Part shown: one piece after another, positions 1 to 64,000 of the stretch
How the letters are laid out: each line of letters starts with the position of its first letter
Position numbering within the stretch: the stretch's first letter is position 1
Source of the DNA: an uncultured Gammaproteobacteria bacterium
GTDB lineage: Bacteria; Patescibacteriota; Patescibacteriia; UBA1558; GWA2-36-10
Reading direction: 5' to 3'
NCBI GenBank assembly: GCA_964424615.1
Contig: CAYRIU010000007.1
Span: forward strand, 20,052 to 84,051
Length of the DNA: 64,000 bases
Translations under genes and position numbers: made by a program
Notes under the pieces: generated by a model
What the model saw: only the letters and a program-made list of their open reading frames with translations
Told to the model about the DNA's origin: nothing
The model's database searches: none

Positions 1-3
1 TTA

Positions 4-1896
4 TTATTTTTTATCTTGATCGTTGACTTCTTTGAAATCACCTTCGACTGGCTCATCTTTTTTCTCTTCAGCTGGAGCAGCTTGATCTTGAGCGGCAGAT
101 TCTTGATAGAGAGTGGCACCAATTTTTTGCACGACTTCTTCTAGTTCGCTGATGGCTTTTTTGATAGCTTCAGTGTCCCCTGATTCTTTGACAGTGCGCA
201 AAGGCTCTAATTTATCTTCTATAGTTTTTTTATCTTCGTCTTTGATTTTTTCTTTCATGTCTTTCAAGAATTTATCAGTAGAAAAGATGACCTGATCAGC
301 ATGATTTTTGGTCTCGATAACTTCTTTTTTCTTTTTATCCTCTTCGGCATGTAGTTCAGCATCTTGCTGCATTTTTTTGATCTCTTCTTCAGATAGACCG
401 GAAGAAGATTGGATGGTGATAGATTGTTTCTTGCTAGTAGCACGATCGACAGCTGAGACATTCAAAATACCATTGGCATCAATATCAAAGCTAACTTCGA
501 TCTGTGGCACTCCACGTGGAGCTGGAGGTATGCCATACAAAGTAAAGCGTCCTAAAGTCTTGTTGTCAGCAGCCATCTCTCTCTCGCCTTGCAAGACATG
601 GATCTCGACACTATCTTGGCTGTCAGCGGCTGTAGAAAATACTTGGCTCTTGGAAGTTGGGATAGTGCTATTGCGAGCTATCAAAGGAGTGCGGATACCA
701 CCCAAAGTCTCAATACCCAAAGTCAATGGTGTCACATCAAGCAATAAAACATCTTTGACATCACCCTGGAGCACACCAGCTTGCACAGCAGCACCCAGTG
801 CTACTACTTCATCAGGATTGACGGAAATATTTGGTTTTTTGCCAAAAAAATCTTCAACAGCTTTTTGCACTAATGGCATGCGAGTCATACCACCGACCAA
901 AATCACTTCTTCTATATCGGTAGTTTTTAGCCCAGCATCAGCCAAAGCTTTGCGACAAGGCTCTAGTGTTCTTTCTACTAAATCATGAATAAGCTCTTCT
1001 AACTTGGCGCGAGTCATCTTCAAAATCAAGTGTTTTGGACCAGAAGCATCAGTGGTGATGAATGGCTGATTGATTTCTGTTTCAGCAGATGAAGACAATT
1101 CAATCTTAGCTTTTTCAGCAGCCTCTTTGAGACGTTGTAAGGCTAACTTGTCATTACTCAAATCAATACCCTCTTGTTTTTTGTACTCTTCTATAATCCA
1201 GTGAATAATTCTTTGATCAAAATCATCACCACCAAGATGAGTATCACCATTGGTTGATTTTACTTCTACTGTATCTTTGGAAACATCCAATACAGAGACA
1301 TCAAATGTACCACCGCCCAAATCATAAACTACGACTTGTTGATCTTTTTTCTTATCAAATCCATAAGCCAAAGCTGCGGCTGTTGGTTCGTTGATAATAC
1401 GTTTGACATCCAAACCAGCGATGCGACCAGCATCTTTGGTAGCCTGACGTTGTGAATCATCAAAATAAGCAGGAACAGTGATGACTGCTTCGGTGATTTT
1501 TTCACCCAAACGCTCTTCGGCATCAGCTTTGATCTTTTGTAAAATCATAGCTGAAACCTCCTGTGGTGAATAATCTTTGTCACCCATAGCCACAGCCACG
1601 CCTTCACCAGCTTTTTTGATCTGATAAGGCATGATCTTAATATCACGCTGCACTTCCTCGTCAGTGAATCTACGACCGATCAATCTTTTGACGGAAAAAA
1701 TAGTGTTGGTAGCATTGGTCACAGCCTGACGCTTGGCAATCAAACCAGCTAATCTTTCTCCGCTCTTGGATATTGCAACGACCGATGGCGTTGTTCTATT
1801 ACCTTCTTTATTTTCTAAAATTTTTGGTTGACCACCTTCAACAATAGCGACTGCTGAATTGGTAGTACCCAAATCAATTCCTATAATCTTTGCCAT
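4..1896 (-). CDS. dnaK: Molecular chaperone DnaK (Hsp70)
   Basis: 630 aa. N-terminal [19 protein letters not shown] and the rest of the Hsp70 signature are present throughout. TAA stop at 4-6. Confidence 0.97.
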
Positions 1897-1900
1897 ATTA

Positions 1901-2221
1901 TTAATTATTTAATAAGTTTATTAATTCTTGATTTTCTAACATTTGATGGACGCGTAAGACATCATCGGCTGATATTTCGTCGTTGGCTATAAAGCTCATC
2001 ACTTCATCAGCTTGCAAATCTGTCAAAATAGAATTACCGACAACACCTTGGGGCATAGTAGATAGTCGCGTCAATAAATGAGCTCCACAATGAGCACAAG
2101 TCATATGAGTCAGTAGTCCAAATTCATTCTCACTCAATACTTGCACCAAAGTCTGCTGATATTCACGCTGACAGACTGGACAATGCTTAATCAAACGTAA
2201 ATTAAGCGGTAAATTATCCAT
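1901..2221 (-). CDS. Hypothetical zinc-ribbon protein in the heat-shock operon
   Basis: 106 aa with CPVC...CAHC cysteine pairs. Its start overlaps the hsp20 stop (ATGA). No recognisable family. Confidence 0.5.
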
Positions 2222-2616
2222 TATTTTTTAATGTTAATTTTAATATTTTTTGATTTTGCTTTTTCTTCTTTTGGTAATACTATACGCAAAAGACCGTTGT
2301 CAAAATTTGCTTCTGCCTGATCACTATGTACAGACACCGGCAACAAAACGCTACGATGAAAAGAACCAGTGCGCACTTCTTTTCTATAATAATTTTTTTC
2401 ATCGATCTCGCTAGTACTTTGACGTCTACCTTCTATAGTCAATACGTCATCATTGACAGCAATATTGACCTCCTCTGGCTTGATGCCAGCTAAAGTAGCT
2501 TCAACTACTACATTTTCTTTGTCTTCATAAACATCTACCGCTGGCATAAAATTGCTCAAGCTTTTTTCGATGTTGTCAAAAGTGTCTAAAAATGGTGTCC
2601 ACGGTATTAATGACAT
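2221..2616 (-). CDS. Hsp20/alpha-crystallin family small heat-shock protein
   Basis: 131 aa. Alpha-crystallin domain pattern (VDVYEDKENVVVEATLAGIKPEEVNIAVNDDVLTIEG...FHRSVLLP). Confidence 0.85.
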   Translation of the reverse strand: MSLIPWTPFLDTFDNIEKSLSNFMPAVDVYEDKENVVVEATLAGIKPEEVNIAVNDDVLTIEGRRQSTSEIDEKNYYRKEVRTGSFHRSVLLPVSVHSDQAEANFDNGLLRIVLPKEEKAKSKNIKINIKK

Positions 2617-2663
2617 ATATTTATTCCTTTCTATATGCCTCTAAAAGGCTTTATTTATTTTTA

Positions 2664-3167
2664 TTAATTTATATTGTTAATAATTACTTTGGCTGGCCTC
2701 AAGACGCTTTGCTGAAACATATACCCAGCCTGCACTTCTTGCACCACCACTTGATCGGCTTGCTTCTCGTCAGTGATATGCCCGACTGCTTCATGCGTAT
2801 TAGGATCAAAACTATGACCAATACTGACAATTCTTTCTATTTTGTGATCGCGTAAAAAGTTTTGCCAAAGCTTCAAAGTGTGTTCTAAACCCTGTACCCA
2901 AGAATCTTTTTTTTGCTCTGGTGGTACATGACTCAAAGCTATTTCATAATTATCAAATATCGGCAACAATTCAGAAACTACTGAGGATAATACAAAGTCA
3001 TTGAGCTGAGCTAGACGCTGATCACTTTCTCTTTGTAGATTCTGATAGTCAGCCAAAGCTTTTTTCCAACCAGCTAGATTGATAGCTGCTTCGTCTGGAA
3101 TAGATGTATCCACTATATCTTCTCCGTCGTTCTGTGTATTGATTGTATCTTTTGTTTCTTCGTCCAT
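2664..3167 (-). CDS. grpE: Nucleotide exchange factor GrpE
   Basis: 167 aa. Coiled-coil N-terminus and a C-terminal GrpE motif (HEAVGHITDE...VVVQEVQAGYMFQQSVLRPAKV). Confidence 0.9.
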   Translation of the reverse strand: MDEETKDTINTQNDGEDIVDTSIPDEAAINLAGWKKALADYQNLQRESDQRLAQLNDFVLSSVVSELLPIFDNYEIALSHVPPEQKKDSWVQGLEHTLKLWQNFLRDHKIERIVSIGHSFDPNTHEAVGHITDEKQADQVVVQEVQAGYMFQQSVLRPAKVIINNIN

Positions 3168-3168
3168 A

Positions 3169-3834
3169 TTATTTTACAATTTTAGTTACTGAATCCATGA
3201 GGCCCAATGCTTGATTATAATTCATACGCAATGGCCCTAAAAATGCCAACAAAGATTTTTCTGGAGTATTCAATGGAGCTATGACTACCGAACAATGTTC
3301 TGACCAGGGATTTTCCGCTCCCAATAATACCTGCGGCCTATCTATCTTGTGAAACATATTGGACATAGCTCGCTCCAATGAATCAACCACTTGACTCATG
3401 GACAAGACCATTTTGTAATCTTCAAATTCTGGCTGAGAAAACAAATTGAACAAACCAGTGATATAAATATCATTTGATTCGCGACTCAAGATCATTGCTA
3501 AATTTGTTTTGTCAGACAAAGCTTTGACCAAATGACGAATGTCCGATTTATAAGCACTAGCTAAATCATCAAAGTCTTTGTGACTAGAATTTTCTACTGA
3601 CAATAAATTGTCCAAATAGTATCTATAGCCACTAGCAGTAGGAATGCGACCAGCTGAAGTATAAGGTTGCATGATAAAACCACGGTCTTCAAGATCAGCC
3701 ATTTCATTGCGGATAGTGGCTGCACTCAAATCAAAGCCACTCTCCTCAGCCAAGATCTTGGAACCAACTGGTTTAGCTGTGGCAATGTATTGCTCTACAA
3801 TAGCTTTTAATAATTTATCATGTCTAATCTCCAT
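3169..3834 (-). CDS. hrcA: Heat-inducible transcriptional repressor HrcA (short form, ~222 aa)
   Basis: N-terminal winged-HTH of HrcA (LLKAIVEQYIATAKPVGSKILAEESGFDLSAATIRNEMADLEDRGFIMQPYTSAGRIPT). The start is placed at ATG 3834 (MEIRHDK); the ORF-track N-terminal extension would run through the CIRCE. Shorter than the typical ~340 aa. Confidence 0.85.
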   Translation of the reverse strand: MEIRHDKLLKAIVEQYIATAKPVGSKILAEESGFDLSAATIRNEMADLEDRGFIMQPYTSAGRIPTASGYRYYLDNLLSVENSSHKDFDDLASAYKSDIRHLVKALSDKTNLAMILSRESNDIYITGLFNLFSQPEFEDYKMVLSMSQVVDSLERAMSNMFHKIDRPQVLLGAENPWSEHCSVVIAPLNTPEKSLLAFLGPLRMNYNQALGLMDSVTKIVK

Positions 3835-3854
3835 ATGAAGTATTATAAAGCAAA

Positions 3855-3881
3855 TTAGCACTCTATGTCAAGGAGTGCTAA
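3855..3881. promoter_or_regulatory. CIRCE operator (TTAGCACTC-N9-GAGTGCTAA, perfect) overlapping a minus-strand sigma70 promoter
   Basis: Perfect 9-N9-9 inverted repeat at 3855-3881. On the minus strand TTGACA (plus 3866-3871) lies inside the CIRCE spacer, then an 18-nt spacer and TATAAT (plus 3842-3847). The -10 is only ~7 nt from the hrcA ATG, so the transcript is leaderless or has a very short leader. Confidence 0.9.
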
Positions 3882-3903
3882 AAATACGCATTTTCCTCTT
3901 ATT

Positions 3904-5139
3904 TTACTCACGTCTTAGGGCTGTAATAGGGTCCAACTCAGCGGCTTTTTTGGCTGGATATGAGCCAAATATCAGGCCTACCAAAGTGGAGAAAACTAAA
4001 GACACAAAAATACCAATTAAAGATATGCTAAAAGGCCACACAAAACCATAACTATTGGCAATGATATATACCAAGTAGGTCACTATTGTGCCAACAATCA
4101 CGCCACCTACCCCACCCAAGATTGTGATAATCACTGCTTCTGTCAAAAACTGCCGTAAGATATTTTTTTTGGTAGAACCAACGGCTTTACGCAAACCAAT
4201 TTCAAATGTGCGCTCAGCAACTGTAGCATACATAATATTCATGATACCGACTCCACCGACAATCAAAGAAACCATAGCCAAAGCAATCAACAAAAGTGTC
4301 ACTCCACCAATAATAGTATTTAATATGTTCACTGCATCAGCCATAGTAGAAACCTGAAAATCATCACGCTTGGGATCTGTGATATCGTGTCTATCGCGCA
4401 ATATAGCTATAATCTCATCTTTGGTTTCTTCGCTTTTTTTGACATCAATCATCTGAGCGCCGACTGATTGTATGTAGTTGACGCCCAAAATCAATTTTTG
4501 AGTAGTCTGTAATGGAATATAAGCTAAAGTATCATAATCAAAAAATAGCACTGTACCTTGTGATTCCATAACACCAATGACTTTATAATTCATTTTATTG
4601 ATTTTGACGTTCTGGCCCAAGGCTTCACTACTCCCAAATAAATCTTCTTTGACTTTACTGCCCAGGACTATCACCCTGGCCATATTGTCATCTTCTTCCT
4701 TGGTATAAAAACGTCCTTCAGCCAAATCAATAGTGCCCATCTCAATATATTCGCTACTGACACCAAAAATAATAGTCTTTTTTACATTACCTTCCCAAGA
4801 TAATAAATCTTGAGCCATCACATGTCCATAACTTCTACTAATATTTGGTATCTTATTAATAGCTGCTCTATCATCCAAAGTCAGTGTAGTAATGACCACA
4901 CCAGTAGCCTGTGAAGAAACTCCTCCACTTTCTTGAGGTACTCTAGTTTCTGCTTGGATCAAATTGGAGCCAAAAGAAGCCAATTGACCATTGACCAATT
5001 TTTTCATGCTATCACCAGCAGAGACTATAATCATGACCGAAGAAATACCAATAATAACACCTAAAACTGTCAAAAGAGTACGAATCTTATTGATTCGTAA
5101 AGTTCTAATGGACATTTTTATAATTTCTCTATATGTCAT
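3904..5139 (-). CDS. ABC transporter permease, FtsX/MacB family
   Basis: 411 aa. N-terminal TM, a large periplasmic domain and a C-terminal FtsX 4-TM module. Start overlaps the stop of the upstream permease. Confidence 0.85.
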   Translation of the reverse strand: MTYREIIKMSIRTLRINKIRTLLTVLGVIIGISSVMIIVSAGDSMKKLVNGQLASFGSNLIQAETRVPQESGGVSSQATGVVITTLTLDDRAAINKIPNISRSYGHVMAQDLLSWEGNVKKTIIFGVSSEYIEMGTIDLAEGRFYTKEEDDNMARVIVLGSKVKEDLFGSSEALGQNVKINKMNYKVIGVMESQGTVLFFDYDTLAYIPLQTTQKLILGVNYIQSVGAQMIDVKKSEETKDEIIAILRDRHDITDPKRDDFQVSTMADAVNILNTIIGGVTLLLIALAMVSLIVGGVGIMNIMYATVAERTFEIGLRKAVGSTKKNILRQFLTEAVIITILGGVGGVIVGTIVTYLVYIIANSYGFVWPFSISLIGIFVSLVFSTLVGLIFGSYPAKKAAELDPITALRRE

Positions 5140-6377
5140 TATTCGTATCTTAACGCATCTATTGGATTAAGTTCAGCGGCTTTTTTGGCTGGATACCAAC
5201 CAGATAGCAAGCCGACTAAAAATGTAAAACCAACAGCCAAAACTACAGACTGCCAAGTAACTACAAAATCCCAAGCATAGCCTAAATAATTAGCCACTAC
5301 ACTCACCAACCAAGAAATAAGTACTCCAAAAAATATACCAAATAAACCACCGACCATACTCAAAACAATAGTCTGTACCAAAAATTGTATACTAATATCA
5401 CGACGACGAGCTCCGACTGCTTTACGTAGACCAATCTCACGAGTACTTTCATTAATTGAAACAAGCATGATATTCATAATACCGATACCACCAACAATCA
5501 AAGATATGCCAGCAACCATAGCCAAAAAATAGCTCAAAGCATTGGTCAAAGAATTCAAAGTATCCAAAGCCTGTACCTGAGAACGCACAGTAAAATCATC
5601 TTGCTCAGGATTACTGATATTATGACGCTCACGTATGACTCTCTGAATACTATCAATCGCTAAATCCATATCAGTATTTGGAGCCACCTTAAAACGTATG
5701 ACATTGACATAGTTGATGCCAAGCATAATTTTTTGTGCAGTATTGAGTGGTATAAAAACTTGATTATCTTGGCTTTGAAAAAAAGTACTACCACGACTTT
5801 TCATAACACCGATGACATCAAAATTTTCTTTATTTATTTTGATATGAGCACTCAGTGGATCGCTATTATTAAACAAGGCTTCAGCTACTTCACTACCTAA
5901 TACCACTACACGAGCGGCGGAACCATCTTCTTCTTCACTAAAAAAACGACCTCGCGCGACATCGGTAGCTTCCACAGCCAAATAACTAGGAGTAACTCCA
6001 GCAAAGCTAGTGTCTTTTGTCTGATTTTGCCAACTAGCAGTCGCTGAACCACGCACATAAGCTGTAAAATTTTCTATCTCTGGAACTTGGGCCACAACTG
6101 CCTGTCCATCAGAATATTTTAGTGTAGTAATATTAATACCCATCACCGAGGCTGGTGGACCATTTGATTCACTAGCGCCAGGTAATACTCCTATCAAATC
6201 AGAACCAACGCCTTTGATCTGGTTGACTACCAAACTCTGTGCTCCAGCGCCCAAAGATATGATGATAATCACCGAAGAAATGCCGATAATAATACCTAGA
6301 GAAGTCAAAAACGAGCGCATCTTATTACGCTTTACCATAGCCCAAGTAGTGATGACTGGATGCCAATCAAAATGCAT
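5139..6377 (-). CDS. ABC transporter permease, FtsX/MacB family (paralog)
   Basis: 412 aa, same architecture as the neighbouring permease. Confidence 0.85.
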   Translation of the reverse strand: MHFDWHPVITTWAMVKRNKMRSFLTSLGIIIGISSVIIIISLGAGAQSLVVNQIKGVGSDLIGVLPGASESNGPPASVMGINITTLKYSDGQAVVAQVPEIENFTAYVRGSATASWQNQTKDTSFAGVTPSYLAVEATDVARGRFFSEEEDGSAARVVVLGSEVAEALFNNSDPLSAHIKINKENFDVIGVMKSRGSTFFQSQDNQVFIPLNTAQKIMLGINYVNVIRFKVAPNTDMDLAIDSIQRVIRERHNISNPEQDDFTVRSQVQALDTLNSLTNALSYFLAMVAGISLIVGGIGIMNIMLVSINESTREIGLRKAVGARRRDISIQFLVQTIVLSMVGGLFGIFFGVLISWLVSVVANYLGYAWDFVVTWQSVVLAVGFTFLVGLLSGWYPAKKAAELNPIDALRYE

Positions 6378-6404
6378 ACTTTGTTTAAAATTGATACTAG
6401 GTGA

Positions 6405-7112
6405 TTATTTTACTAACTCTGTTTTTTCAGCAATGATTTGATCTTTGTTTTGCTCATCACTGACAATTTCGCCATCTTTGATACGTACTATACGCTGAGC
6501 ATGTTTGGCTGTATTGGTTTCATGAGTGACCAATATGATAGTGTGTCCTTCGGCATTTAGCTTCTGCAAAATAGCCATAATCTGCGTACCAGACTTGGAA
6601 TCAAGATTACCAGTGGGCTCATCAGCAAAGATAATATCAGGATTATTGACCAAAGCTCTAGCAATAGCCACTCTTTGCTTTTCTCCTCCAGACAATTGAT
6701 TGGATAAATATTGTGATCGATGACTGAGCTCTACACTGGCAATAGCCTGGTCAACCTTCTTCACATCCACCGCTTCACCAGAATACAATAATGGCAAACG
6801 CACATTTTCCCAGACTGATGTTTTGGGTAATAAATTAAAACTCTGAAAAATAAAACCAACTTTTTTATTACGATACACGGCTAAAGTATCATCATCCAAA
6901 GAAGATACATCCTTGTCTTGAAAAATATATTTACCGCTAGTCAAAGTATCCAAAAATCCTAGTATATGCATCAAGGTAGACTTACCAGATCCAGATGGTC
7001 CCATGATGGCTAAAAATTCGCCTTTGCTAATCTTTAAATTTATATCATGCAAAACCGGAGTGACCACCTCTTCGTTGGTATAATCTTTTTGTAGATTAAT
7101 GAGTTCTATCAT
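6405..7112 (-). CDS. ABC transporter ATP-binding protein (MacB/LolD-like)
   Basis: 235 aa. Walker [10 protein letters not shown], signature [15 protein letters not shown], Walker [13 protein letters not shown]. Confidence 0.92.
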
Positions 7113-7113
7113 T

Positions 7114-8787
7114 TTATTTAGCGTTTTTTATAGAAATAATGACTTTGTCACCAGCTTCTAAACCAGAAGTGATCTCCCACAGACCATCGTCACCCTTGAG
7201 ACCAACTTGCACTTCTTTTTCTACTGGCTTATCATCTTGTAAAACCTGCACAAATCTCACGTCACCACGAGCTGACACAGAGCGTGATGGCACTACCAGC
7301 ACTTCATCTTTACTATTAGTCAATATAGTGAGATTGGCGGTCATGCCTGATTTTATCTTATCGTCTTGGACATTGAAGCCAACTGTCACTTTGTAATAAA
7401 TGACCTCACTAATCACTGTAGAAGCTGGATCTATAAATGTCACAGTGCCAGTAAACACTTGATCATTACCAAAAGCATCCAAAGTAATATCTACCGTATC
7501 ACCAACTTTGAGCTTGGTAATATCAGATTCTGGTACATCTACTTTAATCTGAGTAGCACTCAAGCCAATCATGGAGATAGCAGCTTGTGACATACTGGAT
7601 TGCTCACCAACATCGACATTGATCTTGGTGACAATACCATCGACTGGGGCCTTGATCATAGTATCAGACATCAGACTATAATACCTGGCCAAAGTGGCTT
7701 CAGCCCGTCTAACATTGGCTCTTGCTATATCCAAATCAAATGATCTAGCTGGCGCTTTTTTCAAATCAAGACGAGCTTGGGCTAAATTAAGATTATTCAA
7801 AGCAGAAATCACACTATTATTAGCAGCTGTGATCTGACCTTGATAATATATTTCTTTGTTTCTGATATTACTGGCTGCTGACTGAGTAGTAGATATAGCA
7901 GTATTCAAAGCAGTACTCTGAGTATTCAAGCTAGCTTTCAAAGTAGAAATGACTGTCGGCGTGTAAACATTAGTAGTCACCGTAGCTAACATAACATTAT
8001 AAGTATTGGTCACTAAATCTGAAGTCAGTTCCAAGCTTTGCTTCAAAACATCCAAGGCTGCCAATATATCTGTTTGATCTTTGGTGTTTTTAGCTTTTTC
8101 AATATAGCTTGATAAACTATTCACTTGAGAGAGTACTTGATTGTACTGAATTTTGGTGTTGGTCAAAAATTGTACATCAGTCACGAATAAATATGTATCA
8201 GCATCACTATCCATGATAGCGTCATTGACCACATCCAAAGAATACTGAATAGTAAAATATTTATCACTCAAAGTATTCAAACCTACTGTTTTATAATTAT
8301 CCATCTCCTGATTGCTCGTCAATTGCAAATTACTCTGCGCATCTAGAGCAGTCTGATAAGCGGATTTGGCATTATCAAGCTCCCTTTGAGTCACTTCAAT
8401 ATCTTCGCTGCTAGCCCCGGCTATTAGCTGAGCCAAATTACTTTTGGCCACATCTACTGCGGCTTGGGCATCGGCTACTTGTGAGGCCACATCACCAGCT
8501 GATAATCTAGCCAAAATTTGGTTAGCTTTTACCTGATCGCCAACCTTGACTAGCATAGCCCCTACACGTCCACTAGCAGCAAAATTAAGATTGATATCAT
8601 CAGCTGATTCTACAGTACCAGTCACCTCCACAGTTTGTTTTAAATTTTTGATGACAGCGTCCTCTGTGGTATAAACTGGTTTATTTTTATTTATAGCACC
8701 AATAACTACAAAAACCACAATTAACACAACAACTAGCAGTGGTATCCAATATCTTTTTTTTTTGAGCTTTAAAAATAATGTTTTCAT
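7114..8787 (-). CDS. HlyD/MacA-family periplasmic adaptor (membrane fusion protein) with long coiled coil
   Basis: 557 aa. N-terminal TM anchor, a long alpha-helical hairpin region, and C-terminal beta-barrel/lipoyl-like segments typical of the MFP family. Immediately upstream of the ABC ATPase. Confidence 0.8.
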   Translation of the reverse strand: MKTLFLKLKKKRYWIPLLVVVLIVVFVVIGAINKNKPVYTTEDAVIKNLKQTVEVTGTVESADDINLNFAASGRVGAMLVKVGDQVKANQILARLSAGDVASQVADAQAAVDVAKSNLAQLIAGASSEDIEVTQRELDNAKSAYQTALDAQSNLQLTSNQEMDNYKTVGLNTLSDKYFTIQYSLDVVNDAIMDSDADTYLFVTDVQFLTNTKIQYNQVLSQVNSLSSYIEKAKNTKDQTDILAALDVLKQSLELTSDLVTNTYNVMLATVTTNVYTPTVISTLKASLNTQSTALNTAISTTQSAASNIRNKEIYYQGQITAANNSVISALNNLNLAQARLDLKKAPARSFDLDIARANVRRAEATLARYYSLMSDTMIKAPVDGIVTKINVDVGEQSSMSQAAISMIGLSATQIKVDVPESDITKLKVGDTVDITLDAFGNDQVFTGTVTFIDPASTVISEVIYYKVTVGFNVQDDKIKSGMTANLTILTNSKDEVLVVPSRSVSARGDVRFVQVLQDDKPVEKEVQVGLKGDDGLWEITSGLEAGDKVIISIKNAK

Positions 8788-8851
8788 CTCTTTAGAAATT
8801 TATCTAATAAATATAATTTTAATATCTAGGCTAAGACCTCTATATAACATA

Positions 8852-8892
8852 TTAGCACTCTATATTATAGAGTGCTAATATTTTTTTGTCAA
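8852..8892 (-). promoter_or_regulatory. Second perfect CIRCE (8852-8878) overlapping a consensus sigma70 promoter (TTGACA-17-TATAAT) for the efflux operon
   Basis: TTAGCACTC-tatattata-GAGTGCTAA at 8852-8878. On the minus strand TTGACA is plus 8887-8892 and TATAAT is plus 8864-8869, separated by a 17-nt spacer that is the left CIRCE arm. About 70 nt upstream of the HlyD start at 8787. Confidence 0.85.
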
Positions 8893-8947
8893 TTTAATAA
8901 ATTAAGCAAAAACATTATTAAATAAACATAAATTGTGGTAATAAAAA

Positions 8948-9454
8948 CTATCTAACAACTTCAATATTTTGAGTATTATAACTGTCGCAAGCACCAACTA
9001 TCATTTTACCAGTGGACTCTCTATAGAAATAATAGCCACTATTTCTGGCATCAGTGCCATAGGAAAAATTTGGATCTAATGGTATCTGACCCATGTAGCC
9101 GTTGGTCACTAAAGCTGATAAATCGATCAAAGCTGTGGTGGTAGTTGGATTACCTTTAGTAACTGTCTGGCATGTAGCAAAGGCCGTTCCACCAGTAGTA
9201 GTAGCAATGGAGTAAGTTACACCAGATGTAGGAGAAGGAGTGGTGGTGGGATGCGTACCACCGTTATCAGCCAAATAAGCACTATAAGCGTCTGCTATAG
9301 CGGTCACATCAGACCAACGTCTAGCATTATTAGCGTCACCTACTCTTTTGGCTGGATTGATAGCCACAAATGTAGCGGCAGCTAGCAAGGCAATGACTGC
9401 TATGACGATGATTAACTCTATAAGAGTAAAACCTTTTGTAAATTTTTTTCTCAT
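8948..9454 (-). CDS. Type IV pilin (prepilin-type N-terminal cleavage/methylation domain)
   Basis: 168 aa. MRKKFTKG|FTLIELIIVIAVIALLAA class III signal with G-1, F+1, E+5. N-terminal half nearly identical to the neighbouring pilin; C-terminal half divergent. Confidence 0.9.
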   Translation of the reverse strand: MRKKFTKGFTLIELIIVIAVIALLAAATFVAINPAKRVGDANNARRWSDVTAIADAYSAYLADNGGTHPTTTPSPTSGVTYSIATTTGGTAFATCQTVTKGNPTTTTALIDLSALVTNGYMGQIPLDPNFSYGTDARNSGYYFYRESTGKMIVGACDSYNTQNIEVVR

Positions 9455-9479
9455 ATTTTTTTATTTAATATTATAAATT

Positions 9480-9956
9480 TTATCTGACTAAAACTGGATA
9501 ATTTGTTCCATATTTTTTACACGAGCCTATTTTTAACTTACCAGAATCTTCGCGATACAACCAATATAAAGTATTATAACCATTAGAGCTAGTATATAAA
9601 GGATCTTTCGGAATCTGCCCAATATAGCCATCATCAATCAAAGTATCTAAAACCAAAAAAGCTGATGTTGTAGTAGCATCACAACCAGCTGTACCACTAC
9701 CACCAGTAGTAGTAGCTAACATATAAGTCACACCGCTAGACATTGTAGAACTTGGTAATGAGCTATTATTATCTGCTAGATAGGCCTGGAAGGCATCAGC
9801 TACAGCTGATAAATCCTGCCACCTAGTGGCATCTCCTGCATTACCTACTCTCCTTGCTGGATTGATAGCTACGAATGTAGCAGCAGCTAGTAAGGCAATG
9901 ATAGCAATAACAATAATCAACTCAATTAATGTAAACCCTTGATTTTTATTTTCCAT
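9480..9956 (-). CDS. Type IV pilin (major pilin paralog)
   Basis: 158 aa. MENKNQG|FTLIELIIVIAIIALLAA. An extended -10 TGtTATAAT sits on the minus strand at plus 9978-9986. Confidence 0.9.
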   Translation of the reverse strand: MENKNQGFTLIELIIVIAIIALLAAATFVAINPARRVGNAGDATRWQDLSAVADAFQAYLADNNSSLPSSTMSSGVTYMLATTTGGSGTAGCDATTTSAFLVLDTLIDDGYIGQIPKDPLYTSSNGYNTLYWLYREDSGKLKIGSCKKYGTNYPVLVR

Positions 9957-10029
9957 GTAAAAATATAATAATGTTTATATTATAACATGTTTTTGTATTT
10001 TAAGACAGTATCTTATTTATCCACAAGCC

Positions 10030-11787
10030 TTATTTATTAGCAATAGTCATATTGACCTGCAAATTGGCTTGTTGATTATTGACATCAATACTTTTGATTG
10101 TGTAATTAAATGATTTAATGTCCAAATTAGCAGCCTTTTGCCTGTCATTAACTACTGGTAACTGACTGGTCAAAATATTTTTGATATCAGTCTGATTGAT
10201 AGCCAAAACTTGAAAGGTAGCTGTAATATTGATAGCCTGGCCTACTGTAAAATTTTCAATAGTTGGCTGAATATCATCGACGGTTGTATTGACAATAGCC
10301 GGTATCAAATACAAAACGCCCTTGCTATATTCCTTGTTCAGACCACCGAGCAATTGCGTAGTCATGTCAGCTAAAATATTTTTCTTGACCTGCTCATAGC
10401 TAAGTTCTGGATAATCCCTCTGCTGACTCAAGGTAAAAGGCACAAGCTGGGCATAGACAAAATCTTTAGCGCCAACTTTATTTTCCACTCCCACTACTAC
10501 TGATTTGTCAGTAAAATCAAAACTAATTTTTGGATTAAGTAATGTTTTTATAGGACCACGCAAAAACCAAGCTGCCCCCGCTAAGCCAACCAAAATAATA
10601 GCCACAATAAAATAAACACTAGTAATCACTTTTTTCCAAGTAGCTTCTTCTACTTCTGCATCATTGACATCATCACTATTGCCCTCTGAGGCATTATTTT
10701 TTTCCTTGTGAGCTTTATCAGCTAATAAACCTAATTTGTTTCTATTGGCTTCATTAAAAAAATTGAGCTCGCTCTTGGTATGAGCTAGGCGAGCCAAGCC
10801 CAAAGCATTGATATACTTGGTAAATACAACTTGATCTTTATCTTTGTGTTCACTCAAAAAACTCTCACCAATAAAAGCTGGTACAGATAAATTGGCACTA
10901 AAATAATCCACCAATCCGCGCATCTGGGTCAGACCACCGATCAAAATCACCTGCTCTATTTTTAAATTAGACATCTGCTCCCAATAAACCACAAAACGCT
11001 TGATCTCATCGGTCAATGGCTGGAGTTGTCCCTGCAACATGAGCATCACTTCTCCGTCACCAGGTGCAGCAGTCAAGCCAACATCGCGCAATCTATTTTC
11101 GGCTTCAGCATAGCTAATATTAAATCTATTCTTCACAGCTACTAAAATCTCATTACCCCCAATGCCTATATTGATAGAAGATCGGATGCCACGTCCATCA
11201 TAAATACTAGCAATAGTCACTTTTGATCCTAAATCCAAAAGTAAGGTGGTAGTTTTTTTGAATTTATCATGCAGACCAGCAATAGCAGCTATAGACTCGG
11301 TAGTAATACCAGCTACTTCTATATCCAAATCTTTAAATAATTTGATATAAGAACGCACAATGTCCATCTCGGCTGCTATATAGGTAAACTCCCTATGACT
11401 ATTGTTGACCAAAAGCTCCTGAGAAGCAGTCAATAAATTATCAAAATCTTCTGGTATGGTCTCCTCTGCTTGATGCTGTATAGCTTCTGGTACTTCTTTG
11501 GATTTCAAAGCTTTTGGTATACTGATATTCCTAATAAAAGCCCTAGACTCTGGTATAGAAAAATATACCTTACTTGGATTTATGGGTCTGGGGTGACCAT
11601 TTTTAAACATAGCTGATAGCGCATCTTTGAGCTTGTCTGCCTTTACTAGACGACCACCCTCGATAATATCTGGTGAAATCCTAAATCTAGAATAGCTATC
11701 TACACTAAAACCAGTGCCATGCTTCTTGAGGACAATAGCCTCAATAGAGGCATCTGACATATCTAGACCAATAATATCCTTGGACAT
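10030..11787 (-). CDS. pilM: Type IV pilus assembly protein PilM fused to a PilN/PilO-like membrane segment
   Basis: Actin-like PilM N-terminus (IIGLDMSDASIEAIVLKK), a TM helix around residue 400 (VYFIVAIILVGLAGAAWFL), then a periplasmic domain. Start set at ATG 11787 (MSKDIIG); the ORF-track extension to 11850 would translate through the conserved leader element. Confidence 0.8.
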   Translation of the reverse strand: MSKDIIGLDMSDASIEAIVLKKHGTGFSVDSYSRFRISPDIIEGGRLVKADKLKDALSAMFKNGHPRPINPSKVYFSIPESRAFIRNISIPKALKSKEVPEAIQHQAEETIPEDFDNLLTASQELLVNNSHREFTYIAAEMDIVRSYIKLFKDLDIEVAGITTESIAAIAGLHDKFKKTTTLLLDLGSKVTIASIYDGRGIRSSINIGIGGNEILVAVKNRFNISYAEAENRLRDVGLTAAPGDGEVMLMLQGQLQPLTDEIKRFVVYWEQMSNLKIEQVILIGGLTQMRGLVDYFSANLSVPAFIGESFLSEHKDKDQVVFTKYINALGLARLAHTKSELNFFNEANRNKLGLLADKAHKEKNNASEGNSDDVNDAEVEEATWKKVITSVYFIVAIILVGLAGAAWFLRGPIKTLLNPKISFDFTDKSVVVGVENKVGAKDFVYAQLVPFTLSQQRDYPELSYEQVKKNILADMTTQLLGGLNKEYSKGVLYLIPAIVNTTVDDIQPTIENFTVGQAINITATFQVLAINQTDIKNILTSQLPVVNDRQKAANLDIKSFNYTIKSIDVNNQQANLQVNMTIANK

Positions 11788-11808
11788 TTTAAATACTTTA
11801 CTTCTTAA

Positions 11809-11949
11809 TTCACCCCGTTGAATAGTCCCGCTAGGCGGGACTACCGCCAAAAAAATATTTTTAATTATTTTATTTTTATCATTAAATAATTAACTCTTCT
11901 ATCACCAATAGTATTTAGGTGGCGGTATTCAACAGGGTAAATTATAACA
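11809..11949 (-). promoter_or_regulatory. Promoter plus structured 5' leader element, copy 1 (upstream of pilM)
   Basis: Minus strand: TGtTATAAT (plus 11941-11949), then ttaccctgttgaataccgcc, a 72-nt AT-rich spacer, ggcggtag, hairpin tcccgc-cta-gcggga, ctattcaacggggtgaa, about 21 nt, then the pilM ATG. Same architecture as 61654-61800. Confidence 0.6.
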
Positions 11950-11962
11950 TTTTTCAAAAAAT

Positions 11963-11992
11963 AAAAAAAGTTGGCTCAATAACCAACTTTTT
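11963..11992 (-). terminator. Rho-independent terminator after the Cys-rich pilin gene
   Basis: Hairpin agttgg-ctcaataa-ccaact flanked by an A7 run on the plus strand (T7 on the minus strand) and a T run, so it can act in both directions. Confidence 0.7.
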
Positions 11993-12026
11993 ATGATTAT
12001 ATTATATAATAAATAAAACACTTGTA

Positions 12027-12902
12027 TTACATACTAGGACAAATTTTAGTACAACCACCACAATTGGCATTGCAATAACCACCACTACAACCAACTGGTC
12101 CGGAGTGTGGGGTACCAGCAACGCCACATTCTGGGCCAGTATAGTCACACACCTCCGTCCTAGATACAGTACCATTACACGTATCGTTGCAATAAGTGCC
12201 ATTCTGCTTGATACCATCACCACACACTTCGGCACCATCATCACAAGTCTCTGTCAAAGTGATAGTAGCTGTACAAGTAGAATTGCAATGATTACTACCG
12301 CTTTCTACAATAAGATTACCACAAGTTTGAGTTTCATCTGTAGTATTGCCATCATCACAGACTTCTGTGCCTTCTATACTGCCATTGCCACAGACCTGAC
12401 AAACTCCACAATCACCACCGCAAGTACTACAGCTTTCTGTGGCATTACATATGCCATCACCACAACAAGAATTGTTCAAACAAGTACCAGCAATATAATC
12501 CTTGTGTGACTGAATAAAAAATGGCGAACTAGAAACATTGACTAGCATCACTACCGACTTACTCCAAGAGCCTACAGCCGAAGTAGTGGTAGCTGTAGAG
12601 GTAACTGTCTTAAGACCAGCATCAGTAGCAGAAATCTTATAAGAACAACTAACACCACCAATGTCAATAGAATAATCACCAGATGCACTAGTAGTAGAAG
12701 CTATCTGCCACATAGCATCACTCAAACAAGCATCAATATTGTACATCACATCATCAGACTCTAGAGTATGATAATTAGCGATATTATTTGAAGTATTGAC
12801 CATAGCGATGATCACACTGGAGACAATAAAAATAGAAGTGATCATAATCACAAAAATCAACGCTACAAACCCATTATTATTTTTTCTTAAATTATTTATC
12901 AT
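12027..12902 (-). CDS. Pilin-like protein with C-terminal cysteine-rich repeats (Myxococcus Cys-rich-repeat-like CGNG..E.CDDGN)
   Basis: 291 aa. N-terminal hydrophobic prepilin-like helix (NNGFVALIFVIMITSIFIV). C-terminal approx 150 aa has more than 30 Cys with two CG(N/D)G...E(V)CDDG(N/A) units. Confidence 0.7.
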   Translation of the reverse strand: MINNLRKNNNGFVALIFVIMITSIFIVSSVIIAMVNTSNNIANYHTLESDDVMYNIDACLSDAMWQIASTTSASGDYSIDIGGVSCSYKISATDAGLKTVTSTATTTSAVGSWSKSVVMLVNVSSSPFFIQSHKDYIAGTCLNNSCCGDGICNATESCSTCGGDCGVCQVCGNGSIEGTEVCDDGNTTDETQTCGNLIVESGSNHCNSTCTATITLTETCDDGAEVCGDGIKQNGTYCNDTCNGTVSRTEVCDYTGPECGVAGTPHSGPVGCSGGYCNANCGGCTKICPSM

Positions 12903-12906
12903 AATA

Positions 12907-14214
12907 TTAATTTGCTCCCTGAGATTGTAGAGCCCAAATCTCTGAATTTGATAAAGCTCTATTATACAAACGTAATTCGTCTATAGTGCCAGCAAAATGA
13001 TCACCAATATGCGGATAGTTGCTAGTAGAATCATTGACCAAGAATGGCAGACTAGAAGCTGTAGTTGTACTAATATTGCCAACTCCTTTTTCATAGATCA
13101 ACATTTTAGCACTATCAGTAGGTAGATCATATACGACAGTAATATTGTAGACGGTGGCGTCAGCTAATATAGAACCGGCATCCAAAATATTAGAGCAAGT
13201 TGTGCCATTACACAAAGTAAAAATTACTTGCCCAGCATCTTCATTATTCAATAAATAATAACCCTTTGAACTACCATTAAATTTATTTATAATACCATGC
13301 TCTGAGGCATCTGGTGCATCAGTCTTGACCCAGGTGGATATGGTAAAACCATTACCAAAATTGAATTGTTCTGGATTATTAACATAACAATAATCAGAAT
13401 CTGCAGGATCAAAGTAAAAAGCATTGGTACTGCCATCTACCAAACCAGTAACAGATGTTGGACCACCAGTGCCAGTGCAAATCAAATTATAACCACCCAC
13501 CTTATCTGTGGCTGCACTAGTATCTGTATCATCAAACTTGTACCAGCTGACTAAGCCATTTGGCTGCTCATTGCGCATATCAGCAGTACTAGTAGCCTCT
13601 GAGCTAGCTCGCAAGCTAATCTGATCAGATGAAGGTAAAGTGACCTTGAGATGAGTAGTGACAGTGCTATAGCTATTGGCTGTGGTAGAAGCTGTAGAAG
13701 TAGAAAAATCCAGATTAGAATTGGTCACTATCACTTCTGGGCCAGTCAAAAAATAAGAATTATCCGCACTAGCTGCGCAGGCATTGTATTGACCATTGTT
13801 GGCAATATTTGGATAACAAGTCATCTTAAGGCGATTATTTACTACTGTAATTTTTACTCCCCCACCTCTCTCTACACACACGCCTGGTAAATAATTATCA
13901 TCTTCAAAATACAAAGCTAATATTGGTGGATTGACATTAAAATTAGAGCAATCTCCATCTATATCTTTGAGTAAACCATCGGCATTTCTGATCAAATAAT
14001 TAATAGTAGATAAAGCAGAACGTCTATTACGAGAAGCGTCTATATTAGCACTGATCTTGGCAGTCGTATTACCCATAGTCAAAGCAAAATCTACAACCGC
14101 CGAAATCACAATACCAACAATAGCCAAATAAATAATAGCTTCTACCAATGTAAAAGCAGCTAAAGATTTTTTTTGACGCAAAATATTATTTTTTAAACAT
14201 ACTTTCTTGAACAT
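12907..14214 (-). CDS. Pseudopilin with C-terminal LamG/concanavalin-A-like lectin domain
   Basis: 435 aa. Prepilin-like N-terminus (SLAAFTLVEAIIYLAIVGIVISAVV). C-terminal LamG_3-like pattern (NGLVSWYKFDDTD...GYNL...FTISTWVK...IDELRLYNRALSNSEIWALQ). Confidence 0.75.
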   Translation of the reverse strand: MFKKVCLKNNILRQKKSLAAFTLVEAIIYLAIVGIVISAVVDFALTMGNTTAKISANIDASRNRRSALSTINYLIRNADGLLKDIDGDCSNFNVNPPILALYFEDDNYLPGVCVERGGGVKITVVNNRLKMTCYPNIANNGQYNACAASADNSYFLTGPEVIVTNSNLDFSTSTASTTANSYSTVTTHLKVTLPSSDQISLRASSEATSTADMRNEQPNGLVSWYKFDDTDTSAATDKVGGYNLICTGTGGPTSVTGLVDGSTNAFYFDPADSDYCYVNNPEQFNFGNGFTISTWVKTDAPDASEHGIINKFNGSSKGYYLLNNEDAGQVIFTLCNGTTCSNILDAGSILADATVYNITVVYDLPTDSAKMLIYEKGVGNISTTTASSLPFLVNDSTSNYPHIGDHFAGTIDELRLYNRALSNSEIWALQSQGAN

Positions 14215-14226
14215 TGATAAAAAAAT

Positions 14227-17200
14227 TTAACGGTAATTGAGGCGCAATGAATACAAGGTAGCTGTTTCCGAATTATTATTACAGGAAGTCAAAGCTAATC
14301 TATATCTAAAATATCTCAAGTTATTCAAAGAAGCTGGAGTGCTGCTGGTAAAATTTGACGCACTACTATCGGCAAATGCTTGACTATTATAAGTAGCAAA
14401 AGAATTGTCATTGCTACCCTCTAGTGTCAAGGTCAAAGAACAACCACTAGGTATACTTTGAAAAAGTTTGATACTATTCAAAACTTTGTCACTAGAACCA
14501 AGATCAATAATAGAAGATACTAAGCTACCAGGCGAACTATACAAAGAAGCATTGGACTCTGAACCAATAGAATAAAAAGTAGAAGTAGCAGTCATGTTAT
14601 TGTACTCTGTCTTGATCCAACCAGCACTACGCAAAGTTTTGGAAACACGCACTTCATCAATACCACCCTTAAAGAAATAACTACTAGAGCTCCAATCACG
14701 ACCAATGTACATATTATTTGAAGTGCCTATAGAATAGGAATCTGTAACAGCCGCTTTACTATTATCTGCGTTACCATTAACGTAAAATTGATAACCAACA
14801 CTTCTATCATTAGTCAAGGCAATATGCGTCCATATATCTTCTGTCAAAGCATTTGTTGTATAAACATCACCTAAGTCAACGCTACCAGATCCTGCCATAA
14901 ATTGTAGTTTATCTCCTGCTCCTTGATGATAGCGTATATTCCAACCTTCAGCTATAGTGGCATTACCATTACCTTTATATATAGGACAAGAATAATCCGT
15001 ACCCGTAGAATCCGGCTTGATCCAAAATTCTACAGTAAAATCACTGGTTCCTTGCTGATTATCAGCATTATTAGTGATAGTCTGATAGTCATAACTACCA
15101 TCATAAGTTTGACCATGACCAACTTTACCATTTGATTGTAAGGGGCCATTGGTAACATACTTGGTAGCATCATTAGTATTAAATTTGCTATTTCTATTTT
15201 TAGTGGTGCTAGCCACATTGAGTGTCACTAGATCATCCAGATGCTGAACTACTTGATAATTACTATCCCAAACGCTAGATACACGCTCCATAGGAGTAAT
15301 AATGTGGCTATTACCATAAAACATATAAATATCAGTATTCGTAATACTAGATAGAGATGGTATGCGTACATAAGCCTCTATTTGTCCTGTACTGGAGCTA
15401 TAAGATACTAATTCATGATCCAAAAGTGTGGTCTGATCATCAGCGGTAAATAAAATATCATAACCCTTGTCACTCTGTATTCTGCCACCATTGGTCACTG
15501 TTTTCAGGTAACTTTGTATTTCTGAAATCAAAACCGGAAAACTACTGTGTGGACCACTCTGCACTTGACTACTATTGATAGTAATTTTTCTTTGATAGCT
15601 AAAAGAAGTGGGAGTAGGACGTGTCTCTGGACGAGAAATAAAATACATACGAAAAACATAACCAGTACTATTATACTCTAAAAAGAAAAAACCACCCTGA
15701 GCACTAACATATCTAGCATAATGATGTGGCCAGGTAGTCATGGTAGAAGCATAAGTCGAAGTATCAGAAGTGACACTGGTGATATTCGTAGGATCAGATA
15801 CATCTAGGGCGTACATATTGGCTTCGGTAGTACTATAAGTAATGACAGTACCATCACCATCATATATCAAACCAGACGAACTAAAGGTAGCCGGAACATC
15901 ATAAGTATCAAGTAAAGTAAAACTACTACCTGTATCCCTCACTGTTTTGACTTCTGCGCTAGTTTCTTCTGTAGCTATAGCAAAAGTATTACCACTACCT
16001 GAATTACCTAAATAAACTAAATCATTAGTATGAGCGGAACCAGTATACTTATAAACCAAACTAACACTAGCCGTATTGGAAATATCCCACTTACTAATAG
16101 AATAAGCAGAATTTTCTCCAGTTACATACAAATAAGGTGTAGCTCCGCTCTCATCTAGCCACATATTATGTGGAGTGGTACCCCACTGTTGCCAAGCAGA
16201 AGATACTAGGTTACCTTGAGATGAGTTGCCAGCTAAGTCTCCAGTCAATGTAGAGCCATCAGCTGATATAGTAAATGAATATAAACCACCATAAGCGCCC
16301 GTAGCTAATAATTTGGTTTGAGCTGCGTTGATAGCTATATCCATAATCCTATTACTAGCCACAACATCAGTGGTATTGAGTGTCTGCACAATAGTCTGAG
16401 TATATAAATCAATCACTTGGATAAACTTAGCACCATCACTAAATGGTCCTCTGCCAAGATAAGCATAGTGTCCGTTGGGATGAATTTTACAAGAATAAAT
16501 CTCTTCAGCTATGGTCATATTCCACAAAAGATTAATTTTGTTCTCTCGGACATTGCTAATATCGTAGGCTGAAATACCAAGGCCACTACCACCACAAGCA
16601 TACATAGTATCTCCGTCTGGAGAAGTATCCATGGCATAGTTCGTTGGCCAACCACCAGTGATAGCAATATAAGTCTCTGGTGATAAATCAGCCCAATCAC
16701 CAAAACTGCCATTACTCGCTGACTGCAAGGCCAAAGAAACCTGACCAACAGTAGAGGTGCTCACATTGCTATAGGAAGATGAGGCAGTGATCATACTAGC
16801 CCAAAATTCATTGGCTGTGGTCCCAGACCAATCAGTCTGCTCCCAAGTTTTACTGGACCAATTGGTATAAAATGTAGTCAAAACATAATCAGCTATGCCA
16901 GTACCAGAAACTGTGACTGTCACTTGCTTGGTATCTGGGTCATCTGTGCCACCAGAAGCCACGATAGACCCAGCACTATTACGCTGCACATCACTGACTA
17001 CAATCACCCTAGTCAAGCCATTTGATATATTACTAGTGCCACTAAACTCCCACAAACCATTGTTTTTCTGCACTCCTCGGGGACTGCCATCAGCAGCTGC
17101 CACGATAGTTTGCCAGCCATTGTCCCTGATACTACGAGTAGCCTCCATACCCTCTTGGGCAAATTGGGCAATAGCTTGCTTATCACCAACACCAAAAAAA

Positions 17201-17320
17201 TTTTTATAAGAAGTAGTAAAAACATAAACAACTCCCGAGGCCAAAATAGAAAAAATAGCGATAGCTACAATCAGCTCTACCAGAGAGAAGCCTTGTATTT
17301 TTTTTAATATTTTTTTTCAT
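14227..17320 (-). CDS. Giant (~1030 aa) minor-pilin-like adhesin (beta-propeller-like region plus LamG domain); 5' end disrupted by a 1-nt frameshift in a poly-A(8) tract
   Basis: The ORF track gives 14227-17244 starting with a TTG inside a hydrophobic helix. Immediately upstream, the same frame reads KKILKKIQG|FSLVELIVAIAIFSILASGVV, a canonical prepilin signal, but the ATG at 17318-17320 is +1 out of frame across two A8 runs. A C-terminal LamG-like segment is present (TVEFWIKPD...GGIDEVRVS). Confidence 0.7.
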
Positions 17321-17322
17321 GA

Positions 17323-17883
17323 CTAATCACCATAATATACTAATCCTGCTGGAGTAGTACTGACTGTTTTTTGTTCACTCACTGTATTGACCAAGATAAT
17401 AGCCTGCTCTGGCATTTCATAAGCCAAAGTAGTAGTACTCAACCAACCAGCTACTCTAGAAAAATAAAATTCATTTTGCTGATCACTGTTGGCTAAAGAC
17501 ACGCCATTTTTCAAATCAAAAATACTATCATAAGAGCTGTCCCTCGTATCATAGCTCCTGCCTTTGAATACCACTACACAGTCACCGCTATTGAGACAGG
17601 CTGAATTATTATCCAATACCTTGACACCCCAATCGTCGGAAAAATATCCAGTCACAGCATAATTTCTAGCTTTGGCAATATGATCGACTACCGCTTTAGC
17701 GCTAGCGTCCAAACTTTTTTCTTGAGTACGACTACCCAACAAAGAAGCACCAGAAGACAACAAAATCAACATAATAGCCACTATCAACAAAACTTCAATC
17801 AAAGTAAAAGCTCCTTGGGGCAATATACCTTTTAGTCGATATTTATATATTTTTTTTATAAATAAATGCACAACAATTAACAC
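17323..17883 (-). CDS. Pseudopilin (prepilin-type N-terminal domain protein)
   Basis: 186 aa. ...KGILPQG|AFTLIEVLLIVAIMLILL with G-1 and E+5. The exact start is uncertain. Confidence 0.75.
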   Translation of the reverse strand: MLIVVHLFIKKIYKYRLKGILPQGAFTLIEVLLIVAIMLILLSSGASLLGSRTQEKSLDASAKAVVDHIAKARNYAVTGYFSDDWGVKVLDNNSACLNSGDCVVVFKGRSYDTRDSSYDSIFDLKNGVSLANSDQQNEFYFSRVAGWLSTTTLAYEMPEQAIILVNTVSEQKTVSTTPAGLVYYGD

Positions 17884-17891
17884 GTTACATT

Positions 17892-19106
17892 TTAGCCACC
17901 GCCTGATAATTCCATCAGTTTGAAGATTGGCTGGATGATACCAATAGCCACCACACCAACTACCAAACCAATGACAATCAATAAAGCCGGCTCCAAGATA
18001 CTGGAAAAATTCTTGGAAGCATTGTCAACATCTTCTTCATAAAAATCAGCTAGATAATCAAGTACATCGCTCAAATTACCAGAGTTTTCACCGACTCTGA
18101 TCATACGATACAACATAGGTGGAAAATATTGTCTATTAGCCATAGCATCAGATAGTGAATTACCTTTCAAAATATTATGATAAACTATGGTCAGCTGCTC
18201 TCTATAGACAGCGCTAGTCAAAGTATCTGATACTATTTTGAGAGCCTGATCAATAGTGATGCCACTATTCAACAAAGAGCCCATAGTACGACAATACAAA
18301 GCTAAATTCATTTCACGAATAATGTGACCTGCCAAAGGGATTTTCAGATAAAAATAATGTAGCCACAATCTAGTATTATAAAATCTCTCCATAATCTGTG
18401 CTGCTACTACCACTCCCACTACCACAGCAATAATCACCCACCAATAACTACTCAAAAAAGCAGAAGATGCTTGTAATAGCTTGGTCAGTGGTGGCATATT
18501 GTCACCCAAGGCAGCAAAAAAACCTTGTAATTTTGGCAACACCAAAGTAGATACCATGGTCATCAAGCCTAACACGGCAATCAAAACTATAATTGGATAA
18601 ATAGAAGCCGCTTTTATTTTACTACGTAGCTCATATGTTTTGTGTTGCTGGACAGCCAAAATTTCTAAATTTTTAGCTAGTGTACCAGATGATTCACCGA
18701 CAGCTACCATATTCACAAAAAGATTGTTAAAATCTTTGGGATACTTTTTCAAAGCACTGGCAAAAGAATTACCTTTGCGCACTTCATTGAGCAAGCCGAC
18801 CATACGATCATGCACCAATGGTGAAGCACCATCAGCCAAAACTTCCAAAGCAGCGTCAATAGACATGCCAGATTTTATCATCACTGAGAGATGTTTGGAC
18901 ATCATGACTCTGTCCACCAAGCGCATAGAGCCGATAATAATCTGCTTTTTGGTTATATTTTTTTTGTCTTTGCTATATTGTTCTAGAGAAACCAAAGTCC
19001 CCTCCTGCAAAGCTAAACGATTGCGAGCTTCTTGGATATTAGCCGCATCCATTTTGCCTTTGACGATCTTACCTTGATTGTCAGTGAGTTTATAATTAAA
19101 CTGCAT
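17892..19106 (-). CDS. pilC: Type IV pilus inner-membrane platform protein PilC (GspF family)
   Basis: 404 aa with two T2SS_F domains and three TM segments. Confidence 0.9.
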   Translation of the reverse strand: MQFNYKLTDNQGKIVKGKMDAANIQEARNRLALQEGTLVSLEQYSKDKKNITKKQIIIGSMRLVDRVMMSKHLSVMIKSGMSIDAALEVLADGASPLVHDRMVGLLNEVRKGNSFASALKKYPKDFNNLFVNMVAVGESSGTLAKNLEILAVQQHKTYELRSKIKAASIYPIIVLIAVLGLMTMVSTLVLPKLQGFFAALGDNMPPLTKLLQASSAFLSSYWWVIIAVVVGVVVAAQIMERFYNTRLWLHYFYLKIPLAGHIIREMNLALYCRTMGSLLNSGITIDQALKIVSDTLTSAVYREQLTIVYHNILKGNSLSDAMANRQYFPPMLYRMIRVGENSGNLSDVLDYLADFYEEDVDNASKNFSSILEPALLIVIGLVVGVVAIGIIQPIFKLMELSGGG

Positions 19107-19108
19107 AT

Positions 19109-20794
19109 TTATTGTTTAGTCACTCTAAATATTTCCTCAATGGTTGTCTTGCCAGAAAATGCTTTCATAAATCCGTCCTCTAGCATAGTCACCATACCAT
19201 TGGCTATGGCTAGTTTGGTTATCTGATCAGAATCTGCGCGAGCCACAATCAGCTCTCGAATATTTTCTTCTATTTTCAAAACTTCAAAAATACCCAAACG
19301 GCCAGTATAGCCAGTGTGATTGCAAGCATCACAACCCTTACCTCGATAAAGACGCACTTCTTTGACTTGGCTAGTATTGATAAATTTATCAATATTGATT
19401 TCTTTTTTTATATCTGCTATTTCTTGTTCAGACAAAATATAGCTATAAATACATTTCATACATATCTTCCTGACCAATCTTTGACCAATAATCACATTGA
19501 CAGTAGAAGCTACCAAAAATGGCTGTATCTCCATATCAAGTAGACGTGGCAATGAGGTAGCAGCATCATTGGTATGCAAGGTAGACAAGACCAAATGTCC
19601 AGTCATAGCTGAATTCACAGCGATACCAGCAGTTTCATTGTCACGAATTTCTCCCACCATTATAATATCTGGATCTTGACGCAATAACGAACGTAAACCA
19701 GCAGCAAAAGTCAAATTAGTAGCTGGATTGACCTGCACTTGATTGACGCCATCCAAGCTATACTCTACTGGATCTTCGATGGTACAAATATTGATATCAC
19801 GTTTATTGAGAATCTTGACCAAGGCATACAAAGTGGTGGTTTTACCAGAACCAGTAGGTCCAGTGGACAGGATCATACCGTATGGCTTATTGATAGCTTC
19901 ATTGACTACTGCCAAATCTTTTTCATTCATACCTAGCTCTTCTAGGGTAAAAAATTTACCCTGAGAAGACAAAAGTCTCATAACTACTTTTTCACCATGA
20001 ACAATTGGCAGAATAGAGACTCTGATATCTAGCTTGATATTTTCTACCTCTGTCACAATCTTACCATCTTGAGCTGCCCTAGTTTCATCAGTACGTAGTT
20101 TGGCTAAGATTTTTATCCTAGTGACTATCATGTCCAAAATATTTTTTGGTAAATTCATGATGTCATATAGTAGACCATCAATACGAAATCTAATAACAAT
20201 TTCTTTTTCTGTTGGTTCGATGTGAATATCAGAAGCATGATTCATAAAACCATAGTTGATAATATCATCTACCAATCGGATGACAGATACATCTTCCCTA
20301 GAAGCACCCTGGGCTTTGATAGCGTTTTTTTGGATGTTGCTGACATACTCAGTCTGAATACTCTTTTTGTATAGACGCAAAGCATTTTCTAGTTCGCGAT
20401 CTGTGGCGTAGTATGTCAAAACTTTGTCGCCCAATTTTTTTTCCAAAGCCTTGACCATCGGATAATCAAATGGATCAGCCATGGCTACATGAGTGCCTTC
20501 GGTATCTCTTTTGAAAATAAGCATCTTTTGCTTACGAGCGACTATCTCTGGCAACTGAGTCAAAATCTCTGGCTTGATATTTTCCTTAGCCAGATTGACA
20601 TATTTTACATGTAAATTGTTGGCTATCAACTGTCCTATTTCTTGTGCCTTGATGAGTTCCTGCTCAATCAAAAAACCAACAAAATCTATTTTTTTCTCTC
20701 GAGAAGTTTTGAGAGCTGTATCCAAAACATCAGGCTTGATCAAGCCGTATTTGCTTATGATTTGATAAACCTTCTCATCGGTCACTATGGACAT
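19109..20794 (-). CDS. pilB: Type IV pilus assembly ATPase PilB (GspE family)
   Basis: 561 aa. GspE N-terminal domain, Walker A GPTGSGKTT, Asp/His boxes, and a tetracysteine Zn motif (CMKC...CDAC). Confidence 0.92.
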   Translation of the reverse strand: MSIVTDEKVYQIISKYGLIKPDVLDTALKTSREKKIDFVGFLIEQELIKAQEIGQLIANNLHVKYVNLAKENIKPEILTQLPEIVARKQKMLIFKRDTEGTHVAMADPFDYPMVKALEKKLGDKVLTYYATDRELENALRLYKKSIQTEYVSNIQKNAIKAQGASREDVSVIRLVDDIINYGFMNHASDIHIEPTEKEIVIRFRIDGLLYDIMNLPKNILDMIVTRIKILAKLRTDETRAAQDGKIVTEVENIKLDIRVSILPIVHGEKVVMRLLSSQGKFFTLEELGMNEKDLAVVNEAINKPYGMILSTGPTGSGKTTTLYALVKILNKRDINICTIEDPVEYSLDGVNQVQVNPATNLTFAAGLRSLLRQDPDIIMVGEIRDNETAGIAVNSAMTGHLVLSTLHTNDAATSLPRLLDMEIQPFLVASTVNVIIGQRLVRKICMKCIYSYILSEQEIADIKKEINIDKFINTSQVKEVRLYRGKGCDACNHTGYTGRLGIFEVLKIEENIRELIVARADSDQITKLAIANGMVTMLEDGFMKAFSGKTTIEEIFRVTKQ

Positions 20795-20796
20795 AA

Positions 20797-21213
20797 TTAT
20801 ATTTTCTCTGAATTATTTTTGGCTTGTTTACTCTGAGTCTTAGAATTCAAATATTGATTGATTTTTTCGACCAGTATACCCAGAGTAATATTATCTTTAA
20901 TCAAATAATCCACTGCTCCTAGATCCACGCCTTTTTTCTTGTCATCCTCTTGACCAAGATTGGATAATATAATCACTGGAATATTTCTAGTTTTGGGATT
21001 TCTTTGCAGTTCCGTCAAAACCTCAAAACCACTTTTCTTGGGCATGATCATGTCCAAAATAATCAAATCAGGATCTTCTAGTTGAGCTTTTTCCAAGCCT
21101 TCTTCCCCGTCTTGAGCCAAAACTACATCAAAATTCTTTTCTTTGAGCTCGGCTTCATAAACTTTGCGCAAGAAGTTGTCATCATCAACAAATAAAATCT
21201 TGGGATTTGGCAT
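20797..21213 (-). CDS. CheY-like response regulator (receiver domain only)
   Basis: 138 aa. ILFVDDD...DLIILDMIMPKKSGFEVL with the conserved Asp and Lys positions. Confidence 0.88.
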   Translation of the reverse strand: MPNPKILFVDDDNFLRKVYEAELKEKNFDVVLAQDGEEGLEKAQLEDPDLIILDMIMPKKSGFEVLTELQRNPKTRNIPVIILSNLGQEDDKKKGVDLGAVDYLIKDNITLGILVEKINQYLNSKTQSKQAKNNSEKI

Positions 21214-21215
21214 AT

Positions 21216-22766
21216 TTATAAAAGATTATTGACGTCTAAAATTAAATTAACTCTACCAGAAGAAGATATAGCCAAACCTTTAAACTTTGGCAATAACTTC
21301 ATGATGCTAGGATTTTTTTTCATCACCAATTCGCTTTCTTTTATATTACTAGATATTGGCAAGGCATAAAGATTTTTTTGAATATTCAAAAACAATACAT
21401 ATTTAGCTGGAGCTTTGATCTCTAGTGGTAATATAGAATGTAAATTCAATAATTTGATTCTTTTTTTATTATAAACAAAATATTGATCATTGCTAAGATT
21501 TTTGATCTCTGGCAATTTGACTACTCTATCCACATAAGACATCGGTATAGCCAAAGACCAGTCACCAAGCTGCCAAGCAATGCTCCTAAATATAGACAAT
21601 GGCAATGGCAAATGTAAAATAAATTTAGTGCCTTTATTCAAAGTACTACTGACCTCTACCTGACCATTGAGCTTGCTCATCCTATCTTTGACTACACTCA
21701 AGCCTACTCCTCGACCACCATGGATGTCCATATTCTTTTTGCTGGACATGCCTGTATGAAAAAGCAAACTTGGTATATCAATCAATTTTAATTTGCGACT
21801 TTCTTCCACGCTGATGACACGCTTGTGTACAGCCAAAGCCAAAACCTTTGACCAATCAATACCACGACCATTGTCACTGACTGTGACGACCAACTCATCA
21901 GCCTCCAAAACCGCATTCAAAACTATCTGCCCATTTTTTTGACTAGATTTGATACCATGCACAATAGAATTTTTAATCAACTGCACAATAACCTCTAACA
22001 GCTCATCCAATATAGACTTGTCTAGTGATATATCATTGTGTTCTATGACCAGGGTAGCATTTTTGTGCTCATCACGGGCAATAGAGCGTACTAGATAAGG
22101 TAAATTGGAAAATACCTGCTCCAAGGGCAAAATACGCATCCTCTCTAGTTCACGACGCAAATTATTGGCCAGAGTATCAGCTGTCACAACATTGGAAAGA
22201 ATTTGGCTTTGTCCAGTCTTTATGGCCGCACCTTTGATACTCATGATATTGACCAGAAGATCATCCAACAAATTTTGTATTTTATCCAAATCTCTAGCTG
22301 CCACAATCATCTCTGTGCTTTCATGCGGAGCAACTAGCTCATCACCAATATGCTTAGTGTTTATTTTATCTGTCTTTTTTATTTTGACTGGAGACTTTAA
22401 TATTTTTTCTAAATCAGCAATAGCTTGCTTAAAATCCAACTCCCCGCCACCCTGACTAATATGTTGCAAATTGGCATGCAAAGTATCCAAGGCACGAAAT
22501 ATGAGATCTAGACTATCTTTATTGACCAACAGAGTGCCATTGATCATAGCCTGGACCAATGACTCGACCTGATGCACATACACTATAGTATCCTTGTAAC
22601 CCATAGTAGCAGCCGAACCTTTCATAGCATGCAGGATGATAAATAGGGTCTGTAAATATTCGGAATTTTTAGGATTTTTTTCTAACAAAAGTAAAACATC
22701 AGCAATGGATTTAAGCTGCTCTTGAGTGCTTGATAAATACAAATCTTTATATTTCTCACTAAACAT
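21216..22766 (-). CDS. cheA: CheA-like histidine kinase (HPt, HATPase_c and CheW-like domains)
   Basis: 516 aa. HPt (LHAMKGSAATMGY), ATPase G-boxes (DNGRGID...GGRGVGLSVV), and a C-terminal CheW-like domain. Confidence 0.88.
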   Translation of the reverse strand: MFSEKYKDLYLSSTQEQLKSIADVLLLLEKNPKNSEYLQTLFIILHAMKGSAATMGYKDTIVYVHQVESLVQAMINGTLLVNKDSLDLIFRALDTLHANLQHISQGGGELDFKQAIADLEKILKSPVKIKKTDKINTKHIGDELVAPHESTEMIVAARDLDKIQNLLDDLLVNIMSIKGAAIKTGQSQILSNVVTADTLANNLRRELERMRILPLEQVFSNLPYLVRSIARDEHKNATLVIEHNDISLDKSILDELLEVIVQLIKNSIVHGIKSSQKNGQIVLNAVLEADELVVTVSDNGRGIDWSKVLALAVHKRVISVEESRKLKLIDIPSLLFHTGMSSKKNMDIHGGRGVGLSVVKDRMSKLNGQVEVSSTLNKGTKFILHLPLPLSIFRSIAWQLGDWSLAIPMSYVDRVVKLPEIKNLSNDQYFVYNKKRIKLLNLHSILPLEIKAPAKYVLFLNIQKNLYALPISSNIKESELVMKKNPSIMKLLPKFKGLAISSSGRVNLILDVNNLL

Positions 22767-23199
22767 AAATTTTCAATGTAGAAAATATCTGCTCTATCTC
22801 TAAAATATAAATTTTTTGCTTAGCAACTTTAATATACTTTTGCAAAATATTTTTTGTTTTTTCCGTAAAAATTTTATTAGCGGATATTGTATCCATGCCT
22901 TGGTCAACTATCAAGGCATAAAAATCTCCTTTGTAGCTAAACAATAAACATTGGAGATTGGTCGGCATTTTCCAATTACACCCCAAAAATTTATCAGTGC
23001 GTAAAACAGTCACCAGATGTCCATTGAGATAAGAAACTCCAGCTATATATTTATTATTGATGGGCAGTGCCGACAAATGCTCACAACTAAAAAATTGACT
23101 ATCTGCATTCAAGGGCACGGCCAATATTTTATCAGCCAATTGAAAAGTAATAAATTGTTGTTTTTTAGCTGTCATATTAATTTTTACCCACCAAATCAC
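22759..23199 (-). CDS. cheW: CheW-like coupling protein
   Basis: 146 aa. CheW fold pattern (FITFQLADKILAVPLN...VSYLNGHLVTVL). Overlaps the cheA start by 8 nt. Confidence 0.75.
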   Translation of the reverse strand: MIWWVKINMTAKKQQFITFQLADKILAVPLNADSQFFSCEHLSALPINNKYIAGVSYLNGHLVTVLRTDKFLGCNWKMPTNLQCLLFSYKGDFYALIVDQGMDTISANKIFTEKTKNILQKYIKVAKQKIYILEIEQIFSTLKIYV

Positions 23200-24319
23200 T
23201 CAATGTATCTGTGACCTTGTTGAGAGCTATAGATGATTTGTTCAAAGACCTAGTGACCACTAGCTGCTCACCTATGACCTTGGCTATATCATCAGTTTGC
23301 TTGACTAGTAGTTTTGATTGCTGGGAAATATTGGAAATAACTTTATTCACCTGATTAGCATCCTCATAAGTCTTGTTAGTCTCTGTATTTACCACTTGGA
23401 TATCATGAGCAATACTGTCAATATTATTACTAATCTTAGTTAAAAAATTTAATGTTTGACTAACAACGCTAATACTTTTATTTGTTTCTTGCCATTCATA
23501 GACAGCTGACTTCTTGGATTGGTCTATCTGTCTACGCATATCTTGAGCCAATGACTGTATACTACTAGCTGCCTGCTCACTGATATTATTGAGATCACGA
23601 ATTTGTGTCACCAAACCAGCAAATTCTTCACTATAAGAAGCTTTTTTGGCTTCAATAGACATATTTAAGCTAAAAAATTTGGTAGTTTCTGCTACTGTCT
23701 CTACCCTCTGCGCTATCTCACCTACTTGTTGGGCATATTGATCCAAAGCTTGGCTCAATTTTTGTGTGTCGGTCAATAAATTTTTAACTGCTACCAAGCT
23801 AGCCAAAGCCTTTTCTGATTGTATTTTACCATCCTCTGCTAATTTATTAGCTTTACCAACACTATCAGTAGCTGCTCCAGTTTTGTGTGTGATCTCTACT
23901 AGAGAATGAACCATTTTGGACAATGACTGACTACCTGCTTTCAAGCCACTTTGTTGTTGTTGAGACGAAGAAGTTAAAAATTGAGAAATCTGATTATTGG
24001 TTTGACTAATATTTGACAAGCCTTGTATAGAGGTCAATAGTAAGCCTACTACCTTACTCAGTTCATTGACAGCTACTTGTGCTGGGGCTGTCACGTTCTT
24101 ACTCAGACGACGAGTAGCGACTAGAGAAAGGCCAAAAACTAAAGCTAAAGAAACAAAAAGTCCAATCAAAATGTTAGCCGGCAAAACTCCCGCTTGCAGA
24201 AAGCCACGATATTGACTGGAGAGAGCAAAAGAGGCCAATAAAACAACCAACGGTAAAATAGATACCGCTACAAACCAAAGAATAAATTTCAAGTAAATTT
24301 TTGTTTCTACAAGTTTCAC
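23177..24319 (-). CDS. Methyl-accepting chemotaxis protein-like transducer (PilJ-like)
   Basis: 380 aa. Two N-terminal TMs, then a coiled-coil with the MCP signalling-hairpin motif (TTKFFSLNMSIEAKKASYSEEFAGLVTQIRDL resembling [31 protein letters not shown]). Confidence 0.75.
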   Translation of the reverse strand: MKLVETKIYLKFILWFVAVSILPLVVLLASFALSSQYRGFLQAGVLPANILIGLFVSLALVFGLSLVATRRLSKNVTAPAQVAVNELSKVVGLLLTSIQGLSNISQTNNQISQFLTSSSQQQQSGLKAGSQSLSKMVHSLVEITHKTGAATDSVGKANKLAEDGKIQSEKALASLVAVKNLLTDTQKLSQALDQYAQQVGEIAQRVETVAETTKFFSLNMSIEAKKASYSEEFAGLVTQIRDLNNISEQAASSIQSLAQDMRRQIDQSKKSAVYEWQETNKSISVVSQTLNFLTKISNNIDSIAHDIQVVNTETNKTYEDANQVNKVISNISQQSKLLVKQTDDIAKVIGEQLVVTRSLNKSSIALNKVTDTLSDLVGKN

Positions 24320-24433
24320 TTTTTTTGTTTTTCTTTTCCCTTTTGGTTAATTAAATTATAACATATTTTAGACCAAAAACAAAGAGCGCCTAATGTGCAT
24401 AAGACGCTCTATGATTATGAGAATAAAAAGTCA

Positions 24434-26599
24434 CTAGTTCCGTAAAAAATCTTCCAGCATATTTATTAGCTCTTGCTGTTTATCTACTTTGGCTTGCTCC
24501 AAATATGCATTTAGATCGGCAATCTGAGATTGATCAAAACTATTTTCACTGTGTTGCAAGTTCCAATCTTTCACTATACCAACATTGTGGGCAAATTCTT
24601 TGTAATCTTTAGTCAGCCAATAGACTTGTGCTAATTTCCAGTAAACATCACGAGAGTGTGGCGCTAAATCCCTAGCCAATAAGGCTTGTTCTTGAGCTTT
24701 TTCATATTCGCCTTTTCGCTGGTATTCTTTTTCTAAAGCAAATTTTATTTCTACTCTCCAGGGAGCTAATTTTGACATAGCTTCTAACAAATAAATATCT
24801 CTATCAATAAATGACTGATCAAAATTACCGACAAACTGATAAAAATTGGATAAAAACATGCCGGATCTGATATCCATTGGATATTTTTCATAATTTGATT
24901 CCAGATATTGACCAGTTAAATTCATAAATTCAAATCTAATATCATCAGTGGCATATGGATTACTAATAATCAAGCCCAAAATATCATTCAGAGATGCGGT
25001 TTTTTCTTTGTCACCTAACGGTACCATACCATATGATTTAATCCAATTATTCTTAACCATCTGAAAATCATCCGCAGTCTTTGCTCTTTGCGCCTCGGTA
25101 AATGTCTGAACAAAAATAATGTTACTCCTCCAAGGCTTCCAAGCCATATAATAAACTAAAGCAAAAGATAATAAAATTAATAAAATTTTTCTAAATAATA
25201 AATTAAAACGGTGTGTATTTAAATTTTCTTGCCAAGTTTTAAACCAAGACATCAGTCTAGATTGACGATCTATATCTGAGATGGTCAATGAAAATAAATA
25301 GGCTAAAATTAGATAAAAAACAACATTAACATTAAGATTGTCAAAGATAAAGAAATCTTGAACCAAAAAACTAATCAAAAAAGCTGCCCACAAAGATGGC
25401 ATCACCCAAGTATCCCCTCTTTTGATCAGGCTACGTAAAATAAACAAAAGATAAATAAATATAGCAATATATAAACCAAAGCCTACTAAACCGCCATGGA
25501 CCAAATGCTGGACCAAAATATTGTGCGGTCTATCAAACCATATCTCTGAGCCCATAGTTACAAAAATAGCCGAAGGGAAATACTTGTTAAAAGAGTCAGA
25601 AAAATTCTCCTCACCCCATCCGAGCAATGGTTTTTCTCTAAAAGAATATAAAATACTATTTTTCCAGATCATCAAACGTGATTGAGTGCTAGTATCAGTC
25701 AAAGATATATTGGCCAATCTAGAAAAAATTGGCACTGATTTTACCCAGGAGCTATCTTTTTGTACAAAAATCAAAGTAATAAACAGTAAAGCCGCTATCA
25801 CCAAACTGATCACGGTATAATAAAATTTTTGCCTATTATGCCTTTCATAATATAAATATGCTGAGGCCAATAGAAGAGCAAAAAATACTAGACCCAAAAA
25901 AGCACCTCTAGTCTCAGTGGCTAATAAGATAACAATAAATATCACGATGCTAATGGCATAATAAAATGCTGACCAAGAATAAAAATTATGGTTTATAAAT
26001 TTTTTAATCAACAAATAAGTAGCCAAAACTATATTCAAAAATAAATAAGAACCGACGTAGGCCGCATTACCTAAAGTACTAGATAAGCGTTGACCGCCAG
26101 CTGAGCTCATTAGAAAACTTACATTCAAAACCTGCCCCACAGCATACAAGGCAACCAAGACAGCCACAAACAATGAAGTCTTAAATAAAACCTGCCAATC
26201 CTCTGCCGTTTTATTAATACCAATCAAAACTATGACATACATCAAGATGTGATACCAATTGACTAGACCATCCATTCTTTCAAATGAACTCCAAAAACTA
26301 AAAAGAAAATGACCACCAAAAATACTAGAAATAGTCAAAGTCAAAATAAATAAGACAAACAAAATCAAACCTTTGTTAAATTTTGGCCACTGATAAGTAT
26401 TTTTTATAACCAACCAAATATAAAGAGGAAATATGATATCAATAATCAGTCTAAAAAATATATTGCGAGGAAAAACAAAAGGAAAATATGCATCACCGTA
26501 TATAATAAGCGGAGCAAACAAAATCAGCATTAAACCGCATTTGATCACTAATTTTAATATTGCATCTTTTCCTACAAAATGACTAGATAATTTTGACAT
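24434..26599 (-). CDS. O-antigen ligase/polymerase-like (Wzy_C-type) polytopic membrane protein with C-terminal TPR repeats
   Basis: 721 aa. More than 10 TMs in the N-terminal 430 aa and a TPR-like C-terminus. Paralogous in architecture to 46009-48195. Confidence 0.65.
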   Translation of the reverse strand: MSKLSSHFVGKDAILKLVIKCGLMLILFAPLIIYGDAYFPFVFPRNIFFRLIIDIIFPLYIWLVIKNTYQWPKFNKGLILFVLFILTLTISSIFGGHFLFSFWSSFERMDGLVNWYHILMYVIVLIGINKTAEDWQVLFKTSLFVAVLVALYAVGQVLNVSFLMSSAGGQRLSSTLGNAAYVGSYLFLNIVLATYLLIKKFINHNFYSWSAFYYAISIVIFIVILLATETRGAFLGLVFFALLLASAYLYYERHNRQKFYYTVISLVIAALLFITLIFVQKDSSWVKSVPIFSRLANISLTDTSTQSRLMIWKNSILYSFREKPLLGWGEENFSDSFNKYFPSAIFVTMGSEIWFDRPHNILVQHLVHGGLVGFGLYIAIFIYLLFILRSLIKRGDTWVMPSLWAAFLISFLVQDFFIFDNLNVNVVFYLILAYLFSLTISDIDRQSRLMSWFKTWQENLNTHRFNLLFRKILLILLSFALVYYMAWKPWRSNIIFVQTFTEAQRAKTADDFQMVKNNWIKSYGMVPLGDKEKTASLNDILGLIISNPYATDDIRFEFMNLTGQYLESNYEKYPMDIRSGMFLSNFYQFVGNFDQSFIDRDIYLLEAMSKLAPWRVEIKFALEKEYQRKGEYEKAQEQALLARDLAPHSRDVYWKLAQVYWLTKDYKEFAHNVGIVKDWNLQHSENSFDQSQIADLNAYLEQAKVDKQQELINMLEDFLRN

Positions 26600-26718
26600 A
26601 TTTTAATTAATATTGATGATAAAAAAATTATTTTTCTTCGAGCGACCCTGAGCGAAGTCGAGGGAGAGTCGAGAGGTTATGCTTAGTTCTCGACTAGCTC
26701 GAACAAAAAACCAAAATT

Positions 26719-26748
26719 TGACAAAAACGAGCATTTATTATTATAATA
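26719..26748 (+). promoter_or_regulatory. Sigma70-type promoter TTGACA-18-TATAAT for the sugar-transferase/flippase operon
   Basis: TTGACA at 26719-26724 and TATAAT at 26743-26748. The ATG is at 26773. Confidence 0.6.
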
Positions 26749-26772
26749 TAAAATAATTATAAAGACAAATCA

Positions 26773-28137
26773 ATGAAAAAAGGACTATTATTATTAGGCG
26801 ACATTTCTGTACTATACCTCAGTTTAGCACTAACCCTTTGGCTACGCTATGGCCACATAGATCAAGATCTGTGGAATAGGCATTTACTACCGTTTAGCAT
26901 TATATTTGCTATCTGGCTTCTAGTCTTTTTTATCAATGGTCTATATGAATCTAAAAAAGTGCGTTTTGATTTTAGTCTCTATAGTCACCTCTTACAAAAT
27001 CTCACTATCAATGCAGTTATAGCTACAGTTTTTTTCTATATTTTTTCCGATAATTTTGGCCAAATGAAGCCAATGACTATACTATTAATTTTATTATTAG
27101 TATACGCTCTATTATTTTTTGTCTGGCGTAAATCATTTTATACTTTGATTTCTAGCCGCTCTCTAGGAAACAACCTAGCCTTGATAGGGCTCAATGATGA
27201 ATCATTGGCTTTGGCCGAAGAAATTATCAATAAACCACAACTTGGTTATCAATTGAAGTTAATCGTCAATCCGGATTTTGTCACTATACCAGAAAAATTC
27301 CAAATCATACCAGTCAGTAAAAACTTAATAGACCTAAAAAGTGAATTTCTAAAACATAAAATTCAAACTGTAGTGGTAGTCAATAATCCCAAATATGCCA
27401 GCGAAGTAGCTCGTTATCTATTTGAAAATATCAATCTAAAAATACAGTATTATAATCTAACTAATTTCTACGAAAAAATCATCGGCAAAATACCGTTGAT
27501 GTTGCTAGAAAAAACTTGGTTTGTAGAAAATTTTAATGTACATAATAAAAATGGTTTTGCTATCAGCAAAAGATTTATTGATCTATTTTTTGCTAGTTTT
27601 TTTGGCTTGATATCACTTATCTTTATCCCCTTTATCATTATAGCTATAAAGCTAGAATCCAAGGGCAAGATAATATATAAGCAAGAAAGGGTTGGTCTCA
27701 ATAATAAAAAATTTAATGTTTATAAATTCCGCACCATGCAAGAAAACGCTGAACAAAATGGTGCTGTCTGGGCATCTATAAATGATCCACGAGTGACTAA
27801 AATTGGCAAACTCATGCGTCGCACTAGATTGGATGAAATACCACAATTTTTCAATATACTCATTGGTAATATGAGCTTTGTGGGACCACGTCCTGAGAGA
27901 CCAGAGTTTGTAGAGCAATTAAAAAAAGAAATACCTTTCTACAATGAAAGGCATCTCATCAAACCGGGCTTGACTGGCTGGGCTCAAATCAACTATCCCT
28001 ATGGAGCATCGGTAGCTGATGCCAAAGAAAAGCTACAATATGATTTATTTTATATAAAAAATCAATCAGTGGCTCTTGATATCTCTATCATACTCAAGAC
28101 TATCAATGCCATGTTTAATATTGCTTTGGGAAGATAA
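26773..28137 (+). CDS. Polyprenyl-phosphate sugar phosphotransferase (bacterial sugar transferase, WbaP/CpsE family)
   Basis: 454 aa. N-terminal TMs and a C-terminal Bac_transf domain (KRFIDLFFA...VYKFRTM...DEIPQFFNILIGNMSFVGPRPERPEF). Confidence 0.9.
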   Translation: MKKGLLLLGDISVLYLSLALTLWLRYGHIDQDLWNRHLLPFSIIFAIWLLVFFINGLYESKKVRFDFSLYSHLLQNLTINAVIATVFFYIFSDNFGQMKPMTILLILLLVYALLFFVWRKSFYTLISSRSLGNNLALIGLNDESLALAEEIINKPQLGYQLKLIVNPDFVTIPEKFQIIPVSKNLIDLKSEFLKHKIQTVVVVNNPKYASEVARYLFENINLKIQYYNLTNFYEKIIGKIPLMLLEKTWFVENFNVHNKNGFAISKRFIDLFFASFFGLISLIFIPFIIIAIKLESKGKIIYKQERVGLNNKKFNVYKFRTMQENAEQNGAVWASINDPRVTKIGKLMRRTRLDEIPQFFNILIGNMSFVGPRPERPEFVEQLKKEIPFYNERHLIKPGLTGWAQINYPYGASVADAKEKLQYDLFYIKNQSVALDISIILKTINAMFNIALGR

Positions 28138-29402
28138 TGATAAATAAAATAAAAAATAGAATCTATAATATATTACGCCAGAGTGAAAAATATACCCAAA
28201 CTGATATGGTTTACTTAGCCAAAGGTGGTTTTTGGTTAACTCTTGGTTATGGAACAAATATATTAAAGGGGTTAATTCTTAGTATTTTGATGGCCAACCT
28301 GCTAGCCAAAGAAAGTTATGGATATTATAGATATATATTATCAATATTTAGTCTAGTGGGCATATTTTCCATAGGGGGAATGAGTACAGCCATTACTCAA
28401 TCGGTAGCTAGAAATTTAGATGGCATATTTAAACAAGCAATAAAAATTATCCTAAAATGGTCATTACTAGGTAGTGTGGCGTTACTGGTGATATCAGCAT
28501 ATTACTTTAATAAACATAACCTAAATTTTACCTGGATTTTTATATTTTTAGCTTTACTATTTCCATGGTATTCAATATCTAGTTATTATGGTGCTATACT
28601 TTCTGGTAAAAAAAGATTTGATGTGCAGACCAAATATTTTACTATCTACTCCTTAATTACTTCAATTGTAATAATTACCACCATTTTATTAACAAGTAAT
28701 GTATTTTGGATCATATTTGCCTTTATACTCTCTGATGGAATAGTTGGTGGATTCTTTACTTACAGAGCATCAAAAAAATATTTATTAAATGACAAAGTGG
28801 ATCCAGATAGCTTAAATTATGGAGTCAAATTGTCACTCATAGGTATTATAGGACTTATAGCTCAAAACATAGACAAAGTAATATTACCAATACTCCTAGG
28901 CTTCCAAGAATTAGCTGTCTATTCTATAGCCTTGGTAGTACCAGAACAAATTAAAGTTTGGTTTAATAACTTTGGCACACTAGCTTTGCCAAAATTTTCG
29001 GAGCATAAACCAAGTAAAGAAATAAAAGAAAAAATTATAAAAGCTAGTTTTAAGGCTATGATCTTGGTATTTTTGATTATAATAATTTATTGGATAAGTG
29101 CCACTTGGATATTTAACTTAATATACCCAAAATATACTGAAGCCATAATATATTCAAAGGTACTGAGTCTATCATTATTAGCCATACCTTCATTTCTCAT
29201 CAATAATTTCTTTAAAGGAAACAAAAGAAGTGATATTATACTAAAAGAAAATATATTTTATTCCAGTTTACAAATATTATCTGTGATAATATTTACTTAC
29301 TTCTTTGGTTTGTGGGGACTAGTATTTGCTCGCACAATTACTAGATTGTTTACATTTGTATATGACATATACCTACTAAAAAAAATGCCTACATCTATAT
29401 AA
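28137..29402 (+). CDS. Polysaccharide flippase (Wzx/MOP superfamily)
   Basis: 421 aa, about 12 predicted TMs. Start overlaps the stop of the sugar transferase. Confidence 0.7.
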   Translation: MINKIKNRIYNILRQSEKYTQTDMVYLAKGGFWLTLGYGTNILKGLILSILMANLLAKESYGYYRYILSIFSLVGIFSIGGMSTAITQSVARNLDGIFKQAIKIILKWSLLGSVALLVISAYYFNKHNLNFTWIFIFLALLFPWYSISSYYGAILSGKKRFDVQTKYFTIYSLITSIVIITTILLTSNVFWIIFAFILSDGIVGGFFTYRASKKYLLNDKVDPDSLNYGVKLSLIGIIGLIAQNIDKVILPILLGFQELAVYSIALVVPEQIKVWFNNFGTLALPKFSEHKPSKEIKEKIIKASFKAMILVFLIIIIYWISATWIFNLIYPKYTEAIIYSKVLSLSLLAIPSFLINNFFKGNKRSDIILKENIFYSSLQILSVIIFTYFFGLWGLVFARTITRLFTFVYDIYLLKKMPTSI

Positions 29403-29435
29403 TGTAGACATTTTTTAGTATAAATAAAATTACTT

Positions 29436-30254
29436 TTATTTTTTTTCTATTACATAAGTAGTGCCATAACCAAAATTTCTGAGAAACTTTATATTTTTAT
29501 ATCTATCTAAAAATTTTATTAATGGCAATAAAAACTGAAAATGTGGCAAACATAAAGAAGATGCCTCATATTCGATAAGTTTAAAACCATACTTTACAAT
29601 CTTTTTTTGCATTATCCATGGGAATCTAAAAATATGCACTAAATCTTTATTACCGGTATAAAATTCATTCACACCCTCTCTCACAAATATAAGGGCTAAC
29701 AACATTCTCAAAATACCAAAAGGTAAAGCAAAAATCATCCTCTTACCTTTATACCAAAAGGCTCCCCTGCCGACTTGAACTAATGAACATAAATTCATAA
29801 TAGTTGGTATAGCTACTACAGCTCTATTCTTAGTAACACGCATCAATTCTGTCAAACCCTTATCAAAATTTGGTAAATGCTCCAAGACATGGGAGCTTAC
29901 AACCAAATCAAAACTATTGTCATCAAAGGGTAAATTTTCTGAATCAGCTAACAAAAAAGTTATATCACTAACCTTTTCTGTAGCTGCATATTTTACACAA
30001 GTATCAATATTTGGTTTAGATATGTCGCAAGCTGTCACTGAGGCGCCAGCCTTAGCCATCATAACAGCTAAAATACCTTCACCACAACCAGCATCCAAAA
30101 CTTTCATACCTGGTTTTATATACTTCAAAAAAACTAAGTATTGTTGTCTGTGTGCATATCTCCTTAATAGACTAGGAGACTCGAATCTTTTCACAATAAT
30201 ATTATCCGAATATTCACTGTAAAAATCTTTATTCTCTTTATAAATTTTTTGCAT
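29436..30254 (-). CDS. Class I SAM-dependent methyltransferase
   Basis: VLDAGCGEGILAV motif I and a downstream acidic motif. Confidence 0.8.
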   Translation of the reverse strand: MQKIYKENKDFYSEYSDNIIVKRFESPSLLRRYAHRQQYLVFLKYIKPGMKVLDAGCGEGILAVMMAKAGASVTACDISKPNIDTCVKYAATEKVSDITFLLADSENLPFDDNSFDLVVSSHVLEHLPNFDKGLTELMRVTKNRAVVAIPTIMNLCSLVQVGRGAFWYKGKRMIFALPFGILRMLLALIFVREGVNEFYTGNKDLVHIFRFPWIMQKKIVKYGFKLIEYEASSLCLPHFQFLLPLIKFLDRYKNIKFLRNFGYGTTYVIEKK

Positions 30255-31320
30255 TTTGATAAATTTCTAAATATTTTTTAACTACATTATCCCAGCTATT
30301 ATTTTTTGACCACTCAATACTAGCCTTCGAAAATGATTCTTTTAAATTAGAGTCTTCTAATATTTTTAAAATAGCTTGAGATGTTTGTTCAATATTATTT
30401 TGTTCAACAAGCAAGCCATTGAACCCTTCTGATACAGCGGCTGCAATACCATTATCCCTTGTACCTATGACTGGTAATCCTGCTGAAGCAGCCTCAAGAA
30501 AAACTAATCCGAATCCTTCAAAATGAAAATCATGATTTACAGAAGTTAATATAAATAACTCAGCAGATAGATATAATTCTCTTAATCTTTTATCATCAAT
30601 TGACCCTAAAAATACTACTCTATCTTTAATATTATTATCTATAATAATTTTTTGACACTCACTATAAATATTTTTATCAATATTACCAGCAATATAGTAT
30701 TTTATATTTGGATGTTTCTTGGCTACTCGAACAAATGCGGCAACAGAAATATGATAACCTTTTCTATAAGATAAATTACCCACACTTAGTATAAAAGGTT
30801 CTGACGGAATCTGCCTATCTCCAGAAAATTTTTCATGGTTAATCCCCAATGGAATCACTGAAGAGTTTTTCAACCATACTTCTTTTTTTATCTCATCTTC
30901 AATATATTGACTAATACACAAAACGCTATAAGCTCTAGTGTAAATATGTTTCACAAGCCAACGAGTTAATGGCTGATGCAAAGGTCTCACGGAATATGCC
31001 CCAGTAGCCGTGATAATATGCTTGATGCCCAAACCAAAACTAGCAAAATAGGCCGTAATAGCATAAGGATTTAGTTCTAAAGAATGAACTATATCAATAT
31101 TATTTTCTTTGATATAACGCCTTACTTTAAATGCAGTATAAATTGCTGACCACGATCTTTTTAAAATAGTAACTTCTCCATCAAAACCAGAATTAACTTC
31201 TGTTAATATCTTAACGTCATGACCACTATCAATCACACGAGTAATAATCTCTCTAGAAAATCTGCCCCAACCACTTTTTGTATCAAGAGAATTTGCTAAA
31301 TATAATATCTTCATAGACAC
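30238..31320 (-). CDS. Glycosyltransferase family 4
   Basis: 360 aa. GT-B fold with the C-terminal E...E motif region (FEGFGLVFLEAASAGLPVIGT). Confidence 0.85.
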   Translation of the reverse strand: MSMKILYLANSLDTKSGWGRFSREIITRVIDSGHDVKILTEVNSGFDGEVTILKRSWSAIYTAFKVRRYIKENNIDIVHSLELNPYAITAYFASFGLGIKHIITATGAYSVRPLHQPLTRWLVKHIYTRAYSVLCISQYIEDEIKKEVWLKNSSVIPLGINHEKFSGDRQIPSEPFILSVGNLSYRKGYHISVAAFVRVAKKHPNIKYYIAGNIDKNIYSECQKIIIDNNIKDRVVFLGSIDDKRLRELYLSAELFILTSVNHDFHFEGFGLVFLEAASAGLPVIGTRDNGIAAAVSEGFNGLLVEQNNIEQTSQAILKILEDSNLKESFSKASIEWSKNNSWDNVVKKYLEIYQNAKNL

Positions 31321-32451
31321 TTAAACCAAAAGAAATAAATTTTCTAATTTTTTCTCATCATCCAATATTAAAGCTTGCAAGGCAAACATACTAACCCAAG
31401 AGTTGACATGTTTTGCTTCTATACCATTGCTCATTTTACCAAAAAGAAACCCACCAACCTGAGATTTATTTGGCCCAAAATATTGATATTTTTTAATACT
31501 TAACAATATCTCATCTATTTTCTTATCAGAAATACCCAAAAGTATAGCTAATCGAGATATTTGAGCCAATATATCTACACGCTCATTATAATTAAAAACT
31601 TCTCCATGTTTATGACGTGGGACTATACCATCTTTAGTATTTAATAATGCCCATTCTACACCCTTTTTAGCAGCATTTAGATATTCTTGATTTTTTAAAA
31701 ACATACCTGCTACGTACAAACCTTCAGCTGAATAAGCGTGTGGGTGCAAATTAGTGCCATCTAAGTCGCCATAGGTTAAAAATTGACCATCTTGTTTCTG
31801 CTTTGTTAAAGCATAGTTACATAATTTTTCTGCTGCTATTTTATATTTTTCTTCATTTGTCAAATCATAAATATTCAGAAATCCTATAGCTAATTTGGCA
31901 TGATAAGGCCCTGCCTGAGTAGACCATGTTTTACTATGATCTTTAATCAAACCATCATCTTTACCAACCTGAGCTGCTATTGAACCATCTGTATCCTGAA
32001 AAGATATCAGCCAATCAGCCGCTTTTCTAGCAGCTAATAAATATTTTTCGTCTTTATTGTATCTATACAAATTTGCCAACCCATTAGCTATCATACCAAT
32101 ATCAAAAGAATGAAATTCTTCTGGTTTAATTGGTCCATTTTTTTGTGAATGATAATAGGCCGTAAGAAAAGCACCGCTACTATTTTGTTTTTTTAACAAC
32201 CAATCTCCTATAATAATAGCTTTATCAAATAAAATATTATCGTTAGTAACTTTATATAAATATAAAAAAGTGGTTAGTGCATAACCTGTAATTTCTAAAT
32301 AGGCGTAGGAAAATTGATTATTTTCTAAATCATACCAGGCATTAAAACTGCCTGCCAAATCATTTCCCTCAGTATCCAAAATATCAGCACTATTTTGAAC
32401 ACCTGAATGCATAAACCAATCTATAGCTGCTTTAACTTCTTTTTTTTGCAT
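31321..32451 (-). CDS. Hypothetical protein, possibly an (alpha/alpha)6-barrel family enzyme
   Basis: 376 aa and soluble. Repeated aromatic/Gly-rich helical hairpin pattern. Family assignment is not secure. Confidence 0.4.
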   Translation of the reverse strand: MQKKEVKAAIDWFMHSGVQNSADILDTEGNDLAGSFNAWYDLENNQFSYAYLEITGYALTTFLYLYKVTNDNILFDKAIIIGDWLLKKQNSSGAFLTAYYHSQKNGPIKPEEFHSFDIGMIANGLANLYRYNKDEKYLLAARKAADWLISFQDTDGSIAAQVGKDDGLIKDHSKTWSTQAGPYHAKLAIGFLNIYDLTNEEKYKIAAEKLCNYALTKQKQDGQFLTYGDLDGTNLHPHAYSAEGLYVAGMFLKNQEYLNAAKKGVEWALLNTKDGIVPRHKHGEVFNYNERVDILAQISRLAILLGISDKKIDEILLSIKKYQYFGPNKSQVGGFLFGKMSNGIEAKHVNSWVSMFALQALILDDEKKLENLFLLV

Positions 32452-33145
32452 ATTTCATTTTAAAATTATTTATTTCCTCTGGCGTTGGCCATTTAAATTT
32501 TGTAGCTTGTGATTCATCTTGTGGTATGCGAATAATATTACCTTGCTCTATATTTTTAATAGCCTCAACAAAAAGTTTAGCCGCTAATGGAACACTTTTT
32601 TTTCTTAATGATTCAACCGTATCATTATCGACAACTTGAATCGGTTGTTGTAAAAATATATCACCATCATCAAGACCTGGGTTAACCCAATGTATTGTCA
32701 CTCCCGCGTATTGCGTCTCGTCATTATACAGCATCCAAAACTCAGATTTTCCACCCCTGTATTTTGGTAATAATGAGGAATGGGCATTGAGACAACCAAT
32801 TTTAGGTATTGCCAAAACATCAGAACGTATAATTTTAGTTCCGTACAAAAGTAAAATATCAGCATCAGATGTTTTTAATATCAATTGTGATTCAATGCTA
32901 TTATGTTTATCGATAAAAGAATATGGTATATTATTTTTACGAAGAATATCCCTTGGCTCCTTAAAACTTGCTGTATGCATTATATTATTAATACGATGCT
33001 TCCAGCTAATCCTCTGTATATTTTTTGGAGAAAAAATAACGCCTACTAATTCTACTTTAGCATCAATTAAATTTTTTATAACCTCATAAGAGGCTGGTAA
33101 ATAACTCGTAAATAAAAAAACTTTTACAGATTTTTTTTTGTCCAT
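32432..33145 (-). CDS. Formyltransferase-domain protein (Fmt/ArnA-N-like sugar N-formyltransferase candidate)
   Basis: 237 aa. Formyl_trans_N pattern (LNAHSSLLPKYRGG...HWVNPGLDDGDI). Confidence 0.75.
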   Translation of the reverse strand: MDKKKSVKVFLFTSYLPASYEVIKNLIDAKVELVGVIFSPKNIQRISWKHRINNIMHTASFKEPRDILRKNNIPYSFIDKHNSIESQLILKTSDADILLLYGTKIIRSDVLAIPKIGCLNAHSSLLPKYRGGKSEFWMLYNDETQYAGVTIHWVNPGLDDGDIFLQQPIQVVDNDTVESLRKKSVPLAAKLFVEAIKNIEQGNIIRIPQDESQATKFKWPTPEEINNFKMKYAKKRS

Positions 33146-34101
33146 TCTATATTTAATCTTAAGCCTTCATTAATACCAACTTTTGGACTCCAGCCAAAAA
33201 GATTTTTAGCTTTAGTGTAATCAGAGGTTAGTTTTGTCACCTCAGCTGGCCTTTCTGCGATATATAATATTTCTGAGCTAGAACCAGAAATTTCTTTTAT
33301 ACTTTCTGCAATCTCTTTTATGCTAATACCATGACCAGCGCCAAAGTTCACTACTTCCCCAATAGCTTTTGGATGTATGCCCATTATTAGAAAACCATCT
33401 ACTGTATCTGAAACATACGTAAAATCACGACTTTGTTCACCTGTGCCATAAATTGTTAAAGGTTTATTATTCAAAGCGAGGTTTATAAACTTGGGTATGA
33501 CATCATAAGTATGCCTTGGTCCATAAGTATTAAATGGACGAATAATAGCGATTGGCAAATTATATGTAATATACCATGAATAGGCTGCCCGATCAGCCGC
33601 TACTTTTGAGGCGCCATATGGAGATGTAGGATTAAGTAAATTTTTCTCACTGATAGGATCTGCATAACTACCATAGACTTCACTAGAAGATGTAATCACT
33701 ATTCGCTCAATATTATCTAGACCTCTGGCTGCTTCTAAAATATTCAAAGTACCCCCCAAATTTACATCAAAAACCTCAAGTGGTTGCTCAAAACTTTTTG
33801 GAACATATGCCTCAGCAGCAAGATGTAATATAATTTGCGGCTCAATCTTTCTGATAAGTTCCATGGAATCCCTAGAGGCAATATTACCGGTAATTATATG
33901 TTTAAATTTATTTTTTAAATGTGCAATATTCTTAAAATTAAGATCTCCTCCTCTATCTGATACAGAGGTACCTCGAACAAAAATAGATACTATGGCACCC
34001 AAATCTAACAATTTTTCCACTACATGTGAACCCATGAAGCCGTCTGCTCCAGTTACTAAAACATGTTTATTTTTATAATTACCAAATTGATAATCGGTCA
34101 T
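33124..34101 (-). CDS. NAD-dependent epimerase/dehydratase (SDR family, nucleotide-sugar 4,6-dehydratase or 4-epimerase-like)
   Basis: 325 aa. Rossmann motif VLVTGADGFMGSHVV and a YxxxK catalytic region. Confidence 0.85.
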   Translation of the reverse strand: MTDYQFGNYKNKHVLVTGADGFMGSHVVEKLLDLGAIVSIFVRGTSVSDRGGDLNFKNIAHLKNKFKHIITGNIASRDSMELIRKIEPQIILHLAAEAYVPKSFEQPLEVFDVNLGGTLNILEAARGLDNIERIVITSSSEVYGSYADPISEKNLLNPTSPYGASKVAADRAAYSWYITYNLPIAIIRPFNTYGPRHTYDVIPKFINLALNNKPLTIYGTGEQSRDFTYVSDTVDGFLIMGIHPKAIGEVVNFGAGHGISIKEIAESIKEISGSSSEILYIAERPAEVTKLTSDYTKAKNLFGWSPKVGINEGLRLNIEWTKKNL

Positions 34102-34184
34102 AATAATTATTTAATATTAATTTTAACAACACTAATACTAACACACGTAAATACTAAAAACAATGGTGTATTATATATTTTTTA

Positions 34185-35270
34185 CTATAAAATATCATTA
34201 CAGATATTAATAATTTTTTTGCTTGTATCACCATCACCAAATGGGTTTGCCCAATTTTTCTCTGTTGATAACATACTTTTAACTGATTCCAAAATTTTAT
34301 CAGGATTAGTGCCAGCCAAAATATTAACACCCACCTCAACTGTTTCTGGCCTTTCAGTCTCATCACGCATTGTAACGCAAGGCACACGAAGAATACACGC
34401 TTCTTCTTGCAGACCACCAGAATCCGTCAGTACTATTTTGGCTCCAGCTTCTAATTGCAAAAATTCTAGATAGCCCAATGGCTCGATGACAATAATATTA
34501 TCATTAGTTATATTTAAACTAAATTTATCTAAATTTTTTTTTGTTCTAGGATGCATAGGAAATATCATTGGCATATCTAGATCCTTCTGCACCAAAGATA
34601 TACCATCGATAATACCTTTTAGGCCTGTATAATTATCAACATTTTCAGCTCGATGAGCAGTAACTAAAATATACTCACCTTTTTTTATATTTAATTTATC
34701 AAAAATATTTACCTTTTTTTCAGCTACTTTCAGGTTTTGCTGAACAGCCTCAACTATAGTATTGCCAGTCAAAAATAATTTATGTTCATCTATTTTTTCA
34801 TCTTGTAATTTACCAAATGCATCTGAAGTTGGCACAAATAATAAATCAGAAATATGGTCAACAATAATACGAGTAATTTCCTCTAGCATATCTAAATTAT
34901 GACTACGCAAACCAGCCTCTACATGTCCTACTTTTATACCCAATTTATTGGCTGCCAAAGCACCAGATAAAACACTATTGGTGTCACCTAAAACCAAAAC
35001 TACCTCTGGCTTTTCTTTTTCAAGTACTGCCATAATACTAGGAATCATCAATCCAACTTCCTTACGATATTCGTTTCCATTGATGCCCAAATTATATTTA
35101 GGTTGTTCTAGCTCTAGATCCTCAAAAAATTTTTGATCCATATTATAGCTATAATGCTGACCGGTATGCAAAACAAAAAAATCTAAATCATTTTTTTTAC
35201 ATAAACGAATAATAGGAGACATCTTGATAATCTCTGGTCTAGTGCCTAAAATAATACATATTTTATTCAT
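34185..35270 (-). CDS. wecB: UDP-N-acetylglucosamine 2-epimerase (non-hydrolysing)
   Basis: 361 aa. N-terminal ICIILGTRPEIIKMSP and the conserved HVEAGLRS motif. Confidence 0.9.
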   Translation of the reverse strand: MNKICIILGTRPEIIKMSPIIRLCKKNDLDFFVLHTGQHYSYNMDQKFFEDLELEQPKYNLGINGNEYRKEVGLMIPSIMAVLEKEKPEVVLVLGDTNSVLSGALAANKLGIKVGHVEAGLRSHNLDMLEEITRIIVDHISDLLFVPTSDAFGKLQDEKIDEHKLFLTGNTIVEAVQQNLKVAEKKVNIFDKLNIKKGEYILVTAHRAENVDNYTGLKGIIDGISLVQKDLDMPMIFPMHPRTKKNLDKFSLNITNDNIIVIEPLGYLEFLQLEAGAKIVLTDSGGLQEEACILRVPCVTMRDETERPETVEVGVNILAGTNPDKILESVKSMLSTEKNWANPFGDGDTSKKIINICNDIL

Positions 35271-35319
35271 AATTTCAGATAGTTACTTGTTTTATATAAT
35301 GAATCGTCATTTTTAAAAT

Positions 35320-36051
35320 CTAGTTTAAAAAAATATCATCTAAATTTTTTTTTCTAGCAACCACGCCTATTTGCTGGGCAGCCTGAGGAAAAATCTTCAT
35401 AAACAATTTATCCAATATATTTTTTGGCTTTCCAATATAAGATATATTTTCTATCTGTAAACCATGCATATTAAGAATCTGACGAAGCATAGCTGGGCTA
35501 AAAAATATTTTATGCTGTGGCTGAGTGTACAATTTCTTTTCAATATTTCTTAAAGATATAAAATTATCTTTTGCTTCATTATAGGTTAACTCTGTCACAT
35601 CGCCCATTGAATCTTTTTTTCTAAAATAAATACGAAATACATTAATATAGCTAAATACATTAGGAGTGTCTATTATTAAAAATCCATCATCCTTTAATAT
35701 CCTAGCACACTCTAAAATCATTTCTCCTGGCTTCCATGAATGCTCAATAATTTCCCCGGCATAAATACAATCAAATGTCTTGTCTGGCACCACAGTAGAG
35801 AGGTTGTGCAAATCCCCAATGTATTGATTCTGAATACCAAGTTTTTCTGCTAAGTTCTTATTAACATCGAGTCCGAAATATTCACCACCATTAGTTTTGA
35901 TTATTTTTTCTATATCTATATTTTTTTCTCCATCACCAAGATTACCAACATCTAATATTTTAATTTTTTTATCTTTTATAAAATAAGAAAGGTGTTCAGT
36001 GCGTGAACGAAAAAACAATGAATCTTTTATACTAAAAAAATTATTTCTCAT
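35320..36051 (-). CDS. Class I SAM-dependent methyltransferase
   Basis: 243 aa with a Methyltransf_11-like core (ILDVGN...FDCIYAGEIIEH). Confidence 0.75.
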   Translation of the reverse strand: MRNNFFSIKDSLFFRSRTEHLSYFIKDKKIKILDVGNLGDGEKNIDIEKIIKTNGGEYFGLDVNKNLAEKLGIQNQYIGDLHNLSTVVPDKTFDCIYAGEIIEHSWKPGEMILECARILKDDGFLIIDTPNVFSYINVFRIYFRKKDSMGDVTELTYNEAKDNFISLRNIEKKLYTQPQHKIFFSPAMLRQILNMHGLQIENISYIGKPKNILDKLFMKIFPQAAQQIGVVARKKNLDDIFLN

Positions 36052-36055
36052 AAAC

Positions 36056-37111
36056 TTATCTTATATCATTTATAATACTACTGACTATCCTATGGGCGGT
36101 CATTCCATCCCAAAGTGGTATGGAGATATTTTGTTTATTATAATTAATTTTTTTGTACCCATTTAAAATTGATTTTTTGGTCACTCCAGCTAAAATATTT
36201 GTCCCCAACTCTACTGTAATTGGTCTTTCAGTTTCAGTTCTAATAGTCAAACATGGCACCCCCAAAACACTAGCCTCCTCCTGAATACCACCTGAATCAG
36301 TCAAAATTAATTTGGCATTTTTCTGATAGTATAAAGATTTTTTATATGATAATGGTTCCAATATTTTACAAATATTTTCTAGTCTCTTTAATAAACCAAA
36401 TTTTTCTGCCATATTTTTGGTTCTGGGATGAAGAGGTAAATATATGATAGCATCTTTTGCTATAATCTCAAGAGTATCCAAAATTTCTGTAAATATACTT
36501 TTATCATCAACATTTTCTGCTCTGTGTAATGTGCAAAAATAAAATTCTTCTTTAGATTCCTCTATTTGCGGTAAAAAATGCACCAAATTATCTATCATGA
36601 TGTTCCCAACTAAAACGATTTGCCCTCTTAATTTTTCATTTTGCAAATTTTCAACTGCATCTTCAGATGAGGCTAAGAGAAAATCAGATAATTGATCAGT
36701 GAGAATACGATTGTGTTCCTCTGGCATTTTATAATTTCTAGATCTTAAACCAGCTTCTACATGGGCTAGCTTTATTCCTAGTTTATTGGCAACAAGAGAG
36801 GCTACTAAGGTAGAATTTACATCACCAACTACTACCACTAAATCTACTTTCTCTTTCAAAAAAATATTTTCTAACTGCACCATAATATCAGCCATTTGCA
36901 CTATCACCGAGTGTCTACTTGGTTGTAAATTGTAATCAAATTGCAAATCAAACTCATCCAAAAAATCCTTAGACATATTAGCGTCAAAATGTTGACCTGT
37001 ATTAATCGTGACAAAATTTATATGACTTTTTTTTAACTCACGATAAAGTGGTGCGATTTTAATAAAATTTGGTCGAGCCCCACCTATTAAAGCTATTTTC
37101 TTAAATGTCAT
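36056..37111 (-). CDS. UDP-N-acetylglucosamine 2-epimerase (second paralog)
   Basis: 351 aa. IALIGGARPNFIKIAP and HVEAGLRS motifs. Confidence 0.88.
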   Translation of the reverse strand: MTFKKIALIGGARPNFIKIAPLYRELKKSHINFVTINTGQHFDANMSKDFLDEFDLQFDYNLQPSRHSVIVQMADIMVQLENIFLKEKVDLVVVVGDVNSTLVASLVANKLGIKLAHVEAGLRSRNYKMPEEHNRILTDQLSDFLLASSEDAVENLQNEKLRGQIVLVGNIMIDNLVHFLPQIEESKEEFYFCTLHRAENVDDKSIFTEILDTLEIIAKDAIIYLPLHPRTKNMAEKFGLLKRLENICKILEPLSYKKSLYYQKNAKLILTDSGGIQEEASVLGVPCLTIRTETERPITVELGTNILAGVTKKSILNGYKKINYNKQNISIPLWDGMTAHRIVSSIINDIR

Positions 37112-38267
37112 ACTGTTTAATAAATTGTAAAATATTCATTGACCTCTTTTCCCAAGTATATTGCTCAATATCTATCATGGCTCTCTGGCTAATATTTTGG
37201 GCTAATTTATCGTCAATAAAAATCTTAATAATAGCACCAGCAAAACTTTCAGTATTGCCTGGTTTGACTAACAGGGAATTAGACTCATTCAAAATCTCCC
37301 TAATGGCTGGCAAATCTGTAGAAATTATTGGCACACCAGAGGCCATATATTCAAACATTTTTAAAGGGGACATATAAAGACGATAGTGTTTTTGATCTGG
37401 ATAAGCCATTAATAATGCATCTGCTGATTTTTCATATTTTATGACTTCATTTTTGTTGACGTGTCCAATAAGTTGATAATTTTCTGGACCAATATTTAAT
37501 TCATTTAATATTTTTTTAGTATATTCAATTTCTTTTTTATCTAAACCAACGACCAATAAATAGGCTTTCGTATATTGAGATAAAACTTCCTTAAATGATG
37601 CGAAAATTAAACTCATTCCTTTTTCCTGGCCCATGGTGGTCAACTTACCAATATAGGCGATTATCTGTCTATCTTGAGGTAAATATAAATCTTTCCTGAG
37701 TATAATTTTGTTTCCATTTACTTGCCTAAAACTATTTAAATCTACGCCATCAGGGGCCACTAAAATTTTATTTTCATTTATACCAAAATCGACTAATTCT
37801 TTTTTTATGCCATTACTGATGGTTACAAAATAAACGCGACTATATATATATCTACGAAACCAATTTATATTTTCTGACCAAGTATGAATTTCATAATATA
37901 ACTGATATTTACCAAACAGAGATAACATTGCTAAGATAAAATAATCACGAGAGTAAATTACCCCACGATATTTTATTTTTTTTAAATAAATAATACAAGA
38001 AATTGCAAAAGAGATACTTTGTAAAATAAAACCAAAACTATTATTAAAAATTTTTATAGCATCAACAACTGGTATTTTTTTTATCTTAAATTTATTAGTA
38101 ATATCATAAAAAGAAAAAATATCTTCCTTAATCCAATTATTACGATTAGAGATAATTAGCTCTAATTCGTCTCCAGAATCAACAAAAGCCTCACACATTT
38201 TGACAATTTGTGTTCCATGCGCTTTTTCTGTGGGAATTCTAGAATTAGCTAAATATATTATTCTCAT
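37101..38267 (-). CDS. Glycosyltransferase family 4
   Basis: 388 aa, GT-B fold, Glycos_transf_1 C-terminal domain. Confidence 0.8.
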   Translation of the reverse strand: MRIIYLANSRIPTEKAHGTQIVKMCEAFVDSGDELELIISNRNNWIKEDIFSFYDITNKFKIKKIPVVDAIKIFNNSFGFILQSISFAISCIIYLKKIKYRGVIYSRDYFILAMLSLFGKYQLYYEIHTWSENINWFRRYIYSRVYFVTISNGIKKELVDFGINENKILVAPDGVDLNSFRQVNGNKIILRKDLYLPQDRQIIAYIGKLTTMGQEKGMSLIFASFKEVLSQYTKAYLLVVGLDKKEIEYTKKILNELNIGPENYQLIGHVNKNEVIKYEKSADALLMAYPDQKHYRLYMSPLKMFEYMASGVPIISTDLPAIREILNESNSLLVKPGNTESFAGAIIKIFIDDKLAQNISQRAMIDIEQYTWEKRSMNILQFIKQYDI

Positions 38268-39079
38268 TTAATTTTATTTATTAATTTCAAAGATCGGAAA
38301 ATCAACAAAAAATTATAGTATATTTGAAATAATTCGTAATTTAATGGTAACTTTTTACCATGTTTAAATTGTATCAAAAATAATCTCCAAAAATAACCCA
38401 AGGAAGCCCTTAAATGCCAAAGGAAAACCCACTTAAACCAACTCCTAAAAGTCAGGGCGCCCCAAGTCTTTAATTGCATATTTAAATACTTTAAAGATTT
38501 TTTCTTAAACTCTCTAAACGTAGGAAATGGCACATAAAGTGATTGATTTAACTTTACTACCTTGCTACTCATATTAAAAATTAATTTTTCGTGAATTGGT
38601 TTGGCATATTTAGTACCTGTGATAGTATTGAATAGTCTTATTTGATAATTAGGGTAGGTACTTGATAATTCTATAATTTTTCCTTCTATTAAATATTTTC
38701 TACTGATATTATATAAATTATCTTTGATATTAAAATCTAATCCTTTGATAGTCTCAACCAACTCCTTACTAACAAACTCATCTGAATCTAAAATAAAAAC
38801 CCATTCATATTTTGCATTAGCTATCAATTGATTCCTCAAGCCACTAAAATCTTTTATACTACCATCGACATTTTTAAATTTTTTATCCTGAATAATAATC
38901 TTACAACCATGTCTTCTGGCAATATCCAATGTATCATCTGTACTACCACCATCATTAATAATAATTTCTGCAAAATCATTAACTGATTGCAGGCATTTAT
39001 CTAATGATTGAGCGGAATTGAAAGTCAATATTAAAACAGAGCATGGTATATTGTTTGTGTTTAGACTATTTATTATCAT
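38264..39079 (-). CDS. Glycosyltransferase family 2
   Basis: 271 aa. N-terminal GT-A motif (SVLILTFNSAQSL...INDGGSTDDT) and DxD (LDSDE). Confidence 0.85.
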   Translation of the reverse strand: MIINSLNTNNIPCSVLILTFNSAQSLDKCLQSVNDFAEIIINDGGSTDDTLDIARRHGCKIIIQDKKFKNVDGSIKDFSGLRNQLIANAKYEWVFILDSDEFVSKELVETIKGLDFNIKDNLYNISRKYLIEGKIIELSSTYPNYQIRLFNTITGTKYAKPIHEKLIFNMSSKVVKLNQSLYVPFPTFREFKKKSLKYLNMQLKTWGALTFRSWFKWVFLWHLRASLGYFWRLFLIQFKHGKKLPLNYELFQIYYNFLLIFRSLKLINKIK

Positions 39080-39088
39080 AAAATAAAA

Positions 39089-40933
39089 CTACTTAAAATA
39101 TTCCTTATACCAAGCTTGGAAAGTCATAACTGCCCAAATCATATTAAGAGCATATTCTTTTTGATCTAAATGTCCCTGAAACAACTGATTGATTTTAGTG
39201 TAATCCAAATACTGCTTTGTTTCAGTATTAAAACCTGGAGACAAAAGCTCTTGGGCAAAATCTTTAAGATCTCCTCTGAGCCACTTGGCTGCTGGAGAAA
39301 ACCACCCACGTTTTTTTTCACTAAATAAATATTCTGGAAAATAATCTTGTAGGGCTTCGATAAATATTTTTTTGCCCTGCTGACGTTTATTTATTTTCCA
39401 AGCAGTTGGTATATTAAACGCTAGTTCTACCATATTTTTATCCAAAATAGGCACTCTTTGCTCCAAGGCCCAAGCCATACTCAACTTATCAGATCGTAAT
39501 AAAGATTCTTCTGCTAACCAAGTTTTAATATCCAATATCATGGAATTTTTGGTATAGTCTTGACCAAAGTTAACAAAAAATGATTGCCAATAATCCTGTA
39601 CAGTTTCCAAATCATTTACACCACTATGCAAAACACTGGATACTTGGTCTTCTTTTTGTGCCATGTAGCTAAAAAATCTATCCTGAACATTACTAATATT
39701 TACCTTCTTAAATACATTTTCTTTCTTGACTATTTTTGCTATATGTCTAGTCAAAAAATTATCCCTCAAATGCTGCGGAAATCTTTGCCATCGATCTATC
39801 CAGTAATTCAGATAATATCTTTCGTAGCCAGCAAAAAGCTCATCGCCACCATCGCCTCCCAAGATAACATCAACCTTTTGCTTAGCAAATTTAGCTAATA
39901 AATAATTAGCAACTTGAATATGATTGGAAGCCAAATCATCCATCTGATAGGCTACTTTGGAAAAATTATCAATAATATCTTGAGGTGCAATATCAATCTG
40001 CTGGTGATCAGTGTGATAATACTCTGCGGTCTTTTTAGCTAAAATGGCATCAGCATTATATTTCTCATAATCAATATCCGTCTTGAATCCTACTGTAAAA
40101 GTCTTGACTGGCTGTGCGACATGCTGCTGCATACTTCCCAAAATAGCTGTGGAATCAAAACCGCCCGAGAGAAATAAGCCCAATGGTCGATCAGACATCA
40201 ATTGGCTTTTGACTGCCATATCAAAAGTATGACGCAAATCATTTGTAGCTTGCTGATAGTCTGTATATTCTTGACTATTAGATAAATTATAATAACGCTT
40301 GATATCTAGCTGATTATTTTTTATCATCAAGTAGTGACCCGCCGGTAATTTAAAAATATTTTCAAAGGCAGTTTCTGGCTCTGGTATATACAAAAAACGA
40401 AAATAAATATTAAGAGCCCTAATATTCAAAATTCTTTTGATAGGATGTTCTAAAATACTTTTTATTTCAGAAGAAAAAATTAATTTATTATTTTGCCAAA
40501 AATAATACAATGGTTTAACACCAAAAGGATCACGAGCTAAGTATAATGTTTGGCTCTTTTTATCCCAGATAGCCAAAGCAAAAATACCATTGAGCTTATC
40601 AAAAATCTTAACCCCCCATTCCTGAAAACCAAGCAGAATAACCTCAGTATCGGTTTTTGATTTAAAAATACATCCTTTTTCTTCTAATTCTTTTTTAATT
40701 GACGCAAAATTATAAATTTCACCATTATAAACAATAGCTAAATTTTTATCTGGACTCAGCATTGGCTGATGACCAGCTGGACTCAAGTCAATGATTGATA
40801 AGCGATTGTGCCCCAAAGAAATATTTTCTTCCAACAAAATACCACTGTCATCTGGACCACGATGACTAGTTTTTTTGACCATTGCTTGTATCAAATTTTG
40901 GTCTCTGAAATTAAAACCATTTATACCACACAT
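39089..40933 (-). CDS. asnB: Asparagine synthase (glutamine-hydrolysing)-family amidotransferase
   Basis: 614 aa. N-terminal MCGI nucleophile and the SGGFDS PP-loop. Its position inside a glycan cluster suggests a sugar-acid amidotransferase role (inference). Confidence 0.85.
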   Translation of the reverse strand: MCGINGFNFRDQNLIQAMVKKTSHRGPDDSGILLEENISLGHNRLSIIDLSPAGHQPMLSPDKNLAIVYNGEIYNFASIKKELEEKGCIFKSKTDTEVILLGFQEWGVKIFDKLNGIFALAIWDKKSQTLYLARDPFGVKPLYYFWQNNKLIFSSEIKSILEHPIKRILNIRALNIYFRFLYIPEPETAFENIFKLPAGHYLMIKNNQLDIKRYYNLSNSQEYTDYQQATNDLRHTFDMAVKSQLMSDRPLGLFLSGGFDSTAILGSMQQHVAQPVKTFTVGFKTDIDYEKYNADAILAKKTAEYYHTDHQQIDIAPQDIIDNFSKVAYQMDDLASNHIQVANYLLAKFAKQKVDVILGGDGGDELFAGYERYYLNYWIDRWQRFPQHLRDNFLTRHIAKIVKKENVFKKVNISNVQDRFFSYMAQKEDQVSSVLHSGVNDLETVQDYWQSFFVNFGQDYTKNSMILDIKTWLAEESLLRSDKLSMAWALEQRVPILDKNMVELAFNIPTAWKINKRQQGKKIFIEALQDYFPEYLFSEKKRGWFSPAAKWLRGDLKDFAQELLSPGFNTETKQYLDYTKINQLFQGHLDQKEYALNMIWAVMTFQAWYKEYFK

Positions 40934-41940
40934 TAGAAATAAGTAATAATCTTTTTAATCAAACTCTGCAAAGAATGATGTTCTACCACAATTTTTTTTA
41001 AATCATCAGCACTCAAATTATGCCAAGGTGCTTGTAAAATAAATTTAGCAATAGTAGCTGGTTCGTCATTTTCTGGATATAATGGTAATCCTATAGCCTC
41101 TGAATTACCCTTGGTAGTTACTGGAAATATACCAAACAGCATGGCTTCTAGCATGGTTTTGTCTATAGTTTCTGAAGCCATATTGACCATCAAGCTGTAC
41201 TGCGGATATATCTTTTTGAGCTCTGGCGCAGGCAATGGACCCATGAACTTTACACGATCTTCGAGTTTTAATTCTTTAACTAATGCACGCATTTCATCGG
41301 CATAATCCTGCTCCACATCACGACCATAAATAGTCAGATTATATTCTGATGGCAAATATAATAAAGCTCTAATTCCTATCTCCAATCTTTTGGAACGACA
41401 AATACGATGAACAGTCAAAATATTTTTGGCGCTATAAATTTTTTCTCCTTTGGCATCAGCCCAAAAACTCAAATCAATACCATGTCCGGTTACTACTTTT
41501 TTTGGTGTAATGTATTGTGGTAAACTTTGCGGAGTAGCACAAAACATATTCGTCGCTAGCCAGCCAGTAACTCGTAAATACCAAGTCATAGTATAATGCG
41601 TATACCATAAATAAAATTTACGCCTCCTCATCTTCCAATACCAGCCACCCAAAGCTGACCATTCGGGATTCATGTGTACAAAAACATGAGTATATTTTAG
41701 GGAGAAAATTAATTTATAAAAATTTAAAATCCAACGCCATTTTGGTAAATTATTTTCTTTGCCCAAAGAATAAACTGGGAAATGATTATCAAAACTACCT
41801 TTCCACAAACAAATAACTTGCACATCTACGCCATTTTTTATGAATTCATCAATCCACTGAATGACAAAAGCCAAATCATCATCCTGATCATTGATACGCT
41901 GTGTAATAAAAAGTAATTTTATTTTTTGATTGCCTGCCAT
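40933..41940 (-). CDS. Glycosyltransferase (GT4-like)
   Basis: 335 aa with a C-terminal Glycos_transf_1-like region. Confidence 0.7.
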   Translation of the reverse strand: MAGNQKIKLLFITQRINDQDDDLAFVIQWIDEFIKNGVDVQVICLWKGSFDNHFPVYSLGKENNLPKWRWILNFYKLIFSLKYTHVFVHMNPEWSALGGWYWKMRRRKFYLWYTHYTMTWYLRVTGWLATNMFCATPQSLPQYITPKKVVTGHGIDLSFWADAKGEKIYSAKNILTVHRICRSKRLEIGIRALLYLPSEYNLTIYGRDVEQDYADEMRALVKELKLEDRVKFMGPLPAPELKKIYPQYSLMVNMASETIDKTMLEAMLFGIFPVTTKGNSEAIGLPLYPENDEPATIAKFILQAPWHNLSADDLKKIVVEHHSLQSLIKKIITYF

Positions 41941-42989
41941 TGTTTCAAAATTAAAGTAAAAGTTTCCTGGTTATCTACCTTTTTTTCTTTTAGTAAATTA
42001 TTTTTTATACTCTGATAAAAATCGGGCTGACGCATTTTTTCCATAGCCTGGACCAAAGCTTTTTGATTATTTATTGGTATGACTAGACCATGTATATTAT
42101 CTTGTATTATTTCTCTAGCACAGCCCACATCAGTCATAATCACTGGCAAATGACAATTCTTGGCCTCTACCGCTACTAGACCATAGCCTTCGCTGTCAGA
42201 GGTCAAAAGCAAACAATCAGCAGTATGATAAAGGTCGCCTAATTTTTCTTGCCAACCAAAAAATATAACTTGTTCTGTAATATGCAAATCGTCAGCTAAT
42301 TTTTTCAAATTATCTTTTTCTGGACCATCACCCACCACCACTAATTTTATTTTCTGCCGATCTGCTATATTTTTGATTGCAGCTAACTGCAATGCAATAT
42401 TTTTGACTGGAACCAAACGACCGACAGTCAAAAAAATAAAATGCTCCGGATAAATTTTGTGCAAATCAATAATATTGGTGTTAGATAAATTTTCTGTATT
42501 TATAACCACTGGAGCAATATAAATTTTATCGGCACTGACGCCATATTTTTCTATCAGATAATTTTTCAAACGCTGACTTACTACTCGCACCAAATCAGCA
42601 TTTTCTAAACATTTTTTGGCTAAATAATTTCTTAATATATTATTTTTTTCAAAACCATGTATTTGTACTTCATATTTCAAATGAAATTTTTTAGCTAAAA
42701 CTAGACCCAAAAAACCCAAAAAACCACTATCCTGGACAGTCAATAAGTCAAATTTTTCTTTTTGTAATAAACTATTTAAATTTTTATGGACATTAAATAA
42801 AGATGCAAATTTGTTAGAACCATCAATACCCCAAGCAATAACTTGAGCAGATAATTCAATCTTTTGCTCTTTAGCTGGCACCACTACTAAATATTTGTCT
42901 AGTTGATTAGCTAAAACAAGCGTCCGCTGGGCTACAGAAGATTGTGATTCAAATATTTTTTTATCTAAACTTAGAGATAATATTTTCAT
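41919..42989 (-). CDS. Glycosyltransferase family 4
   Basis: 356 aa, GT-B fold. Confidence 0.8.
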   Translation of the reverse strand: MKILSLSLDKKIFESQSSVAQRTLVLANQLDKYLVVVPAKEQKIELSAQVIAWGIDGSNKFASLFNVHKNLNSLLQKEKFDLLTVQDSGFLGFLGLVLAKKFHLKYEVQIHGFEKNNILRNYLAKKCLENADLVRVVSQRLKNYLIEKYGVSADKIYIAPVVINTENLSNTNIIDLHKIYPEHFIFLTVGRLVPVKNIALQLAAIKNIADRQKIKLVVVGDGPEKDNLKKLADDLHITEQVIFFGWQEKLGDLYHTADCLLLTSDSEGYGLVAVEAKNCHLPVIMTDVGCAREIIQDNIHGLVIPINNQKALVQAMEKMRQPDFYQSIKNNLLKEKKVDNQETFTLILKQWQAIKK

Positions 42990-44098
42990 GATTGTAATAT
43001 CTTTATAGTATCAATAGCGGCTTGATTATAAGAATAATTATAACTCAAATACTTTATTTTCTGGGAATAATTTATATAATTATTATCTTCTTCCAATTTT
43101 TGCAGACACTGAGTGATTTCTTCAATTTTTTGAGGATCAAACAAAATAATGTCTTTTTTTAACCAGTCAAAACCAATTTCCTGAGAACTAATAAAAGGAA
43201 TTTTGACTTGGATGCAATCCAACATGGTATTGGGACTGATATCACTCAAAGAGGGAAAGATCATTAATCTACTTTCGGCCATTTTTTTAATCAAATTATG
43301 TCTAGATAATTTTTCTGCTAAAACTATATTTTGATAGTTATTTTCCTTAATAAAAAATTCTAACTTACTTTTCAATGGTCCATCGCCAATCAAAACTAAT
43401 CTATATTTATCTTGCGACCAAGCGACAAAAGCTTTGACCAGATTAAAAATATTATTTTTATTTATAAAACGCCCAGCAAAAATAATATCATTATTAATAC
43501 GATTTTCATCCCGCTGAATATTTATTTTTTGGTCAATAGGATTCTGAACAACAGATAATTGTTTATTTGCTAAACCATAATAATGTTTTGTAAAAATATT
43601 TTTTTGCCACTCAGTAGTAAATATGACACCACGACACTGTTCAAAAATCCAATTGATTAATTTAAAACGATTGAGATCTTTTCTATACAAATCTTGTTCA
43701 TAATACTGATCTAGAGTTACCGACTCACTTTCTACGTATCTCTCCCAAATAAAATCACCACCGACTCTGATATAAAGTGGTTTGGCAAAAATACGACTGA
43801 TAGTAGCCGCTGGTAAACCAGCACTAAAATGATCAAAACAATAAATCAGATCATATTTTGGAGTTAATTTAAAAAGCGCCAAAAAATAACGCCAATAATT
43901 ACTTAATTTATTCTTACGTAAAACCCTATGAACCCTATATACCAAAGTTTTGTCTATATCGTATATTTCTTTATCAGAGTAGCATACTACTACTACTTGA
44001 TGACCTTGGGCCAAAAACTGCTCAGCAATAAGCGGAATATAGGTAGCTGGACCTCCTATCTCCGGTGCAAATATGCCTGTAGCAATAAGTATTTTCAT
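42986..44098 (-). CDS. Glycosyltransferase family 4
   Basis: 370 aa, GT-B fold. Confidence 0.8.
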   Translation of the reverse strand: MKILIATGIFAPEIGGPATYIPLIAEQFLAQGHQVVVVCYSDKEIYDIDKTLVYRVHRVLRKNKLSNYWRYFLALFKLTPKYDLIYCFDHFSAGLPAATISRIFAKPLYIRVGGDFIWERYVESESVTLDQYYEQDLYRKDLNRFKLINWIFEQCRGVIFTTEWQKNIFTKHYYGLANKQLSVVQNPIDQKINIQRDENRINNDIIFAGRFINKNNIFNLVKAFVAWSQDKYRLVLIGDGPLKSKLEFFIKENNYQNIVLAEKLSRHNLIKKMAESRLMIFPSLSDISPNTMLDCIQVKIPFISSQEIGFDWLKKDIILFDPQKIEEITQCLQKLEEDNNYINYSQKIKYLSYNYSYNQAAIDTIKILQS

Positions 44099-44108
44099 AT
44101 TTTATATA

Positions 44109-44316
44109 CGCCATTCTGGAATGACACAACAATTAAATATCTTTACTTAAATTTATCCGTCATTCTGGAGGCCGTAGGCCTATAGAATCCCATTGGGATC
44201 CTATCGCTGGACTTCCTCGTCATCCTGAACTTGTTTCAGGATCTCATTGGGATTCCGGATCACCCGCCCGCCATGACCGCCAGTCAGGCGTGTCGGGCGG
44301 GAGTCCGGAATGACAT
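44109..44316. repeat. GC-rich (~50%) structured island with nested inverted repeats, flanked by 11-nt direct repeats c(t/c)ggaatgaca
   Basis: ggaatgac (44120) pairs with gtcattc (44159); gtcatcc (44218) pairs with ggaatgac (44308). Hairpin cccgcccg/cgggcggg (44263-44303). Two copies of cattgggat. Composition contrasts with the ~33% GC surroundings. Confidence 0.5.
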
Positions 44317-44321
44317 AATAA

Positions 44322-44612
44322 CTAAAGCTCTTTACTCAAATCCTTCCAATCCTTATTAAACGAATCAATTAGTTTATTTTTCCAATCTCTATGCCAATTC
44401 TTCAACTGCTTTTCTCTAGAAATAGCCTCATAAACATCCTCATAAATTTCATAATAAACTAACTTATCTACATTATATCTACGAGTAAATCCTTTAGCTA
44501 CTTGCTCTTTGTGTTGAAATATTCGGCCTAATAAATTACTAGTGATGCCTACATACAAGACTGTGTTATTTTTATTTGTCAAAATATAGACAAAATATTG
44601 CTTGTCGTACAT
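44322..44612 (-). CDS. GIY-YIG nuclease family protein
   Basis: 96 aa. YFVYILTN...LYVGITSNLLGRIFQH...YYE...AISREKQLK is the GIY-YIG core. Confidence 0.85.
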   Translation of the reverse strand: MYDKQYFVYILTNKNNTVLYVGITSNLLGRIFQHKEQVAKGFTRRYNVDKLVYYEIYEDVYEAISREKQLKNWHRDWKNKLIDSFNKDWKDLSKEL

Positions 44613-44715
44613 AATCGCTTTTCTAGCCTGTATTTTAGCTAATAAAACTTGCTTTAGCCTTATAAATACTATAAAATTATACCAGAATAGCTAAAAATAA
44701 TCAATATATAAAATA

Positions 44716-44727
44716 GCTAATATTAGC
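44716..44727. promoter_or_regulatory. Perfect 12-bp palindrome GCTAATATTAGC, 15 nt upstream of the GT4 gene start; further TAGCTAA(T/A) half-sites at 44634-44647 and 44688-44700
   Basis: Seen directly in the sequence. Candidate operator for a dimeric regulator. Confidence 0.4.
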
Positions 44728-44741
44728 CAAAAAATCAATTT

Positions 44742-45923
44742 ATGACAGTAGATAAAAAACTAAGTGGTAAAAAAATATTATACCTCATCACCCAAACTAA
44801 ATGGGGTGGAGCTCAAAAATATGTCCTGGAGCTGGCTACATATTTTGCTAAAAATAATGAGGTACATATAGCCCATGGCGAGGTGGATCATCCTAATAAA
44901 AAATTTTTAGACTACTGCCAAAAACTAAATATCAAAACTATCCCCATAAAATATTTGGTACGCAACATAGACCTCAGTAATGAATTTTTGGCTACCAAAG
45001 AAATTACAAAATTGTTAAATAAAAATAACTATAATATCATACACCTCAATAGCTCAAAGGCAGGTGCCGTCGGCTCTCTGGCTAGTATGTTTTATAACTT
45101 TAACCCACTAAATGTCAAAGCTAAAATAATCTACACTGCTCATGGATATGTTTTTAACGAGCCTCTCAATACTCTAGTACGTCGAGCCTACATCATGTCT
45201 GAAACTTTCTCAGCTGGACTACAAAACAAAATAATAGCTGTCTCAGAATACGACAGGCAATCAGCTATAGATCAAAAAATATGTTTGCCAAACAAAATCA
45301 CAGCCATACATAATGGCGTCAATGAAGCGGATTATAATTTTTTACCAAAAGAAACTGCTCGAGCTGAACTAAAGCTTGATTCAAAATATAAGTATATCGG
45401 CACCATTGCTAGCTTTTACAAAGCCAAGGGCTATCATTATCTTGCTGAAGCTATCAAAATGATCAAAGACGAAACACCACATTTTTTGGAAACACATCGT
45501 TTCACTTGGATTGGTGATGGACCAGAGCTCACTGAAATACAAAAATATTTAGAAGAAAATAAATTATCAGAATATATCACTATCACTACACCGACTGACA
45601 ATGACTGGCGATTTATAAAAGCTTTTGACTATTTCGTCTTGCCATCGGTCAAAGAAGGTCTGCCATATTCCCTTTTGGAGGCTGGACTGGCTAAGATACC
45701 AGTGATTAGTACTGAGGTTGGTGGTATACCAGAGATTATCAAAAATAAAGACAATGGCTATCTGGTCACGCCAGCCAATCCCCTATCTCTCAAAAATGCC
45801 ATATTAGAACTCAGCGATAATCATGCCCTATCTCAAAATATAGCTGATAAAAATTATATTAATATCAAAGAAAATTTTTCTCTAGATAAAACCATCTTAG
45901 AAACAGAAAATATATATTTATAA
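44742..45923 (+). CDS. Glycosyltransferase family 4
   Basis: 393 aa. Glycos_transf_1 domain (LPSVKEGLPYSLLEAGLAKIPVISTEVGGIPEII). Confidence 0.85.
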   Translation: MTVDKKLSGKKILYLITQTKWGGAQKYVLELATYFAKNNEVHIAHGEVDHPNKKFLDYCQKLNIKTIPIKYLVRNIDLSNEFLATKEITKLLNKNNYNIIHLNSSKAGAVGSLASMFYNFNPLNVKAKIIYTAHGYVFNEPLNTLVRRAYIMSETFSAGLQNKIIAVSEYDRQSAIDQKICLPNKITAIHNGVNEADYNFLPKETARAELKLDSKYKYIGTIASFYKAKGYHYLAEAIKMIKDETPHFLETHRFTWIGDGPELTEIQKYLEENKLSEYITITTPTDNDWRFIKAFDYFVLPSVKEGLPYSLLEAGLAKIPVISTEVGGIPEIIKNKDNGYLVTPANPLSLKNAILELSDNHALSQNIADKNYINIKENFSLDKTILETENIYL

Positions 45924-45936
45924 AATATTTTTAAAT

Positions 45937-46006
45937 AAAAATACCCCCTCTTTTTCTCCCCCTAAATTAGGGGGAGATGTCCGTGAGGACAGAGGGGGTA
46001 TTTTTT
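45937..46006. repeat. ~65-nt nested-hairpin repeat, copy A; probable bidirectional terminator between convergent genes
   Basis: Outer stem taccccctct/agagggggta. Inner perfect palindrome ctccccctaa-a-ttagggggag. Flanked by an A run and a T run. Near-identical to the reverse complement of 55643-55707. Confidence 0.75.
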
Positions 46007-46008
46007 GG

Positions 46009-48195
46009 TTATTTTTGATTTTTTAAATCTTCTAAATATTTGATGTACTCACCAACTGTCGACTGCATTTCGGGGTGTTGAAATAAAACATTTCGTAGGT
46101 AATCTATAGCTTTCTGATACTCCTTGCGAGACTCATAAATAGAAGCCAGGGAAATATATGCACTATAATTATTTGGATCGCTTGGTATGGCTTTTTCTAC
46201 CAATATACTTTCTGCTTTATCTACTAAACCAGCTTCAAAATAATATTTACCAATAAGACGATAACTTTCACTCGTCGCTGTAGGAAAATGTTCATTAAAT
46301 TGATCAATGTAAAAATTCATTTTATTATAGTCTTTTAACTGTAGGGAAATATTAATAATATTGAGATAATCACTTTCACGTCTCTGACTGATGGTTAATA
46401 TCTTTTCTAAATATTCTATACTTTTTGCTAAATCTTTTTTGAGATAATATCCCTGAGCCAAAGTGGTATAAATCTCCAATCTATTGGGAGAATCATCAAT
46501 ATTATTAATAATCACATTTATAGATTCATCTATATAAAAATCATTAAAACTAGAATAATTTTGGTAAAGTTCAGCTAAAATAAGACGTGTCCTGATATCA
46601 TGCGGATCTTTTTTCAAAACATCCAATGCTGATTTTTCTGCTTCTTCAAAAATTTGTTTTTGTAACTGAAAACTAAAATCTTTACTATCTAAAGTTTGTA
46701 AAGAATATTTAACCAACTGAGATGTAATCTCAGAATTACCATATGTATGGTAAGATAAGGCTTTCTTATATAGCCCCAAAACCTTATTTGGGTCAATAAC
46801 ATAATTTCTAACAGCATCTATACTAGTAGCATTAGCTTTAGCTGGTAACCATAAAATATTATAAGCCACTAAAATAACTATAACTATATTAATATAAAAA
46901 AATAAACTACCGATTTTTTTTATACTATTTGGCAGGTAAAAAAAATGTTCTTGCTCATTGCCACCACTCAGTACTCCTACAAAAGCTAACATAGCAATAA
47001 CCAAAATCCAAGTATTAATAGTATCAAAAACAAACAAATTACTAAATAAGTAACTGATAAACAAACCTAAAATAATAATAGCTAAATTAAAATCTTTATT
47101 CTTTATTTTCCATAATGCAAAACTAGTGGCTACAAAAATTAATAAATAAGCTAATAAGCCCACAATACCACTGCTACCTAGATAGTCAAAAATAAAACTA
47201 TGGGCTTTATCAAACCATTGTTCTGTAATTTCTGGATTATAATATTTATTAATGCCATAAATAATATTTTCCGGTCCATAACCTAAAATTGGTTTATCCT
47301 TGAATGCTTCATAAGTGACCTGCCATGTCAGCAAGCGATTATTGGTGCTAAAATCTGAGCGAGAAATACTGGTTAATCTTTTTAAAAACAAAGTATGCTC
47401 AACCCAACCAGAATTTTTTTGACTTATAACTAAAGTACCAAACAAGATGGTCAAAAAAATTAAGCTAAAAAAAATATATTTTATTTTTTTATCTTGTGAC
47501 CAGCTATAAAATATAGCCCAAATAAATATACCCAGTAATAAGCCCAAGATACTACCTCTGGAAGCATTTATAAGAATACTAAAAACTAGAGTTATGGCTG
47601 TGATACCACATAATATAGCCATTTTCCTACTTTTATCCAAGTGATATATAATAGCAGCGATAAAAACATTTATCATTAAATAGGAGCCCAAAAAAGCTGT
47701 GTTCCCTATAGTACTGGCATTAGCAAAAAAACTACCCTGTACACCAAGACGATCTAAAAACATAAAAAACATGACACACCAAGAGCTAAGTAGTGCAATT
47801 TTTAAAAACCACAGCCAAGTCTCTCTAGTCTTAAAAGTATTAATAAGTGCCAAAAAATATAAAGTCAAAAATATAATATTTAATAATCCATCCATACGCT
47901 CATAATTCCCCCAAAAACTATGGTAAGGGTTGACACCAAAAATTGTAGCTAATAACTGTACACCAAAAAATATCAACCAAGAATACCAAATATAATTTTT
48001 TTTACCGGCAATTTTACCATCAACAAAAAAATTATAGGAAACCAAAAGCATGACTAATAATACTAAAAATCGAAAAACAAAATTTTTCAAACTAATAAAT
48101 GGAAAAAAGAAACTATCACTTACAAACAATGGTGTAAATAAAACAAATATCAAAATTAACTTTTTAACTTTTTCTATTACCTTATTTTCAAGCAT
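46009..48195 (-). CDS. O-antigen ligase/polymerase-like polytopic membrane protein with C-terminal TPR repeats (paralog of 24434-26599)
   Basis: 728 aa. More than 10 TMs, then TPR-like repeats. Confidence 0.65.
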   Translation of the reverse strand: MLENKVIEKVKKLILIFVLFTPLFVSDSFFFPFISLKNFVFRFLVLLVMLLVSYNFFVDGKIAGKKNYIWYSWLIFFGVQLLATIFGVNPYHSFWGNYERMDGLLNIIFLTLYFLALINTFKTRETWLWFLKIALLSSWCVMFFMFLDRLGVQGSFFANASTIGNTAFLGSYLMINVFIAAIIYHLDKSRKMAILCGITAITLVFSILINASRGSILGLLLGIFIWAIFYSWSQDKKIKYIFFSLIFLTILFGTLVISQKNSGWVEHTLFLKRLTSISRSDFSTNNRLLTWQVTYEAFKDKPILGYGPENIIYGINKYYNPEITEQWFDKAHSFIFDYLGSSGIVGLLAYLLIFVATSFALWKIKNKDFNLAIIILGLFISYLFSNLFVFDTINTWILVIAMLAFVGVLSGGNEQEHFFYLPNSIKKIGSLFFYINIVIVILVAYNILWLPAKANATSIDAVRNYVIDPNKVLGLYKKALSYHTYGNSEITSQLVKYSLQTLDSKDFSFQLQKQIFEEAEKSALDVLKKDPHDIRTRLILAELYQNYSSFNDFYIDESINVIINNIDDSPNRLEIYTTLAQGYYLKKDLAKSIEYLEKILTISQRRESDYLNIINISLQLKDYNKMNFYIDQFNEHFPTATSESYRLIGKYYFEAGLVDKAESILVEKAIPSDPNNYSAYISLASIYESRKEYQKAIDYLRNVLFQHPEMQSTVGEYIKYLEDLKNQK

Positions 48196-48199
48196 AAAT

Positions 48200-49027
48200 C
48201 TATTTTAAATCTATTAATCCTTGTAAGCGATCAATTTCTTTCTGCTCTTTACTACCAGATATTTTTTCATATTCACGCCACATTATGATGGCCTGTGTAT
48301 AATCTTTTTTAACTCTCTCTAAATAATAGGCATACTCTTTTGTGATATCTAGTTTGTTATCTACTGTTGCTATGCCCATACTGTAAATATTATCTGCTTT
48401 ATTAACATCGCTAGAATATCTACTATACAAATTAGCTAGCCTGATATAGCCCTCCGCTTCTTTTGGGTAAATATTAATAACTTTATAGAGTAATGTAGCC
48501 GAATCTTTATATTGACCCATCATTAAATATAAATTACTCAAATTAATCATGGTCTTATAATCATCAGGCCATAATTCAAAAATCTTTTTATAAGCAATTT
48601 CAGCTTCTTGATATTTAGCTAAAATATCATAAGCATGAGCAATATTAAAATAATCATCTTTCAAATTTTTATACTCTGATTTAGATGGCGTGTTGTTTGC
48701 TATGGCTTTTTGTGAAATGTCAATTTCGTTTAAATAAACATTTTTTACATTATCTGGTGGTAAAACCGACCCCTCTGTCGGTCGCTCTGGCGTGTTTTTG
48801 AAATATTTATCAACATCACTAACGTCTAATTGACCAGCTAACGCTCTTTTTTGCTCTACTTTTTTTTGATAATAATTATAATAAAAAATGCCACCAAAGC
48901 CTATAATTATAGCTAATAATATAAAGATGGTTTGACGCCACTTTGCTAGCCAAATCTTTTGTTTGTTATTATCCATATTTGTTAAGTTAATTACCAATAA
49001 TATAGCAAACTTTGTATATTTTAGCAA
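48200..49027 (-). CDS. TPR-repeat protein with N-terminal membrane anchor
   Basis: About 258-275 aa with one TM then TPR repeats. The ORF-track start is a TTG; the ATG at approx 48976 (MDNNKQK) is more likely. Confidence 0.6.
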   Translation of the reverse strand: MLKYTKFAILLVINLTNMDNNKQKIWLAKWRQTIFILLAIIIGFGGIFYYNYYQKKVEQKRALAGQLDVSDVDKYFKNTPERPTEGSVLPPDNVKNVYLNEIDISQKAIANNTPSKSEYKNLKDDYFNIAHAYDILAKYQEAEIAYKKIFELWPDDYKTMINLSNLYLMMGQYKDSATLLYKVINIYPKEAEGYIRLANLYSRYSSDVNKADNIYSMGIATVDNKLDITKEYAYYLERVKKDYTQAIIMWREYEKISGSKEQKEIDRLQGLIDLK

Positions 49028-49058
49028 AATCCCGCCCCGCTTACGCGGGACGGGATTT
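49027..49058 (-). terminator. GC-rich hairpin downstream of the 1181-aa gene
   Basis: aaatcccgccccgc-ttac-gcgggacgggattt. The T tract on the minus strand is short (4 nt), so termination efficiency is uncertain. Confidence 0.5.
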
Positions 49059-49105
49059 GCAATATATCAAATTACCTTGACTAACAGATTTTCTAAAAAT
49101 TAATA

Positions 49106-52100
49106 TTAATTCTTAGATAGAGTCTGTGAATCAGTTGGTAAAACTTTGACATAGACAGAATCAGCCCAATCAGCTGAAGTACCATCAGAGGCATGAGGAC
49201 TTGCACTTCTATCTGACCAAATAAAGCCAGTTTCATACAATGACAATAAAGTCAAAGTTGTAGAAGTACCAGCTTCAGCAGTAGAAACGCCAGAAGCATT
49301 AATCTTGGTACCGAAAGATTGTGCGGATGCAGCACCAGTTATATCACCCTTCAACACATAAGTTTGTGTTGTACCTTTGGTAATGGTCTGATCGTTGGTT
49401 GTAGTGACAGTAATTGTCTTATTAGCCACGTTTAAATTTGGATAATAAGTATTCAAAGCTGTGGAGTCACCATCTTTGTACAACTTGATAGTACCATTGG
49501 TAATAGTGGTGGCACTGGTAGAAGCATAGGTCCAAGACATCTGTCTCCAGCTCAAATCAGCTACTGCATCAGCAGTGATTGAGAAGCGAGAAATTGTCTG
49601 AGTACCATTGTCTAATAAATTGGTTGGAAGTGCGACCAAGGCAATAGTTGGCTTGGTAGCTCTCACAATCATTACGTTACCAGTGACTGCACTTGGACCA
49701 GAGTAAGTAGTAGATCCAGATAGATCACCAATAGCGCTAAATTTATTAGAATCACTGCCATCAGCAGCAACTAGACTCAATTGAACAGCGTTATTGGCAC
49801 CAGTGATTGAACCACCAGAGAAGGTCGATAAATCAGCTTTGATGCTCAAAACTGCAGTACTGTCTTTATCTACAAACATACCTAAGTTGTAGAATTGAGC
49901 AATACCACTACCATTCAAATAAGCATAGGCAGTATTTGTACCTGTCTTAGTTGGATATTCAACAACCACTCTAGAAACAGGGGCAGTGAAACCACTTGTG
50001 TCATTTTTAACCTGTAGATTATTAATGACAAATGGTTCTTTTGTGGCAGTAAATTCAACTGAATTTACTAATACACCAGTCAAACCAGCCACGATGATAG
50101 TGGCATCTGGTTTGGCACCAGCGCTAGTGGCAGTGACACCGCCAGTAGCGACAGCCATGCTTTGTAAAGTTGTGTAGCTTGAAGTGACTGTTGTATTAGT
50201 GACGGCACTAGTACCATCAGCATTCATAGATAGATTGATAACGGCGCTAGCTAAACCGGATTTGACATCAGCATAGACATCGACCTGTTTGTTTTGACCG
50301 GCATTCAACACTAATCTGCTACCCATACTCAATGTAGTAGTACTGTTGGAAGAAGGCAAGGTTGTCTTGCTAGCCAATTCAGTAGTACCCAACATCAATC
50401 TCAAGTTCTGTAATTCACCAGAAGTAGCGCCAATAATATAAATATTATCAACGGTAACACCTTCTGTTGAACCAGCTGAGATGGTAAATGAAGCTATTTT
50501 AGCGCCAGTAGCTGGAGATGTTAAGTATTGATCACCATAAGCATTGTACTTAGCTGTACTCAAAGCTGAGGTGGTAACACTCAAAGTATTACCTTGGGCA
50601 GCTGGAAGAGTGACAGTTGACAAGGAAACTTGACCTTGTGCATCAGTGCTTGATGTGATGTCAACCTTGACACTACCAGTTGTAATATCAGCACTAGCTA
50701 CTGTTTTAATGTCGGCATAAATGTCGATCATCTTTGAGGTACCAGCTGGGACAATCAAGCTTGAGCCAAAGGTAAATAATGTACCTGCTTCAGCTATATT
50801 CTTTGTTGAACCAACTTGAACGCCATCAAAATAGACCTTACCATTTAACAAACCGCTACCAACAGTGGTAGTTGGGTCAACGGTAAAGCTCTTAATTTTA
50901 ACATCTTCACCATTGGCAGTTACCTTAAAGGTGGCTAATTTAATATTAGTACCTTTGGCAGTTACTGAACCAGAAGCAGAAGAGTTGTCACGAACTAATG
51001 ACAAAGTACCAGACTGTATATCGTATTGACCAGCTGGAGTCAAGGCAGTCCAAGAAGAACCATGTACAAATACATTGTAACCCTTGTCTCTAACTACTAA
51101 ATCGGAAGCGTATTGGACGCTAAATTTGAAGTTTCTGGTTGATCCTTTAATAATATCAGCTTTGACTGAGAAGGTCTTTGATTGACCCTTCAAAATATCA
51201 TAAGCGGAATTTGATAAATCAAAGTATAAAATACCATCAGCATCAAAATCAGCTACAGTGGCTAAAGTAGTGCCACCGACTTGCAATCTGAAATTGTTAA
51301 CATCACCAGTGGCAATGCTACCAATTTTGGTCAAACGCAAACCATGAAGAGCTAAATCTTGATCATTAGCAGCCAAGGTTAATTTGTAAACTTCAAAATC
51401 TTTTTCATCAGCATTAACAGTGACAGTGCCTGATGGAGTACCGTAATTACTGATAGTGGCGTAACCCAAATCAGAAGCTAAGGCGCTAGTCATTAAACTA
51501 CCAACTACAGGCAAAGCACCAGCAACTGATGAAGCGCTAGTAGTCAAAGCAGTCAAGTTAAAACCTAATGTGCGACCAGAAGCAGAAAGCACTGCTAGAT
51601 CAGCCTTTAACCAAACAGTCTTAGTGGCACCGGCTGGAATTGTGATAATACCATTGGCATCACTATCATTGAAGGTTAATACTTTTGTAGAAATAGAACC
51701 ACCATCAACTAACTTGGTGTTACCTTCATACAAATAAGCCTCGGCAATGTCAGCATCAGATGATATACCAGTGCGCTCAAATTTCATTTGAGTAACTTTG
51801 ACACTACCTTCATTAGAGGCGGTCAAATTGACAGCTAAAAATGGCACCATTGATTGGGATCCATTTGTATCATCGGAAATGATAGTAGCTGAAGCTGGAT
51901 TCATAGCTGACATAGAGACAGTCAAGGAACCAGGATTTGTTACTACTGGGGTATCATTTGGCATAAAGTCTTTGATAGCAGACTCAGCGCCAGTGATAGA
52001 TGAACCATCAGAGTAGCCAGTCAAGCTGGTCACAGTGACAGCGTCAGAAGCCATATAGCCATTGGCTGCGTAGGCAGCGTCAGAGGCAAAGGCTCTCTTG

Positions 52101-52651
52101 GTAGTACCATCAATGTAATACATGGTAGTACCCATCTTCACTACAGTACCAGTTGGATACATGGTGGATACATCAGCACCAGTGGTGTTGTAGGAAGCGA
52201 AGAAACCTGGAATCACGTCAACTAAACGTGAGGCCCAGTTGTCACCATATAAAGCTTTGGCGATGGTATCGGTTGGGATCCAGCGAGCCATACCGCCTGG
52301 TTCAATAGCATAAACCTTGGCAGTGTTCATATGAGTGACTAATTTGGTGCCAGGACGGACAGTCACAGCAGCACCATCTGCATACATATCTAGTTCGGCA
52401 ACAGCTACTCTGACAACTTTGTCAAAGTTTGGATACCAAGTAGCATATTCTTTCTGACTTGGAAAGACATGCTTCTTCATATCAGTACCGATCAAGTATA
52501 CAGCAGCGCCTGATTGACCCTTCAAGGCCAACAAGGAGCCGGCTGGGTAGCTACCAGCAGCGTTGGCCACTGGCACAAAAGAAGCGCCAACTGACCATAA
52601 CACAGTGGTAATCACCACGGAGTATACGAATAGTTTTTTTAATAAATTCAT
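49106..52651 (-). CDS. Large secreted Thr/Ser/Ala-rich surface protein (1181 aa)
   Basis: Signal peptide MNLLKKLFVYSVVITTVLWSVGASFVPVANA. Low-complexity beta-rich repeats throughout. TATAAT lies 12 nt upstream of the ATG (plus 52664-52669). Confidence 0.8.
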   Translation of the reverse strand: MNLLKKLFVYSVVITTVLWSVGASFVPVANAAGSYPAGSLLALKGQSGAAVYLIGTDMKKHVFPSQKEYATWYPNFDKVVRVAVAELDMYADGAAVTVRPGTKLVTHMNTAKVYAIEPGGMARWIPTDTIAKALYGDNWASRLVDVIPGFFASYNTTGADVSTMYPTGTVVKMGTTMYYIDGTTKRAFASDAAYAANGYMASDAVTVTSLTGYSDGSSITGAESAIKDFMPNDTPVVTNPGSLTVSMSAMNPASATIISDDTNGSQSMVPFLAVNLTASNEGSVKVTQMKFERTGISSDADIAEAYLYEGNTKLVDGGSISTKVLTFNDSDANGIITIPAGATKTVWLKADLAVLSASGRTLGFNLTALTTSASSVAGALPVVGSLMTSALASDLGYATISNYGTPSGTVTVNADEKDFEVYKLTLAANDQDLALHGLRLTKIGSIATGDVNNFRLQVGGTTLATVADFDADGILYFDLSNSAYDILKGQSKTFSVKADIIKGSTRNFKFSVQYASDLVVRDKGYNVFVHGSSWTALTPAGQYDIQSGTLSLVRDNSSASGSVTAKGTNIKLATFKVTANGEDVKIKSFTVDPTTTVGSGLLNGKVYFDGVQVGSTKNIAEAGTLFTFGSSLIVPAGTSKMIDIYADIKTVASADITTGSVKVDITSSTDAQGQVSLSTVTLPAAQGNTLSVTTSALSTAKYNAYGDQYLTSPATGAKIASFTISAGSTEGVTVDNIYIIGATSGELQNLRLMLGTTELASKTTLPSSNSTTTLSMGSRLVLNAGQNKQVDVYADVKSGLASAVINLSMNADGTSAVTNTTVTSSYTTLQSMAVATGGVTATSAGAKPDATIIVAGLTGVLVNSVEFTATKEPFVINNLQVKNDTSGFTAPVSRVVVEYPTKTGTNTAYAYLNGSGIAQFYNLGMFVDKDSTAVLSIKADLSTFSGGSITGANNAVQLSLVAADGSDSNKFSAIGDLSGSTTYSGPSAVTGNVMIVRATKPTIALVALPTNLLDNGTQTISRFSITADAVADLSWRQMSWTYASTSATTITNGTIKLYKDGDSTALNTYYPNLNVANKTITVTTTNDQTITKGTTQTYVLKGDITGAASAQSFGTKINASGVSTAEAGTSTTLTLLSLYETGFIWSDRSASPHASDGTSADWADSVYVKVLPTDSQTLSKN

Positions 52652-53023
52652 TTTTCTTTGTTAATTATAATGTCCCAAAACTGTTGAAAAAAGTCGTAAG
52701 CAATAGGCATCTCATATGATCAGTATGAGACTAAACTATGAATCAAAGGACTTGTCATAAGACATCGACCTTTCTAATCACAGTGACCATAGGCCCAAGG
52801 CGCAGTCACAATTTTCTCAAATTAAGGAACAGTTATTAAATGCTCTAGATGGCTTTTTATCGCCACAAGAGCTTCCCTAGATCGCGCGCGATTTAGCGAT
52901 AAGTTAGGGACAAATGAATCCATCAATATCTGATAGACCCCTTTGCCCATAACCTATCTTCGACGGACTAAGTCGAGATCGGCTAGACCCAGGATCAATA
53001 CGCTAACTATGTAAAATTACTTA

Positions 53024-54397
53024 TTAGTAAAATTCTTTAGGGGCCACTTCTTCAGGAATACCTTCGTCTTCTTTGATACCTTGTTCAGATATCGCTTCTG
53101 GAGTAGTTGTTTCATCACTAGATTTTATGACTGTGCCAGGTATGGTTGGTTTGGTAGTAGTTGGTACAGGCAAAGTGATCGGCTTGGTGCTGGTACTAGT
53201 GGTAGTGGCATTCACACCATTGATATTGATAGCTTCTATTCTTTTGATCACTTCTTCAGCTTGCTGATAAGTCTCCTTGACCTCAGTGATCTTCTCCATA
53301 CTATCTTTGAGATTACCCTGAGCCAAAAGATCTTTAGCTTGATTGAGGTTGGCCTCCATGATTTCTGGGTGAGACTTCAAAGTATCAATACTTTCTATGG
53401 CCTTAGCATCAGATTCTACGGCTTTGGCAGTGGATGCCTTAGGTAAACTATTAATATCTTTTTTATCAACGCTTTCTACTTTAGTTTTGGCATCAGCTAC
53501 TTCTTTGGATAGGACATTCAATTCTGAGTTCACTATCTTGGTCACTACTTCAGTCACTGCTTTTAGCTCATCACTATTGACCGCGTTAGTGGCGATGACT
53601 GCGGTAGTCTGAGAAGCTGGACCATCAGCTATTGGAGCATCTTTTGTGATGTTAGTCACCACTTCTTCATGGACAGTGATAGCTAAATTGACAGCTGAAT
53701 CTTTGACTTCTTGGTTGACTTTCTTGGCATCGCCCAATGCTTTGGCAATCTCTGTACCTTTGACGGTGGAAACTTTTTGATCAAGATTACTAGCTGTTTC
53801 ATTAGCTACATTAGCTACTTTTTCTACCAAAGCCACTACCTGCACTGGTGTCTTTTCTTCTTTGACTATTTTCAGAGAGTTATCTACTGCTACTACATCC
53901 TTTTCTAGATGACTCACGGCTTGCTTGATGGCCTTCTCGGTTTTTACACTATTGACTTGACTGTCATTATTTTCACTATCTTTCAAAATTTGGTCTATCT
54001 CATCCAAACGTGTATTGATATGTTTGATATGAAGCTCAGTCTTCTTGACTGGACTCAAGGTCAAGGCTAGCTCGGCTTCCTCCAAATTGCGTTTGAGTGG
54101 CCACATAGCATCGCCAGGTACAGTGGACTGTGCGAGTGCTACTAGACTAAAGCCAGAACCAACTGATAATACCAATACGACAGCCACTACCTTGGTCAAA
54201 GATGGCAATAATGTTGAGAAAAAATTAGCAAAAAACAAAGTAAAGCCATCACTAAATGATCGCTTCTGAGATTTTATCAAGCGACTCTGCACTGTCACCT
54301 CAGACATTATAGAATACTTGGTGGCATGAGCCCATTGCTCATCAGGATTGATGCTTGATAATTTTTTTAATTGAGCTAATTGTTTACGAATGCTCAT
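53024..54397 (-). CDS. Putative anti-sigma factor (cytoplasmic N-terminus, single TM, coiled-coil/Ala-Lys-rich extracytoplasmic domain)
   Basis: 457 aa. TM around residues 55-85. Lies immediately downstream of the ECF sigma gene. Confidence 0.5.
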   Translation of the reverse strand: MSIRKQLAQLKKLSSINPDEQWAHATKYSIMSEVTVQSRLIKSQKRSFSDGFTLFFANFFSTLLPSLTKVVAVVLVLSVGSGFSLVALAQSTVPGDAMWPLKRNLEEAELALTLSPVKKTELHIKHINTRLDEIDQILKDSENNDSQVNSVKTEKAIKQAVSHLEKDVVAVDNSLKIVKEEKTPVQVVALVEKVANVANETASNLDQKVSTVKGTEIAKALGDAKKVNQEVKDSAVNLAITVHEEVVTNITKDAPIADGPASQTTAVIATNAVNSDELKAVTEVVTKIVNSELNVLSKEVADAKTKVESVDKKDINSLPKASTAKAVESDAKAIESIDTLKSHPEIMEANLNQAKDLLAQGNLKDSMEKITEVKETYQQAEEVIKRIEAININGVNATTTSTSTKPITLPVPTTTKPTIPGTVIKSSDETTTPEAISEQGIKEDEGIPEEVAPKEFY

Positions 54398-54436
54398 AAT
54401 GTTTATACCAACTTACTTAATATATTAAGTAAATAA

Positions 54437-54991
54437 TTATTTATTGTTATTCAAAGATTTTAATTTATTGAGTGCCCTATGTATCAACACTCTGATATTA
54501 TTTTTATCCTTTTGCATGATCTGAGCTATGTCATCTATAGATAGATCTTCGACATAGCGTAAGATCAAAACTTCTTGATACTCTGGCTTCATCTTTTGTA
54601 ATAAGTCCAGCAGGGATTGTAAATCAATAGACTTATCAATACTGTCAGTCTTTTGATCAGTATATGGATCCTCTGTCTCATCAGCGTACTCGAGTGGCAA
54701 CTCTTGGCGTCTAGACAAGCGATAAAAATCAATAACGGCATTGCGGGCTACTCGAAAGATAAAAGCACCAAAATTTTGAATGTCTTTTTTATCTACCAGA
54801 TGTTGCCAAGTCTTCAAAAATATATCTTGCGTAATATCTTGAGCCACAGCTTTATCGCTGACCCTAATATAGACAAATCGATAAACCCTGGTCATATATT
54901 GGTCATAAAAAAAAGCAAAAGCTTCAGAATCGCCATTTTTCAGCTTTAGCAACTGTATTTTCTCTTGTAAACTATCCTTCAAACTGTACAT
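54437..54991 (-). CDS. ECF-family sigma-70 factor
   Basis: 184 aa. Region 2 (FYDQYMTRVYRFVYIRV...DITQDIFLKTW) and region 4 HTH (QEVLILRYVEDLSIDDIAQIM...IRVLIHRALNKLK). Confidence 0.88.
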   Translation of the reverse strand: MYSLKDSLQEKIQLLKLKNGDSEAFAFFYDQYMTRVYRFVYIRVSDKAVAQDITQDIFLKTWQHLVDKKDIQNFGAFIFRVARNAVIDFYRLSRRQELPLEYADETEDPYTDQKTDSIDKSIDLQSLLDLLQKMKPEYQEVLILRYVEDLSIDDIAQIMQKDKNNIRVLIHRALNKLKSLNNNK

Positions 54992-55169
54992 AAATATAGA
55001 CGGGCTTAATCTAGAAATATTACACCCTAATTAGGCCAATTAGGCCATATTTTACACTATAATGCCCACAAATGTAAATCGTGGTAATATATAGACCACA
55101 TTATACCAGAATTTGCTATGTTTGTAAAGTATCACAAATGGCTTAAAAATTAAGATATATCAGTAAAAA

Positions 55170-55290
55170 CGGCGCGGTGGACTATGAAAATGTCATTGCG
55201 AGGAGTGTAAACGACGAAGCAATCTATAAGCTGGTAGATTGCCACGTCCCGCCGCGCGGGACTCGCAATGACATTAAGACCACCGCGCCG
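55170..55290. repeat. GC-rich 121-nt long imperfect hairpin (11-bp and 11-bp outer stems plus an inner 7-bp hairpin)
   Basis: cggcgcggtgg (55170-80) pairs with ccaccgcgccg (55280-90). gtcattgcgag (55192-202) pairs with ctcgcaatgac (55262-72). Inner gtcccgc-cgc-gcgggac at 55246-62. Confidence 0.6.
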
Positions 55291-55374
55291 TACTGTTAAT
55301 AACCGTCTCTTAAATTGACTATTAATTGATTAAGGTATAGAATAGTGTATACATAAATACTTATTTTAGATCAT

Positions 55375-55665
55375 ATGGAGAATATAATTAGACTATCAGT
55401 ATCAGAGGCTGCCAAACTAATTGGGGTATCATCCAAAACAATCAGGCAGGCTATCAAAGCTGAAGAGCTAACCTACATAGTAGTCAAAGGACGTTATAAA
55501 ATAAGTTTTGCCTCTCTAGTGGAGTGGTCGCAAAAATCAACCAGAAGATACCACCAATTACAAAAACAAGGTGTCGGGCAATTTGTAGACCAATGGAAAA
55601 TACGCAACAAAAAATATAGCCCAAATCCTGAATTGATCAATAAAAAAATACCCCCTCTGTCCTAG
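55375..55665 (+). CDS. Excisionase-family/MerR-like helix-turn-helix DNA-binding protein (HTH_17)
   Basis: 96 aa. LSVSEAAKLIGVSSKTIRQAIKAEELTYIVVKGRYKISFASLVEW matches the excisionase-family HTH. The last 7 codons run into repeat copy B. Confidence 0.7.
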   Translation: MENIIRLSVSEAAKLIGVSSKTIRQAIKAEELTYIVVKGRYKISFASLVEWSQKSTRRYHQLQKQGVGQFVDQWKIRNKKYSPNPELINKKIPPLS

Positions 55666-55707
55666 CGGACATCTCCCCCTAATTTAGGGGGAGAATGAGG
55701 GGGTATT
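55643..55707. repeat. ~65-nt nested-hairpin repeat, copy B (inverted relative to copy A)
   Basis: aaaaaataccccctctgtcctagcggacatctccccctaatttagggggagaatgagggggtatt differs from the reverse complement of copy A at only a handful of positions. Sits between convergent genes. Confidence 0.75.
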
Positions 55708-55708
55708 A

Positions 55709-56794
55709 TTATTTCATCTCCAAGTCCATCTCTTTACCATCACGAACTATCTTGAGAATAATCTTATCACCTAACCTTTAGTTTTGCAGAATAGACGTAA
55801 TAGTTCTATCTTTGGTGACAGAATCATTATTGATAGATAAGATGCGATCTTTAGCTTTGAGACCAGCTCTAGAGCTAGGAGTATTTGGTAAGACTGCTTT
55901 ATTGAGAGTAGCACTATAAACATAATCACCCTTGATCTCGATACCACTGTTGTTTTCTAAGTCAATATAGCTAATACCCCACACTGGTCTTTCGGTGTTG
56001 TCCAATAAGTGTTTGACTGCCTGTTTTAAGTAATCAGCTGGCAAAAGCACAACCTCCTTATTTGGCAACCTATAACCCAAACCAATCAAATCACCCTTGA
56101 GGTTAAAATATGGAGCTGCTGAAACCATATTATCCGTGCTCATGTCAGTCAACTTATAATAATAATCTATACTATCAGTAGACAAATATATACCAGTAGT
56201 AAAGTGAATATTGCCCAACAAAGCTGTGCTAAAAGTATGATTCAAACTATTAGCCAACTCTTTATCAGTAAAAATCCTCTCCCCGGCTTTGACTCCTTCG
56301 GTCAATTGAAAATTGACAGCCAAAAGATTAGAGGCCTTGATTTTTATAAACACCGCGCCAGAAAAAGCATCTTTTTTGATTTCTTCTATGCCAAATACCT
56401 GATCATTAAGCACTACCTTGCTTTGAGTGTTCAATAAAACCTGGTCAGTGGACATCAACCATCCGTCTGAGGTCACTACCACAGCTGAACCAAGATAATC
56501 AGCTCGATCAAATATTGGATTGTCCAAATCAGAAATTGTTTTACTGTTTTTGTATAAGCCAGCAATACTAGCTTCGTATTTGTTTGCTACTGATGTCAGA
56601 GGTTGCTCTAAATTGATCTTGATATCTGGCTGATTGGATAAGAATGATATATTGGAAGGCACGAACCATTTGCCTAGCAAATAGCCACCGAAGCCAGCCA
56701 CCAGACCAAAAATAACCGCCAAAATAGTCAAGCTAAATAATGACTGCGGTCTCTCAGTAGTTGGTCTCACAAAATGTTCTTTTTTTTCTTCCAT
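55709..56794 (-). pseudogene. Membrane-anchored PDZ-domain protein interrupted by an in-frame TAA (reported ORF 55778-56794; the frame continues 22 codons to 55709)
   Basis: After ...DRTITSILQN the codon at plus 55778-55780 is TAA. The same frame continues RLGDKIILKIVRDGKEMDLEMK*, the expected last beta-strands of the PDZ domain. An N-terminal TM is present. Confidence 0.6.
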
Positions 56795-56820
56795 CCCTTT
56801 GAAATTATGTTAATTAATCT

Positions 56821-57549
56821 TTATAAGATAATATATAATGAACTGACTAATAAAAATGTTGTGACTAACAAAATGATAAAAATCGGCCACTTTGCCTTCT
56901 TTTTATCATCAAGTGCTAAAGTCACAAAATAGTAAAACCACAAGGTCACTATAGTACTAGAAACATAAAAACTAACAGGCAAAAAATATACCAACATAAA
57001 AGCCTGAGCAAAGAATATAGCAATTAAGAGCCAAAATGTCCAATGCCACGATTTACTGGCCATCAGATCACGAGTCATAGACATAATAGCCAAAACAACT
57101 AAAATAGCAACATAATAAAAATCTAAATTCAAAAAAATAGTCAAAGAATAAACACTAGACAGTAAAAACCATAAATTGAGTATATACCAATATTTTTTGA
57201 AAGACATGTAGCCCAACTGGTTGGGAGCTAGATAATTTTTGAAATATTTCTTTAGCATCCACCAAGTAAAAGCCCATAAAAAACAAATAACTATGGCTGA
57301 TAAATAACGAGCTAGATTATTTTTTAGCATCAACAAAAAACCCAATTGAGCTAAATAAATAAGTAAAAAATTTGACCACTGCAATTTGTGCTTCCAAAAA
57401 GAATAGCCACTAGTAAAAATAGCCGTCAGTAAAATACTCAGCAATGACAAAATGACCCAAACTAGTAAACCTTTTTGACTATAGAAAAAAACACACCAAG
57501 AAATCAATAAAAAAAGCGGATTCAAAATAAAAACAGTTGATTTAAACAT
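56821..57549 (-). CDS. Hypothetical polytopic membrane protein
   Basis: 242 aa with 7-8 predicted TMs; Trp/Phe-rich. Confidence 0.5.
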   Translation of the reverse strand: MFKSTVFILNPLFLLISWCVFFYSQKGLLVWVILSLLSILLTAIFTSGYSFWKHKLQWSNFLLIYLAQLGFLLMLKNNLARYLSAIVICFLWAFTWWMLKKYFKNYLAPNQLGYMSFKKYWYILNLWFLLSSVYSLTIFLNLDFYYVAILVVLAIMSMTRDLMASKSWHWTFWLLIAIFFAQAFMLVYFLPVSFYVSSTIVTLWFYYFVTLALDDKKKAKWPIFIILLVTTFLLVSSLYIIL

Positions 57550-57961
57550 GATGACTTAATATATTAATAATATCATCTATTTCATCTTTGAGCTCTGGTA
57601 TAGAAATTTTGAGCTCCTCCAAGATACCAATAGCCTTGGTCAAACTAGATAAGTCTCTATTTTCAGTGTACTTTGTCCATAGTGAAAAAGCCATATAAAG
57701 AGGCAAGTGATACTCACCAATAGAACGATCGCTACTCTTGATATTTAATAAAAATTCTTTGGTCTGCTGAATATTTTGTGAGCTAGGATCAGCAATCACT
57801 GCCGTCAATTTTGGACGAACTACTTTCAAATACTGCGCTTTACTACCAATAATGGGTTCTGTAGCAAAAAATTTAAAAAAAATAAAAATTATCAATAACA
57901 AAAGCACTGGAAATCCAAATAGCCAAATATTCTTTTGTCCAATTTTTTTAATTGAAAGCAT
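57542..57961 (-). CDS. Hypothetical protein with N-terminal TM anchor
   Basis: 139 aa. Overlaps its neighbours by 8 and 14 nt (operon). Confidence 0.45.
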   Translation of the reverse strand: MLSIKKIGQKNIWLFGFPVLLLLIIFIFFKFFATEPIIGSKAQYLKVVRPKLTAVIADPSSQNIQQTKEFLLNIKSSDRSIGEYHLPLYMAFSLWTKYTENRDLSSLTKAIGILEELKISIPELKDEIDDIINILSHHV

Positions 57962-58271
57962 TTTGGTTTTCTATTTTTTCCCACTGAGCATTATCATCTG
58001 ACCAAAGAAAAGCATCCAAATGATAAGTGAAATTCTCAGGATCATAAATATACTCTACACTAACACCAGAACCAATGCGATTCGAGTAGGTAGTTTTTTT
58101 ATCCAAAACTTTGGGATTTTTGGCAAAACATAGTTTAATACGGCCCATGGGGCTGGTAAACTCTAAAACCTCTTGACTGCCATCATGATCAAGCTCTTCA
58201 GAATACTCATCTTCTAAATCAAACTTTTGCTTGATCTCTTGTTTTAATTCTAACCACCTCTCAGGTAGCAT
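57948..58271 (-). CDS. Hypothetical protein
   Basis: 107 aa, acidic and soluble. Confidence 0.4.
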   Translation of the reverse strand: MLPERWLELKQEIKQKFDLEDEYSEELDHDGSQEVLEFTSPMGRIKLCFAKNPKVLDKKTTYSNRIGSGVSVEYIYDPENFTYHLDAFLWSDDNAQWEKIENQNAFN

Positions 58272-58274
58272 ATA

Positions 58275-58808
58275 TTAAAAATTAATGTTTTTGTAATCTA
58301 ACTGATCACCAATTTTTATACCATAAAGGTCTACCAGACCACTATTGATCTCCAAAACCCTATTAGCTGGCTCTGGTGAGCGATAAATGAGCAAATCCTT
58401 GTCTTCAGTACCTGGTGCTGGAGCCAACATATTGCGCTCAATACCAACTACTTTATCATCATTTATCCATAATAAGTCAATATTAAACTTCATGTCAATC
58501 ATCCAAAAAGATAAGATGCTTTTGGCTGGAAATACAAAAAGCATAGATTGATTCTGATCTAGACTATCACGACCAGACAAGCCTTTTTTTTGAACAGCAG
58601 CATCAATAGCTAATTCCGTCAAAAAATCATGTCCACTGACAGATACTTGTGGCCGATTGTCATCGGTGACTGAGTTATTATCTAAATTTTCAGTAACATC
58701 TTCTTTAGTAAAGTCTTTTACCAAATCTACATTGGATATTTTCAAGAAAAAAGCTGCTAGCAAACAAATAAAAATAATGAAAATAACCAACCATTTATAA
58801 TTTTTCAT
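58275..58808 (-). CDS. DUF192-family protein with N-terminal TM
   Basis: 177 aa. MLFVF...WMIDMKFNIDLLWIN...RVLEINSGLVDLYGIKIGDQL matches the DUF192 (COG1430) pattern. Confidence 0.65.
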   Translation of the reverse strand: MKNYKWLVIFIIFICLLAAFFLKISNVDLVKDFTKEDVTENLDNNSVTDDNRPQVSVSGHDFLTELAIDAAVQKKGLSGRDSLDQNQSMLFVFPAKSILSFWMIDMKFNIDLLWINDDKVVGIERNMLAPAPGTEDKDLLIYRSPEPANRVLEINSGLVDLYGIKIGDQLDYKNINF

Positions 58809-59856
58809 ATTTTTTATTTAAATAATTATTGATTTGTGAATTCAAAATAAGTACAAAGGCAACAAATATAAACAACACTATGATCTTGATGCTGGTATTA
58901 AAAAATATAGCTATAGAACCAAAACATAAACTTAAAAATGATATAAATAGTACGATTTGCGACTGACTCAAGCCAATTTGTCTAAGTTTAAAGTGTAAAT
59001 GTTCATTATCACCTTGCCAAATAGACCTGTGTTTACGAAAACGACGCCACATTACCAAAAATACATCAATAATAGGTGCGCCCATGACTAATAAGGCTGT
59101 GGCTATCTTACTACCAGAAATAATGGCCAACACTCCTAAAATAAAACCTATAAAAGTACTACCTCCTTCTCCCAAAAAAACTTTGGCTGGATGCCAATTC
59201 CAGATTAAAAAACCAAGAATAGCACCAGCTAAAGCCAAGCTGATAAAAGAAGTTGGCGAATATTTGATATCCCAAGTCAGACTAACAATGAATATCATGA
59301 CACTAGCCACCAGACAAATACTAGAAGCTAATCCATCTATACCATCTAACAATTTGGTGGTGTAGGTCATGCCTAGTAGCCACAAAAAGGTCAAAATCAA
59401 ACTAAAATAACCAAACCAAATATGTTCAATTTTCAAGATACCGCCAGCAGGATTAGTGACATAAGTAATATGTAAACCAGACACCATGACTACTACAATA
59501 GCCAACACTGGTCCAAATAATGACTGCCAAGGCTTCAAAGAAAATTTGTCGTCTAGCCAACCACTAATCATCAGGATCAAGCCAGAAAATAATAAAGCCC
59601 ACATAATCTGCGATGGAATCTTGCTATCCACCAGCCACCCTTGTCGAGCCAAAATACCTACGATAATAAACAAGGATATAAAAATAGCCAAACCACCACC
59701 TAAGGGTATTGGCTGACGATGAATCTTGCGTGGATTGTCTGCTGGATCATCCACAAAGTTAAATTTTTTAGCTAAAATAATATAAAAAAATGTCAAAAGC
59801 ACTGACAAAATAAAACTAGCAACAAATATAAAAAAATAATTATAGCTTAGGCTCAT
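58795..59856 (-). CDS. MraY/WecA-family polyprenyl-phosphate N-acetylhexosamine-1-phosphate transferase (WecA/TagO-like by context)
   Basis: 353 aa. Multi-TM, DGIDGLAS motif and VFLGEGGS motif. No mur/fts neighbours in the window. Confidence 0.75.
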   Translation of the reverse strand: MSLSYNYFFIFVASFILSVLLTFFYIILAKKFNFVDDPADNPRKIHRQPIPLGGGLAIFISLFIIVGILARQGWLVDSKIPSQIMWALLFSGLILMISGWLDDKFSLKPWQSLFGPVLAIVVVMVSGLHITYVTNPAGGILKIEHIWFGYFSLILTFLWLLGMTYTTKLLDGIDGLASSICLVASVMIFIVSLTWDIKYSPTSFISLALAGAILGFLIWNWHPAKVFLGEGGSTFIGFILGVLAIISGSKIATALLVMGAPIIDVFLVMWRRFRKHRSIWQGDNEHLHFKLRQIGLSQSQIVLFISFLSLCFGSIAIFFNTSIKIIVLFIFVAFVLILNSQINNYLNKKYEKL

Positions 59857-60238
59857 TTTTGGCTAAAAATGTTTCTAAAATTGCTGTGGCCGCATATTTG
59901 TCTATATCTTTGGTAACACCTTGTTTGGTGTATAATTGTGAAGTAAAACTTTCATCGACTATATGAATTGGCACACTAATATGCTGACGACAATATTCAA
60001 TAAAATTTTTGGTAATATCTCCTCGCTCATTCTGACGACCAGACAAACTAGTAGGTAGACCAATCACCAAACCATCAATATTTTCTTGTTTGATAATGCT
60101 TTCCAATTCTGTAATAACACTTTCTTGGCTAATATTAGCTATAATTTTATAAGGTACAGCAATACTACCCAGAGTCCCCAAGCTCAGGCCAATATTTTTA
60201 TCACCATAATCCATGCCTAAAAATTTTTGCTGTGACAT
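59840..60238 (-). CDS. ruvX: Holliday-junction resolvase-like protein RuvX/YqgF
   Basis: 132 aa. LGMDYGDKNIGLSLG...GLVIGLP. Confidence 0.85.
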   Translation of the reverse strand: MSQQKFLGMDYGDKNIGLSLGTLGSIAVPYKIIANISQESVITELESIIKQENIDGLVIGLPTSLSGRQNERGDITKNFIEYCRQHISVPIHIVDESFTSQLYTKQGVTKDIDKYAATAILETFLAKNEPKL

Positions 60239-60240
60239 AT

Positions 60241-60984
60241 TTATGTTAAAATCTCACAACCATCTTCGGTGACTACGACAGTATGTTCAAAATGAGCACA
60301 CAAAGAACCGTCATGACTATCAACGTTCCAGCCATTGTCAGCTGTCACCACCCTAAAGTCACCACCCATCACTAGCATTGGCTCTATAGCCAAAACCAAG
60401 CCAGGAAACATCTTGGCTAGCTTATGACCAACATTATAATTTGGCACAAAAGGATCTTCATGTACTGCTCTACCGACTCCATGACCAGCCAAATCTTTGA
60501 CAATGCCATAGCCATGTGGTTTTACAAAATTTTCAATGGCCTGACCAATCTCCTCTATTCCTCTATCTGGACCAACTTGACTAAGAGCAATTTCTAAAGA
60601 TTTTTTGGTGACTGTTAATAATTTTTCAGCTGCTTTGGATATCTTGCCAACCGGCACAGTCAGCGCCATATCAGTATACAAACCTTTGTATTTGATGCCC
60701 AAATCCAAACCTACAATATCACCTTCTTTAAGTGGCATCTTATTTGGTATACCATGCACCACTGTCTGATTGATAGAAACACACAAAGAATTGGGGAAAC
60801 CATGATAATTCTTGAAAGATGGCTTAGCACCAGCTTTGGCTATCAATTCTTCGGCAAATTTGTTAAGCTCCAAACCACTAACTCCCGGCTGTACTTTGGC
60901 AGCTACAGCATACAATACTTCGTGCAAGATCTTTCCACCTTCACGCAAAGCATCTATTTCTATAGCGGTTTTTTTATCTAGCAT
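60241..60984 (-). CDS. map: Methionine aminopeptidase type I
   Basis: 247 aa. VHGIPN, DIVGLDLG, GHGVGRAVHE and the metal ligands are present. Confidence 0.93.
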   Translation of the reverse strand: MLDKKTAIEIDALREGGKILHEVLYAVAAKVQPGVSGLELNKFAEELIAKAGAKPSFKNYHGFPNSLCVSINQTVVHGIPNKMPLKEGDIVGLDLGIKYKGLYTDMALTVPVGKISKAAEKLLTVTKKSLEIALSQVGPDRGIEEIGQAIENFVKPHGYGIVKDLAGHGVGRAVHEDPFVPNYNVGHKLAKMFPGLVLAIEPMLVMGGDFRVVTADNGWNVDSHDGSLCAHFEHTVVVTEDGCEILT

Positions 60985-61627
60985 GTTTATCTAGATAATC
61001 AATAATTAATTTAGCCACATCAGCAATACTACCCTTACCGTCAATAACAACTAATTTATTTTGCTGCTCATAATATTCCAAAAGCTTGGCGGTTTCTTCT
61101 CTGTAATACTTCAATCTCTTGCGCAACAAATCTTCACGATCATCTTCACGAAAATGCAAGGGTTCATGGCAAATTTCACAAGTAGAATCAAGACTAGAAG
61201 GACGATGTTCTATGTGAAAAACATGGCCATTGCTACAAATACGACGACCAACTATACGACTCACTGCTATCTCATCAGTGATATCAATATTGATAACCAA
61301 ATCAATCAAATAATGCTGATCTAGATTGGAAGCTTGATAAATAGTACGAGGAAAACCATCTATTAAGAAACCCTTTTTATATTTTTCTGTTTTTAGCTCC
61401 TCTAGCATCAAAGATATCATCAAACTATCAGGTATCATCTCACCATTGTTCACAAACTGCCCTATACGGAGTCCTAACTCTGTCTTTTGTCTGATAGCTG
61501 ACCTCAATAAATCTCCGGCAGCCAAAATATTGATATCTAAATAATCGGTAATCACCTGACTCTGAGTACTTTTTCCTGAACCCTGTGGTCCCATCAATAT
61601 TACTTTATTTATTTTATAATCTGCCAT
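60974..61627 (-). CDS. adk: Adenylate kinase (long form with Zn lid)
   Basis: 217 aa. P-loop GPQGSGKSTQ; lid Cys/His cluster C-x2-H...C-x2-H. Confidence 0.92.
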   Translation of the reverse strand: MADYKINKVILMGPQGSGKSTQSQVITDYLDINILAAGDLLRSAIRQKTELGLRIGQFVNNGEMIPDSLMISLMLEELKTEKYKKGFLIDGFPRTIYQASNLDQHYLIDLVINIDITDEIAVSRIVGRRICSNGHVFHIEHRPSSLDSTCEICHEPLHFREDDREDLLRKRLKYYREETAKLLEYYEQQNKLVVIDGKGSIADVAKLIIDYLDKHAR

Positions 61628-61653
61628 TTTGTTATTTATTTATATAATTATAA

Positions 61654-61800
61654 TTCACCCCGTGAAATAGTTTTCGTGTTAAACACGAAAACTACCGCTA
61701 ATTAATACTATTAAAAAATACTTTTAGTTTATATTTATATGAACTTTTAAATTTTAATCATACTATGCTGTAGCGGTATTTCACTGGGTAAATTATAGCA
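61654..61800 (-). promoter_or_regulatory. Promoter plus structured 5' leader element, copy 2 (upstream of adk)
   Basis: Minus strand: TTGAGT-17-TGcTATAAT (plus 61792-61800), then ttacccagtgaaataccgcta, a 72-nt AT-rich spacer, tagcggtag, hairpin ttttcgtgtt-taa-acacgaaaa, ctatttcacggggtgaa, 24 nt, then the adk ATG. Confidence 0.6.
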
Positions 61801-61821
61801 AAAGTATGCACTTTACTCAAT

Positions 61822-61853
61822 CAAAAAACCCGATCCGCCAGCTGGCGGATCGG
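61822..61853 (-). terminator. Rho-independent terminator downstream of secY
   Basis: Perfect 10-bp stem ccgatccgcc-agct-ggcggatcgg, followed on the minus strand by GTTTTTTG. Confidence 0.8.
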
Positions 61854-61869
61854 CCTCTATTTATATCTA

Positions 61870-63147
61870 TTAAAAACCCTCATAATCTCTCATCACCAGC
61901 TGAGCATCTATCTGTTTGACTGTCTCAATAGCTACAGATACAACGATCAATAAACTAGTGCCACCAAAAGCTAAGGTAGCAATACCAGCAAATGATCTAA
62001 TCAAGTCTGGCAATATAGCAATCAAACCCAAGAAAATAGCGCCAGCAAAAATCACTCTATTCATCACCATGTTCAAATAATCAGCTGTAGGACGACCAGG
62101 TCTGATACCAGGTACAAAACCACCCTGTTTCTGTAAATTTTCTGCTATTTGCTGTGGCTTGAAAATGACTGAGGTGTAAAAATAAGTAAATAAAACTACT
62201 AACAAGAAATACACTACATTGTGGAATAATTTACCTTGAAAAGTATCAATAATCCACTGAGAAAAATTGGCTATCCACAATACACTAGATTTTAAGAAAA
62301 ACTGAGCAATCATTGGTGGTACCAGCACAACTGACACAGCAAAGATGATTGGAATCACACCAGCTTGATTGACTCTCAATGGCAATTGAGTATTGACGCC
62401 ACCCATAGTCTTGGTGCCGACCATATGTCTAGCATAAGACACTGGTATATTTCTCTGACCTTCAGTAATCAAAACTACAGCTGCAATAGTAAGTAATGCA
62501 ATAGCTACAAAAAGTACCAAATTCAAAACTTGTGAACTATCAAAAGCAATCAATGTATTGCGTACTGTTGATGGCAAACGACTCACGATACCAGCAAAAA
62601 TGATCAAAGAAACTCCATTACCTACATGCTTTTCAGTAATCAGCTCTCCTAACCACATCAAAAATAAAGTACCAGCTGTGATCAATATCAGAGTAGTGAC
62701 AAGCTCCATGCTAGTCATATTGCCCAACAAACGACCCTGAGTCTGGCTGGACAAAAGACGAATATAGCTATAGGCCTGTATCAAGGCCAATGGCACGGTC
62801 AATAAACGTGTATATTGGTTTAATTTTTGCTGACCATATTCACCCTCCTTGGACAAAGCTTCAATCTTTGGCACTATCATGGCCAATAACTGAATAATAA
62901 TGGAAGCAGTGATATATGGACCAACGCCCAACATGATGACAGAGAAATTTTGTAAAGCACCGCCAGAAAACATACTCAAAAGTCCCAAAACTTGATTACC
63001 TTCGAGATAGCTTTTTAATTCAGCGACATCAACTCCAGGTACTGGAATATGAGCAGCGACTCTATATACTAGCAACAAGGCAAAAACATACAGAATACTA
63101 TTACGAACATCTTTAGCTTTCCAGATTTGTTTTAACTTGTCTAACAT
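61870..63147 (-). CDS. secY: Preprotein translocase subunit SecY
   Basis: 425 aa with 10 TMs and conserved SecY plug and TM2/TM7 regions. Confidence 0.95.
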   Translation of the reverse strand: MLDKLKQIWKAKDVRNSILYVFALLLVYRVAAHIPVPGVDVAELKSYLEGNQVLGLLSMFSGGALQNFSVIMLGVGPYITASIIIQLLAMIVPKIEALSKEGEYGQQKLNQYTRLLTVPLALIQAYSYIRLLSSQTQGRLLGNMTSMELVTTLILITAGTLFLMWLGELITEKHVGNGVSLIIFAGIVSRLPSTVRNTLIAFDSSQVLNLVLFVAIALLTIAAVVLITEGQRNIPVSYARHMVGTKTMGGVNTQLPLRVNQAGVIPIIFAVSVVLVPPMIAQFFLKSSVLWIANFSQWIIDTFQGKLFHNVVYFLLVVLFTYFYTSVIFKPQQIAENLQKQGGFVPGIRPGRPTADYLNMVMNRVIFAGAIFLGLIAILPDLIRSFAGIATLAFGGTSLLIVVSVAIETVKQIDAQLVMRDYEGF

Positions 63148-63156
63148 AAAATTTTA

Positions 63157-63633
63157 TTATTGCTTCTTTTCTGATGCTTCTTTTTTGACTTTGACTACGA
63201 TAGCTTGACCACCAAGTTCTTCAATCTTATTTTTGGCAGTCTCGGAATAGGCATTAGCCTCAACAATTAATTTTTTATCTAAGGTGCCAGTAGCCAAAAC
63301 CTTGAGACCGTTGGCCACAGTATCTACTAAGCCCTTCTTGGCCAATATTCTGACATTTACTTTTTCACCATCTTTAAAAATTTCATTCAAAACTCCGATA
63401 TTCACTGTAGCATACTTTGGATGAATAGAACGGAAACCTCTGTTTTTTGGGATGCGCAAAAGATAGCTACGCATACTACGCACAGCAATACCTACTCTAC
63501 CACCAGATCTAGCTCTCTGGCCTTTCATACCACGAGTAGAATAATTACCTCGTCCAGAGCCAGTACCACGACCTAGTTTTTTACGACGATGAGTAGAGCC
63601 CTCTGATTTTTGTAAATTACTTAAAGTCAACAT
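63157..63633 (-). CDS. rplO: 50S ribosomal protein L15
   Basis: 158 aa. Gly/Arg-rich N-terminus (RGTGSGRGNYSTRGMKGQRARSGG). Confidence 0.92.
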   Translation of the reverse strand: MLTLSNLQKSEGSTHRRKKLGRGTGSGRGNYSTRGMKGQRARSGGRVGIAVRSMRSYLLRIPKNRGFRSIHPKYATVNIGVLNEIFKDGEKVNVRILAKKGLVDTVANGLKVLATGTLDKKLIVEANAYSETAKNKIEELGGQAIVVKVKKEASEKKQ

Positions 63634-63635
63634 AA

Positions 63636-64000
63636 TTATTTTTCCTTTTTAGCTACAGTTTTATGAGTTGCTGTTTTAGCTTTTGGAGCAACATGGGCAG
63701 CAACTTTATTTTCTGTATTATTTTGGACTTTCATGACTTTGGATTTTGGAACAAAAGATGACAAGGCCATCAAAGTAGCACGAGAATTGTTGATCTTGTT
63801 GCTAGCTCCCAAAATCTTAGCTGTAGCATCTTTGATGCCAGCTAAATCCAAGATAATACGCACGACACCACCAGCTTTGATACCACTACCTTTTTTGGCT
63901 GGCTTGATCATAATTCTAGCTGATTTCTCTTTGATTGTCACTGCGTGAGGTAAAGTACCGTCTACTATATTTACGGTAATCATGTGTTTTCTGGCCTGAG
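63636..64000 (-). CDS. rpsE: 30S ribosomal protein S5 (C-terminal part; gene continues beyond the window edge)
   Basis: VNIVDGTLPHAV...IKPAKKGSGIKAGGVVRIILDLAGI aligns with the S5 C-terminal domain. The frame stays open upstream of the internal Met at 63983 to the window end. A Lys-rich C-terminal tail is present. No rpmD between rpsE and rplO. Confidence 0.85.
   Translation of the reverse strand, partial: QARKHMITVNIVDGTLPHAVTIKEKSARIMIKPAKKGSGIKAGGVVRIILDLAGIKDATAKILGASNKINNSRATLMALSSFVPKSKVMKVQNNTENKVAAHVAPKAKTATHKTVAKKEK

Follow-up and report, generated by a model that had tools for sequence, protein, structure and literature searches.

A perfect CIRCE within the promoter of a MacAB/YknXYZ-like exporter operon, next to the hrcA-dnaK operon, in one clade of Patescibacteria

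RESULTS

A four-gene exporter operon lies between a pilus cluster and the hrcA-dnaK operon

The stretch of DNA analyzed here, hereafter referred to as the window, is 64 kb long. The genes and regulatory features discussed below are as follows, with the evidence for each in parentheses.

4-1896, minus strand: dnaK (Pfam; synteny)
1901-2221, minus strand: 106-aa CxxC..CxxC (Cys4) protein (synteny)
2221-2616, minus strand: hsp20 (Pfam; synteny)
2664-3167, minus strand: grpE (Pfam; synteny)
3169-3834, minus strand: hrcA, short form of 221 aa (Pfam HrcA; match to 1stz)
3855-3881, minus strand: perfect CIRCE of the hrcA operon, spacer CTTGACATA (pattern search)
3904-5139, minus strand: MacB-type permease 2 (MacB_PCD + FtsX), paralogue of permease 1 (Pfam)
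5139-6377, minus strand: MacB-type permease 1 (MacB_PCD + FtsX) (Pfam; PDB MacB, 1e-58, and Spr0695 [5xu1], 4e-39)
6405-7112, minus strand: ABC ATPase subunit, with a gene of its own rather than fused to a permease (Pfam ABC_tran, 3.6e-33)
7114-8787, minus strand: MacA/YknX-like membrane-fusion adaptor, 557 aa (Pfam HlyD_D23 and HlyD_3; PDB MacA, 2e-23)
8849-8881, no strand assigned: 33-nt perfect palindrome extending the CIRCE, with a 15-bp stem and a 3-nt loop
8852-8878, minus strand: perfect CIRCE TTAGCACTC-TATAATATA-GAGTGCTAA, predicted to serve the pump operon as HrcA operator (pattern search)
8864-8869, minus strand: -10 hexamer TATAAT within the CIRCE spacer (promoter scan, 12/12, 17-nt spacing)
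8887-8892, minus strand: TTGACA, the -35 box of the macA promoter (the same in all 8 aligned genomes)
8948-9454, minus strand: type IV pilin-like gene at the end of a pilus cluster (Pfam N_methyl)

A first-pass annotation, made from the sequence alone, had placed an HlyD adaptor, an ABC ATPase, and two FtsX permeases downstream of the upper CIRCE, and these gene calls are confirmed by Pfam. The pump operon is compact: its genes are 1, 27, and -1 nt apart, and the start of permease 2 overlaps the stop of permease 1. The adaptor fits the HlyD/MacA type, which is characterized by lipoyl, beta-barrel, and alpha-hairpin domains, by Pfam, by its match to MacA in the PDB, and by an AF2 model (pLDDT 84.5), for which the best fold matches in Foldseek are the MacA chains of MacAB-TolC. 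The model has a transmembrane helix at the N-terminus, a pair of helices ~66-68 residues long, and an additional helical subdomain. YknX-type Pfam families are recorded for homologues of the adaptor. Both permeases fit the MacB type, which is characterized by four FtsX-type transmembrane helices, the first two separated by a large extracytoplasmic domain, and the cognate ATPase is encoded within the operon. The label MacAB-like is justified by the sequence matches of the adaptor and permeases, the fold matches of the adaptor, and the YknX-type families. The further proposal that the pump is of the tripartite type is not supported at this point, as no TolC-family exit-duct gene was found by Pfam in the operon or among the annotated genes of window positions 1-28,137, and the nearest analogues are YknXYZ and Spr0693-0695. 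Patescibacteria are generally regarded as having no outer membrane. Both permease paralogues are kept in all related loci that reach that far, and the two are likely to be the partners of a heterodimer.

Directly upstream of the pump operon, positions 8948-24319 contain a type IV pilus cluster with several pilin-like genes, PilM, PilC, and PilB, as well as two large Laminin_G_3 proteins with pilin-like N-termini, and CheA-like and MCP-like genes come after the cluster. Within it, 12027-12902 encodes a 291-aa cysteine-rich protein with repeated CGDG/CGNG-type motifs and no Pfam match. The adjacency of the pilin gene and macA is kept in the related loci L001-L031. In the window, there is no intrinsic terminator between the pilin-like gene and the CIRCE promoter, and the whole 64 kb contains no tRNA genes and no Rfam families at the gathering threshold.

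The -10 box of the macA promoter lies within the spacer of a perfect CIRCE

A pattern search of the window for TTAGCACTC-N9-GAGTGCTAA returned two sites with 0 mismatches, 8852-8878 upstream of macA and 3855-3881 upstream of hrcA, and no further site with up to 3 mismatches allowed. The chance expectation is 0.04 matches, and two or more matches occurred in 0 of 100 dinucleotide shuffles. On the minus strand, the upper site is interleaved with the macA promoter, TTGACA (8892-8887)-17 nt-TATAAT (8869-8864), in the sequence aaaTTGACAaaaaaataTTAGCACTCTATAATATAGAGTGCTAAtatgtt, such that the left CIRCE arm (8878-8870) forms the final 9 nt of the 17-nt promoter spacer and the -10 occupies positions 1 to 6 of the CIRCE spacer TATAATATA. 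A consensus scan of positions 1-10200 found only two sigma70 promoters that match at 12/12 positions, and these are the promoters of the macA CIRCE and the hrcA CIRCE. The coordinates and description that the first-pass annotation had given are correct. The repeat itself, an hrcA gene in the genome, the overlap with a promoter, and conservation upstream of orthologues, the sequence-level characteristics by which a CIRCE is recognized, were all found for 8852-8878.

The predicted transcription start lies inside the right CIRCE arm, at ~8855-8860, and conservation supports promoter activity. With a start at that point, the macA mRNA would not contain the hairpin, and the element would be expected to work as DNA rather than as RNA. 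An operator that covers both the promoter spacer and the -10 would be expected to keep RNA polymerase out.

The downstream operon encodes a shortened HrcA

The two promoter-operators differ in geometry. The hrcA CIRCE holds the -35 (3871-3866) in its spacer, with the -10 TATAAT (3847-3842) located 7 nt past the right arm, whereas the macA CIRCE holds the -10 in its spacer. The CTTGAC spacer of the hrcA operator is kept in more than 25 related loci. The ATG of hrcA follows the -10 by 6-7 nt in the window (3834-3847) and in nearly all relatives, with the same position in more than 20 loci (in L001, for example, near 14000), and for this reason the hrcA mRNA is probably leaderless. In a transcript reading through from the pump, the same ATG would be internal and has no obvious Shine-Dalgarno sequence.

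The winged-helix domain of the encoded HrcA (residues 4-87) matches Thermotoga maritima HrcA (1stz) at 1.5e-17. The C-terminal Pfam domain is aligned from profile position 99 only, that is, over its second half, so that ~100 residues of the usual protein are missing; in total length it is ~120 aa shorter than characterized HrcA proteins. The missing segment would presumably include the inserted dimerization domain. Given a truncated HrcA with half a C-terminal domain, dimerization and GroEL dependence are not to be assumed for this protein. HrcA proteins of similarly reduced length (219-239 aa) are encoded in many metagenomic loci of the CPR type. Neither the window nor the 80 related loci described below yielded a GroEL gene. 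The hrcA-dnaK operon is without dnaJ. The 106-aa protein encoded between hsp20 and dnaK has two CxxC pairs and no Pfam match, is kept in that place in L001-L031, L034, and L039, and could be an uncharacterized zinc-ribbon co-chaperone.

The macA operator is invariant in one clade and absent from its sister lineages

The names of homologues place the organism in Patescibacteria, close to Komeilibacteria. For comparison, 80 species-representative loci encoding homologues of the adaptor were scanned for CIRCE. Only L001-L004 (~80% identity), L006, L030, and L034 (55%) carry it upstream of the adaptor; another metagenomic relative, L204, has the macA CIRCE as well, for a total of nine species-level genomes of Patescibacteria including the window. 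Contigs from the clade, besides that of the window, include JBAYIQ010000003, CALMZN010000079, JBAZKN010000001, and CAZWIT010000002, and MHKS01000005 is an example from a sister genome that lacks the operator. Both arms are invariant in all nine. The spacer in the clade is always TATAATATR or TAAAATATA, with a -10 of TATAAT or TAAAAT, and the block TTGACAAAA-N5-TTAGCACTC-TAtAATATr-GAGTGCTAAT is invariant in the 8 aligned genomes, the adaptors of which are 55-82% identical. In the alignment, TTGACAAAA-N5-CIRCE-T stands as an invariant island in scrambled flanking intergenic DNA. DnaK identity is 78-80% across the lineages that preserve the macA module. In a neighbor-joining tree of six concatenated proteins, the CIRCE-bearing genomes that could be placed form one clade in 100/100 bootstraps, and no independent gain of a CIRCE upstream of macA was found elsewhere in the 80 loci at up to 3 mismatches. 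In L001 (8863-9000) and L004 (3278-3447), the interval between the CIRCE and the adaptor start contains an extra ~110 nt with inverted repeats (aaatttctaac.../...gttagaaatt).

The first-pass annotation had named conservation upstream of orthologous ABC operons as a check on its proposal. Such conservation was found throughout the nine genomes of this clade but not in sister lineages, which share the ten-gene synteny yet have an ordinary promoter without a CIRCE. In the operator-less relatives (L007, L009-L031 with the CIRCE-bearing L030 set apart, and L201-L203), an ordinary TATAAT promoter with a weaker -35 stands in the same place, after the stop of the pilin gene and an intrinsic terminator, and the best CIRCE-like match has at least 6 mismatches.

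These comparisons also bear on whether the palindrome might function as RNA, that is, as a terminating or stabilizing hairpin in transcripts reading through from the pilin gene rather than as a DNA operator. The hairpin formed by 8849-8881 would be stable (-19.4 kcal/mol, z = -4.7), and apart from it the pilin gene of the window is not followed by a terminator, whereas the relatives have one at that position. However, no U-tract follows the hairpin on the coding strand, the sole T-run being on the plus strand, which carries no gene here, and both arms are exactly the HrcA consensus without compensatory variation in nine genomes. The 3-bp extension of the stem beyond the CIRCE is specific to the window, and neither it nor the palindromic character of the spacer is conserved in the relatives, whereas the -35 and -10 are. 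We therefore consider an RNA element very improbable. A terminator or hairpin as the main function was rejected, as the element is terminator-like only on the gene-less strand and its extended stem is not conserved.

The linkage of pump and chaperone genes is older than the operator

By tblastn, the block pilin-adaptor-ATPase-permease 1-permease 2-hrcA-grpE-hsp20-Cys4-dnaK is kept in L001-L031 and L034. Most loci in which the adaptor is 47-82% identical have a perfect CIRCE of the hrcA type (CTTGACnnn spacer) ~4.9 kb downstream from where the adaptor gene starts, and several loci at 30-40% identity have a CIRCE with 0-3 mismatches and other spacers in the same hrcA position. The adjacency macAB-hrcA-grpE-(hsp20)-dnaK extends to loci named as Komeili-, Buchanan-, Veblen-, Kerfeld-, and Uhrbacteria (L001-L056), with adaptor identity down to ~30-35%, and the linkage of macAB, hrcA, and dnaK may itself be under selection, as the breadth of this adjacency suggests. 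The genes upstream of macA differ among the loci that share the adjacency.

Other arrangements were observed in more distant loci. In L040 (8205-8438), a small AbrB/MazE-fold (SpoVT-type) gene lies directly upstream of the adaptor, with similar sequence in that place in L036 and L041-L043, and its product may be a local regulator of the pump in distant lineages. The regulation of the pump operon seems to have been swapped repeatedly. In Moranbacteria-like loci without hrcA linkage, a CIRCE precedes dnaJ (L071, 1667-1693; L074, 3894-3920; L079, 2401-2427), followed on the same strand by a response regulator, recJ, an RNase H gene, and a macAB-like operon 4-5 kb downstream. These CIRCEs were considered as pump operators and discarded, as the sites belong to dnaJ; the arrangement appears to be a second, looser association of the pump with a chaperone gene under predicted HrcA control.

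The same module design usually precedes chaperone and protease genes

To place the macA module among its counterparts, metagenomes were scanned for a CIRCE with TAWAAT at spacer positions 1-6, which gave at least 120 loci, of which 120 were sampled. Most sampled loci have a TTGAC box eight bases upstream of the CIRCE. Among the 120 matches listed, the first downstream gene is dnaK in 28, hrcA in 17, groES in 13, and hsp20 in 4; many of the hrcA products among these matches are 228-239 aa long. A further 33 of the 120 had no BLAST assignment and 23 had no usable ORF. Within the unassigned group, a scan of three proteins of 759-870 aa showed them to be ClpB/ClpC-like, and their N-termini recur in other proteins of about that length; FtsH, ClpP, and a sigma factor were each met once. 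In a few of the matches listed the orientation is doubtful, the targets being a glycosyltransferase, a pyrophosphatase, a CAAX protease, and a DUF4143 ATPase. As the same design precedes dnaK, hrcA, groES, hsp20, clpB/C-like genes, ftsH, and clpP, it can be regarded as the standard HrcA-type heat-shock promoter-operator of CPR-type genomes. The adaptor is the first gene in 2 of the 120 matches listed, one on the contig of L001 and the other in a sequence matching L006, and the remaining targets are mostly chaperone or protease genes where they could be identified. The pump is an exceptional, clade-specific client of the module; the first-pass annotation had called it an unusual expansion of the HrcA regulon. 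The accompanying statement that CIRCE is normally confined to groESL and dnaK operons was too strict, since rpoH (PMC545781), a type III secretion effector (PMC12038028), and clpB, hsp20, ftsH, and clpP of CPR genomes are also preceded by it.

Outside the clade, the five modules nearest to that of the pump at unconstrained positions (L157, L129, L128, L090, and L200) all precede groES, which follows only 13 of the 120 modules sampled, and the TTGACAAAAAATAA-CIRCE of L129 is an exact match to the sequence upstream of the operator in L001. There are thus hints that the pump module was copied from a groES promoter, although relatedness and base composition confound the comparison. An origin as a duplicate of the neighboring hrcA operator was rejected, as the two sites are built differently, with the -10 in one spacer and the -35 in the other, and their flanks bear no relation to each other. 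Likeness to groES-type modules would also fit a non-functional relic, a recently duplicated copy of a chaperone promoter with no regulatory role. Against such a relic, or a chance match, stand the 0.04 matches expected by chance, the different architecture of the hrcA operator, of which the module is no copy, and the persistence of the module across lineages at 55% adaptor and 78-80% DnaK identity in which the neighboring intergenic bases have diverged. We regard a relic or chance match as the least probable of the readings considered here, with hardly any chance of being correct.

The junction between the two operons is tight and free of a terminator

In the window, the second permease gene stops 22 nt short of the hrcA operator, and no terminator lies in the interval. 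Across the clade, the junction is 22-42 nt and terminator-free in 8 of 9 members, the exception being L004, which has a 403-nt insertion at this junction (8368-8770). This insertion and the ~110-nt stretches of L001 and L004 look like small mobile or duplicated elements. As suggested in the first-pass annotation, read-through from the pump into hrcA-dnaK is physically possible, and the short gap without a terminator makes a transcript of ~8.9 kb plausible. HrcA bound at the hrcA operator could, however, act as a roadblock to such transcription.

This arrangement raises a different purpose for the upper operator, namely that it was selected as an insulator that blocks leakage from the pump promoter into hrcA-grpE-dnaK, which would bypass the autoregulation of HrcA. 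Stress control of the pump would then be a by-product and would say nothing about what the pump does. The proximity of the hrcA operator without an intervening terminator and the ancient adjacency of the two operons are consistent with this, and the perfect-consensus promoter of the clade would leak strongly if unrepressed, the -35 boxes of the relatives being weaker. At least 10 relatives, however, have equally tight junctions of 25-36 nt with no upstream CIRCE, so read-through is evidently tolerated, and HrcA at the hrcA operator could itself be the roadblock. Insulation makes the same molecular prediction as a functional HrcA operator of the pump and is compatible with it; as the explanation for the selection of the operator, we consider it unlikely but deserving of consideration.

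DISCUSSION

The results reported here indicate that, in a single clade of Patescibacteria, a MacAB/YknXYZ-like exporter operon has very probably been recruited into the HrcA regulon. The site at 8852-8878 is probably a functional HrcA operator set in a strong sigma70 promoter that drives the four-gene exporter operon, a reading in which we have considerable confidence given the perfect CIRCEs in the window against a chance expectation of 0.04, the 12/12 promoters, the presence of hrcA, the conserved block, and the monophyly of the genomes that carry it. The comparisons establish the sequence, geometry, conservation, and phylogenetic distribution of the element, and it is from these that we infer HrcA binding, stress induction, and read-through.

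In the mechanism we propose, an HrcA dimer on the CIRCE of unstressed cells would cover the promoter spacer and the -10 and keep RNA polymerase off. As unfolded proteins build up, HrcA would lose activity, either by titration of GroEL or as an intrinsic thermosensor, the two models from other bacteria, and the pump promoter would fire together with that of hrcA-grpE-hsp20-dnaK, which lies 5 kb downstream of it, with transcripts from the pump promoter probably running on into the chaperone operon. The operator would have been gained once, in the ancestor of a clade of Komeilibacteria-related Patescibacteria, where the new operator-promoter replaced an ordinary promoter in the much older pilin-macAB-hrcA-dnaK block and was strictly maintained thereafter.

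What this implies for the function of the exporter is less clear. Since relatives manage with an unregulated pump promoter, heat control is not essential to the pump system. The linkage across deeply diverged Patescibacteria, together with recruitment into the HrcA regulon in one clade, suggests a coupling between the exporter and the DnaK/Hsp20 machinery, and the exporter might conceivably be a working part of the proteostasis system rather than a drug pump, an idea we put forward with more reserve even than insulation. A possible role of this kind would be to expel or extract misfolded envelope or pilin proteins, or peptides, under stress.

Patescibacteria are uncultivated and have tiny genomes with few recognizable regulators, and a regulon that can be read from sequence is a rare handle on their physiology. 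Here, it leads to the prediction that in one clade an envelope ABC exporter is induced together with the chaperones, and it suggests an evolutionary route to this control, a promoter swap inside an ancient macAB-hrcA-dnaK block. The block itself is flagged as a conserved and unexplained association of an exporter with a heat-shock operon. In metatranscriptomes, macA would be expected to track dnaK and groES in this clade only, and the sister genomes, which have the same genes without the operator, provide a natural comparison. The mechanism is conventional and the target unusual, and the finding is an incremental addition to the growing list of lineage-specific HrcA targets.

Full-text literature searches found no relevant work on HrcA/CIRCE in Patescibacteria, nor any that connects MacB-type pumps with HrcA, and the closest comparisons are with systems in other phyla. 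The widespread HrcA/CIRCE control of groESL and hrcA-grpE-dnaK(J), for which Bacillus subtilis is the paradigm, shares with the window the 9-N9-9 consensus, the presence and autoregulation of hrcA, an operator fused to a sigma70-type promoter, and the co-regulation of dnaK, grpE, and hsp20, here next door. The window differs from the paradigm in that the target is a membrane ABC exporter rather than a chaperone or protease, the -10 lies within the operator spacer, HrcA is shorter, and hrcA is apparently leaderless. Non-chaperone targets of CIRCE have been described in Geobacter sulfurreducens (rpoH; PMC545781) and, by HrcA ChIP, in Chlamydiota (the type III secretion effector wcw_0502/ctl0271; PMC12038028). 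As in those cases, recruitment is clade-restricted and the CIRCE is conserved in orthologous intergenic regions, but the phylum and the kind of target are different, and the evidence for the pump comes from comparative genomics.

For the pump itself, the closest counterparts are the monoderm MacAB-like pumps YknWXYZ of B. subtilis and Spr0693-0694-0695 of Streptococcus pneumoniae (5xu0/5xu1, 5f9q), which likewise have a separate ATPase, an FtsX/MacB_PCD permease, and an HlyD/YknX-type adaptor, with no outer-membrane partner gene. The window differs from both in having two permease paralogues rather than one and in its 557-aa adaptor, the helices of which are much longer and are joined by an additional helical subdomain. 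Both the permease (1e-58) and the adaptor find their best matches, in sequence and in fold, in MacAB-TolC of Escherichia coli (5nik), but E. coli MacB is a fused ATPase-permease that acts as a homodimer and is tripartite via TolC, whereas the ATPase of the window is separate and its permeases are probably heterodimeric; Spr0695 is homodimeric as well, so that the permease pair of the window implies a different assembly from either. With regard to regulation, yknWXYZ of B. subtilis belongs to the sigma-W envelope-stress regulon, which provides a precedent for stress control of a MacAB-like pump in a monoderm, with the difference that the predicted regulator in the Patescibacteria clade is HrcA rather than an ECF sigma factor.

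Follow-up and report, generated by a model that had tools for sequence, protein, structure and literature searches.

The two intergenic segments preceding pilM and adk in the window, as we refer to the whole analysed stretch of 64,000 nucleotides, are probably copies of a widespread palindromic repeat of Patescibacteria that has inserted behind existing promoters, rather than a dedicated regulatory RNA present in two copies. The element would be a non-coding interspersed repeat of about 130-150 bp, widespread in this group and bounded by ends of the form ATT[C/T]ACCCnGTnnAATA ... TATTnnACnGGGT[A/G]AAT, which enclose a small internal hairpin and a domain of ~85 nt with a closing helix of its own. 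The family is previously undescribed and constitutes a real feature, which is ordinary in kind and resembles the Correia and ERIC repeats. The original interpretation as an RNA leader finds partial support only. Patescibacteria, the candidate phyla radiation, have tiny and streamlined genomes, and we have found almost no description of their non-coding elements in the literature. A palindromic repeat that is common to metagenomes from groundwater, sludge and sediment, and that is located at exact nucleotides next to -10 boxes or ATG codons, is new for Patescibacteria and bears on the organisation of gene expression and on the mobile DNA that is tolerated in these organisms.

Architecture of the two copies in the window

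Described on the minus strand, from which pilM and adk are read, the first copy with its extended inverted-repeat ends (ATTTACCC...GGGGTGAAT) spans positions 11808-11942 between the -10 box of pilM and its start codon (ATG at 11787), and the second, equally including its extended ends, positions 61653-61793 between the -10 box of adk and its start codon (ATG at 61627). In the first copy, the 5' arm of the long-range helix P1 (ACCCTGTTGAATA, 11926-11938) has its partner in a 3' arm (ATTCAACGGGGT) at 11812-11823. Between both arms reside a big domain (11843-11926), whose closing helix ACCGCC(A)/(T)GGCGGT surrounds an unconserved AT-rich interior of ~70 nt and in which CCGCC (11925-11921) pairs with GGCGG (11848-11844), and a small hairpin termed P3 (AGTCCCGC-CTA-GCGGGACT, 11824-11842). 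The equivalent parts of the second copy are the P1 arms ACCCAGTGAAATA (61777-61789) and ATTTCACGGGGT (61657-61668), a big domain at 61694-61777, where the closing helix ACCGCTA/TAGCGGT surrounds an AT-rich interior and CCGCTA (61776-61771) pairs with TAGCGG (61700-61695), and P3 (AGTTTTCGTGTT-TAA-ACACGAAAACT, 61669-61693). P1 and P3 were assigned from the fold and from the alignment of the subfamily to which both copies belong. In either copy, the dinucleotide TT separates the 5' arm from an extended -10 box (TGTTATAAT, 11941-11949, for pilM; TGCTATAAT, 61792-61800, for adk), TAG is located ahead of the local hairpin, and A/T-rich sequence leads from GGGGTGAA to the ATG, over a distance of 21 nt in the first and 26 nt in the second copy.

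These features agree with the original prediction in that the arms, the hairpin and the extended -10 box of both segments were all found at their proposed positions on the minus strand, with the internal hairpin occupying the same position with a different sequence. The long-range helix is equally present, though with a length of 12-16 bp instead of the claimed 8 bp, and the claimed spacing of about 21-24 nt to the ATG is observed in the first copy but exceeded in the second. The identity of the downstream genes is borne out by Pfam matches to PilM (PF11104) behind the first copy and to ADK, Peptidase_M24 and RuvX (Adk-Map-RuvX) behind the second.

Searching the window with the pattern AATACCGC-N60-90-GCGGTAG has yielded two matches, both with a span of 89 nt, compared to zero expected from 100 shuffles. 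For each copy, folding predicts a three-way junction with zero unpaired junction bases, which is composed of P1 with 12-16 bp, P2 with 7 bp and P3 with 8-11 bp. The corresponding folding energies amount to -50.7 kcal/mol (z = -7.5) for the first and -44.4 kcal/mol (z = -7.8) for the second copy, and none of 200 shuffles was as stable as either of them. As the element combines its terminal inverted repeats with a small hairpin and a domain that has a closing helix, either strand can fold into such a junction.

Empty sites and the extent of the family

Close relatives that carry the same promoters without the element identify it as an insertion. In orthologous secY-adk spacers, which were retrieved via Adk homologues of 78-91% identity, the 242 bp of the window compare to 91-115 bp in three relatives (L001, L002 and L005), where both the terminator and the TTGAGT-17-TGCTATAAT promoter are shared with the window, the element is absent and TATAAT is separated from the ATG by 20-37 nt. 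In the window, this resident promoter extends over 61792-61820 on the minus strand, downstream of the intrinsic terminator of secY (61830-61853, minus strand). Similarly, the spacer upstream of pilM measures 240 bp in the window, with the intrinsic terminator of the preceding gene at 11965-11992 on the minus strand, compared to 109-124 bp at two loci (L023 and L024, PilM 81-82% identical) that contain the same TGTTATAAT upstream of pilM and no element; their sequence reads ...TTTTTTTATTTTCTTAAAAATGTTATAAT and continues with a plain leader of 46-48 nt before pilM. One MAG (L020 and L023) carries the element at adk and none at pilM. In two other cases (L009 and L010, with Adk identities of 91% and 88%), TATAAT is followed by a second element and then by what is left of the older adk copy in shortened form, which shows that the same junction was hit twice and that the displaced copy has decayed. 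At the level of sequence, the comparison of these sites thus shows that the element begins no more than one or two bases from TATAAT-TT and has inserted into intervals between promoter and ATG that already existed. The extended -10 box, which had been considered as part of the element, lies outside of it, since the same promoters stand without the element in L001, L002, L005, L023 and L024.

A genome scan with a pattern starting at ACCC, from which the promoter was left out, has detected six further true copies of the window subfamily in low-GC MAGs of the Patescibacteria type, located upstream of corA (L011 and L022), a GTPase gene (L013), a methyltransferase gene (L014), pilM (L018) and adk (L020). 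All six are sense to the downstream gene and have 3' ends 14-25 nt before the ATG, and all eight subfamily copies begin 2 nt after TGnTATAAT. A perfect TATAAT that is preceded by TG and adjoins the big-domain end is found in the window subfamily only (8/8), when compared to the rest of the family among the matches listed. The big domain of the subfamily is closed by CCGC/GCGG and the small hairpin is preceded by GTAG (GCGGTAG|T...), which is absent from the main family; with a GC content of 0.14-0.37 the element is AT-rich. An alignment of nine subfamily sequences displays the same three-way junction, with 98.8% paired, nine pairs with double compensatory changes, zero one-sided (wobble) changes and a covariation score that is reached by none of 500 shuffles; in P3, double compensatory changes affect six of ten pairs. 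The covariance model of this subfamily (R1) scores 108 bits for the first and 136.6 bits for the second copy on the minus strand and finds no others in the window. A weak model match at 2726-2838 of L024, an inverted repeat in overlap with a prepilin leader, is a possible member of the family.

The family extends far beyond these copies. An arms-only pattern, ACCCnGTnnAATA-N95-125-TATTnnACnGGGT, which contains free positions in the arms, matched at least 120 loci in contigs from metagenomes. Complementarity of the two free arm positions is seen in 112 of 122 cases among the matches listed, compared to 1 in 16 by chance, and in the same matches the dominant arm is ACCCTGTTAAATA / TATTTAACAGGGT, with GTGAAATA and GTTGAATA occurring as well, and arms and junction are conserved across many habitats. 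The arms exist in at least three sequence variants, whose changes are matched in both arms (GTTGAATA, GTGAAATA, GTTAAATA). Judged by record name, several samples are activated sludge and others look like groundwater (Hain-H41/H51), the rest carrying JGI identifiers only. The arms-only pattern had no match in viral contigs, and a strict pattern demanding the P2 and P3 junction had none in either metagenome or viral contigs. Constrained folding reveals a common plan consisting of P1, a small hairpin of typically 17-35 nt and a big domain of typically 80-92 nt, which retains its length of about 80-92 nt even where its sequence differs. The terminal inverted repeats of 13-17 bp are conserved in all copies, and together with the flanks the inverted repeat reads ATT[C/T]ACCC ... 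GGGT[A/G]AAT.

Copies of the main family have AGATTTG/CAAATCT as closing helix of the big domain, and the non-palindromic motifs AAATAAGTTG and GGGTGA-like are conserved among them. The alignment of 45 main-family sequences is 96.5% paired and contains 12 double-changed pairs, with none of 500 shuffles reaching the observed score. A second covariance model (R2), built from main-family copies only, finds both window copies with an E-value of about 6e-9, which identifies them as members of the wider family. R2 prefers the strand opposite to the gene for every subfamily copy, as reflected in scores of 61.3 bits on the plus compared to 46.3 bits on the minus strand for the first, and 61.4 bits compared to 37.5 bits for the second window copy. 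In terms of the canonical order of a small hairpin followed by the big domain, both window copies read on the plus strand, antisense to pilM and adk. The original description of a two-copy element is thus superseded by six further subfamily copies and by at least 120 metagenome loci that match the arms-only pattern, and additional copies with supporting covariation, whose absence had been named as speaking against the element, are present, with nine double-changed pairs in nine sequences and 12 in 45.

Covariation, placement and alternative interpretations

The compensatory changes that were initially noticed in two segments are real and extend to many more copies, in both alignments beyond the scores of all 500 shuffles. 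They support the three-way junction in both alignments, but do not favour RNA over DNA. If RNA were under selection, the functional strand would be expected to accept G·U pairs but not A·C mismatches. We have thus counted pairs in the small hairpin and in the closing helix of the big domain, neither of which was fixed by the search pattern; P1, whose arms were mostly set by the pattern, is uninformative in this respect. The matches listed contain 1660 Watson-Crick pairs, 13 G·U pairs, 21 A·C mismatches and 59 other mismatches, and an asymmetry between G·U and A·C is absent in either of their orientation classes. Minimum free energies, compared between strands relative to the orientation of the element and relative to the gene, show no significant difference (p = 0.08-0.4). 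Since G·U is not commoner than A·C and neither strand is favoured, the covariation is that of a DNA palindrome. Such an element can trigger false calls of conserved structured RNA with covariation, and the combined test of wobble pairs and strand symmetry tells DNA palindromes from RNA motifs. The palindrome would be maintained at the DNA level, either because hairpin or cruciform DNA is required by some copying or mobilising machinery or by templated correction from one arm to the other. A MITE-type family with arms that are plain terminal inverted repeats, which had been named as the scenario speaking against a regulatory element, applies largely with respect to the repeat family, but not with respect to the assumed absence of structure-preserving substitutions, as these occur across many copies.

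A second pronounced feature concerns the placement of the copies. When 96 two-branch elements among the matches listed were oriented from the small hairpin to the big domain, a gene start was found only beyond the big-domain end in 49 and only beyond the small-hairpin end in 19, the latter including all eight subfamily copies, whereas six elements are flanked by gene starts at both ends and 22 lack one at either end. The sequence GGGT-AA-ATG, with the ATG following the big-domain end by exactly 2 nt, is present in 27 of these 49, and a G follows AAAT on the big side in 37/96 elements of this set compared to 5/95 for the equivalent base at the other end. In the majority orientation, the upstream gene is co-directional in 30 of 46 cases among the matches listed (48 distinct copies minus two that are too near to a contig end). 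The upstream stop codon is located 3-16 nt from the element in half of these tandem-gene cases (15/30), where the element thus takes up all of the intercistronic spacer and has to be part of the transcript, as exemplified by secY-adk in another lineage (L121). The 66 downstream proteins among the matches listed cover 96 Pfam families and include T4SS pilins, aminoacyl-tRNA synthetases, PGK, Lon, RuvC, SSB, RNase III, NDK and transporters. The notion of a leader shared specifically by the pilM and adk operons is thus not retained, as the family sits upstream of functionally unrelated genes. From the positions observed in these sequences, the placement is much more exact than random insertion with subsequent filtering by tolerance alone would produce. 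Such insertion accounts neither for the identical nucleotide junction with TATAAT at six independent subfamily loci nor for the frequency with which other family members terminate 2 nt ahead of the ATG, on one particular side. Either the insertion mechanism is directed to -10 and ATG signals, or the host selects such placement, and the conservation of the arms across many environments could reflect recognition by a host factor. It is this precise placement that most deserves further attention.

The same features are relevant for a dedicated cis-regulatory RNA, which we consider unlikely. In this case, the three-way junction would act as a protein- or ligand-binding leader or as a processing signal under selection at the RNA level, and it might have spread to many operons as a common post-transcriptional control, serving for example as a 5' stabiliser, an RNase cleavage site giving rise to short-leader mRNAs or a translational gate in genomes devoid of Shine-Dalgarno sites. 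Such a role would be in line with the exact placement of all eight subfamily copies at TGnTATAAT and, among the matches listed, with GGGT-AA-ATG in 27/49, the orientation bias of 49 vs 19 and the filling of the intercistronic spacer in 15/30 tandem-gene cases. It would equally accommodate the decay of the older copy after its displacement from the promoter in L009 and L010, the arms and junction kept across many habitats, the conserved non-palindromic motifs of the main family (AAATAAGTTG and GGGTGA-like) and a host genome with very short leaders and without Shine-Dalgarno motifs. However, the helices display neither wobble tolerance nor strand asymmetry, both orientations exist with the window copies in the minority one, and the window copies contain no unpaired conserved junction nucleotides and no terminator or platform that would sequester the start site. 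Moreover, the downstream genes have no common function, the same promoters are without the element in close relatives and there is no match to an Rfam family.

Two further interpretations have to be mentioned. It appears quite unlikely that we are dealing with either a new structure-dependent element, aimed at expression start signals without target duplication, or a general module recruited by the host to punctuate operons at their 5' ends. In the former case, one end would join directly onto the final bases of the -10 hexamer or the AT with which the start codon begins, which could happen by insertion into DNA that is transiently single-stranded at promoters and gene starts; in the latter, the module might for example provide a processing signal generating mRNAs with short leaders in Patescibacteria, where Shine-Dalgarno sites are absent. 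Decidedly improbable, in our view, is a functional site at the DNA level, where the inverted repeats would either be bound as a pair of sites by a regulator, nucleoid protein, gyrase or recombinase, or form a cruciform driven by supercoiling at promoters and gene starts, with an influence on how transcription is initiated or a role in recombination. A strand-symmetric and strictly Watson-Crick palindrome, ends that are fused to the -10 hexamer or ATG, conserved arms of 13-17 bp around a variable interior and a big domain that keeps its length of about 80-92 nt despite sequence change would all suit such a site. Still, at least three arm variants with matched changes are not explained by a single binding protein, the covarying internal hairpins are not needed for a duplex binding site, many copies reside inside operons between tandem genes, where a promoter is not expected, and no candidate protein was identified. 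Chance similarity of two AT-rich intergenic regions is of negligible probability, as it has nothing but the low complexity of such spacers in its favour, and the shared architecture is real in light of two matches where none was expected, z-scores of about -7.5 and at least 120 further copies.

As an inserted repeat, the element may have consequences for its host. Provided that the flanking promoters fire, it would form the 5' leader of both operons, as its position between promoter and start codon suggests. The pilM and adk operons would then be transcribed with a stably folded leader of roughly 140 nt at or near the 5' end of the mRNA, which leaves 21-26 nt of unstructured A/U-rich RNA ahead of the AUG. 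At the usual spacing between -10 box and start, transcription begins at about the 7th nucleotide after TATAAT, and the ACCC of the 5' arm may thus not be transcribed, in which case the RNA helix would comprise 8-9 bp in addition to P2. A helix of about 22 bp is the usual minimal length of an RNase III substrate. Since P1 and P2 would reach about 22 bp upon coaxial arrangement, and by analogy with Correia and ERIC elements, the structure would most likely alter the processing or stability of the mRNA, either as RNase III-type substrate or as protective stem at the 5' end, whereas ligand sensing by the leader appears unlikely.

Relation to known elements and signs of mobility

Its general properties relate the element to the Correia repeat (NEMIS) of Neisseria, which is non-coding, about 100-160 bp long, bounded by terminal inverted repeats and for the most part found directly ahead of genes. 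Sites can be filled in one strain and empty in another, and the repeat is co-transcribed into RNA that forms a long hairpin, the co-transcription of the window copies being suggested by their position. To our knowledge, the two share no sequence resemblance. A Correia copy is located directly downstream of the mtrCDE promoter and RNase III cuts at the inverted repeats (PMC10969869), and this copy is in the same situation as the two copies in the window. Correia repeats differ in that they duplicate a TA target and contain promoters of their own and an IHF site, whereas no duplication was found in the Patescibacteria element and no internal sigma-70-type promoter in three copies of its main family. 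The Patescibacteria element in turn has two internal covarying hairpins that give rise to a three-way junction, and its ends keep a fixed nucleotide distance from the -10 box or ATG.

The ERIC or IRU elements known from Enterobacteriaceae and Vibrionaceae are likewise related. These imperfect palindromes have a length of about 127 bp and are found in either orientation in transcribed intergenic regions, with a low-to-moderate copy number that differs among relatives and amounts to about 30 in E. coli K-12. We know of no transposase that has been assigned to them. Transcripts containing an ERIC element are altered in their stability (PMC10969869). Compared by description, they belong to another host phylum and form a single long hairpin instead of a three-way junction, and it is the exact placement at start codons or -10 boxes that sets the Patescibacteria element apart. 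The element thus shares with the Correia/ERIC-type class the character of an intergenic imperfect palindrome of 100-160 bp with variable presence, together with a co-transcription suggested by position, and with MITEs the terminal inverted repeats, the small size, the absence of coding sequence, the multiple copies and the filled and empty sites, but not the target-site duplication flanking each copy.

REP, BIME and REPIN sequences, which are mobilised by RAYT transposases, resemble the element as extragenic palindromes that form arrays and reside within operons between genes, with stems that covary because a hairpin of single-stranded DNA is recognised, and in the GTAG that precedes the small hairpin of the window subfamily. 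REPs have a length of 20-40 nt, are G+C-rich, occur in hundreds of copies and display a genome-specific sequence that is tied to a RAYT gene. In contrast, the Patescibacteria unit of about 140 bp is AT-rich and low-copy, its arms are common to many genomes and GTAG is confined to the window subfamily and absent from the main family, which speaks against this identity. Riboswitches and other structured 5' leaders in Rfam share with the element the location between promoter and start codon, a multi-helix junction and covariation, but here there is no expression platform and no tolerance of G·U, the downstream genes are unrelated and both orientations exist.

Several other identities were rejected. 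An IS200/IS605-derived PATE would have subterminal hairpins in place of terminal inverted repeats and a position 3' of a fixed target of 4-5 nt. The Patescibacteria element, however, has long terminal inverted repeats, and a target similar to the TTAC of IS608-like elements is not found at empty sites, which read TATAAT followed by ATCG, TTGA, TTTA or TTAG. In case of an integron attC site, GTTGAAT/ATTCAAC or GTTAAAT/ATTTAAC are in the opposite order on both strands, and the GTGAAAT arm does not fit the core RYYYAAC/GTTRRRY at all. A hammerhead-type core was considered from the sequence and dismissed. The motif GGGGTGA is no plausible Shine-Dalgarno sequence, since it is located 21-26 nt from the ATG in a genome that is essentially devoid of such motifs, and MIKI / MIKIK, encoded in the AT-rich domain of the window copies, is disfavoured as a leader peptide by its unconserved position and its absence from other copies. 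A curated riboswitch or cis-regulatory family is excluded by the lack of Rfam matches and of RNA-type covariation and by the incoherent downstream genes. Rfam 15 returned nothing at gathering score over the window and nothing usable by E-value over both copies, its sub-threshold matches being unrelated and none of them common to both, in agreement with the initial statement that the element does not correspond to a described leader or riboswitch. In 14 main-family loci, Rfam detected only tmRNA, tRNA and a group I intron elsewhere in the loci, and the window contains neither tRNA nor tmRNA. Our literature searches for the arm sequence and for described RNA motifs or repeats of Patescibacteria revealed no mention of the former and nothing relevant for the latter, and Patescibacteria are not mentioned in a 2024 review of prokaryotic MITEs (PMC10969869).

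With respect to mobility, none of the candidate target-site duplications (TA, AT, AAT, AAAT, TATAAT) holds across copies, and the flank variants do not covary as direct repeats. The flanking AAAT / ATT[C/T] instead behaves as part of the inverted repeat, and a TA duplication fits some copies only. A transposase-bearing parent with the same ends was not found among arm pairs separated by 300-3000 bp in ~1 Mb of loci, a flip-flop inversion of the big domain has left no clear signal, and three main-family copies contain no consistent internal sigma-70-type promoter or intrinsic terminator. The density looks low, with two copies in the 64-kb window and, in 482 kb of metagenome loci, about six copies in addition to the seed copy of each locus. 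As neither target duplication nor parent was found and the copy number looks low, we infer mobility of the element and do not regard it as demonstrated.

Arrays and nested copies are frequent (L029, L057, L066, L071, L125 and L013). In L013, the R1 match at 1061-1302 is a tandem array of three units, two of which are identical compact units of 65 nt, that is not located beside a gene start, and the match at 6239-6355 of L014 is a remnant of the 3' half. The CALMZN01 MAG thus harbours, on three contigs, three full copies, the three-unit array and the remnant. Within one genome, the identity of the big domain amounts to 0.89 (L013 vs L014) and 0.77-0.78 (L011 vs L013 or L014), compared to 0.65 for the corA-site copies of two genomes and 0.81 for the adk-site copies of the window and L020. 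Copies of the same genome are thus most alike, which points towards recent intragenomic spread or gene conversion.

Conserved motifs in the big domain and variation in the element

In the main family, whose big domain is closed by AGATTTG/CAAATCT, this domain holds conserved non-palindromic motifs, as illustrated by the copies at L095 1394–1554, L129 1561–1706 and L043 1551–1702, three main-family loci. One of these motifs is a purine block resembling GGGTGA/AGGTGA and a second, AAATAAG(T)TG, is located directly 5' of the terminal mini-hairpin. Since AAATAAG is complementary to CTTATTT, which is found where the closing helix of the big domain meets the arms (P1), an alternative local pairing between both segments is possible. 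Main-type copies are also found upstream of hsp20 and dnaK in L025, from a relative with 76% identity in PilM (18931–19064 and 19786–19921). Both are devoid of a G+C closing helix and both also carry a proximal repeat resembling the 3' arm, for which local pairing with the 5' arm is possible.

A compact version of the element is found in L013, where three family units form a tandem array (1061–1302) that sits between two opposite-strand genes with no start codon adjoining. Two of the three units, separated by TCAA, are identical three-way junctions of 65 nt, in which the AT-rich big domain is replaced by a G+C-rich hairpin. At L024 2726–2838, in a relative with an element-free pilM promoter, arms resembling those of the family (TTCACCCAGTTAGAAAAA / TTTTTCTAACTGGGT) form an inverted repeat of 17 bp, which may be either a family member or a chance palindrome; its 3' arm lies within the sequence coding for a prepilin leader peptide (GVFLTG|FTLIE). 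Two metagenome contigs bearing family members also contain, respectively, a match to a group I intron (76.6 bits, L046 4636–4879) and a tmRNA gene (L042 10140–10489).

Leaders and promoters in the window

Across the window, the genome is essentially devoid of Shine-Dalgarno motifs, and in several genes a TATAAT-like hexamer is found just 14–25 nt 5' of the ATG, implying very short leaders. A promoter-like site, CTGCCA-16-TATAAT, identified by its match to the consensus only, is located on the plus strand at 61621–61648 and points into the copy upstream of adk along the canonical orientation of the family, small hairpin first. This candidate promoter would yield an RNA antisense to the 5' end of adk.

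CIRCE operators

The window contains two perfect CIRCE operators (TTAGCACTC-N9-GAGTGCTAA) on the minus strand, at about 8852–8878 and about 3862–3888. One precedes hrcA-grpE-hsp20-dnaK, and the GTG start assigned to hrcA by the ORF finder falls within it. The other overlaps the -10 hexamer of a TTGACA-17-TATAAT promoter located 5' of genes encoding an HlyD-type adaptor, an ABC ATPase and two FtsX/MacB-like permeases (8787 to 3904), which suggests that this efflux-type transporter operon is under the control of HrcA.

What the first reader, a model, noticed from the sequence alone, without database searches (positions are those of the whole stretch)
17892..24319. Minimal chemosensory module (MCP-CheW-CheA-CheY) transcriptionally fused to the T4P motor genes
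MCP (23177-24319), CheW, CheA (HPt-HATPase-CheW) and a stand-alone CheY are arranged head-to-tail with 4-23 nt overlaps, directly followed by pilB and pilC and then five pilin-like genes. No CheB/CheR, CheZ or flagellar genes are in the window. The arrangement resembles a stripped-down Pil-Chp (PilJ/PilI/ChpA/PilG) system hard-wired into the pilus operon, suggesting signal-controlled pilus extension (twitching or host attachment). A chemosensory input physically fused to a T4P operon in a reduced genome merits attention.
Basis: partly seen in the sequence, partly recalled or inferred. Interest (0 to 1): 0.55.

Follow-up and report, generated by a model that had tools for sequence, protein, structure and literature searches.

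The report
Chemosensory module fused to pilus operon
An ultrasmall candidate-phyla-radiation (Patescibacteria) bacterium, from a group usually said to lack chemotaxis genes, carries a complete minimal receptor-kinase-regulator signalling set in the same gene string as its type IV pilus motor, and this layout is conserved across a whole clade, so pilus activity is probably under sensory control.

Summary
On the minus strand, 24319-17892 encodes MCP, CheW, CheA (Hpt-P3-kinase-P5), a stand-alone CheY, PilB and PilC. Spacers are 1-2 nt or an 8-nt overlap, and six prepilin-like genes and a PilM-N fusion follow. The window holds no CheB, CheR, CheZ, PilT or flagellar gene.

The organism is a Patescibacteria (Komeilibacteria-like) bacterium. 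The same order, MCP-CheW-CheA-CheY-PilB-PilC-pilins, recurs in every sufficiently long contig from about 30 species-level relatives and in one more distant lineage. All four che genes are under purifying selection.

The receptor has two transmembrane helices and a ~10-residue loop, with no sensor domain and no HAMP. Its hairpin is about 44 heptads long. The kinase has one Hpt, no P2 and no receiver domain.

This does not fit the Pil-Chp/Tfp-class architecture. It looks instead like an F1-type core recruited independently. Related CPR lineages have a classical histidine kinase, or a receptor-less CheA remnant, in the same slot ahead of REC-PilB-PilC.

Most likely mechanism (inferred): CheY~P acts directly on the pilus motor. 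I found no published description. I rate it a new variant of a known kind, of moderate to high interest.

The parts
24375..24410 (-). Terminator-like hairpin (9-bp stem AGAGCGUCU/AGGCGCUCU, 10-nt loop, U-run) ending the upstream Wzy_C gene. It marks the likely 5' boundary of the che-pil transcription unit.
   Evidence: Read. The RNA fold gave a region z-score of -2.28. The simple scan missed it because the loop exceeds 8 nt.
24355..24363 (-). Extended -10 promoter-like element TGtTATAAT, 36 nt upstream of the MCP start codon.
   Evidence: Read directly from the sequence. It is a consensus match only, not evidence of function.
23177..24319 (-). MCP-like receptor, 380 aa. TM1 spans ~12-34, a ~10-aa outside loop follows, and TM2 (~46-68) runs as one continuous helix into a ~44-heptad hairpin with its turn at 228-230. 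It has no sensor domain, no HAMP, and a divergent tip (LNMSIEAKKASYSEEFAGLVTQIRDL).
   Evidence: Pfam MCPsignal 48.4 bits. Hydropathy. AF2 model at pLDDT 75 with helices 2-35, 46-227 and 231-377. Foldseek best matches are B. subtilis McpB/YvaQ models and T. maritima 2ch7. The family has 75 members, nearly all 380 aa.
22759..23175 (-). CheW adaptor, 138 aa from the ATG at 23175.
   Evidence: Pfam CheW 33 bits. The 8-nt overlap with cheA is the commonest spacing, seen in 18 of 27 loci. dN/dS 0.04-0.15.
21216..22766 (-). CheA-type kinase, 516 aa, built as P1(Hpt)-P3-P4-P5 with no P2 and no receiver. H46 (HxxKG), the N box (N266/H270/G271), G1 (D298xGxG) and G2 (GRGVGL) are invariant in the family.
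   Evidence: Pfam. 20-sequence alignment A1. T. maritima CheA P3-P5 aligns to residues 159-515. The family is discrete: 6 clusters at 581-745 bits versus <=396 bits for the next ordinary CheA-type proteins.
20797..21213 (-). Stand-alone CheY-like receiver, 138 aa, with D10/D11, D54, S84, Y103 and K106 conserved. It is the best-conserved che gene (62-98% identity across the clade).
   Evidence: Pfam Response_reg 86.8 bits. 52 of 138 columns are invariant. Identities. dN 0.02-0.065.
19109..20794 (-). PilB/GspE-family assembly ATPase, 561 aa, with an N-terminal MshEN-like domain.
   Evidence: Pfam T2SSE 428 bits and MshEN 41.8 bits. NCBIfam TIGR02538 at 526 bits, below the equivalog cutoff of 675.
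17892..19106 (-). PilC/GspF-family platform protein, 404 aa.
   Evidence: Pfam T2SSF 207.6 bits, two repeats. NCBIfam GspF/PilC models.
17323..17883 (-). Minor pilin-like protein (GspH-like) with the leader ...PQGA|FTLIEV.
   Evidence: Weak Pfam N_methyl hit. NCBIfam GspH-like. N-terminus read.
14227..17319 (-). Giant pilin-like protein (~1030 aa) with DUF2341 and LamG domains, a putative tip adhesin. The prepilin leader MKKILKKIQG|FSLVE is out of frame because of an A8 run after the ATG at 17319.
   Evidence: Pfam Laminin_G_3 92.6 bits. Frames and sequence. Intact orthologues in L010, L011, L012 and L015.
12907..14214 (-). Pilin-like protein with a LamG domain, 435 aa.
   Evidence: Pfam N_methyl and Laminin_G_3.
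12027..12902 (-). 291-aa protein with a pilin-like N-terminus that lacks Glu5 (NNNG|FVALIF). It is conserved in the operon.
   Evidence: No Pfam hit. N-terminus read. Synteny.
11965..11992 (-). Strong terminator-like hairpin (12-bp stem plus T-run) in the 176-nt gap after orf291. This is the likely 3' end of the MCP-to-orf291 unit.
10030..11850 (-). PilM fused to a TM segment and an extracytoplasmic domain (PilM-PilN-like), 606 aa.
   Evidence: Pfam PilM_2 75.5 bits. C-terminal sequence with a TM segment.
8948..9956 (-). Two paralogous major-pilin-like genes (158 and 168 aa) with canonical G|FTLIELIIVIA leaders.
   Evidence: Pfam N_methyl 37.4 and 31.8 bits. N-termini read.
24434..26599 (-). 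Wzy_C (O-antigen-ligase-like) membrane protein, a conserved upstream neighbour of the che-pil operon. It is not shown to belong to the system.
   Evidence: Pfam Wzy_C 74.8 bits. Present upstream in most related loci.

Best explanation
This is a self-contained Che-type phosphorelay built into the type IV pilus operon of a Patescibacteria (Komeilibacteria-like) bacterium.

Shown:
- The four core proteins are present.
- Catalytic and phospho-acceptor residues are intact.
- All four genes are under purifying selection.
- The genes are fixed immediately upstream of pilB-pilC throughout a clade.

Inferred mechanism:
1. The sensor-less two-TM receptor forms a small array with CheW and CheA. It reports a membrane-proximal cue rather than a soluble ligand. 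The cue could be the state of the pilus machine, the pilin pool or the envelope, for example on contact with a host cell.
2. CheA autophosphorylates on H46 and passes the phosphoryl group to D54 of the single CheY.
3. CheY~P has no output domain. It binds a motor component, most plausibly the PilB ATPase (its N-terminal MshEN-like domain), or else PilC or PilM. This switches pilus assembly on or off.

No CheR, CheB or phosphatase gene lies in the window or within about 10 kb of cheA in related loci. The system may therefore work as a simple switch without methylation-based adaptation.
For: - **Domains and residues:**
- **Receptor structure:** no sensor, no HAMP, ~44-heptad hairpin.
- **Synteny:** the order is invariant in about 30 species-level loci and in a distant lineage with CheA 32% and PilB 57% identical.
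- **Spacing:** the CheY>PilB gap is <=56 nt in every locus where both genes could be scored, and 2 nt here.
- **Operon boundaries:** a terminator-like hairpin and TGnTATAAT lie upstream of the MCP, and the next strong terminator-like hairpin comes only after orf291.
- **Conservation:** CheY and PilB are the two most conserved proteins of the cluster. dN/dS is <=0.16 wherever dS was not saturated (CheW, CheA, one CheY pair); for MCP and the other CheY pairs dS was saturated and dN was 0.02-0.11.
- **Reduced variants:** when the receptor part is lost, an Hpt-kinase, CheY and PilB remain.
- **Other Parcubacteria:** a classical HisKA kinase plus a single REC occupy the same slot before pilB-pilC.
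- **Precedent:** phosphorylated PixG binds PilB1 in Synechocystis (PMC11181946).
Against: - There is no experimental or expression evidence; co-transcription is inferred from spacing only.
- The CheY target is unknown, and CheY looks like a generic receiver.
- The receptor tip, which normally contacts CheA and CheW, is strongly divergent. CheW is poorly conserved, with 6 invariant residues. Array formation is therefore not assured.
- PilT, PilD, CheR and CheB could not be searched in the rest of the genome.
- The consensus promoter and terminator scans are at chance level, so internal promoters cannot be excluded.
Confidence: 0.62

Rival explanations
1. Dif-like or ACF-type logic, with the pilus as input rather than output. 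Pilus or pilin state is sensed by the receptor, and CheY~P controls something else. The target could be the adjacent glycan or polysaccharide pathway, or another cellular process.
For: - The operon always lies next to a Wzy_C gene, a divergently transcribed Bac_transf gene and a large glycosylation cluster.
- In Myxococcus, T4P and PilB act upstream of exopolysaccharide (EPS) regulation (PMC5544727, listed).
- The receptor has no ligand-binding domain.
Against: - CheY is wedged directly against pilB, not against the glycan genes, which lie upstream or on the other strand.
- In Azambacteria- and Sungbacteria-type loci, HK-REC-PilB-PilC occurs without that glycan neighbourhood.
- Both directions could also coexist.
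Confidence: 0.15
2. A true but reduced member of the Tfp (Pil-Chp/Tax) class. On this reading it descends from a PilJ-PilI-ChpA-PilG system and has lost its extra Hpt and REC domains, its second regulator and CheB/CheR.
For: - It has the same presumed output, the type IV pilus.
- Cyanobacterial Tax systems are also described with an MCP, a kinase and two regulators and no CheB or CheR listed (abstract of PMC11181946).
Against: - The kinase has a single Hpt and no receiver.
- There is only one CheY.
- The receptor is ~44H long. 44H is the cognate type of F1 and F9 (PMC10746217).
- The nearest non-pilus CheA lies in a CheB/CheC-X/CheD cluster.
- The best NCBIfam model is haloarchaeal CheA at 262 bits, against 129 bits for the E. 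coli type.
Confidence: 0.1
3. The PilB-PilC-pilin machine is not a motility or attachment pilus. It is instead a competence (DNA-uptake) pilus or a secretion pseudopilus, and the che module gates that function.
For: - PilB scores equally well on the PilB and GspE models, both below the equivalog cutoffs.
- No PilT lies in the window.
- CPR T4P genes are often discussed alongside competence genes (PMC10849945).
Against: - Two giant or large LamG-bearing pilin-like proteins suggest adhesion.
- No comEC or comEA lies nearby.
- This rival changes the behaviour controlled, not the signalling mechanism.
Confidence: 0.1
4. A decaying relic. On this reading the che genes are non-functional remnants carried along with the pilus operon.
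For: - The receptor tip is divergent and CheW is weakly conserved.
- Some lineages have lost MCP, CheW and the P5 domain.
Against: - All reading frames are intact.
- dN is 0.02-0.2 with saturated dS.
- Catalytic residues are invariant.
- Receptor length is fixed at 380 aa.
Confidence: 0.03

Closest known systems
Pil-Chp system of Pseudomonas aeruginosa (PilJ, PilI, ChpA, PilG/PilH, ChpB, PilK; Tfp class)
   Same: Both are MCP-CheW-CheA-CheY type pathways associated with type IV pili. In both, the receptor is thought to read pilus or surface state rather than a classical attractant (PMC11656802).
   Different: - ChpA's multiple Hpt domains and C-terminal receiver are recalled from my own knowledge. 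Here there is one Hpt and none.
- Pil-Chp has two regulators, and PilG signals through CyaB and cAMP (PMC11656802). Here there is one CheY.
- The Pil-Chp CheB and CheR homologues (ChpB, PilK) are recalled from my own knowledge. None is seen here.
- That the Pil-Chp genes are not fused to pilB-pilC is also from my own knowledge. Here cheY ends 2 nt before pilB.
Tax1/Pix system of Synechocystis (PixJ, PixI, PixL, PixG, PixH)
   Same: A chemotaxis-like system whose phosphorylated regulator (PixG) binds the PilB1 motor ATPase directly (PMC11181946). This is the best precedent for the proposed output step.
   Different: - PixJ is a photoreceptor.
- PixL has a C-terminal receiver.
- PixG is a PatA-type regulator, and a second regulator, PixH, antagonises it.
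- The genes are not in the pilB operon (my own knowledge; not stated in the abstract read).
- Here the receptor has no sensor, the kinase has no REC, and there is one plain CheY.
F1-class chemosensory systems (Bacillus, Thermotoga, archaea), with 44H receptors and CheC/CheD
   Same: - The receptor hairpin length and best structural matches are B. subtilis McpB/YvaQ and T. maritima TM1143.
- CheA scores best on the haloarchaeal CheA model.
- The closest non-pilus CheA lies in a CheB/CheC-X/CheD cluster.
- F1 is defined by CheC plus CheD with cognate 44H receptors (PMC10746217).
   Different: - No CheC, CheD, CheB, CheR or CheV lies at the locus.
- There is no P2 domain.
- The output is a type IV pilus operon, not a flagellum or archaellum.
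- The receptor tip motif is strongly divergent, and no non-family MCP reached E<=1e-3.
Histidine kinase-REC-PilB-PilC operons of other Parcubacteria-group CPR (Azambacteria/GW2011 and Sungbacteria contigs), seen here
   Same: A single-domain receiver gene lies immediately upstream of pilB-pilC and the pilins. The receiver is 36-46% identical to this CheY.
   Different: The kinase is a classical 311-331-aa HisKA-HATPase_c protein, not a receptor-coupled CheA. There is no MCP and no CheW.

Membership tests
Che-type chemosensory pathway (core MCP-CheW-CheA-CheY) | Receptor with an MCP signalling hairpin | tested here: met
   Pfam MCPsignal 48.4 bits against a cutoff of 34.6. AF2 gives a helical hairpin. 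Foldseek matches solved and modelled chemoreceptors.
Che-type chemosensory pathway (core MCP-CheW-CheA-CheY) | CheA with an Hpt phosphorylation site, a dimerisation domain, the kinase N/G1/G2 boxes and a CheW-like P5 | tested here: met
   Pfam Hpt, HATPase_c and CheW. T. maritima P3-P5 aligns to residues 159-515. H46, N266, D298xGxG and GRGVGL are invariant. The Pfam H-kinase_dim model itself did not hit.
Che-type chemosensory pathway (core MCP-CheW-CheA-CheY) | CheW adaptor, and a single-domain CheY with the acidic pocket, phospho-Asp, Thr/Ser and Lys | tested here: met
   CheW 33 bits against a cutoff of 23.5. Response_reg 86.8 bits. D10/D11, D54, S84, Y103 and K106 are invariant.
Che-type chemosensory pathway (core MCP-CheW-CheA-CheY) | Methylation-based adaptation (CheR/CheB), which is auxiliary and not universal | tested here: inconclusive
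   Neither gene is in the 64-kb window or within about 10 kb of cheA in related loci. The rest of the genome could not be searched. No clear methylation consensus and no C-terminal pentapeptide were seen.
Tfp class (Pil-Chp / Tax-Pix) of the Wuichet-Zhulin classification | Hybrid CheA with multiple Hpt domains and/or a C-terminal receiver (ChpA, PixL) | tested here: not met
   The kinase has one Hpt and ends with P5. No Response_reg hit appears in any of the 20 family members aligned. The feature itself is recalled from my own knowledge and from PMC11181946.
Tfp class (Pil-Chp / Tax-Pix) of the Wuichet-Zhulin classification | Two response regulators (PilG/PilH, or PatA-type PixG plus PixH) | tested here: not met
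   A single receiver gene lies between cheA and pilB in all loci.
Tfp class (Pil-Chp / Tax-Pix) of the Wuichet-Zhulin classification | Phylogenetic placement of CheA, CheW and MCP in the Tfp clade | not testable with these tools
   No class-labelled reference set or MiST class HMMs were available. Indirect signs point elsewhere.
F1 class | CheC and CheD auxiliary proteins (PMC10746217) | tested here: not met
   Both are absent from the window and from all related loci. They are present next to the closest non-pilus CheA relative, P0039 in L094.
F1 class | Cognate 44H receptors (PMC10746217) | tested here: met
   The cytoplasmic arms are ~159 and ~147 residues, about 44 heptads. The model aligns over the full 309-residue T. 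maritima 2ch7 domain. This measures length only; no formal heptad-class HMM was run.
Type IV pilus / type II secretion-like filament machine | PilB/GspE ATPase, PilC/GspF platform, PilM, and prepilins with class III leaders | tested here: met
Type IV pilus / type II secretion-like filament machine | Prepilin peptidase (PilD) and retraction ATPase (PilT) | tested here: inconclusive
   Neither is in the window. The rest of the genome was not available.

The most novel reading that the evidence does not exclude
A lineage of ultrasmall, probably episymbiotic CPR bacteria independently recruited an F1-like chemosensory core and wired it directly to the type IV pilus motor. Its ligand-blind two-TM receptor reads pilus, pilin or envelope state. 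That would give these cells contact-triggered or directional ('host-seeking') pilus behaviour. It would be a second, independent origin of chemosensory control of T4P, in a phylum thought to lack chemotaxis. The kinase module would also be evolutionarily interchangeable (classical HK, full Che array, or receptor-less CheA) in front of a conserved REC-PilB unit.
Probability: 0.3. Interest if true: 0.78.

Novelty: new variant of a known kind. Interest (0 to 1): 0.6.

Why it matters
CPR/Patescibacteria are routinely described as lacking motility and chemotaxis machinery (PMC11974145, PMC11809585). Their type IV pili are considered central to finding and attaching to hosts.

A conserved, minimal receptor-kinase-regulator set fused to pilB-pilC suggests how such cells might decide when to extend pili. 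It also offers a very small natural Che system: one receptor of fixed length with no sensor domain, one CheW, one P2-less CheA and one CheY. Such a system could be reconstituted to study array signalling and CheY-to-PilB coupling.

The swap series in related lineages (classical HK, Che array, receptor-less CheA, all ahead of REC-PilB) is a clean case for studying how signalling modules are exchanged in front of a fixed output.

Tried and rejected
- **Exact look-up of the window's CheA.** Its 100%-identical database copy could not be located either, so the rest of the genome could not be reached.
- **RNA searches.** Rfam and tRNA scans of the window found nothing.
- **Literature.** Ten full-text searches found no description of a che-T4P operon in CPR. 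The papers that mention both topics do so incidentally.
- **Wuichet & Zhulin 2010.** The paper is not held, so class definitions are taken from secondary sources and from my own knowledge.
- **Metagenome scan with PilB.** The derived patterns were too specific and returned only 16 loci. These nevertheless revealed the HK-REC-PilB variants.
- **Promoter and terminator scans.** Counts are at chance level (87 versus 75±9 promoters; 11 versus 11.2 terminators). They neither support nor exclude internal transcript boundaries.
- **Methylation sites.** S119/Q122 and E/Q334 lie at roughly symmetric positions but do not fit the EExxA(S/T) consensus, so no claim is made.
- **c-di-GMP binding by the PilB MshEN-like domain.** By eye the RLG/Q motif residues are not kept. 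This rests on a motif recalled from memory, so it is left as a remark.
- **CheA phylogeny.** I considered one but did not run it, because no Tfp-class reference sequences were obtainable.

Full report
**1. What is in the sequence**

All genes of interest lie on the minus strand. Pfam assigns each above its gathering score:

| Coordinates | Protein | Pfam result |
|---|---|---|
| 24319..23177 | MCP | MCPsignal, 48.4 bits |
| 23175..22759 | CheW | CheW, 33 bits |
| 22766..21216 | CheA | Hpt + HATPase_c + CheW-like P5 |
| 21213..20797 | CheY | 138-aa Response_reg, 86.8 bits |
| 20794..19109 | PilB | T2SSE, 428 bits, plus MshEN |
| 19106..17892 | PilC | T2SSF, 208 bits |

- The junctions read on the sequence are +1, -8, +2, +2, +2 and +8 nt.
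- Upstream of the MCP is a 114-nt gap. It holds a 9-bp hairpin followed by a U-run and a TGnTATAAT element.
- The next strong terminator-like hairpin on this strand is at 11992..11965, after orf291.
- Downstream genes are a GspH-like pilin, a giant LamG/DUF2341 pilin-like protein, a LamG pilin, a Glu5-less pilin-like protein, a PilM-PilN-like fusion and two canonical major-pilin paralogues.
- Pfam scans of every ORF of at least 120 aa in the window found no CheB, CheR, CheZ, CheC/D, PilT, PilD or flagellar gene.
- The rest of the window carries a DnaK/GrpE/HrcA heat-shock cluster, a MacB/HlyD exporter, a large glycan-synthesis cluster, an ECF sigma factor, SecY, adenylate kinase and methionine aminopeptidase.

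**2. Whose genome, and is the arrangement conserved?**

- CheA homologues at 35-100% identity are all from Patescibacteria/CPR. Named sources include Komeilibacteria, 'Parcubacteria' and 'Patescibacteria group'. Several third-party-annotation (TPA) MAG titles reading 'uncultured Gammaproteobacteria' are evidently mislabels.
- A scan of one genome per GTDB species gave about 29 CPR loci. Further loci came from look-ups.
- In every locus long enough, tblastn with the window's proteins recovers one order. It is Bac_transf (opposite strand), usually Wzy_C, then MCP-CheW-CheA-CheY-PilB-PilC-pilin-LamG pilins-orf291-PilM-pilins.
- The 8-nt CheW/CheA overlap is the commonest spacing (18 of 27 loci), and the CheY>PilB distance never exceeds 56 nt.
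- Identity to the window is highest for CheY (62-98%) and PilB (64-94%). It is lower for CheA (35-89%), MCP (33-87%) and CheW (31-72%).
- CheY has 52 of 138 invariant columns and PilB 200 of 561. MCP has 18 of 380 and CheW 6 of 146.
- Against three close relatives dN is 0.02-0.2 while dS is saturated. Ratios are <=0.16 wherever they could be computed (CheW, CheA and one CheY pair; dS was too saturated for MCP). The che genes are under purifying selection.
- An exhaustive profile search of 1.84 billion representative proteins found 21,748 CheA-like proteins at E<1e-30. Only six 50%-identity clusters scored 581-745 bits. Apart from one 4858-aa, 32-stretch repeat protein at 480 bits, the next hits score <=396 bits. 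The family is small and discrete.

**3. Anatomy of the signalling proteins**

*CheA*
- In a 20-sequence alignment these are invariant: H46 in HxxKG, the N box (N266, H270, G271), G1 (D298-x-G-x-G) and G2 (GRGVGL).
- T. maritima CheA P3-P4-P5 aligns to residues 159-515. The protein is therefore P1-P3-P4-P5, with no P2 and no receiver.

*CheY*
- It keeps D10/D11, D54, S84, Y103 and K106.
- Otherwise it looks like a generic receiver.

*Receptor*
- Hydropathy gives two TM segments, ~12-34 and ~46-68, with a ~10-residue loop.
- An AF2 model from a 32-sequence alignment (pLDDT 75) gives helix 2-35, a loop, and one continuous helix 46-227. A turn follows at 228-230, then helix 231-377.
- TM2 therefore runs straight into the signalling bundle. 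There is no HAMP domain and no sensor domain.
- The two cytoplasmic arms add up to about 44 heptads.
- Foldseek's best PDB matches are B. subtilis McpB/YvaQ/McpC models and the T. maritima TM1143 cytoplasmic domain. The latter aligns over its full 309 residues.
- The receptor family has 75 detectable members and nearly all are exactly 380 aa. No other MCP reached E<=1e-3.
- The hairpin tip keeps N219, S221, I222, F233, Q239, R241, L243 and N244. It has lost the canonical GRGFAVVA signature.

**4. Variants that inform the mechanism**

- *Zinc-ribbon CheY.* A CheY subfamily carries a C-terminal zinc ribbon.
- *Receptor-less form.* In L035, L076 and L077 (independent assemblies; the CheY is on more than 24 contigs) MCP and CheW are absent. 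The kinase is a ~300-334-aa Hpt+HATPase protein without P5. CheY(Zn)-PilB-PilC are retained.
- *Distant lineage.* L095 (CheA 32%, CheY 60%, PilB 57% identical; GC 51%) has MCP(629 aa)-CheW-CheA-CheY(Zn)-PilB-PilC.
- *Classical kinase form.* In Parcubacteria-group contigs assigned to Azambacteria/GW2011 and Sungbacteria, PilB is 43-45% identical. There a classical HisKA-HATPase_c kinase and a single REC precede pilB-pilC.

The constant element is REC-PilB-PilC, and the kinase module in front of it varies.

**5. Mechanism**

The shown facts are summarised above. The inferred chain is receptor, then CheW/CheA, then CheY~P, then the pilus motor.

- CheY has no output domain.
- CheY is as conserved as PilB.
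- The two genes are never separated.

The most economical target is therefore PilB, with PilC or PilM as alternatives. A direct precedent exists: only phosphorylated PixG binds PilB1 in Synechocystis (PMC11181946).

A receptor with a 10-residue outside loop cannot bind ligands in the usual way. It more plausibly senses through its TM helices, for example the pilin pool, the machine or envelope stress. This is speculation.

No adaptation or phosphatase genes were seen locally. Whether they exist elsewhere in the genome is untested.

**6. Comparison with known systems**

Chemosensory systems fall into 19 classes: F1-F17, Tfp and ACF (PMC9321776; bioRxiv 2022.05.07.491037).

The present system works like a Tfp-type system but fails its architectural hallmarks:
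- no multi-Hpt kinase;
- no hybrid kinase with a receiver;
- no second regulator.

Its affinities point to F1-like ancestry:
- receptor length is ~44H, the cognate type of F1 (PMC10746217);
- the best NCBIfam model is haloarchaeal CheA at 262 bits, against 129 bits for the E. coli type;
- the nearest non-pilus CheA, P0039, sits in an MCP-CheW-CheY-CheB-CheA-CheC/X-CheD cluster.

It lacks CheC and CheD, so I do not file it under F1 either. A formal class assignment needs reference trees that I could not build.

**7. Novelty and verdict**

Papers on CPR state that these bacteria lack chemotaxis machinery (PMC11974145; PMC11809585). Ten full-text searches found no description of this operon. Database annotators do label the proteins as CheA and MCP, so the genes are not invisible, only undiscussed.

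Chemosensory control of T4P is a known kind of system. This is a new variant in four respects:
- lineage (CPR);
- architecture (minimal, F1-like, sensor-less and HAMP-less receptor);
- genomic wiring (one operon with the motor);
- an informative series of kinase-module swaps.

Interest is 0.6.

Noticed in passing
window 17311-17319 (minus strand), start of the ORF 17319..14227: The giant LamG/DUF2341 pilin-like gene has its ATG and prepilin leader (MKKILKKIQG|FSLVE) out of frame with the body, because of an A8 run right after the start codon. A7 would restore the frame, and orthologues in L010, L011, L012 and L015 are intact. This is either an assembly error or slipped-strand phase variation of a putative adhesin.
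   Followed up: partly
L035 6362-9704; L076 and L077 8992-12449: A reduced variant of the operon in independent assemblies. It has no MCP or CheW. The kinase is ~300-334 aa (Hpt+HATPase, no P5). CheY carries a C-terminal zinc ribbon, and PilB-PilC follow.
   Followed up: yes
L075 10001-10663; L095 8827-9429; proteins P0207-P0240: A large subfamily of the pilB-linked CheY carries a C-terminal zinc-ribbon/DZR tail (~200-220 aa). It occurs both with a full Che module (L075, L095) and with the reduced one. The function of the tail is unknown.
   Followed up: partly
L079-L084 (e.g. L081 4335-9027): In Azambacteria/GW2011-type and Sungbacteria-type Parcubacteria, a classical HisKA-HATPase_c kinase and a single REC sit immediately upstream of pilB-pilC. 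A dedicated two-component input to the pilus motor seems to be a wider CPR theme.
   Followed up: partly
window 24434-26599 (-), 26773-29402 (+), 29436-44098, 46009-48195: A Wzy_C (O-antigen-ligase-like) gene and a divergent Bac_transf/flippase pair flank the che-pil operon in nearly all relatives. A ~17-kb glycan-synthesis cluster adjoins them, followed by a second Wzy_C-TPR protein. Pilin O-glycosylases (PilO/PglL) are, from my own knowledge, in the Wzy_C family, so this may be a pilin or surface glycosylation system.
   Followed up: no
window 3904-8892: A HlyD-like protein, an ABC ATPase and two MacB-type permeases lie directly after the pilin genes. A perfect TTGACA-17-TATAAT promoter lies at 8892..8864, and a 15-bp palindromic terminator-like hairpin at 8849-8881. 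The HlyD gene also follows the pilins in L011.
   Followed up: no
window 10030-11850 (-): PilM is fused to a TM segment and a ~190-aa extracytoplasmic domain (606 aa). It looks like a PilM-PilN(-PilO) fusion, and the arrangement is conserved in relatives (583-aa forms in L004).
   Followed up: no
window 23177-24319 (-), MCP residues 119-129: Invariant S119, Q122, G125 and G129 lie in the N-arm of the receptor, about 100 residues before the tip. E/Q334 sits at the mirror position in the C-arm. This could be a hinge or a relic adaptation region, and it does not fit the methylation consensus.
   Followed up: partly
window 49106-52651 (-) and 53024-54991 (-): A 1181-aa ORF has no Pfam match. An ECF sigma factor lies next to a DUF5667 protein, a possible anti-sigma pair.
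   Followed up: no
L007, L009, L012, L013, L025, L029-L031 record titles: Several third-party-annotation (TPA) MAGs titled 'uncultured Gammaproteobacteria bacterium' carry this CPR operon with CPR-like gene content. The taxonomic labels look wrong.
   Followed up: no

Follow-up and report, generated by a model that had tools for sequence, protein, structure and literature searches.

The spacer between a small GIY-YIG nuclease gene and the glycosyltransferase gene downstream of it forms a GC-rich island in AT-rich DNA, which raises the question of what this island is and whether it belongs to the nuclease gene. The window, meaning the whole 64-kb stretch of DNA that was analysed, has a GC content of 35.1%, and its highest 80-nt GC peak (0.62) falls in the island. 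A first-pass annotation had described a segment of about 50% GC bounded by 11-nt direct repeats, had taken these repeats for a target-site duplication, and had proposed a MITE, an insertion associated with a homing endonuclease, or a structured ncRNA. Its description of the DNA largely held: GC content was 50.3% for 44128-44304 and 57.6% for 44158-44315, the second 11-mer (CCGGAATGACA) lies at 44305-44315 and 6 nt from the stop codon of the GIY-YIG gene, and the inverted motifs and strong hairpin (ATTCCGGA/TCCGGAAT, ATCCTGAA/TTCAGGAT and CCCGCCCGCCA/TGTCGGGCGGG) are present, as are two CATTGGGAT units (within 44184-44199 and 44238-44253). The first 11-mer (CTGGAATGACA) was found as well, at 44116-44126 and not at 44117-44127, i.e. 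off by one. The reading favoured here, with a probability of almost nine in ten, is that the island is an array of SRM/NTS-like hairpin repeats directly 3' of its own ssn gene, the product of which would be an Ssn-family enzyme. The suspected link between the island and the adjoining GIY-YIG gene would then be a functional one.

The gene and its downstream neighbour are located as follows:

44322-44612, minus strand: ssn, an ORF for a 96-aa single-domain GIY-YIG nuclease, assigned by homology to the Ssn family; stop codon TAG at 44322-44324
42986-44098, minus strand: downstream GT4 glycosyltransferase gene with its start at 44098, the syntenic anchor

Ssn proteins are single-domain GIY-YIG enzymes of about 94 aa (CDD cd10448; Chenal et al., Nat Commun 2025, PMC11893778), and characterised members come from Neisseria, N. 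elongata, N. wadsworthii, and Wolbachia (PMC11893778). The 96-aa protein carries a single Pfam domain (PF01541, GIY-YIG, E 3e-21, residues 5-78) with no second domain, and its length falls within the range for such proteins (about 94-150 aa, single GIY-YIG domain). Homology to the family was evident from BLASTP against the N. gonorrhoeae SsnA orthologue, which gave 51% identity over 88 of 96 residues with zero gaps (E 5e-34) and therefore places the protein inside the published definition of an Ssn homologue (BLASTP to Neisseria SsnA at E < 1e-10, at least 75% query coverage; PMC11893778). Y9, Y20, and E67, which are invariant among 20 homologues, align with Y6, Y17, and E64 of the N. gonorrhoeae protein. 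This reference was the N. gonorrhoeae orthologue, not the N. meningitidis accession itself, and was recognised by its length, the Y6/Y17/E64 positions, its NTS flanks, and its being the sole match in the chromosome: the window protein found one tblastn match per chromosome in two 2.17-Mb N. gonorrhoeae chromosomes, and the matching ORF encodes a 94-aa protein whose Y6, Y17, and E64 agree with the published SsnA mutants. Nine canonical NTS lie in 2.7 kb at that ssnA locus, and an NTS-like unit begins 2 nt past the stop of the 94-aa ORF. PLSDB files the two 2.17-Mb chromosomes as plasmids (NZ_CP119140.1, here L093, and NZ_CP119142.1). A PDB sequence search returned no structure of the Ssn family, the nearest entry being UPF0213 BH0048 (E 0.12), and no NCBIfam profile scored above its cutoff on the 96-aa protein. 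The window's neighbours and homologues are annotated as Patescibacteria.

Ssn enzymes bind a hairpin repeat, the NTS (CGTCATTCCCGCGMAVGCGGGAATCYRG), or Ssn-related motifs (SRM), and do so only as ssDNA; cleavage falls a few nt upstream (5') of the GTC of the motif, cutting depends most on the three bases before the palindrome, and binding depends most on the C after it (PMC11893778). SRMs of 20-50 nt flank 71% of ssnA homologues within 500 bp, and 42% have them on both sides (PMC11893778). Read on the ssn strand, the 223-nt spacer that separates ssn from the co-oriented GT4 gene has the motif architecture of a modular array of GTC-AT…stem…loop…stem…AT-C hairpin units, listed here from the gene outwards:

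44315-44321, minus strand: 7-nt linker TTATTAT between the ssn stop and U1 (kept as TTATTAT or TTGTTAT in orthologues)
44251-44314, sense on the minus strand: unit U1, GTC-ATTCCGGA-47-nt loop region with a 39-nt apical hairpin-TCCGGAAT-C
44252-44259 and 44304-44311: inverted pair ATTCCGGA/TCCGGAAT
44263-44301, no strand: GC-rich apical hairpin of 39 nt (CCCGCCCG...CGGGCGGG) in the U1 loop, CT^TGA
44263-44273 and 44291-44301: inverted pair CCCGCCCGCCA/TGTCGGGCGGG
44244-44250, no strand: 7-nt spacer TCATTGG between the 3' ends of U2 and U1, which together form convergent doublet 1
44218-44243 (GTC from 44219), sense on the plus strand: unit U2, C-GTC-ATCCTGAA-CTTGT-TTCAGGAT-C
44222-44229 and 44235-44242: inverted pair ATCCTGAA/TTCAGGAT
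44197-44217, minus strand: degenerate 3' half-unit (...CCAGCGATAGGATC), partner of U3, assigned by eye
44190-44196: spacer CCATTGG after U3, completing convergent doublet 2
44158-44189 (GTC from 44159), sense on the plus strand: unit U3, C-GTC-ATTCTGGAGGCC-GTA-GGCCTATAGAAT-C
44126-44156, minus strand: relic of the ssn 3' end (...NLSKDI*) and linker TTGTTGT; stop at 44133-44135
44110-44125, minus strand: collapsed or truncated unit GTCATTCCAGAATGGC beside the GT4 gene start

All three units, and both units of a second cluster at 55.2 kb described below, have GTC directly 5' and C directly 3' of the palindrome. The NTS can be written C-GTC-ATTCCCGCG-MAV-GCGGGAAT-C-YRG, and the units here GTC-ATTCCGGA...TCCGGAAT-C, GTC-ATCCTGAA-CTTGT-TTCAGGAT-C, and GTC-ATTCTGG...AGAAT-C. 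The three units and the remnants lie at most 215 nt from the ssn stop codon, i.e. within the published 500 bp, and on one side only, as the 129-nt 5' spacer of ssn holds no SRM unit. At 64 nt, U1 is longer than the published size range. The published SRM string, HGTCWYN(0-2)YYVSBRHN(0-5)WNVSBRGN(0-2)RNCYNB, had 0 matches in the window, so that the units fall outside the formal definition; they sit 2-5 substitutions from the string, as compared with 0 for the canonical NTS. An 11-nt palindrome spans the junction at the half-unit 44197-44217, and in the unit GTCATTCCAGAATGGC only the two outer halves of a doublet seem to be left.

The island folds far better than shuffled sequence on both strands (z = -6.4 and -5.3). 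Strict GTCA-stem-loop-stem-C hairpins with arms of at least 6 nt number 4 in 64 kb, 2 of them in the island, against a shuffle mean of 1.6, and GTCAT hairpins with 5-nt arms number 10 in the window (shuffles: mean 2.8, maximum 8), with half of these ten held by two tight clusters. The GC peak of the island is caused by the 39-nt apical hairpin of U1. This hairpin is a clean indel that is absent from L004-L007, and the orthologue in L004 has a U1-type unit with a 5-nt loop, GTCATTCCGGGCTTGACCCGGAATC. Among the fetched loci L001-L093, no match to it was found beyond the same organism, where it recurs in at least two further samples (L002 and L003); it may have arisen by nested insertion or by hairpin extension. 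GC-rich apical mini-hairpins were also seen in other SRMs, namely in L090, L033, L055, and U3.

The gene-motif association was then visible across the family, which numbers at least 7,995 matches at E <= 1e-3. At 80 homologue-bearing genome loci, which span more than 15 phyla and 51-73% identity, the sequence directly after the stop is nearly always a GTCAT...ATC or GAT...ATGAC hairpin, and the density of units found with the strict detector was 2.7/kb in the downstream and 2.1/kb in the upstream 250-nt flank, falling to 0.27/kb farther off. When 5-nt arms are allowed, 78 of 85 homologue loci have a unit no farther than 260 nt from the gene. The published SRM string matched downstream at 5/80 loci (11 matches over both 250-nt flanks), and because it matches so few loci even though most visibly have units, the string is suggested to be too narrow. 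Individual units of the island recur elsewhere too. Near-identical counterparts of U2 adjoin ssn homologues in at least eight other genomes, with U2-like units in L014 (Elusimicrobiales), L018 (Atrimonadaceae), L015 (Gastranaerophilales), and L030 (Bacteroidales), among others. U3 is 94% identical over 32 nt to a unit beside the ssn homologue of L010 (Komeilibacteria), upstream of which a ...GGAGCATAGCGATAGGATC sequence resembles the half-unit 44197-44217. In L026, L031, and L069, the tblastn match continues past an in-frame stop, by 60, 255, and 126 nt, respectively, and these copies may be pseudogenes.

Additional copies of the island had been suggested as a check. Such copies exist as a second doublet in the window and as dispersed 25-mers elsewhere; the 39-nt hairpin, on the other hand, went unmatched in L004-L093. 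The exact U1-type 25-mer, in its L004 form, occurs in at least 120 metagenome stretches, flanked like the NTS by Y before and CAG after and often arranged in convergent doublets. The 80 loci with this 25-mer that were read had 33-66% GC, and none encoded an ssn homologue in the sequence examined.

In five Patescibacteria lineages, ssn sits between the same pair of glycosyltransferase genes, at protein identities as low as 77%, and dN/dS values of 0.08-0.29 among the 5 syntenic orthologues indicate purifying selection. The spacer lengths in these lineages are 223, 143, 109, 93, and 75 nt. Every syntenic spacer consists of a forward unit, a spacer of ~8 nt, and a reverse unit with conserved flanks outside, and this layout is filled with the spacers CCAATGAG, CCAGTGAG or CCATTGG across all five orthologues. 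The stems vary (ATTCCGG, ATCCTGA or ATTGCGAG) yet stay complementary, which amounts to compensatory changes. The polymorphism that had been expected of the island was also found, in that it differs among relatives by insertions and deletions. As judged from these loci, the ssn-GT4 site is old and its contents turn over. A B12-binding radical-SAM gene, absent in the window, lies between the downstream glycosyltransferases in L004:3557-4993 and L090:4528-5964, and at L091:1833-2681 an inserted Bro-N gene separates the upstream glycosyltransferase from ssn.

The second cluster consists of one doublet:

55192-55224, plus strand: forward unit GTCATTGCGAGGAGTGTAAACGACGAAGCAATC, of another stem type (ATTGC)
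55237-55272, minus strand: reverse unit GTCATTGCGAGTCCCGCGCGGCGGGACGTGGCAATC, convergent with 55192-55224

A 15-nt outer inverted repeat (55169-55183 and 55277-55291) encloses this doublet. The doublet sits in the spacer from which an ECF sigma-factor gene (54437-54991, minus strand) and an HTH_17 gene (55375-55665, plus strand) diverge. The pattern GTCATYCYGRA and the strict scan miss the ATTGC doublet. Two other GC-rich islands, 50071-50191 and 52471-52621, sit within a 1181-aa ORF (49106-52651, minus strand), where the sole unit-like match looked like chance. A 40-aa ORF at 55177-55299 (…VIARSVNDEAI…) is only the translated repeat. The relatives L215 and L216 have GTCATTGCGAG units at the second site, and L214 has unrelated sequence without an SRM. 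L214:2160-2330 and L215:2085-2260 retain the outer inverted repeat, GGCGCGGTG…CACCGCGCC, around a wholly different interior, which in L215 is a single long hairpin between GTCATTGCGAG and CTCGCAATGAC. Next to the sigma-factor neighbours, none of L214, L215, and L216 showed a clean empty site, and this location, too, appears from the aligned relatives to be a fixed site with turnover. Taken together, the 64-kb window, which is part of a genome, holds two SRM clusters with 5 units, 10.9 kb apart.

These data bear on how the island arose. A GC-rich segment flanked by direct repeats, with a spacer length that varies among relatives, is what would be expected of an insertion, such as a MITE, with an 11-nt target-site duplication at its ends, but the repeat does not end after 11 nt: it extends to 38 nt (44115-44152 and 44304-44341) with 31 of 38 positions identical, as compared with a best 38-mer match of 26 (mean 21.4) in 300 shuffles of the 451-nt region. 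The gene-side copy is made up of the last ~20-24 nt of the ssn ORF, the stop, the 7-nt linker, and the first 11 nt of a unit. Since the repeat spans gene end, stop, and linker, it is a duplicated gene-end junction and not a target-site duplication, and the far copy, which contains the ssn-end relic, is a decayed duplicate (82% identical). Moreover, the segment is modular (three units and remnants) and lacks terminal inverted repeats of its own, and no relative has a single 11-mer without an insert; the site was filled with other hairpin units instead. With an occupied site of changing contents in relatives, the reading as a MITE with a target-site duplication fails, and I regard it as highly improbable. 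An even smaller chance is given to the reading in which the gene encodes a free-standing GIY-YIG homing endonuclease and the island holds the site that it recognises or inserts into. A stand-alone GIY-YIG ORF does adjoin an island of atypical base composition, but the protein is a single 96-aa domain without a DNA-binding extension, it holds its syntenic position in the five lineages under purifying selection, and the NCBIfam model for group I intron endonucleases scored 20 bits against a cutoff of 56. The hairpins might instead act as RNA. Lying between ssn and the glycosyltransferase gene, they could stabilise the 3' UTR or serve as attenuators or terminators, or they could form a structured ncRNA. 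Their strong predicted folding on both strands and their position in a 3' UTR or intercistronic spacer would suit such a role, and REP elements play such RNA-level roles in E. coli (10.64898/2026.03.23.713779). However, Rfam at permissive and gathering thresholds returned only noise (mir-341, HgcE, ceN63, and PreQ1 at 15-18 bits, E ~1), a tRNA/tmRNA scan found none, and a terminator scan of 43900-44900 detected neither a terminator nor a T-tract. Asymmetric GTC...C flanks on both strands would be unexpected for one transcript, orthologues do not conserve unit identity, and the characterised enzyme SsnA does not bind RNA (PMC11893778). An RNA-level function is thus unlikely.

The doublets could also be REPIN-like non-autonomous mobile elements, with Ssn as the domesticated transposase-like nuclease that copies or moves them and the array beside ssn as the home copy; this would be compatible with the main explanation. 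The doublets are convergent and resemble REPINs, identical 25-mers occur away from ssn in many unrelated genomes, close relatives differ by the presence or absence of whole units, and an IS-like NTS-ssnA-NTS layout was raised as a hypothesis by the authors of PMC11893778. On the other side, neither cluster has an empty site or a target-site duplication, and relatives have occupied sites with different contents. The 64 kb hold two clusters only, and ssn itself is syntenic and under purifying selection. GIY-YIG enzymes are not known to have strand-transfer activity, which also counts against mobility of this kind. Overall, mobile doublets seem doubtful.

An Ssn-SRM array offers the following route, in which ssDNA binding and cutting by the 96-aa protein would follow the published enzymes. 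Replication, repair or DNA uptake would make the island DNA single-stranded, and each unit could then fold into a hairpin. Ssn would bind the hairpin together with the C directly 3' of it, and the GTC before the hairpin would serve as the cleavage determinant, so that the strand is cut a few nt 5' of the unit. For U1, the cut would be expected within the TTATTAT linker zone, 44315-44321. U1 has its sense strand on the ssn strand, and U2 and U3 have theirs on the opposite strand; because units in convergent doublets place at least one sense unit on each strand, either strand could be cut. The array itself would represent a fixed site whose contents turn over as units are replaced, loops lengthen, and recombination occurs, and not one single insertion. 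Given the differing stem types, the enzyme may act on only some of the units if its specificity is narrow. Its roles in Patescibacteria might include control over recombination of incoming ssDNA as in Neisseria, repeat maintenance, or another function; for Neisseria, Ssn/NTS has been proposed to modulate recombination of incoming ssDNA (PMC11893778). The repeat arrays here are recombination junctions, which echoes that proposal.

An Ssn-SRM locus as such is a known system and is ordinary to readers of PMC11893778. The Neisseria Ssn/NTS system shares with it a single GIY-YIG domain of ~95 aa (51% identity, Y/Y/E conserved), GTC 5' and C 3' of the palindrome, and units beside the gene on both strands. 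The locus differs in its Patescibacteria host, in AT-richer stems that are missed by the published SRM string, in having units on the 3' side only and one unit of 64 nt in total with a 39-nt apical extension, and in its very few copies in 64 kb as opposed to 9 NTS in 2.7 kb at N. gonorrhoeae ssnA. Neisseria dRS3/NIME arrays likewise have ATTCC...GGAAT palindromes in alternating orientation, short variable segments, and recombination mosaics, but they are high-copy and Neisseria-specific, whereas the array here is small, at fixed sites, and of mixed stem types. REP/BIME/REPIN-RAYT systems also have a nuclease gene in single copy with hairpin repeats of its own on either side, as well as convergent doublets, and would share the recognition of ssDNA hairpins with an asymmetric flanking tag. 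RAYTs are HUH/Y1 enzymes (IS200/IS605-like), an unrelated fold to the GIY-YIG enzyme here; the repeats here are low in copy number, and the layout alone is analogous. The GIY-YIG homing endonucleases I-TevI and Seg have the same catalytic domain; in contrast to the single-domain, stably syntenic ssn, they use a separate DNA-binding domain, cut dsDNA, and are sporadic.

For annotation, this means that GC-rich hairpin islands of this kind beside small GIY-YIG genes can be annotated as Ssn recognition repeats, not as spurious ORFs, MITEs or ncRNAs. The Ssn family of 2025 is extended to Patescibacteria. Since the published string misses three abundant unit types (with ATTCCGG, ATCCTGAA, and ATTGCGAG stems), the repeat census is probably an underestimate. 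What goes beyond PMC11893778 is the too-narrow motif, the orthologue series, and a co-variation between the C-terminus of Ssn and the stem type of the adjoining units. The orthologue series amounts to a natural experiment, with one site, differing units, and one chimeric gene, and it indicates that repeat specificity is probably set by the C-terminal tail.

Among the 85 loci, a K-x-W-x-R-x-W-K C-terminus adjoins ATYCY-stem units in 20/24 cases and a G-S-R-x-K-K C-terminus adjoins ATTGC-stem units in 33/35 (Fisher p ~1e-11, uncorrected for phylogeny). Mean identity of the N-terminal core was 0.58 within WxRxW, 0.68 within GSR, and 0.59 between the types, which does not separate them; the C-terminal region does, with 0.57-0.60 within and 0.44 between types. 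Within this Patescibacteria clade, the core is 91% identical between the two C-terminal types; the cores of P0001 and P0005 (WxRxW) match that of P0012 (GSRxKK) at 90-94%. The window has one ssn gene, of the WxRxW type; its ATTGC doublet at 55.2 kb might thus be non-cognate or a relic, or a second gene in another part of the genome might serve it.

The orthologue in L004 (protein P0005) is, by its pattern of identities, a natural chimera: flanks and the N-terminal 71 residues are of the GSR lineage, and the C-terminal 25 residues and the SRM doublet are window-like. Sliding-window identity showed L004 to be L090-like (~0.8-0.98, mostly about 0.9) in the flanking genes and upstream spacer. From ~nt 180 of ssn to ~nt 350, identity was 0.83-0.95 to the window over most of the stretch and 0.19-0.63 to L090, and this window-like stretch (L004:2176-2345) comprises the C-terminal third of ssn and the first SRM doublet. 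P0005 differs from the GSR-type P0012 and P0013 at 3-4 of the first 71 and at 13 of the last 25 residues, and from the window protein at just 3 of the last 25. Tentatively, the last ~25 residues of Ssn may form a specificity module that can be exchanged and that moves along with the hairpin repeats cognate to it. If so, recombination with breakpoints within both ssn and the repeat array would swap Ssn-SRM cassettes, and ssDNA nucleases could be re-targeted by way of the C-terminal tail. The main text of PMC11893778 mentions neither the C-terminus nor any specificity determinant, and a literature search found no follow-up to it. Some database Ssn proteins (P0066, P0080, and P0088) end in tails like LLGDAETSSA or DAEMNSA, which are a reverse SRM translated through a late stop.
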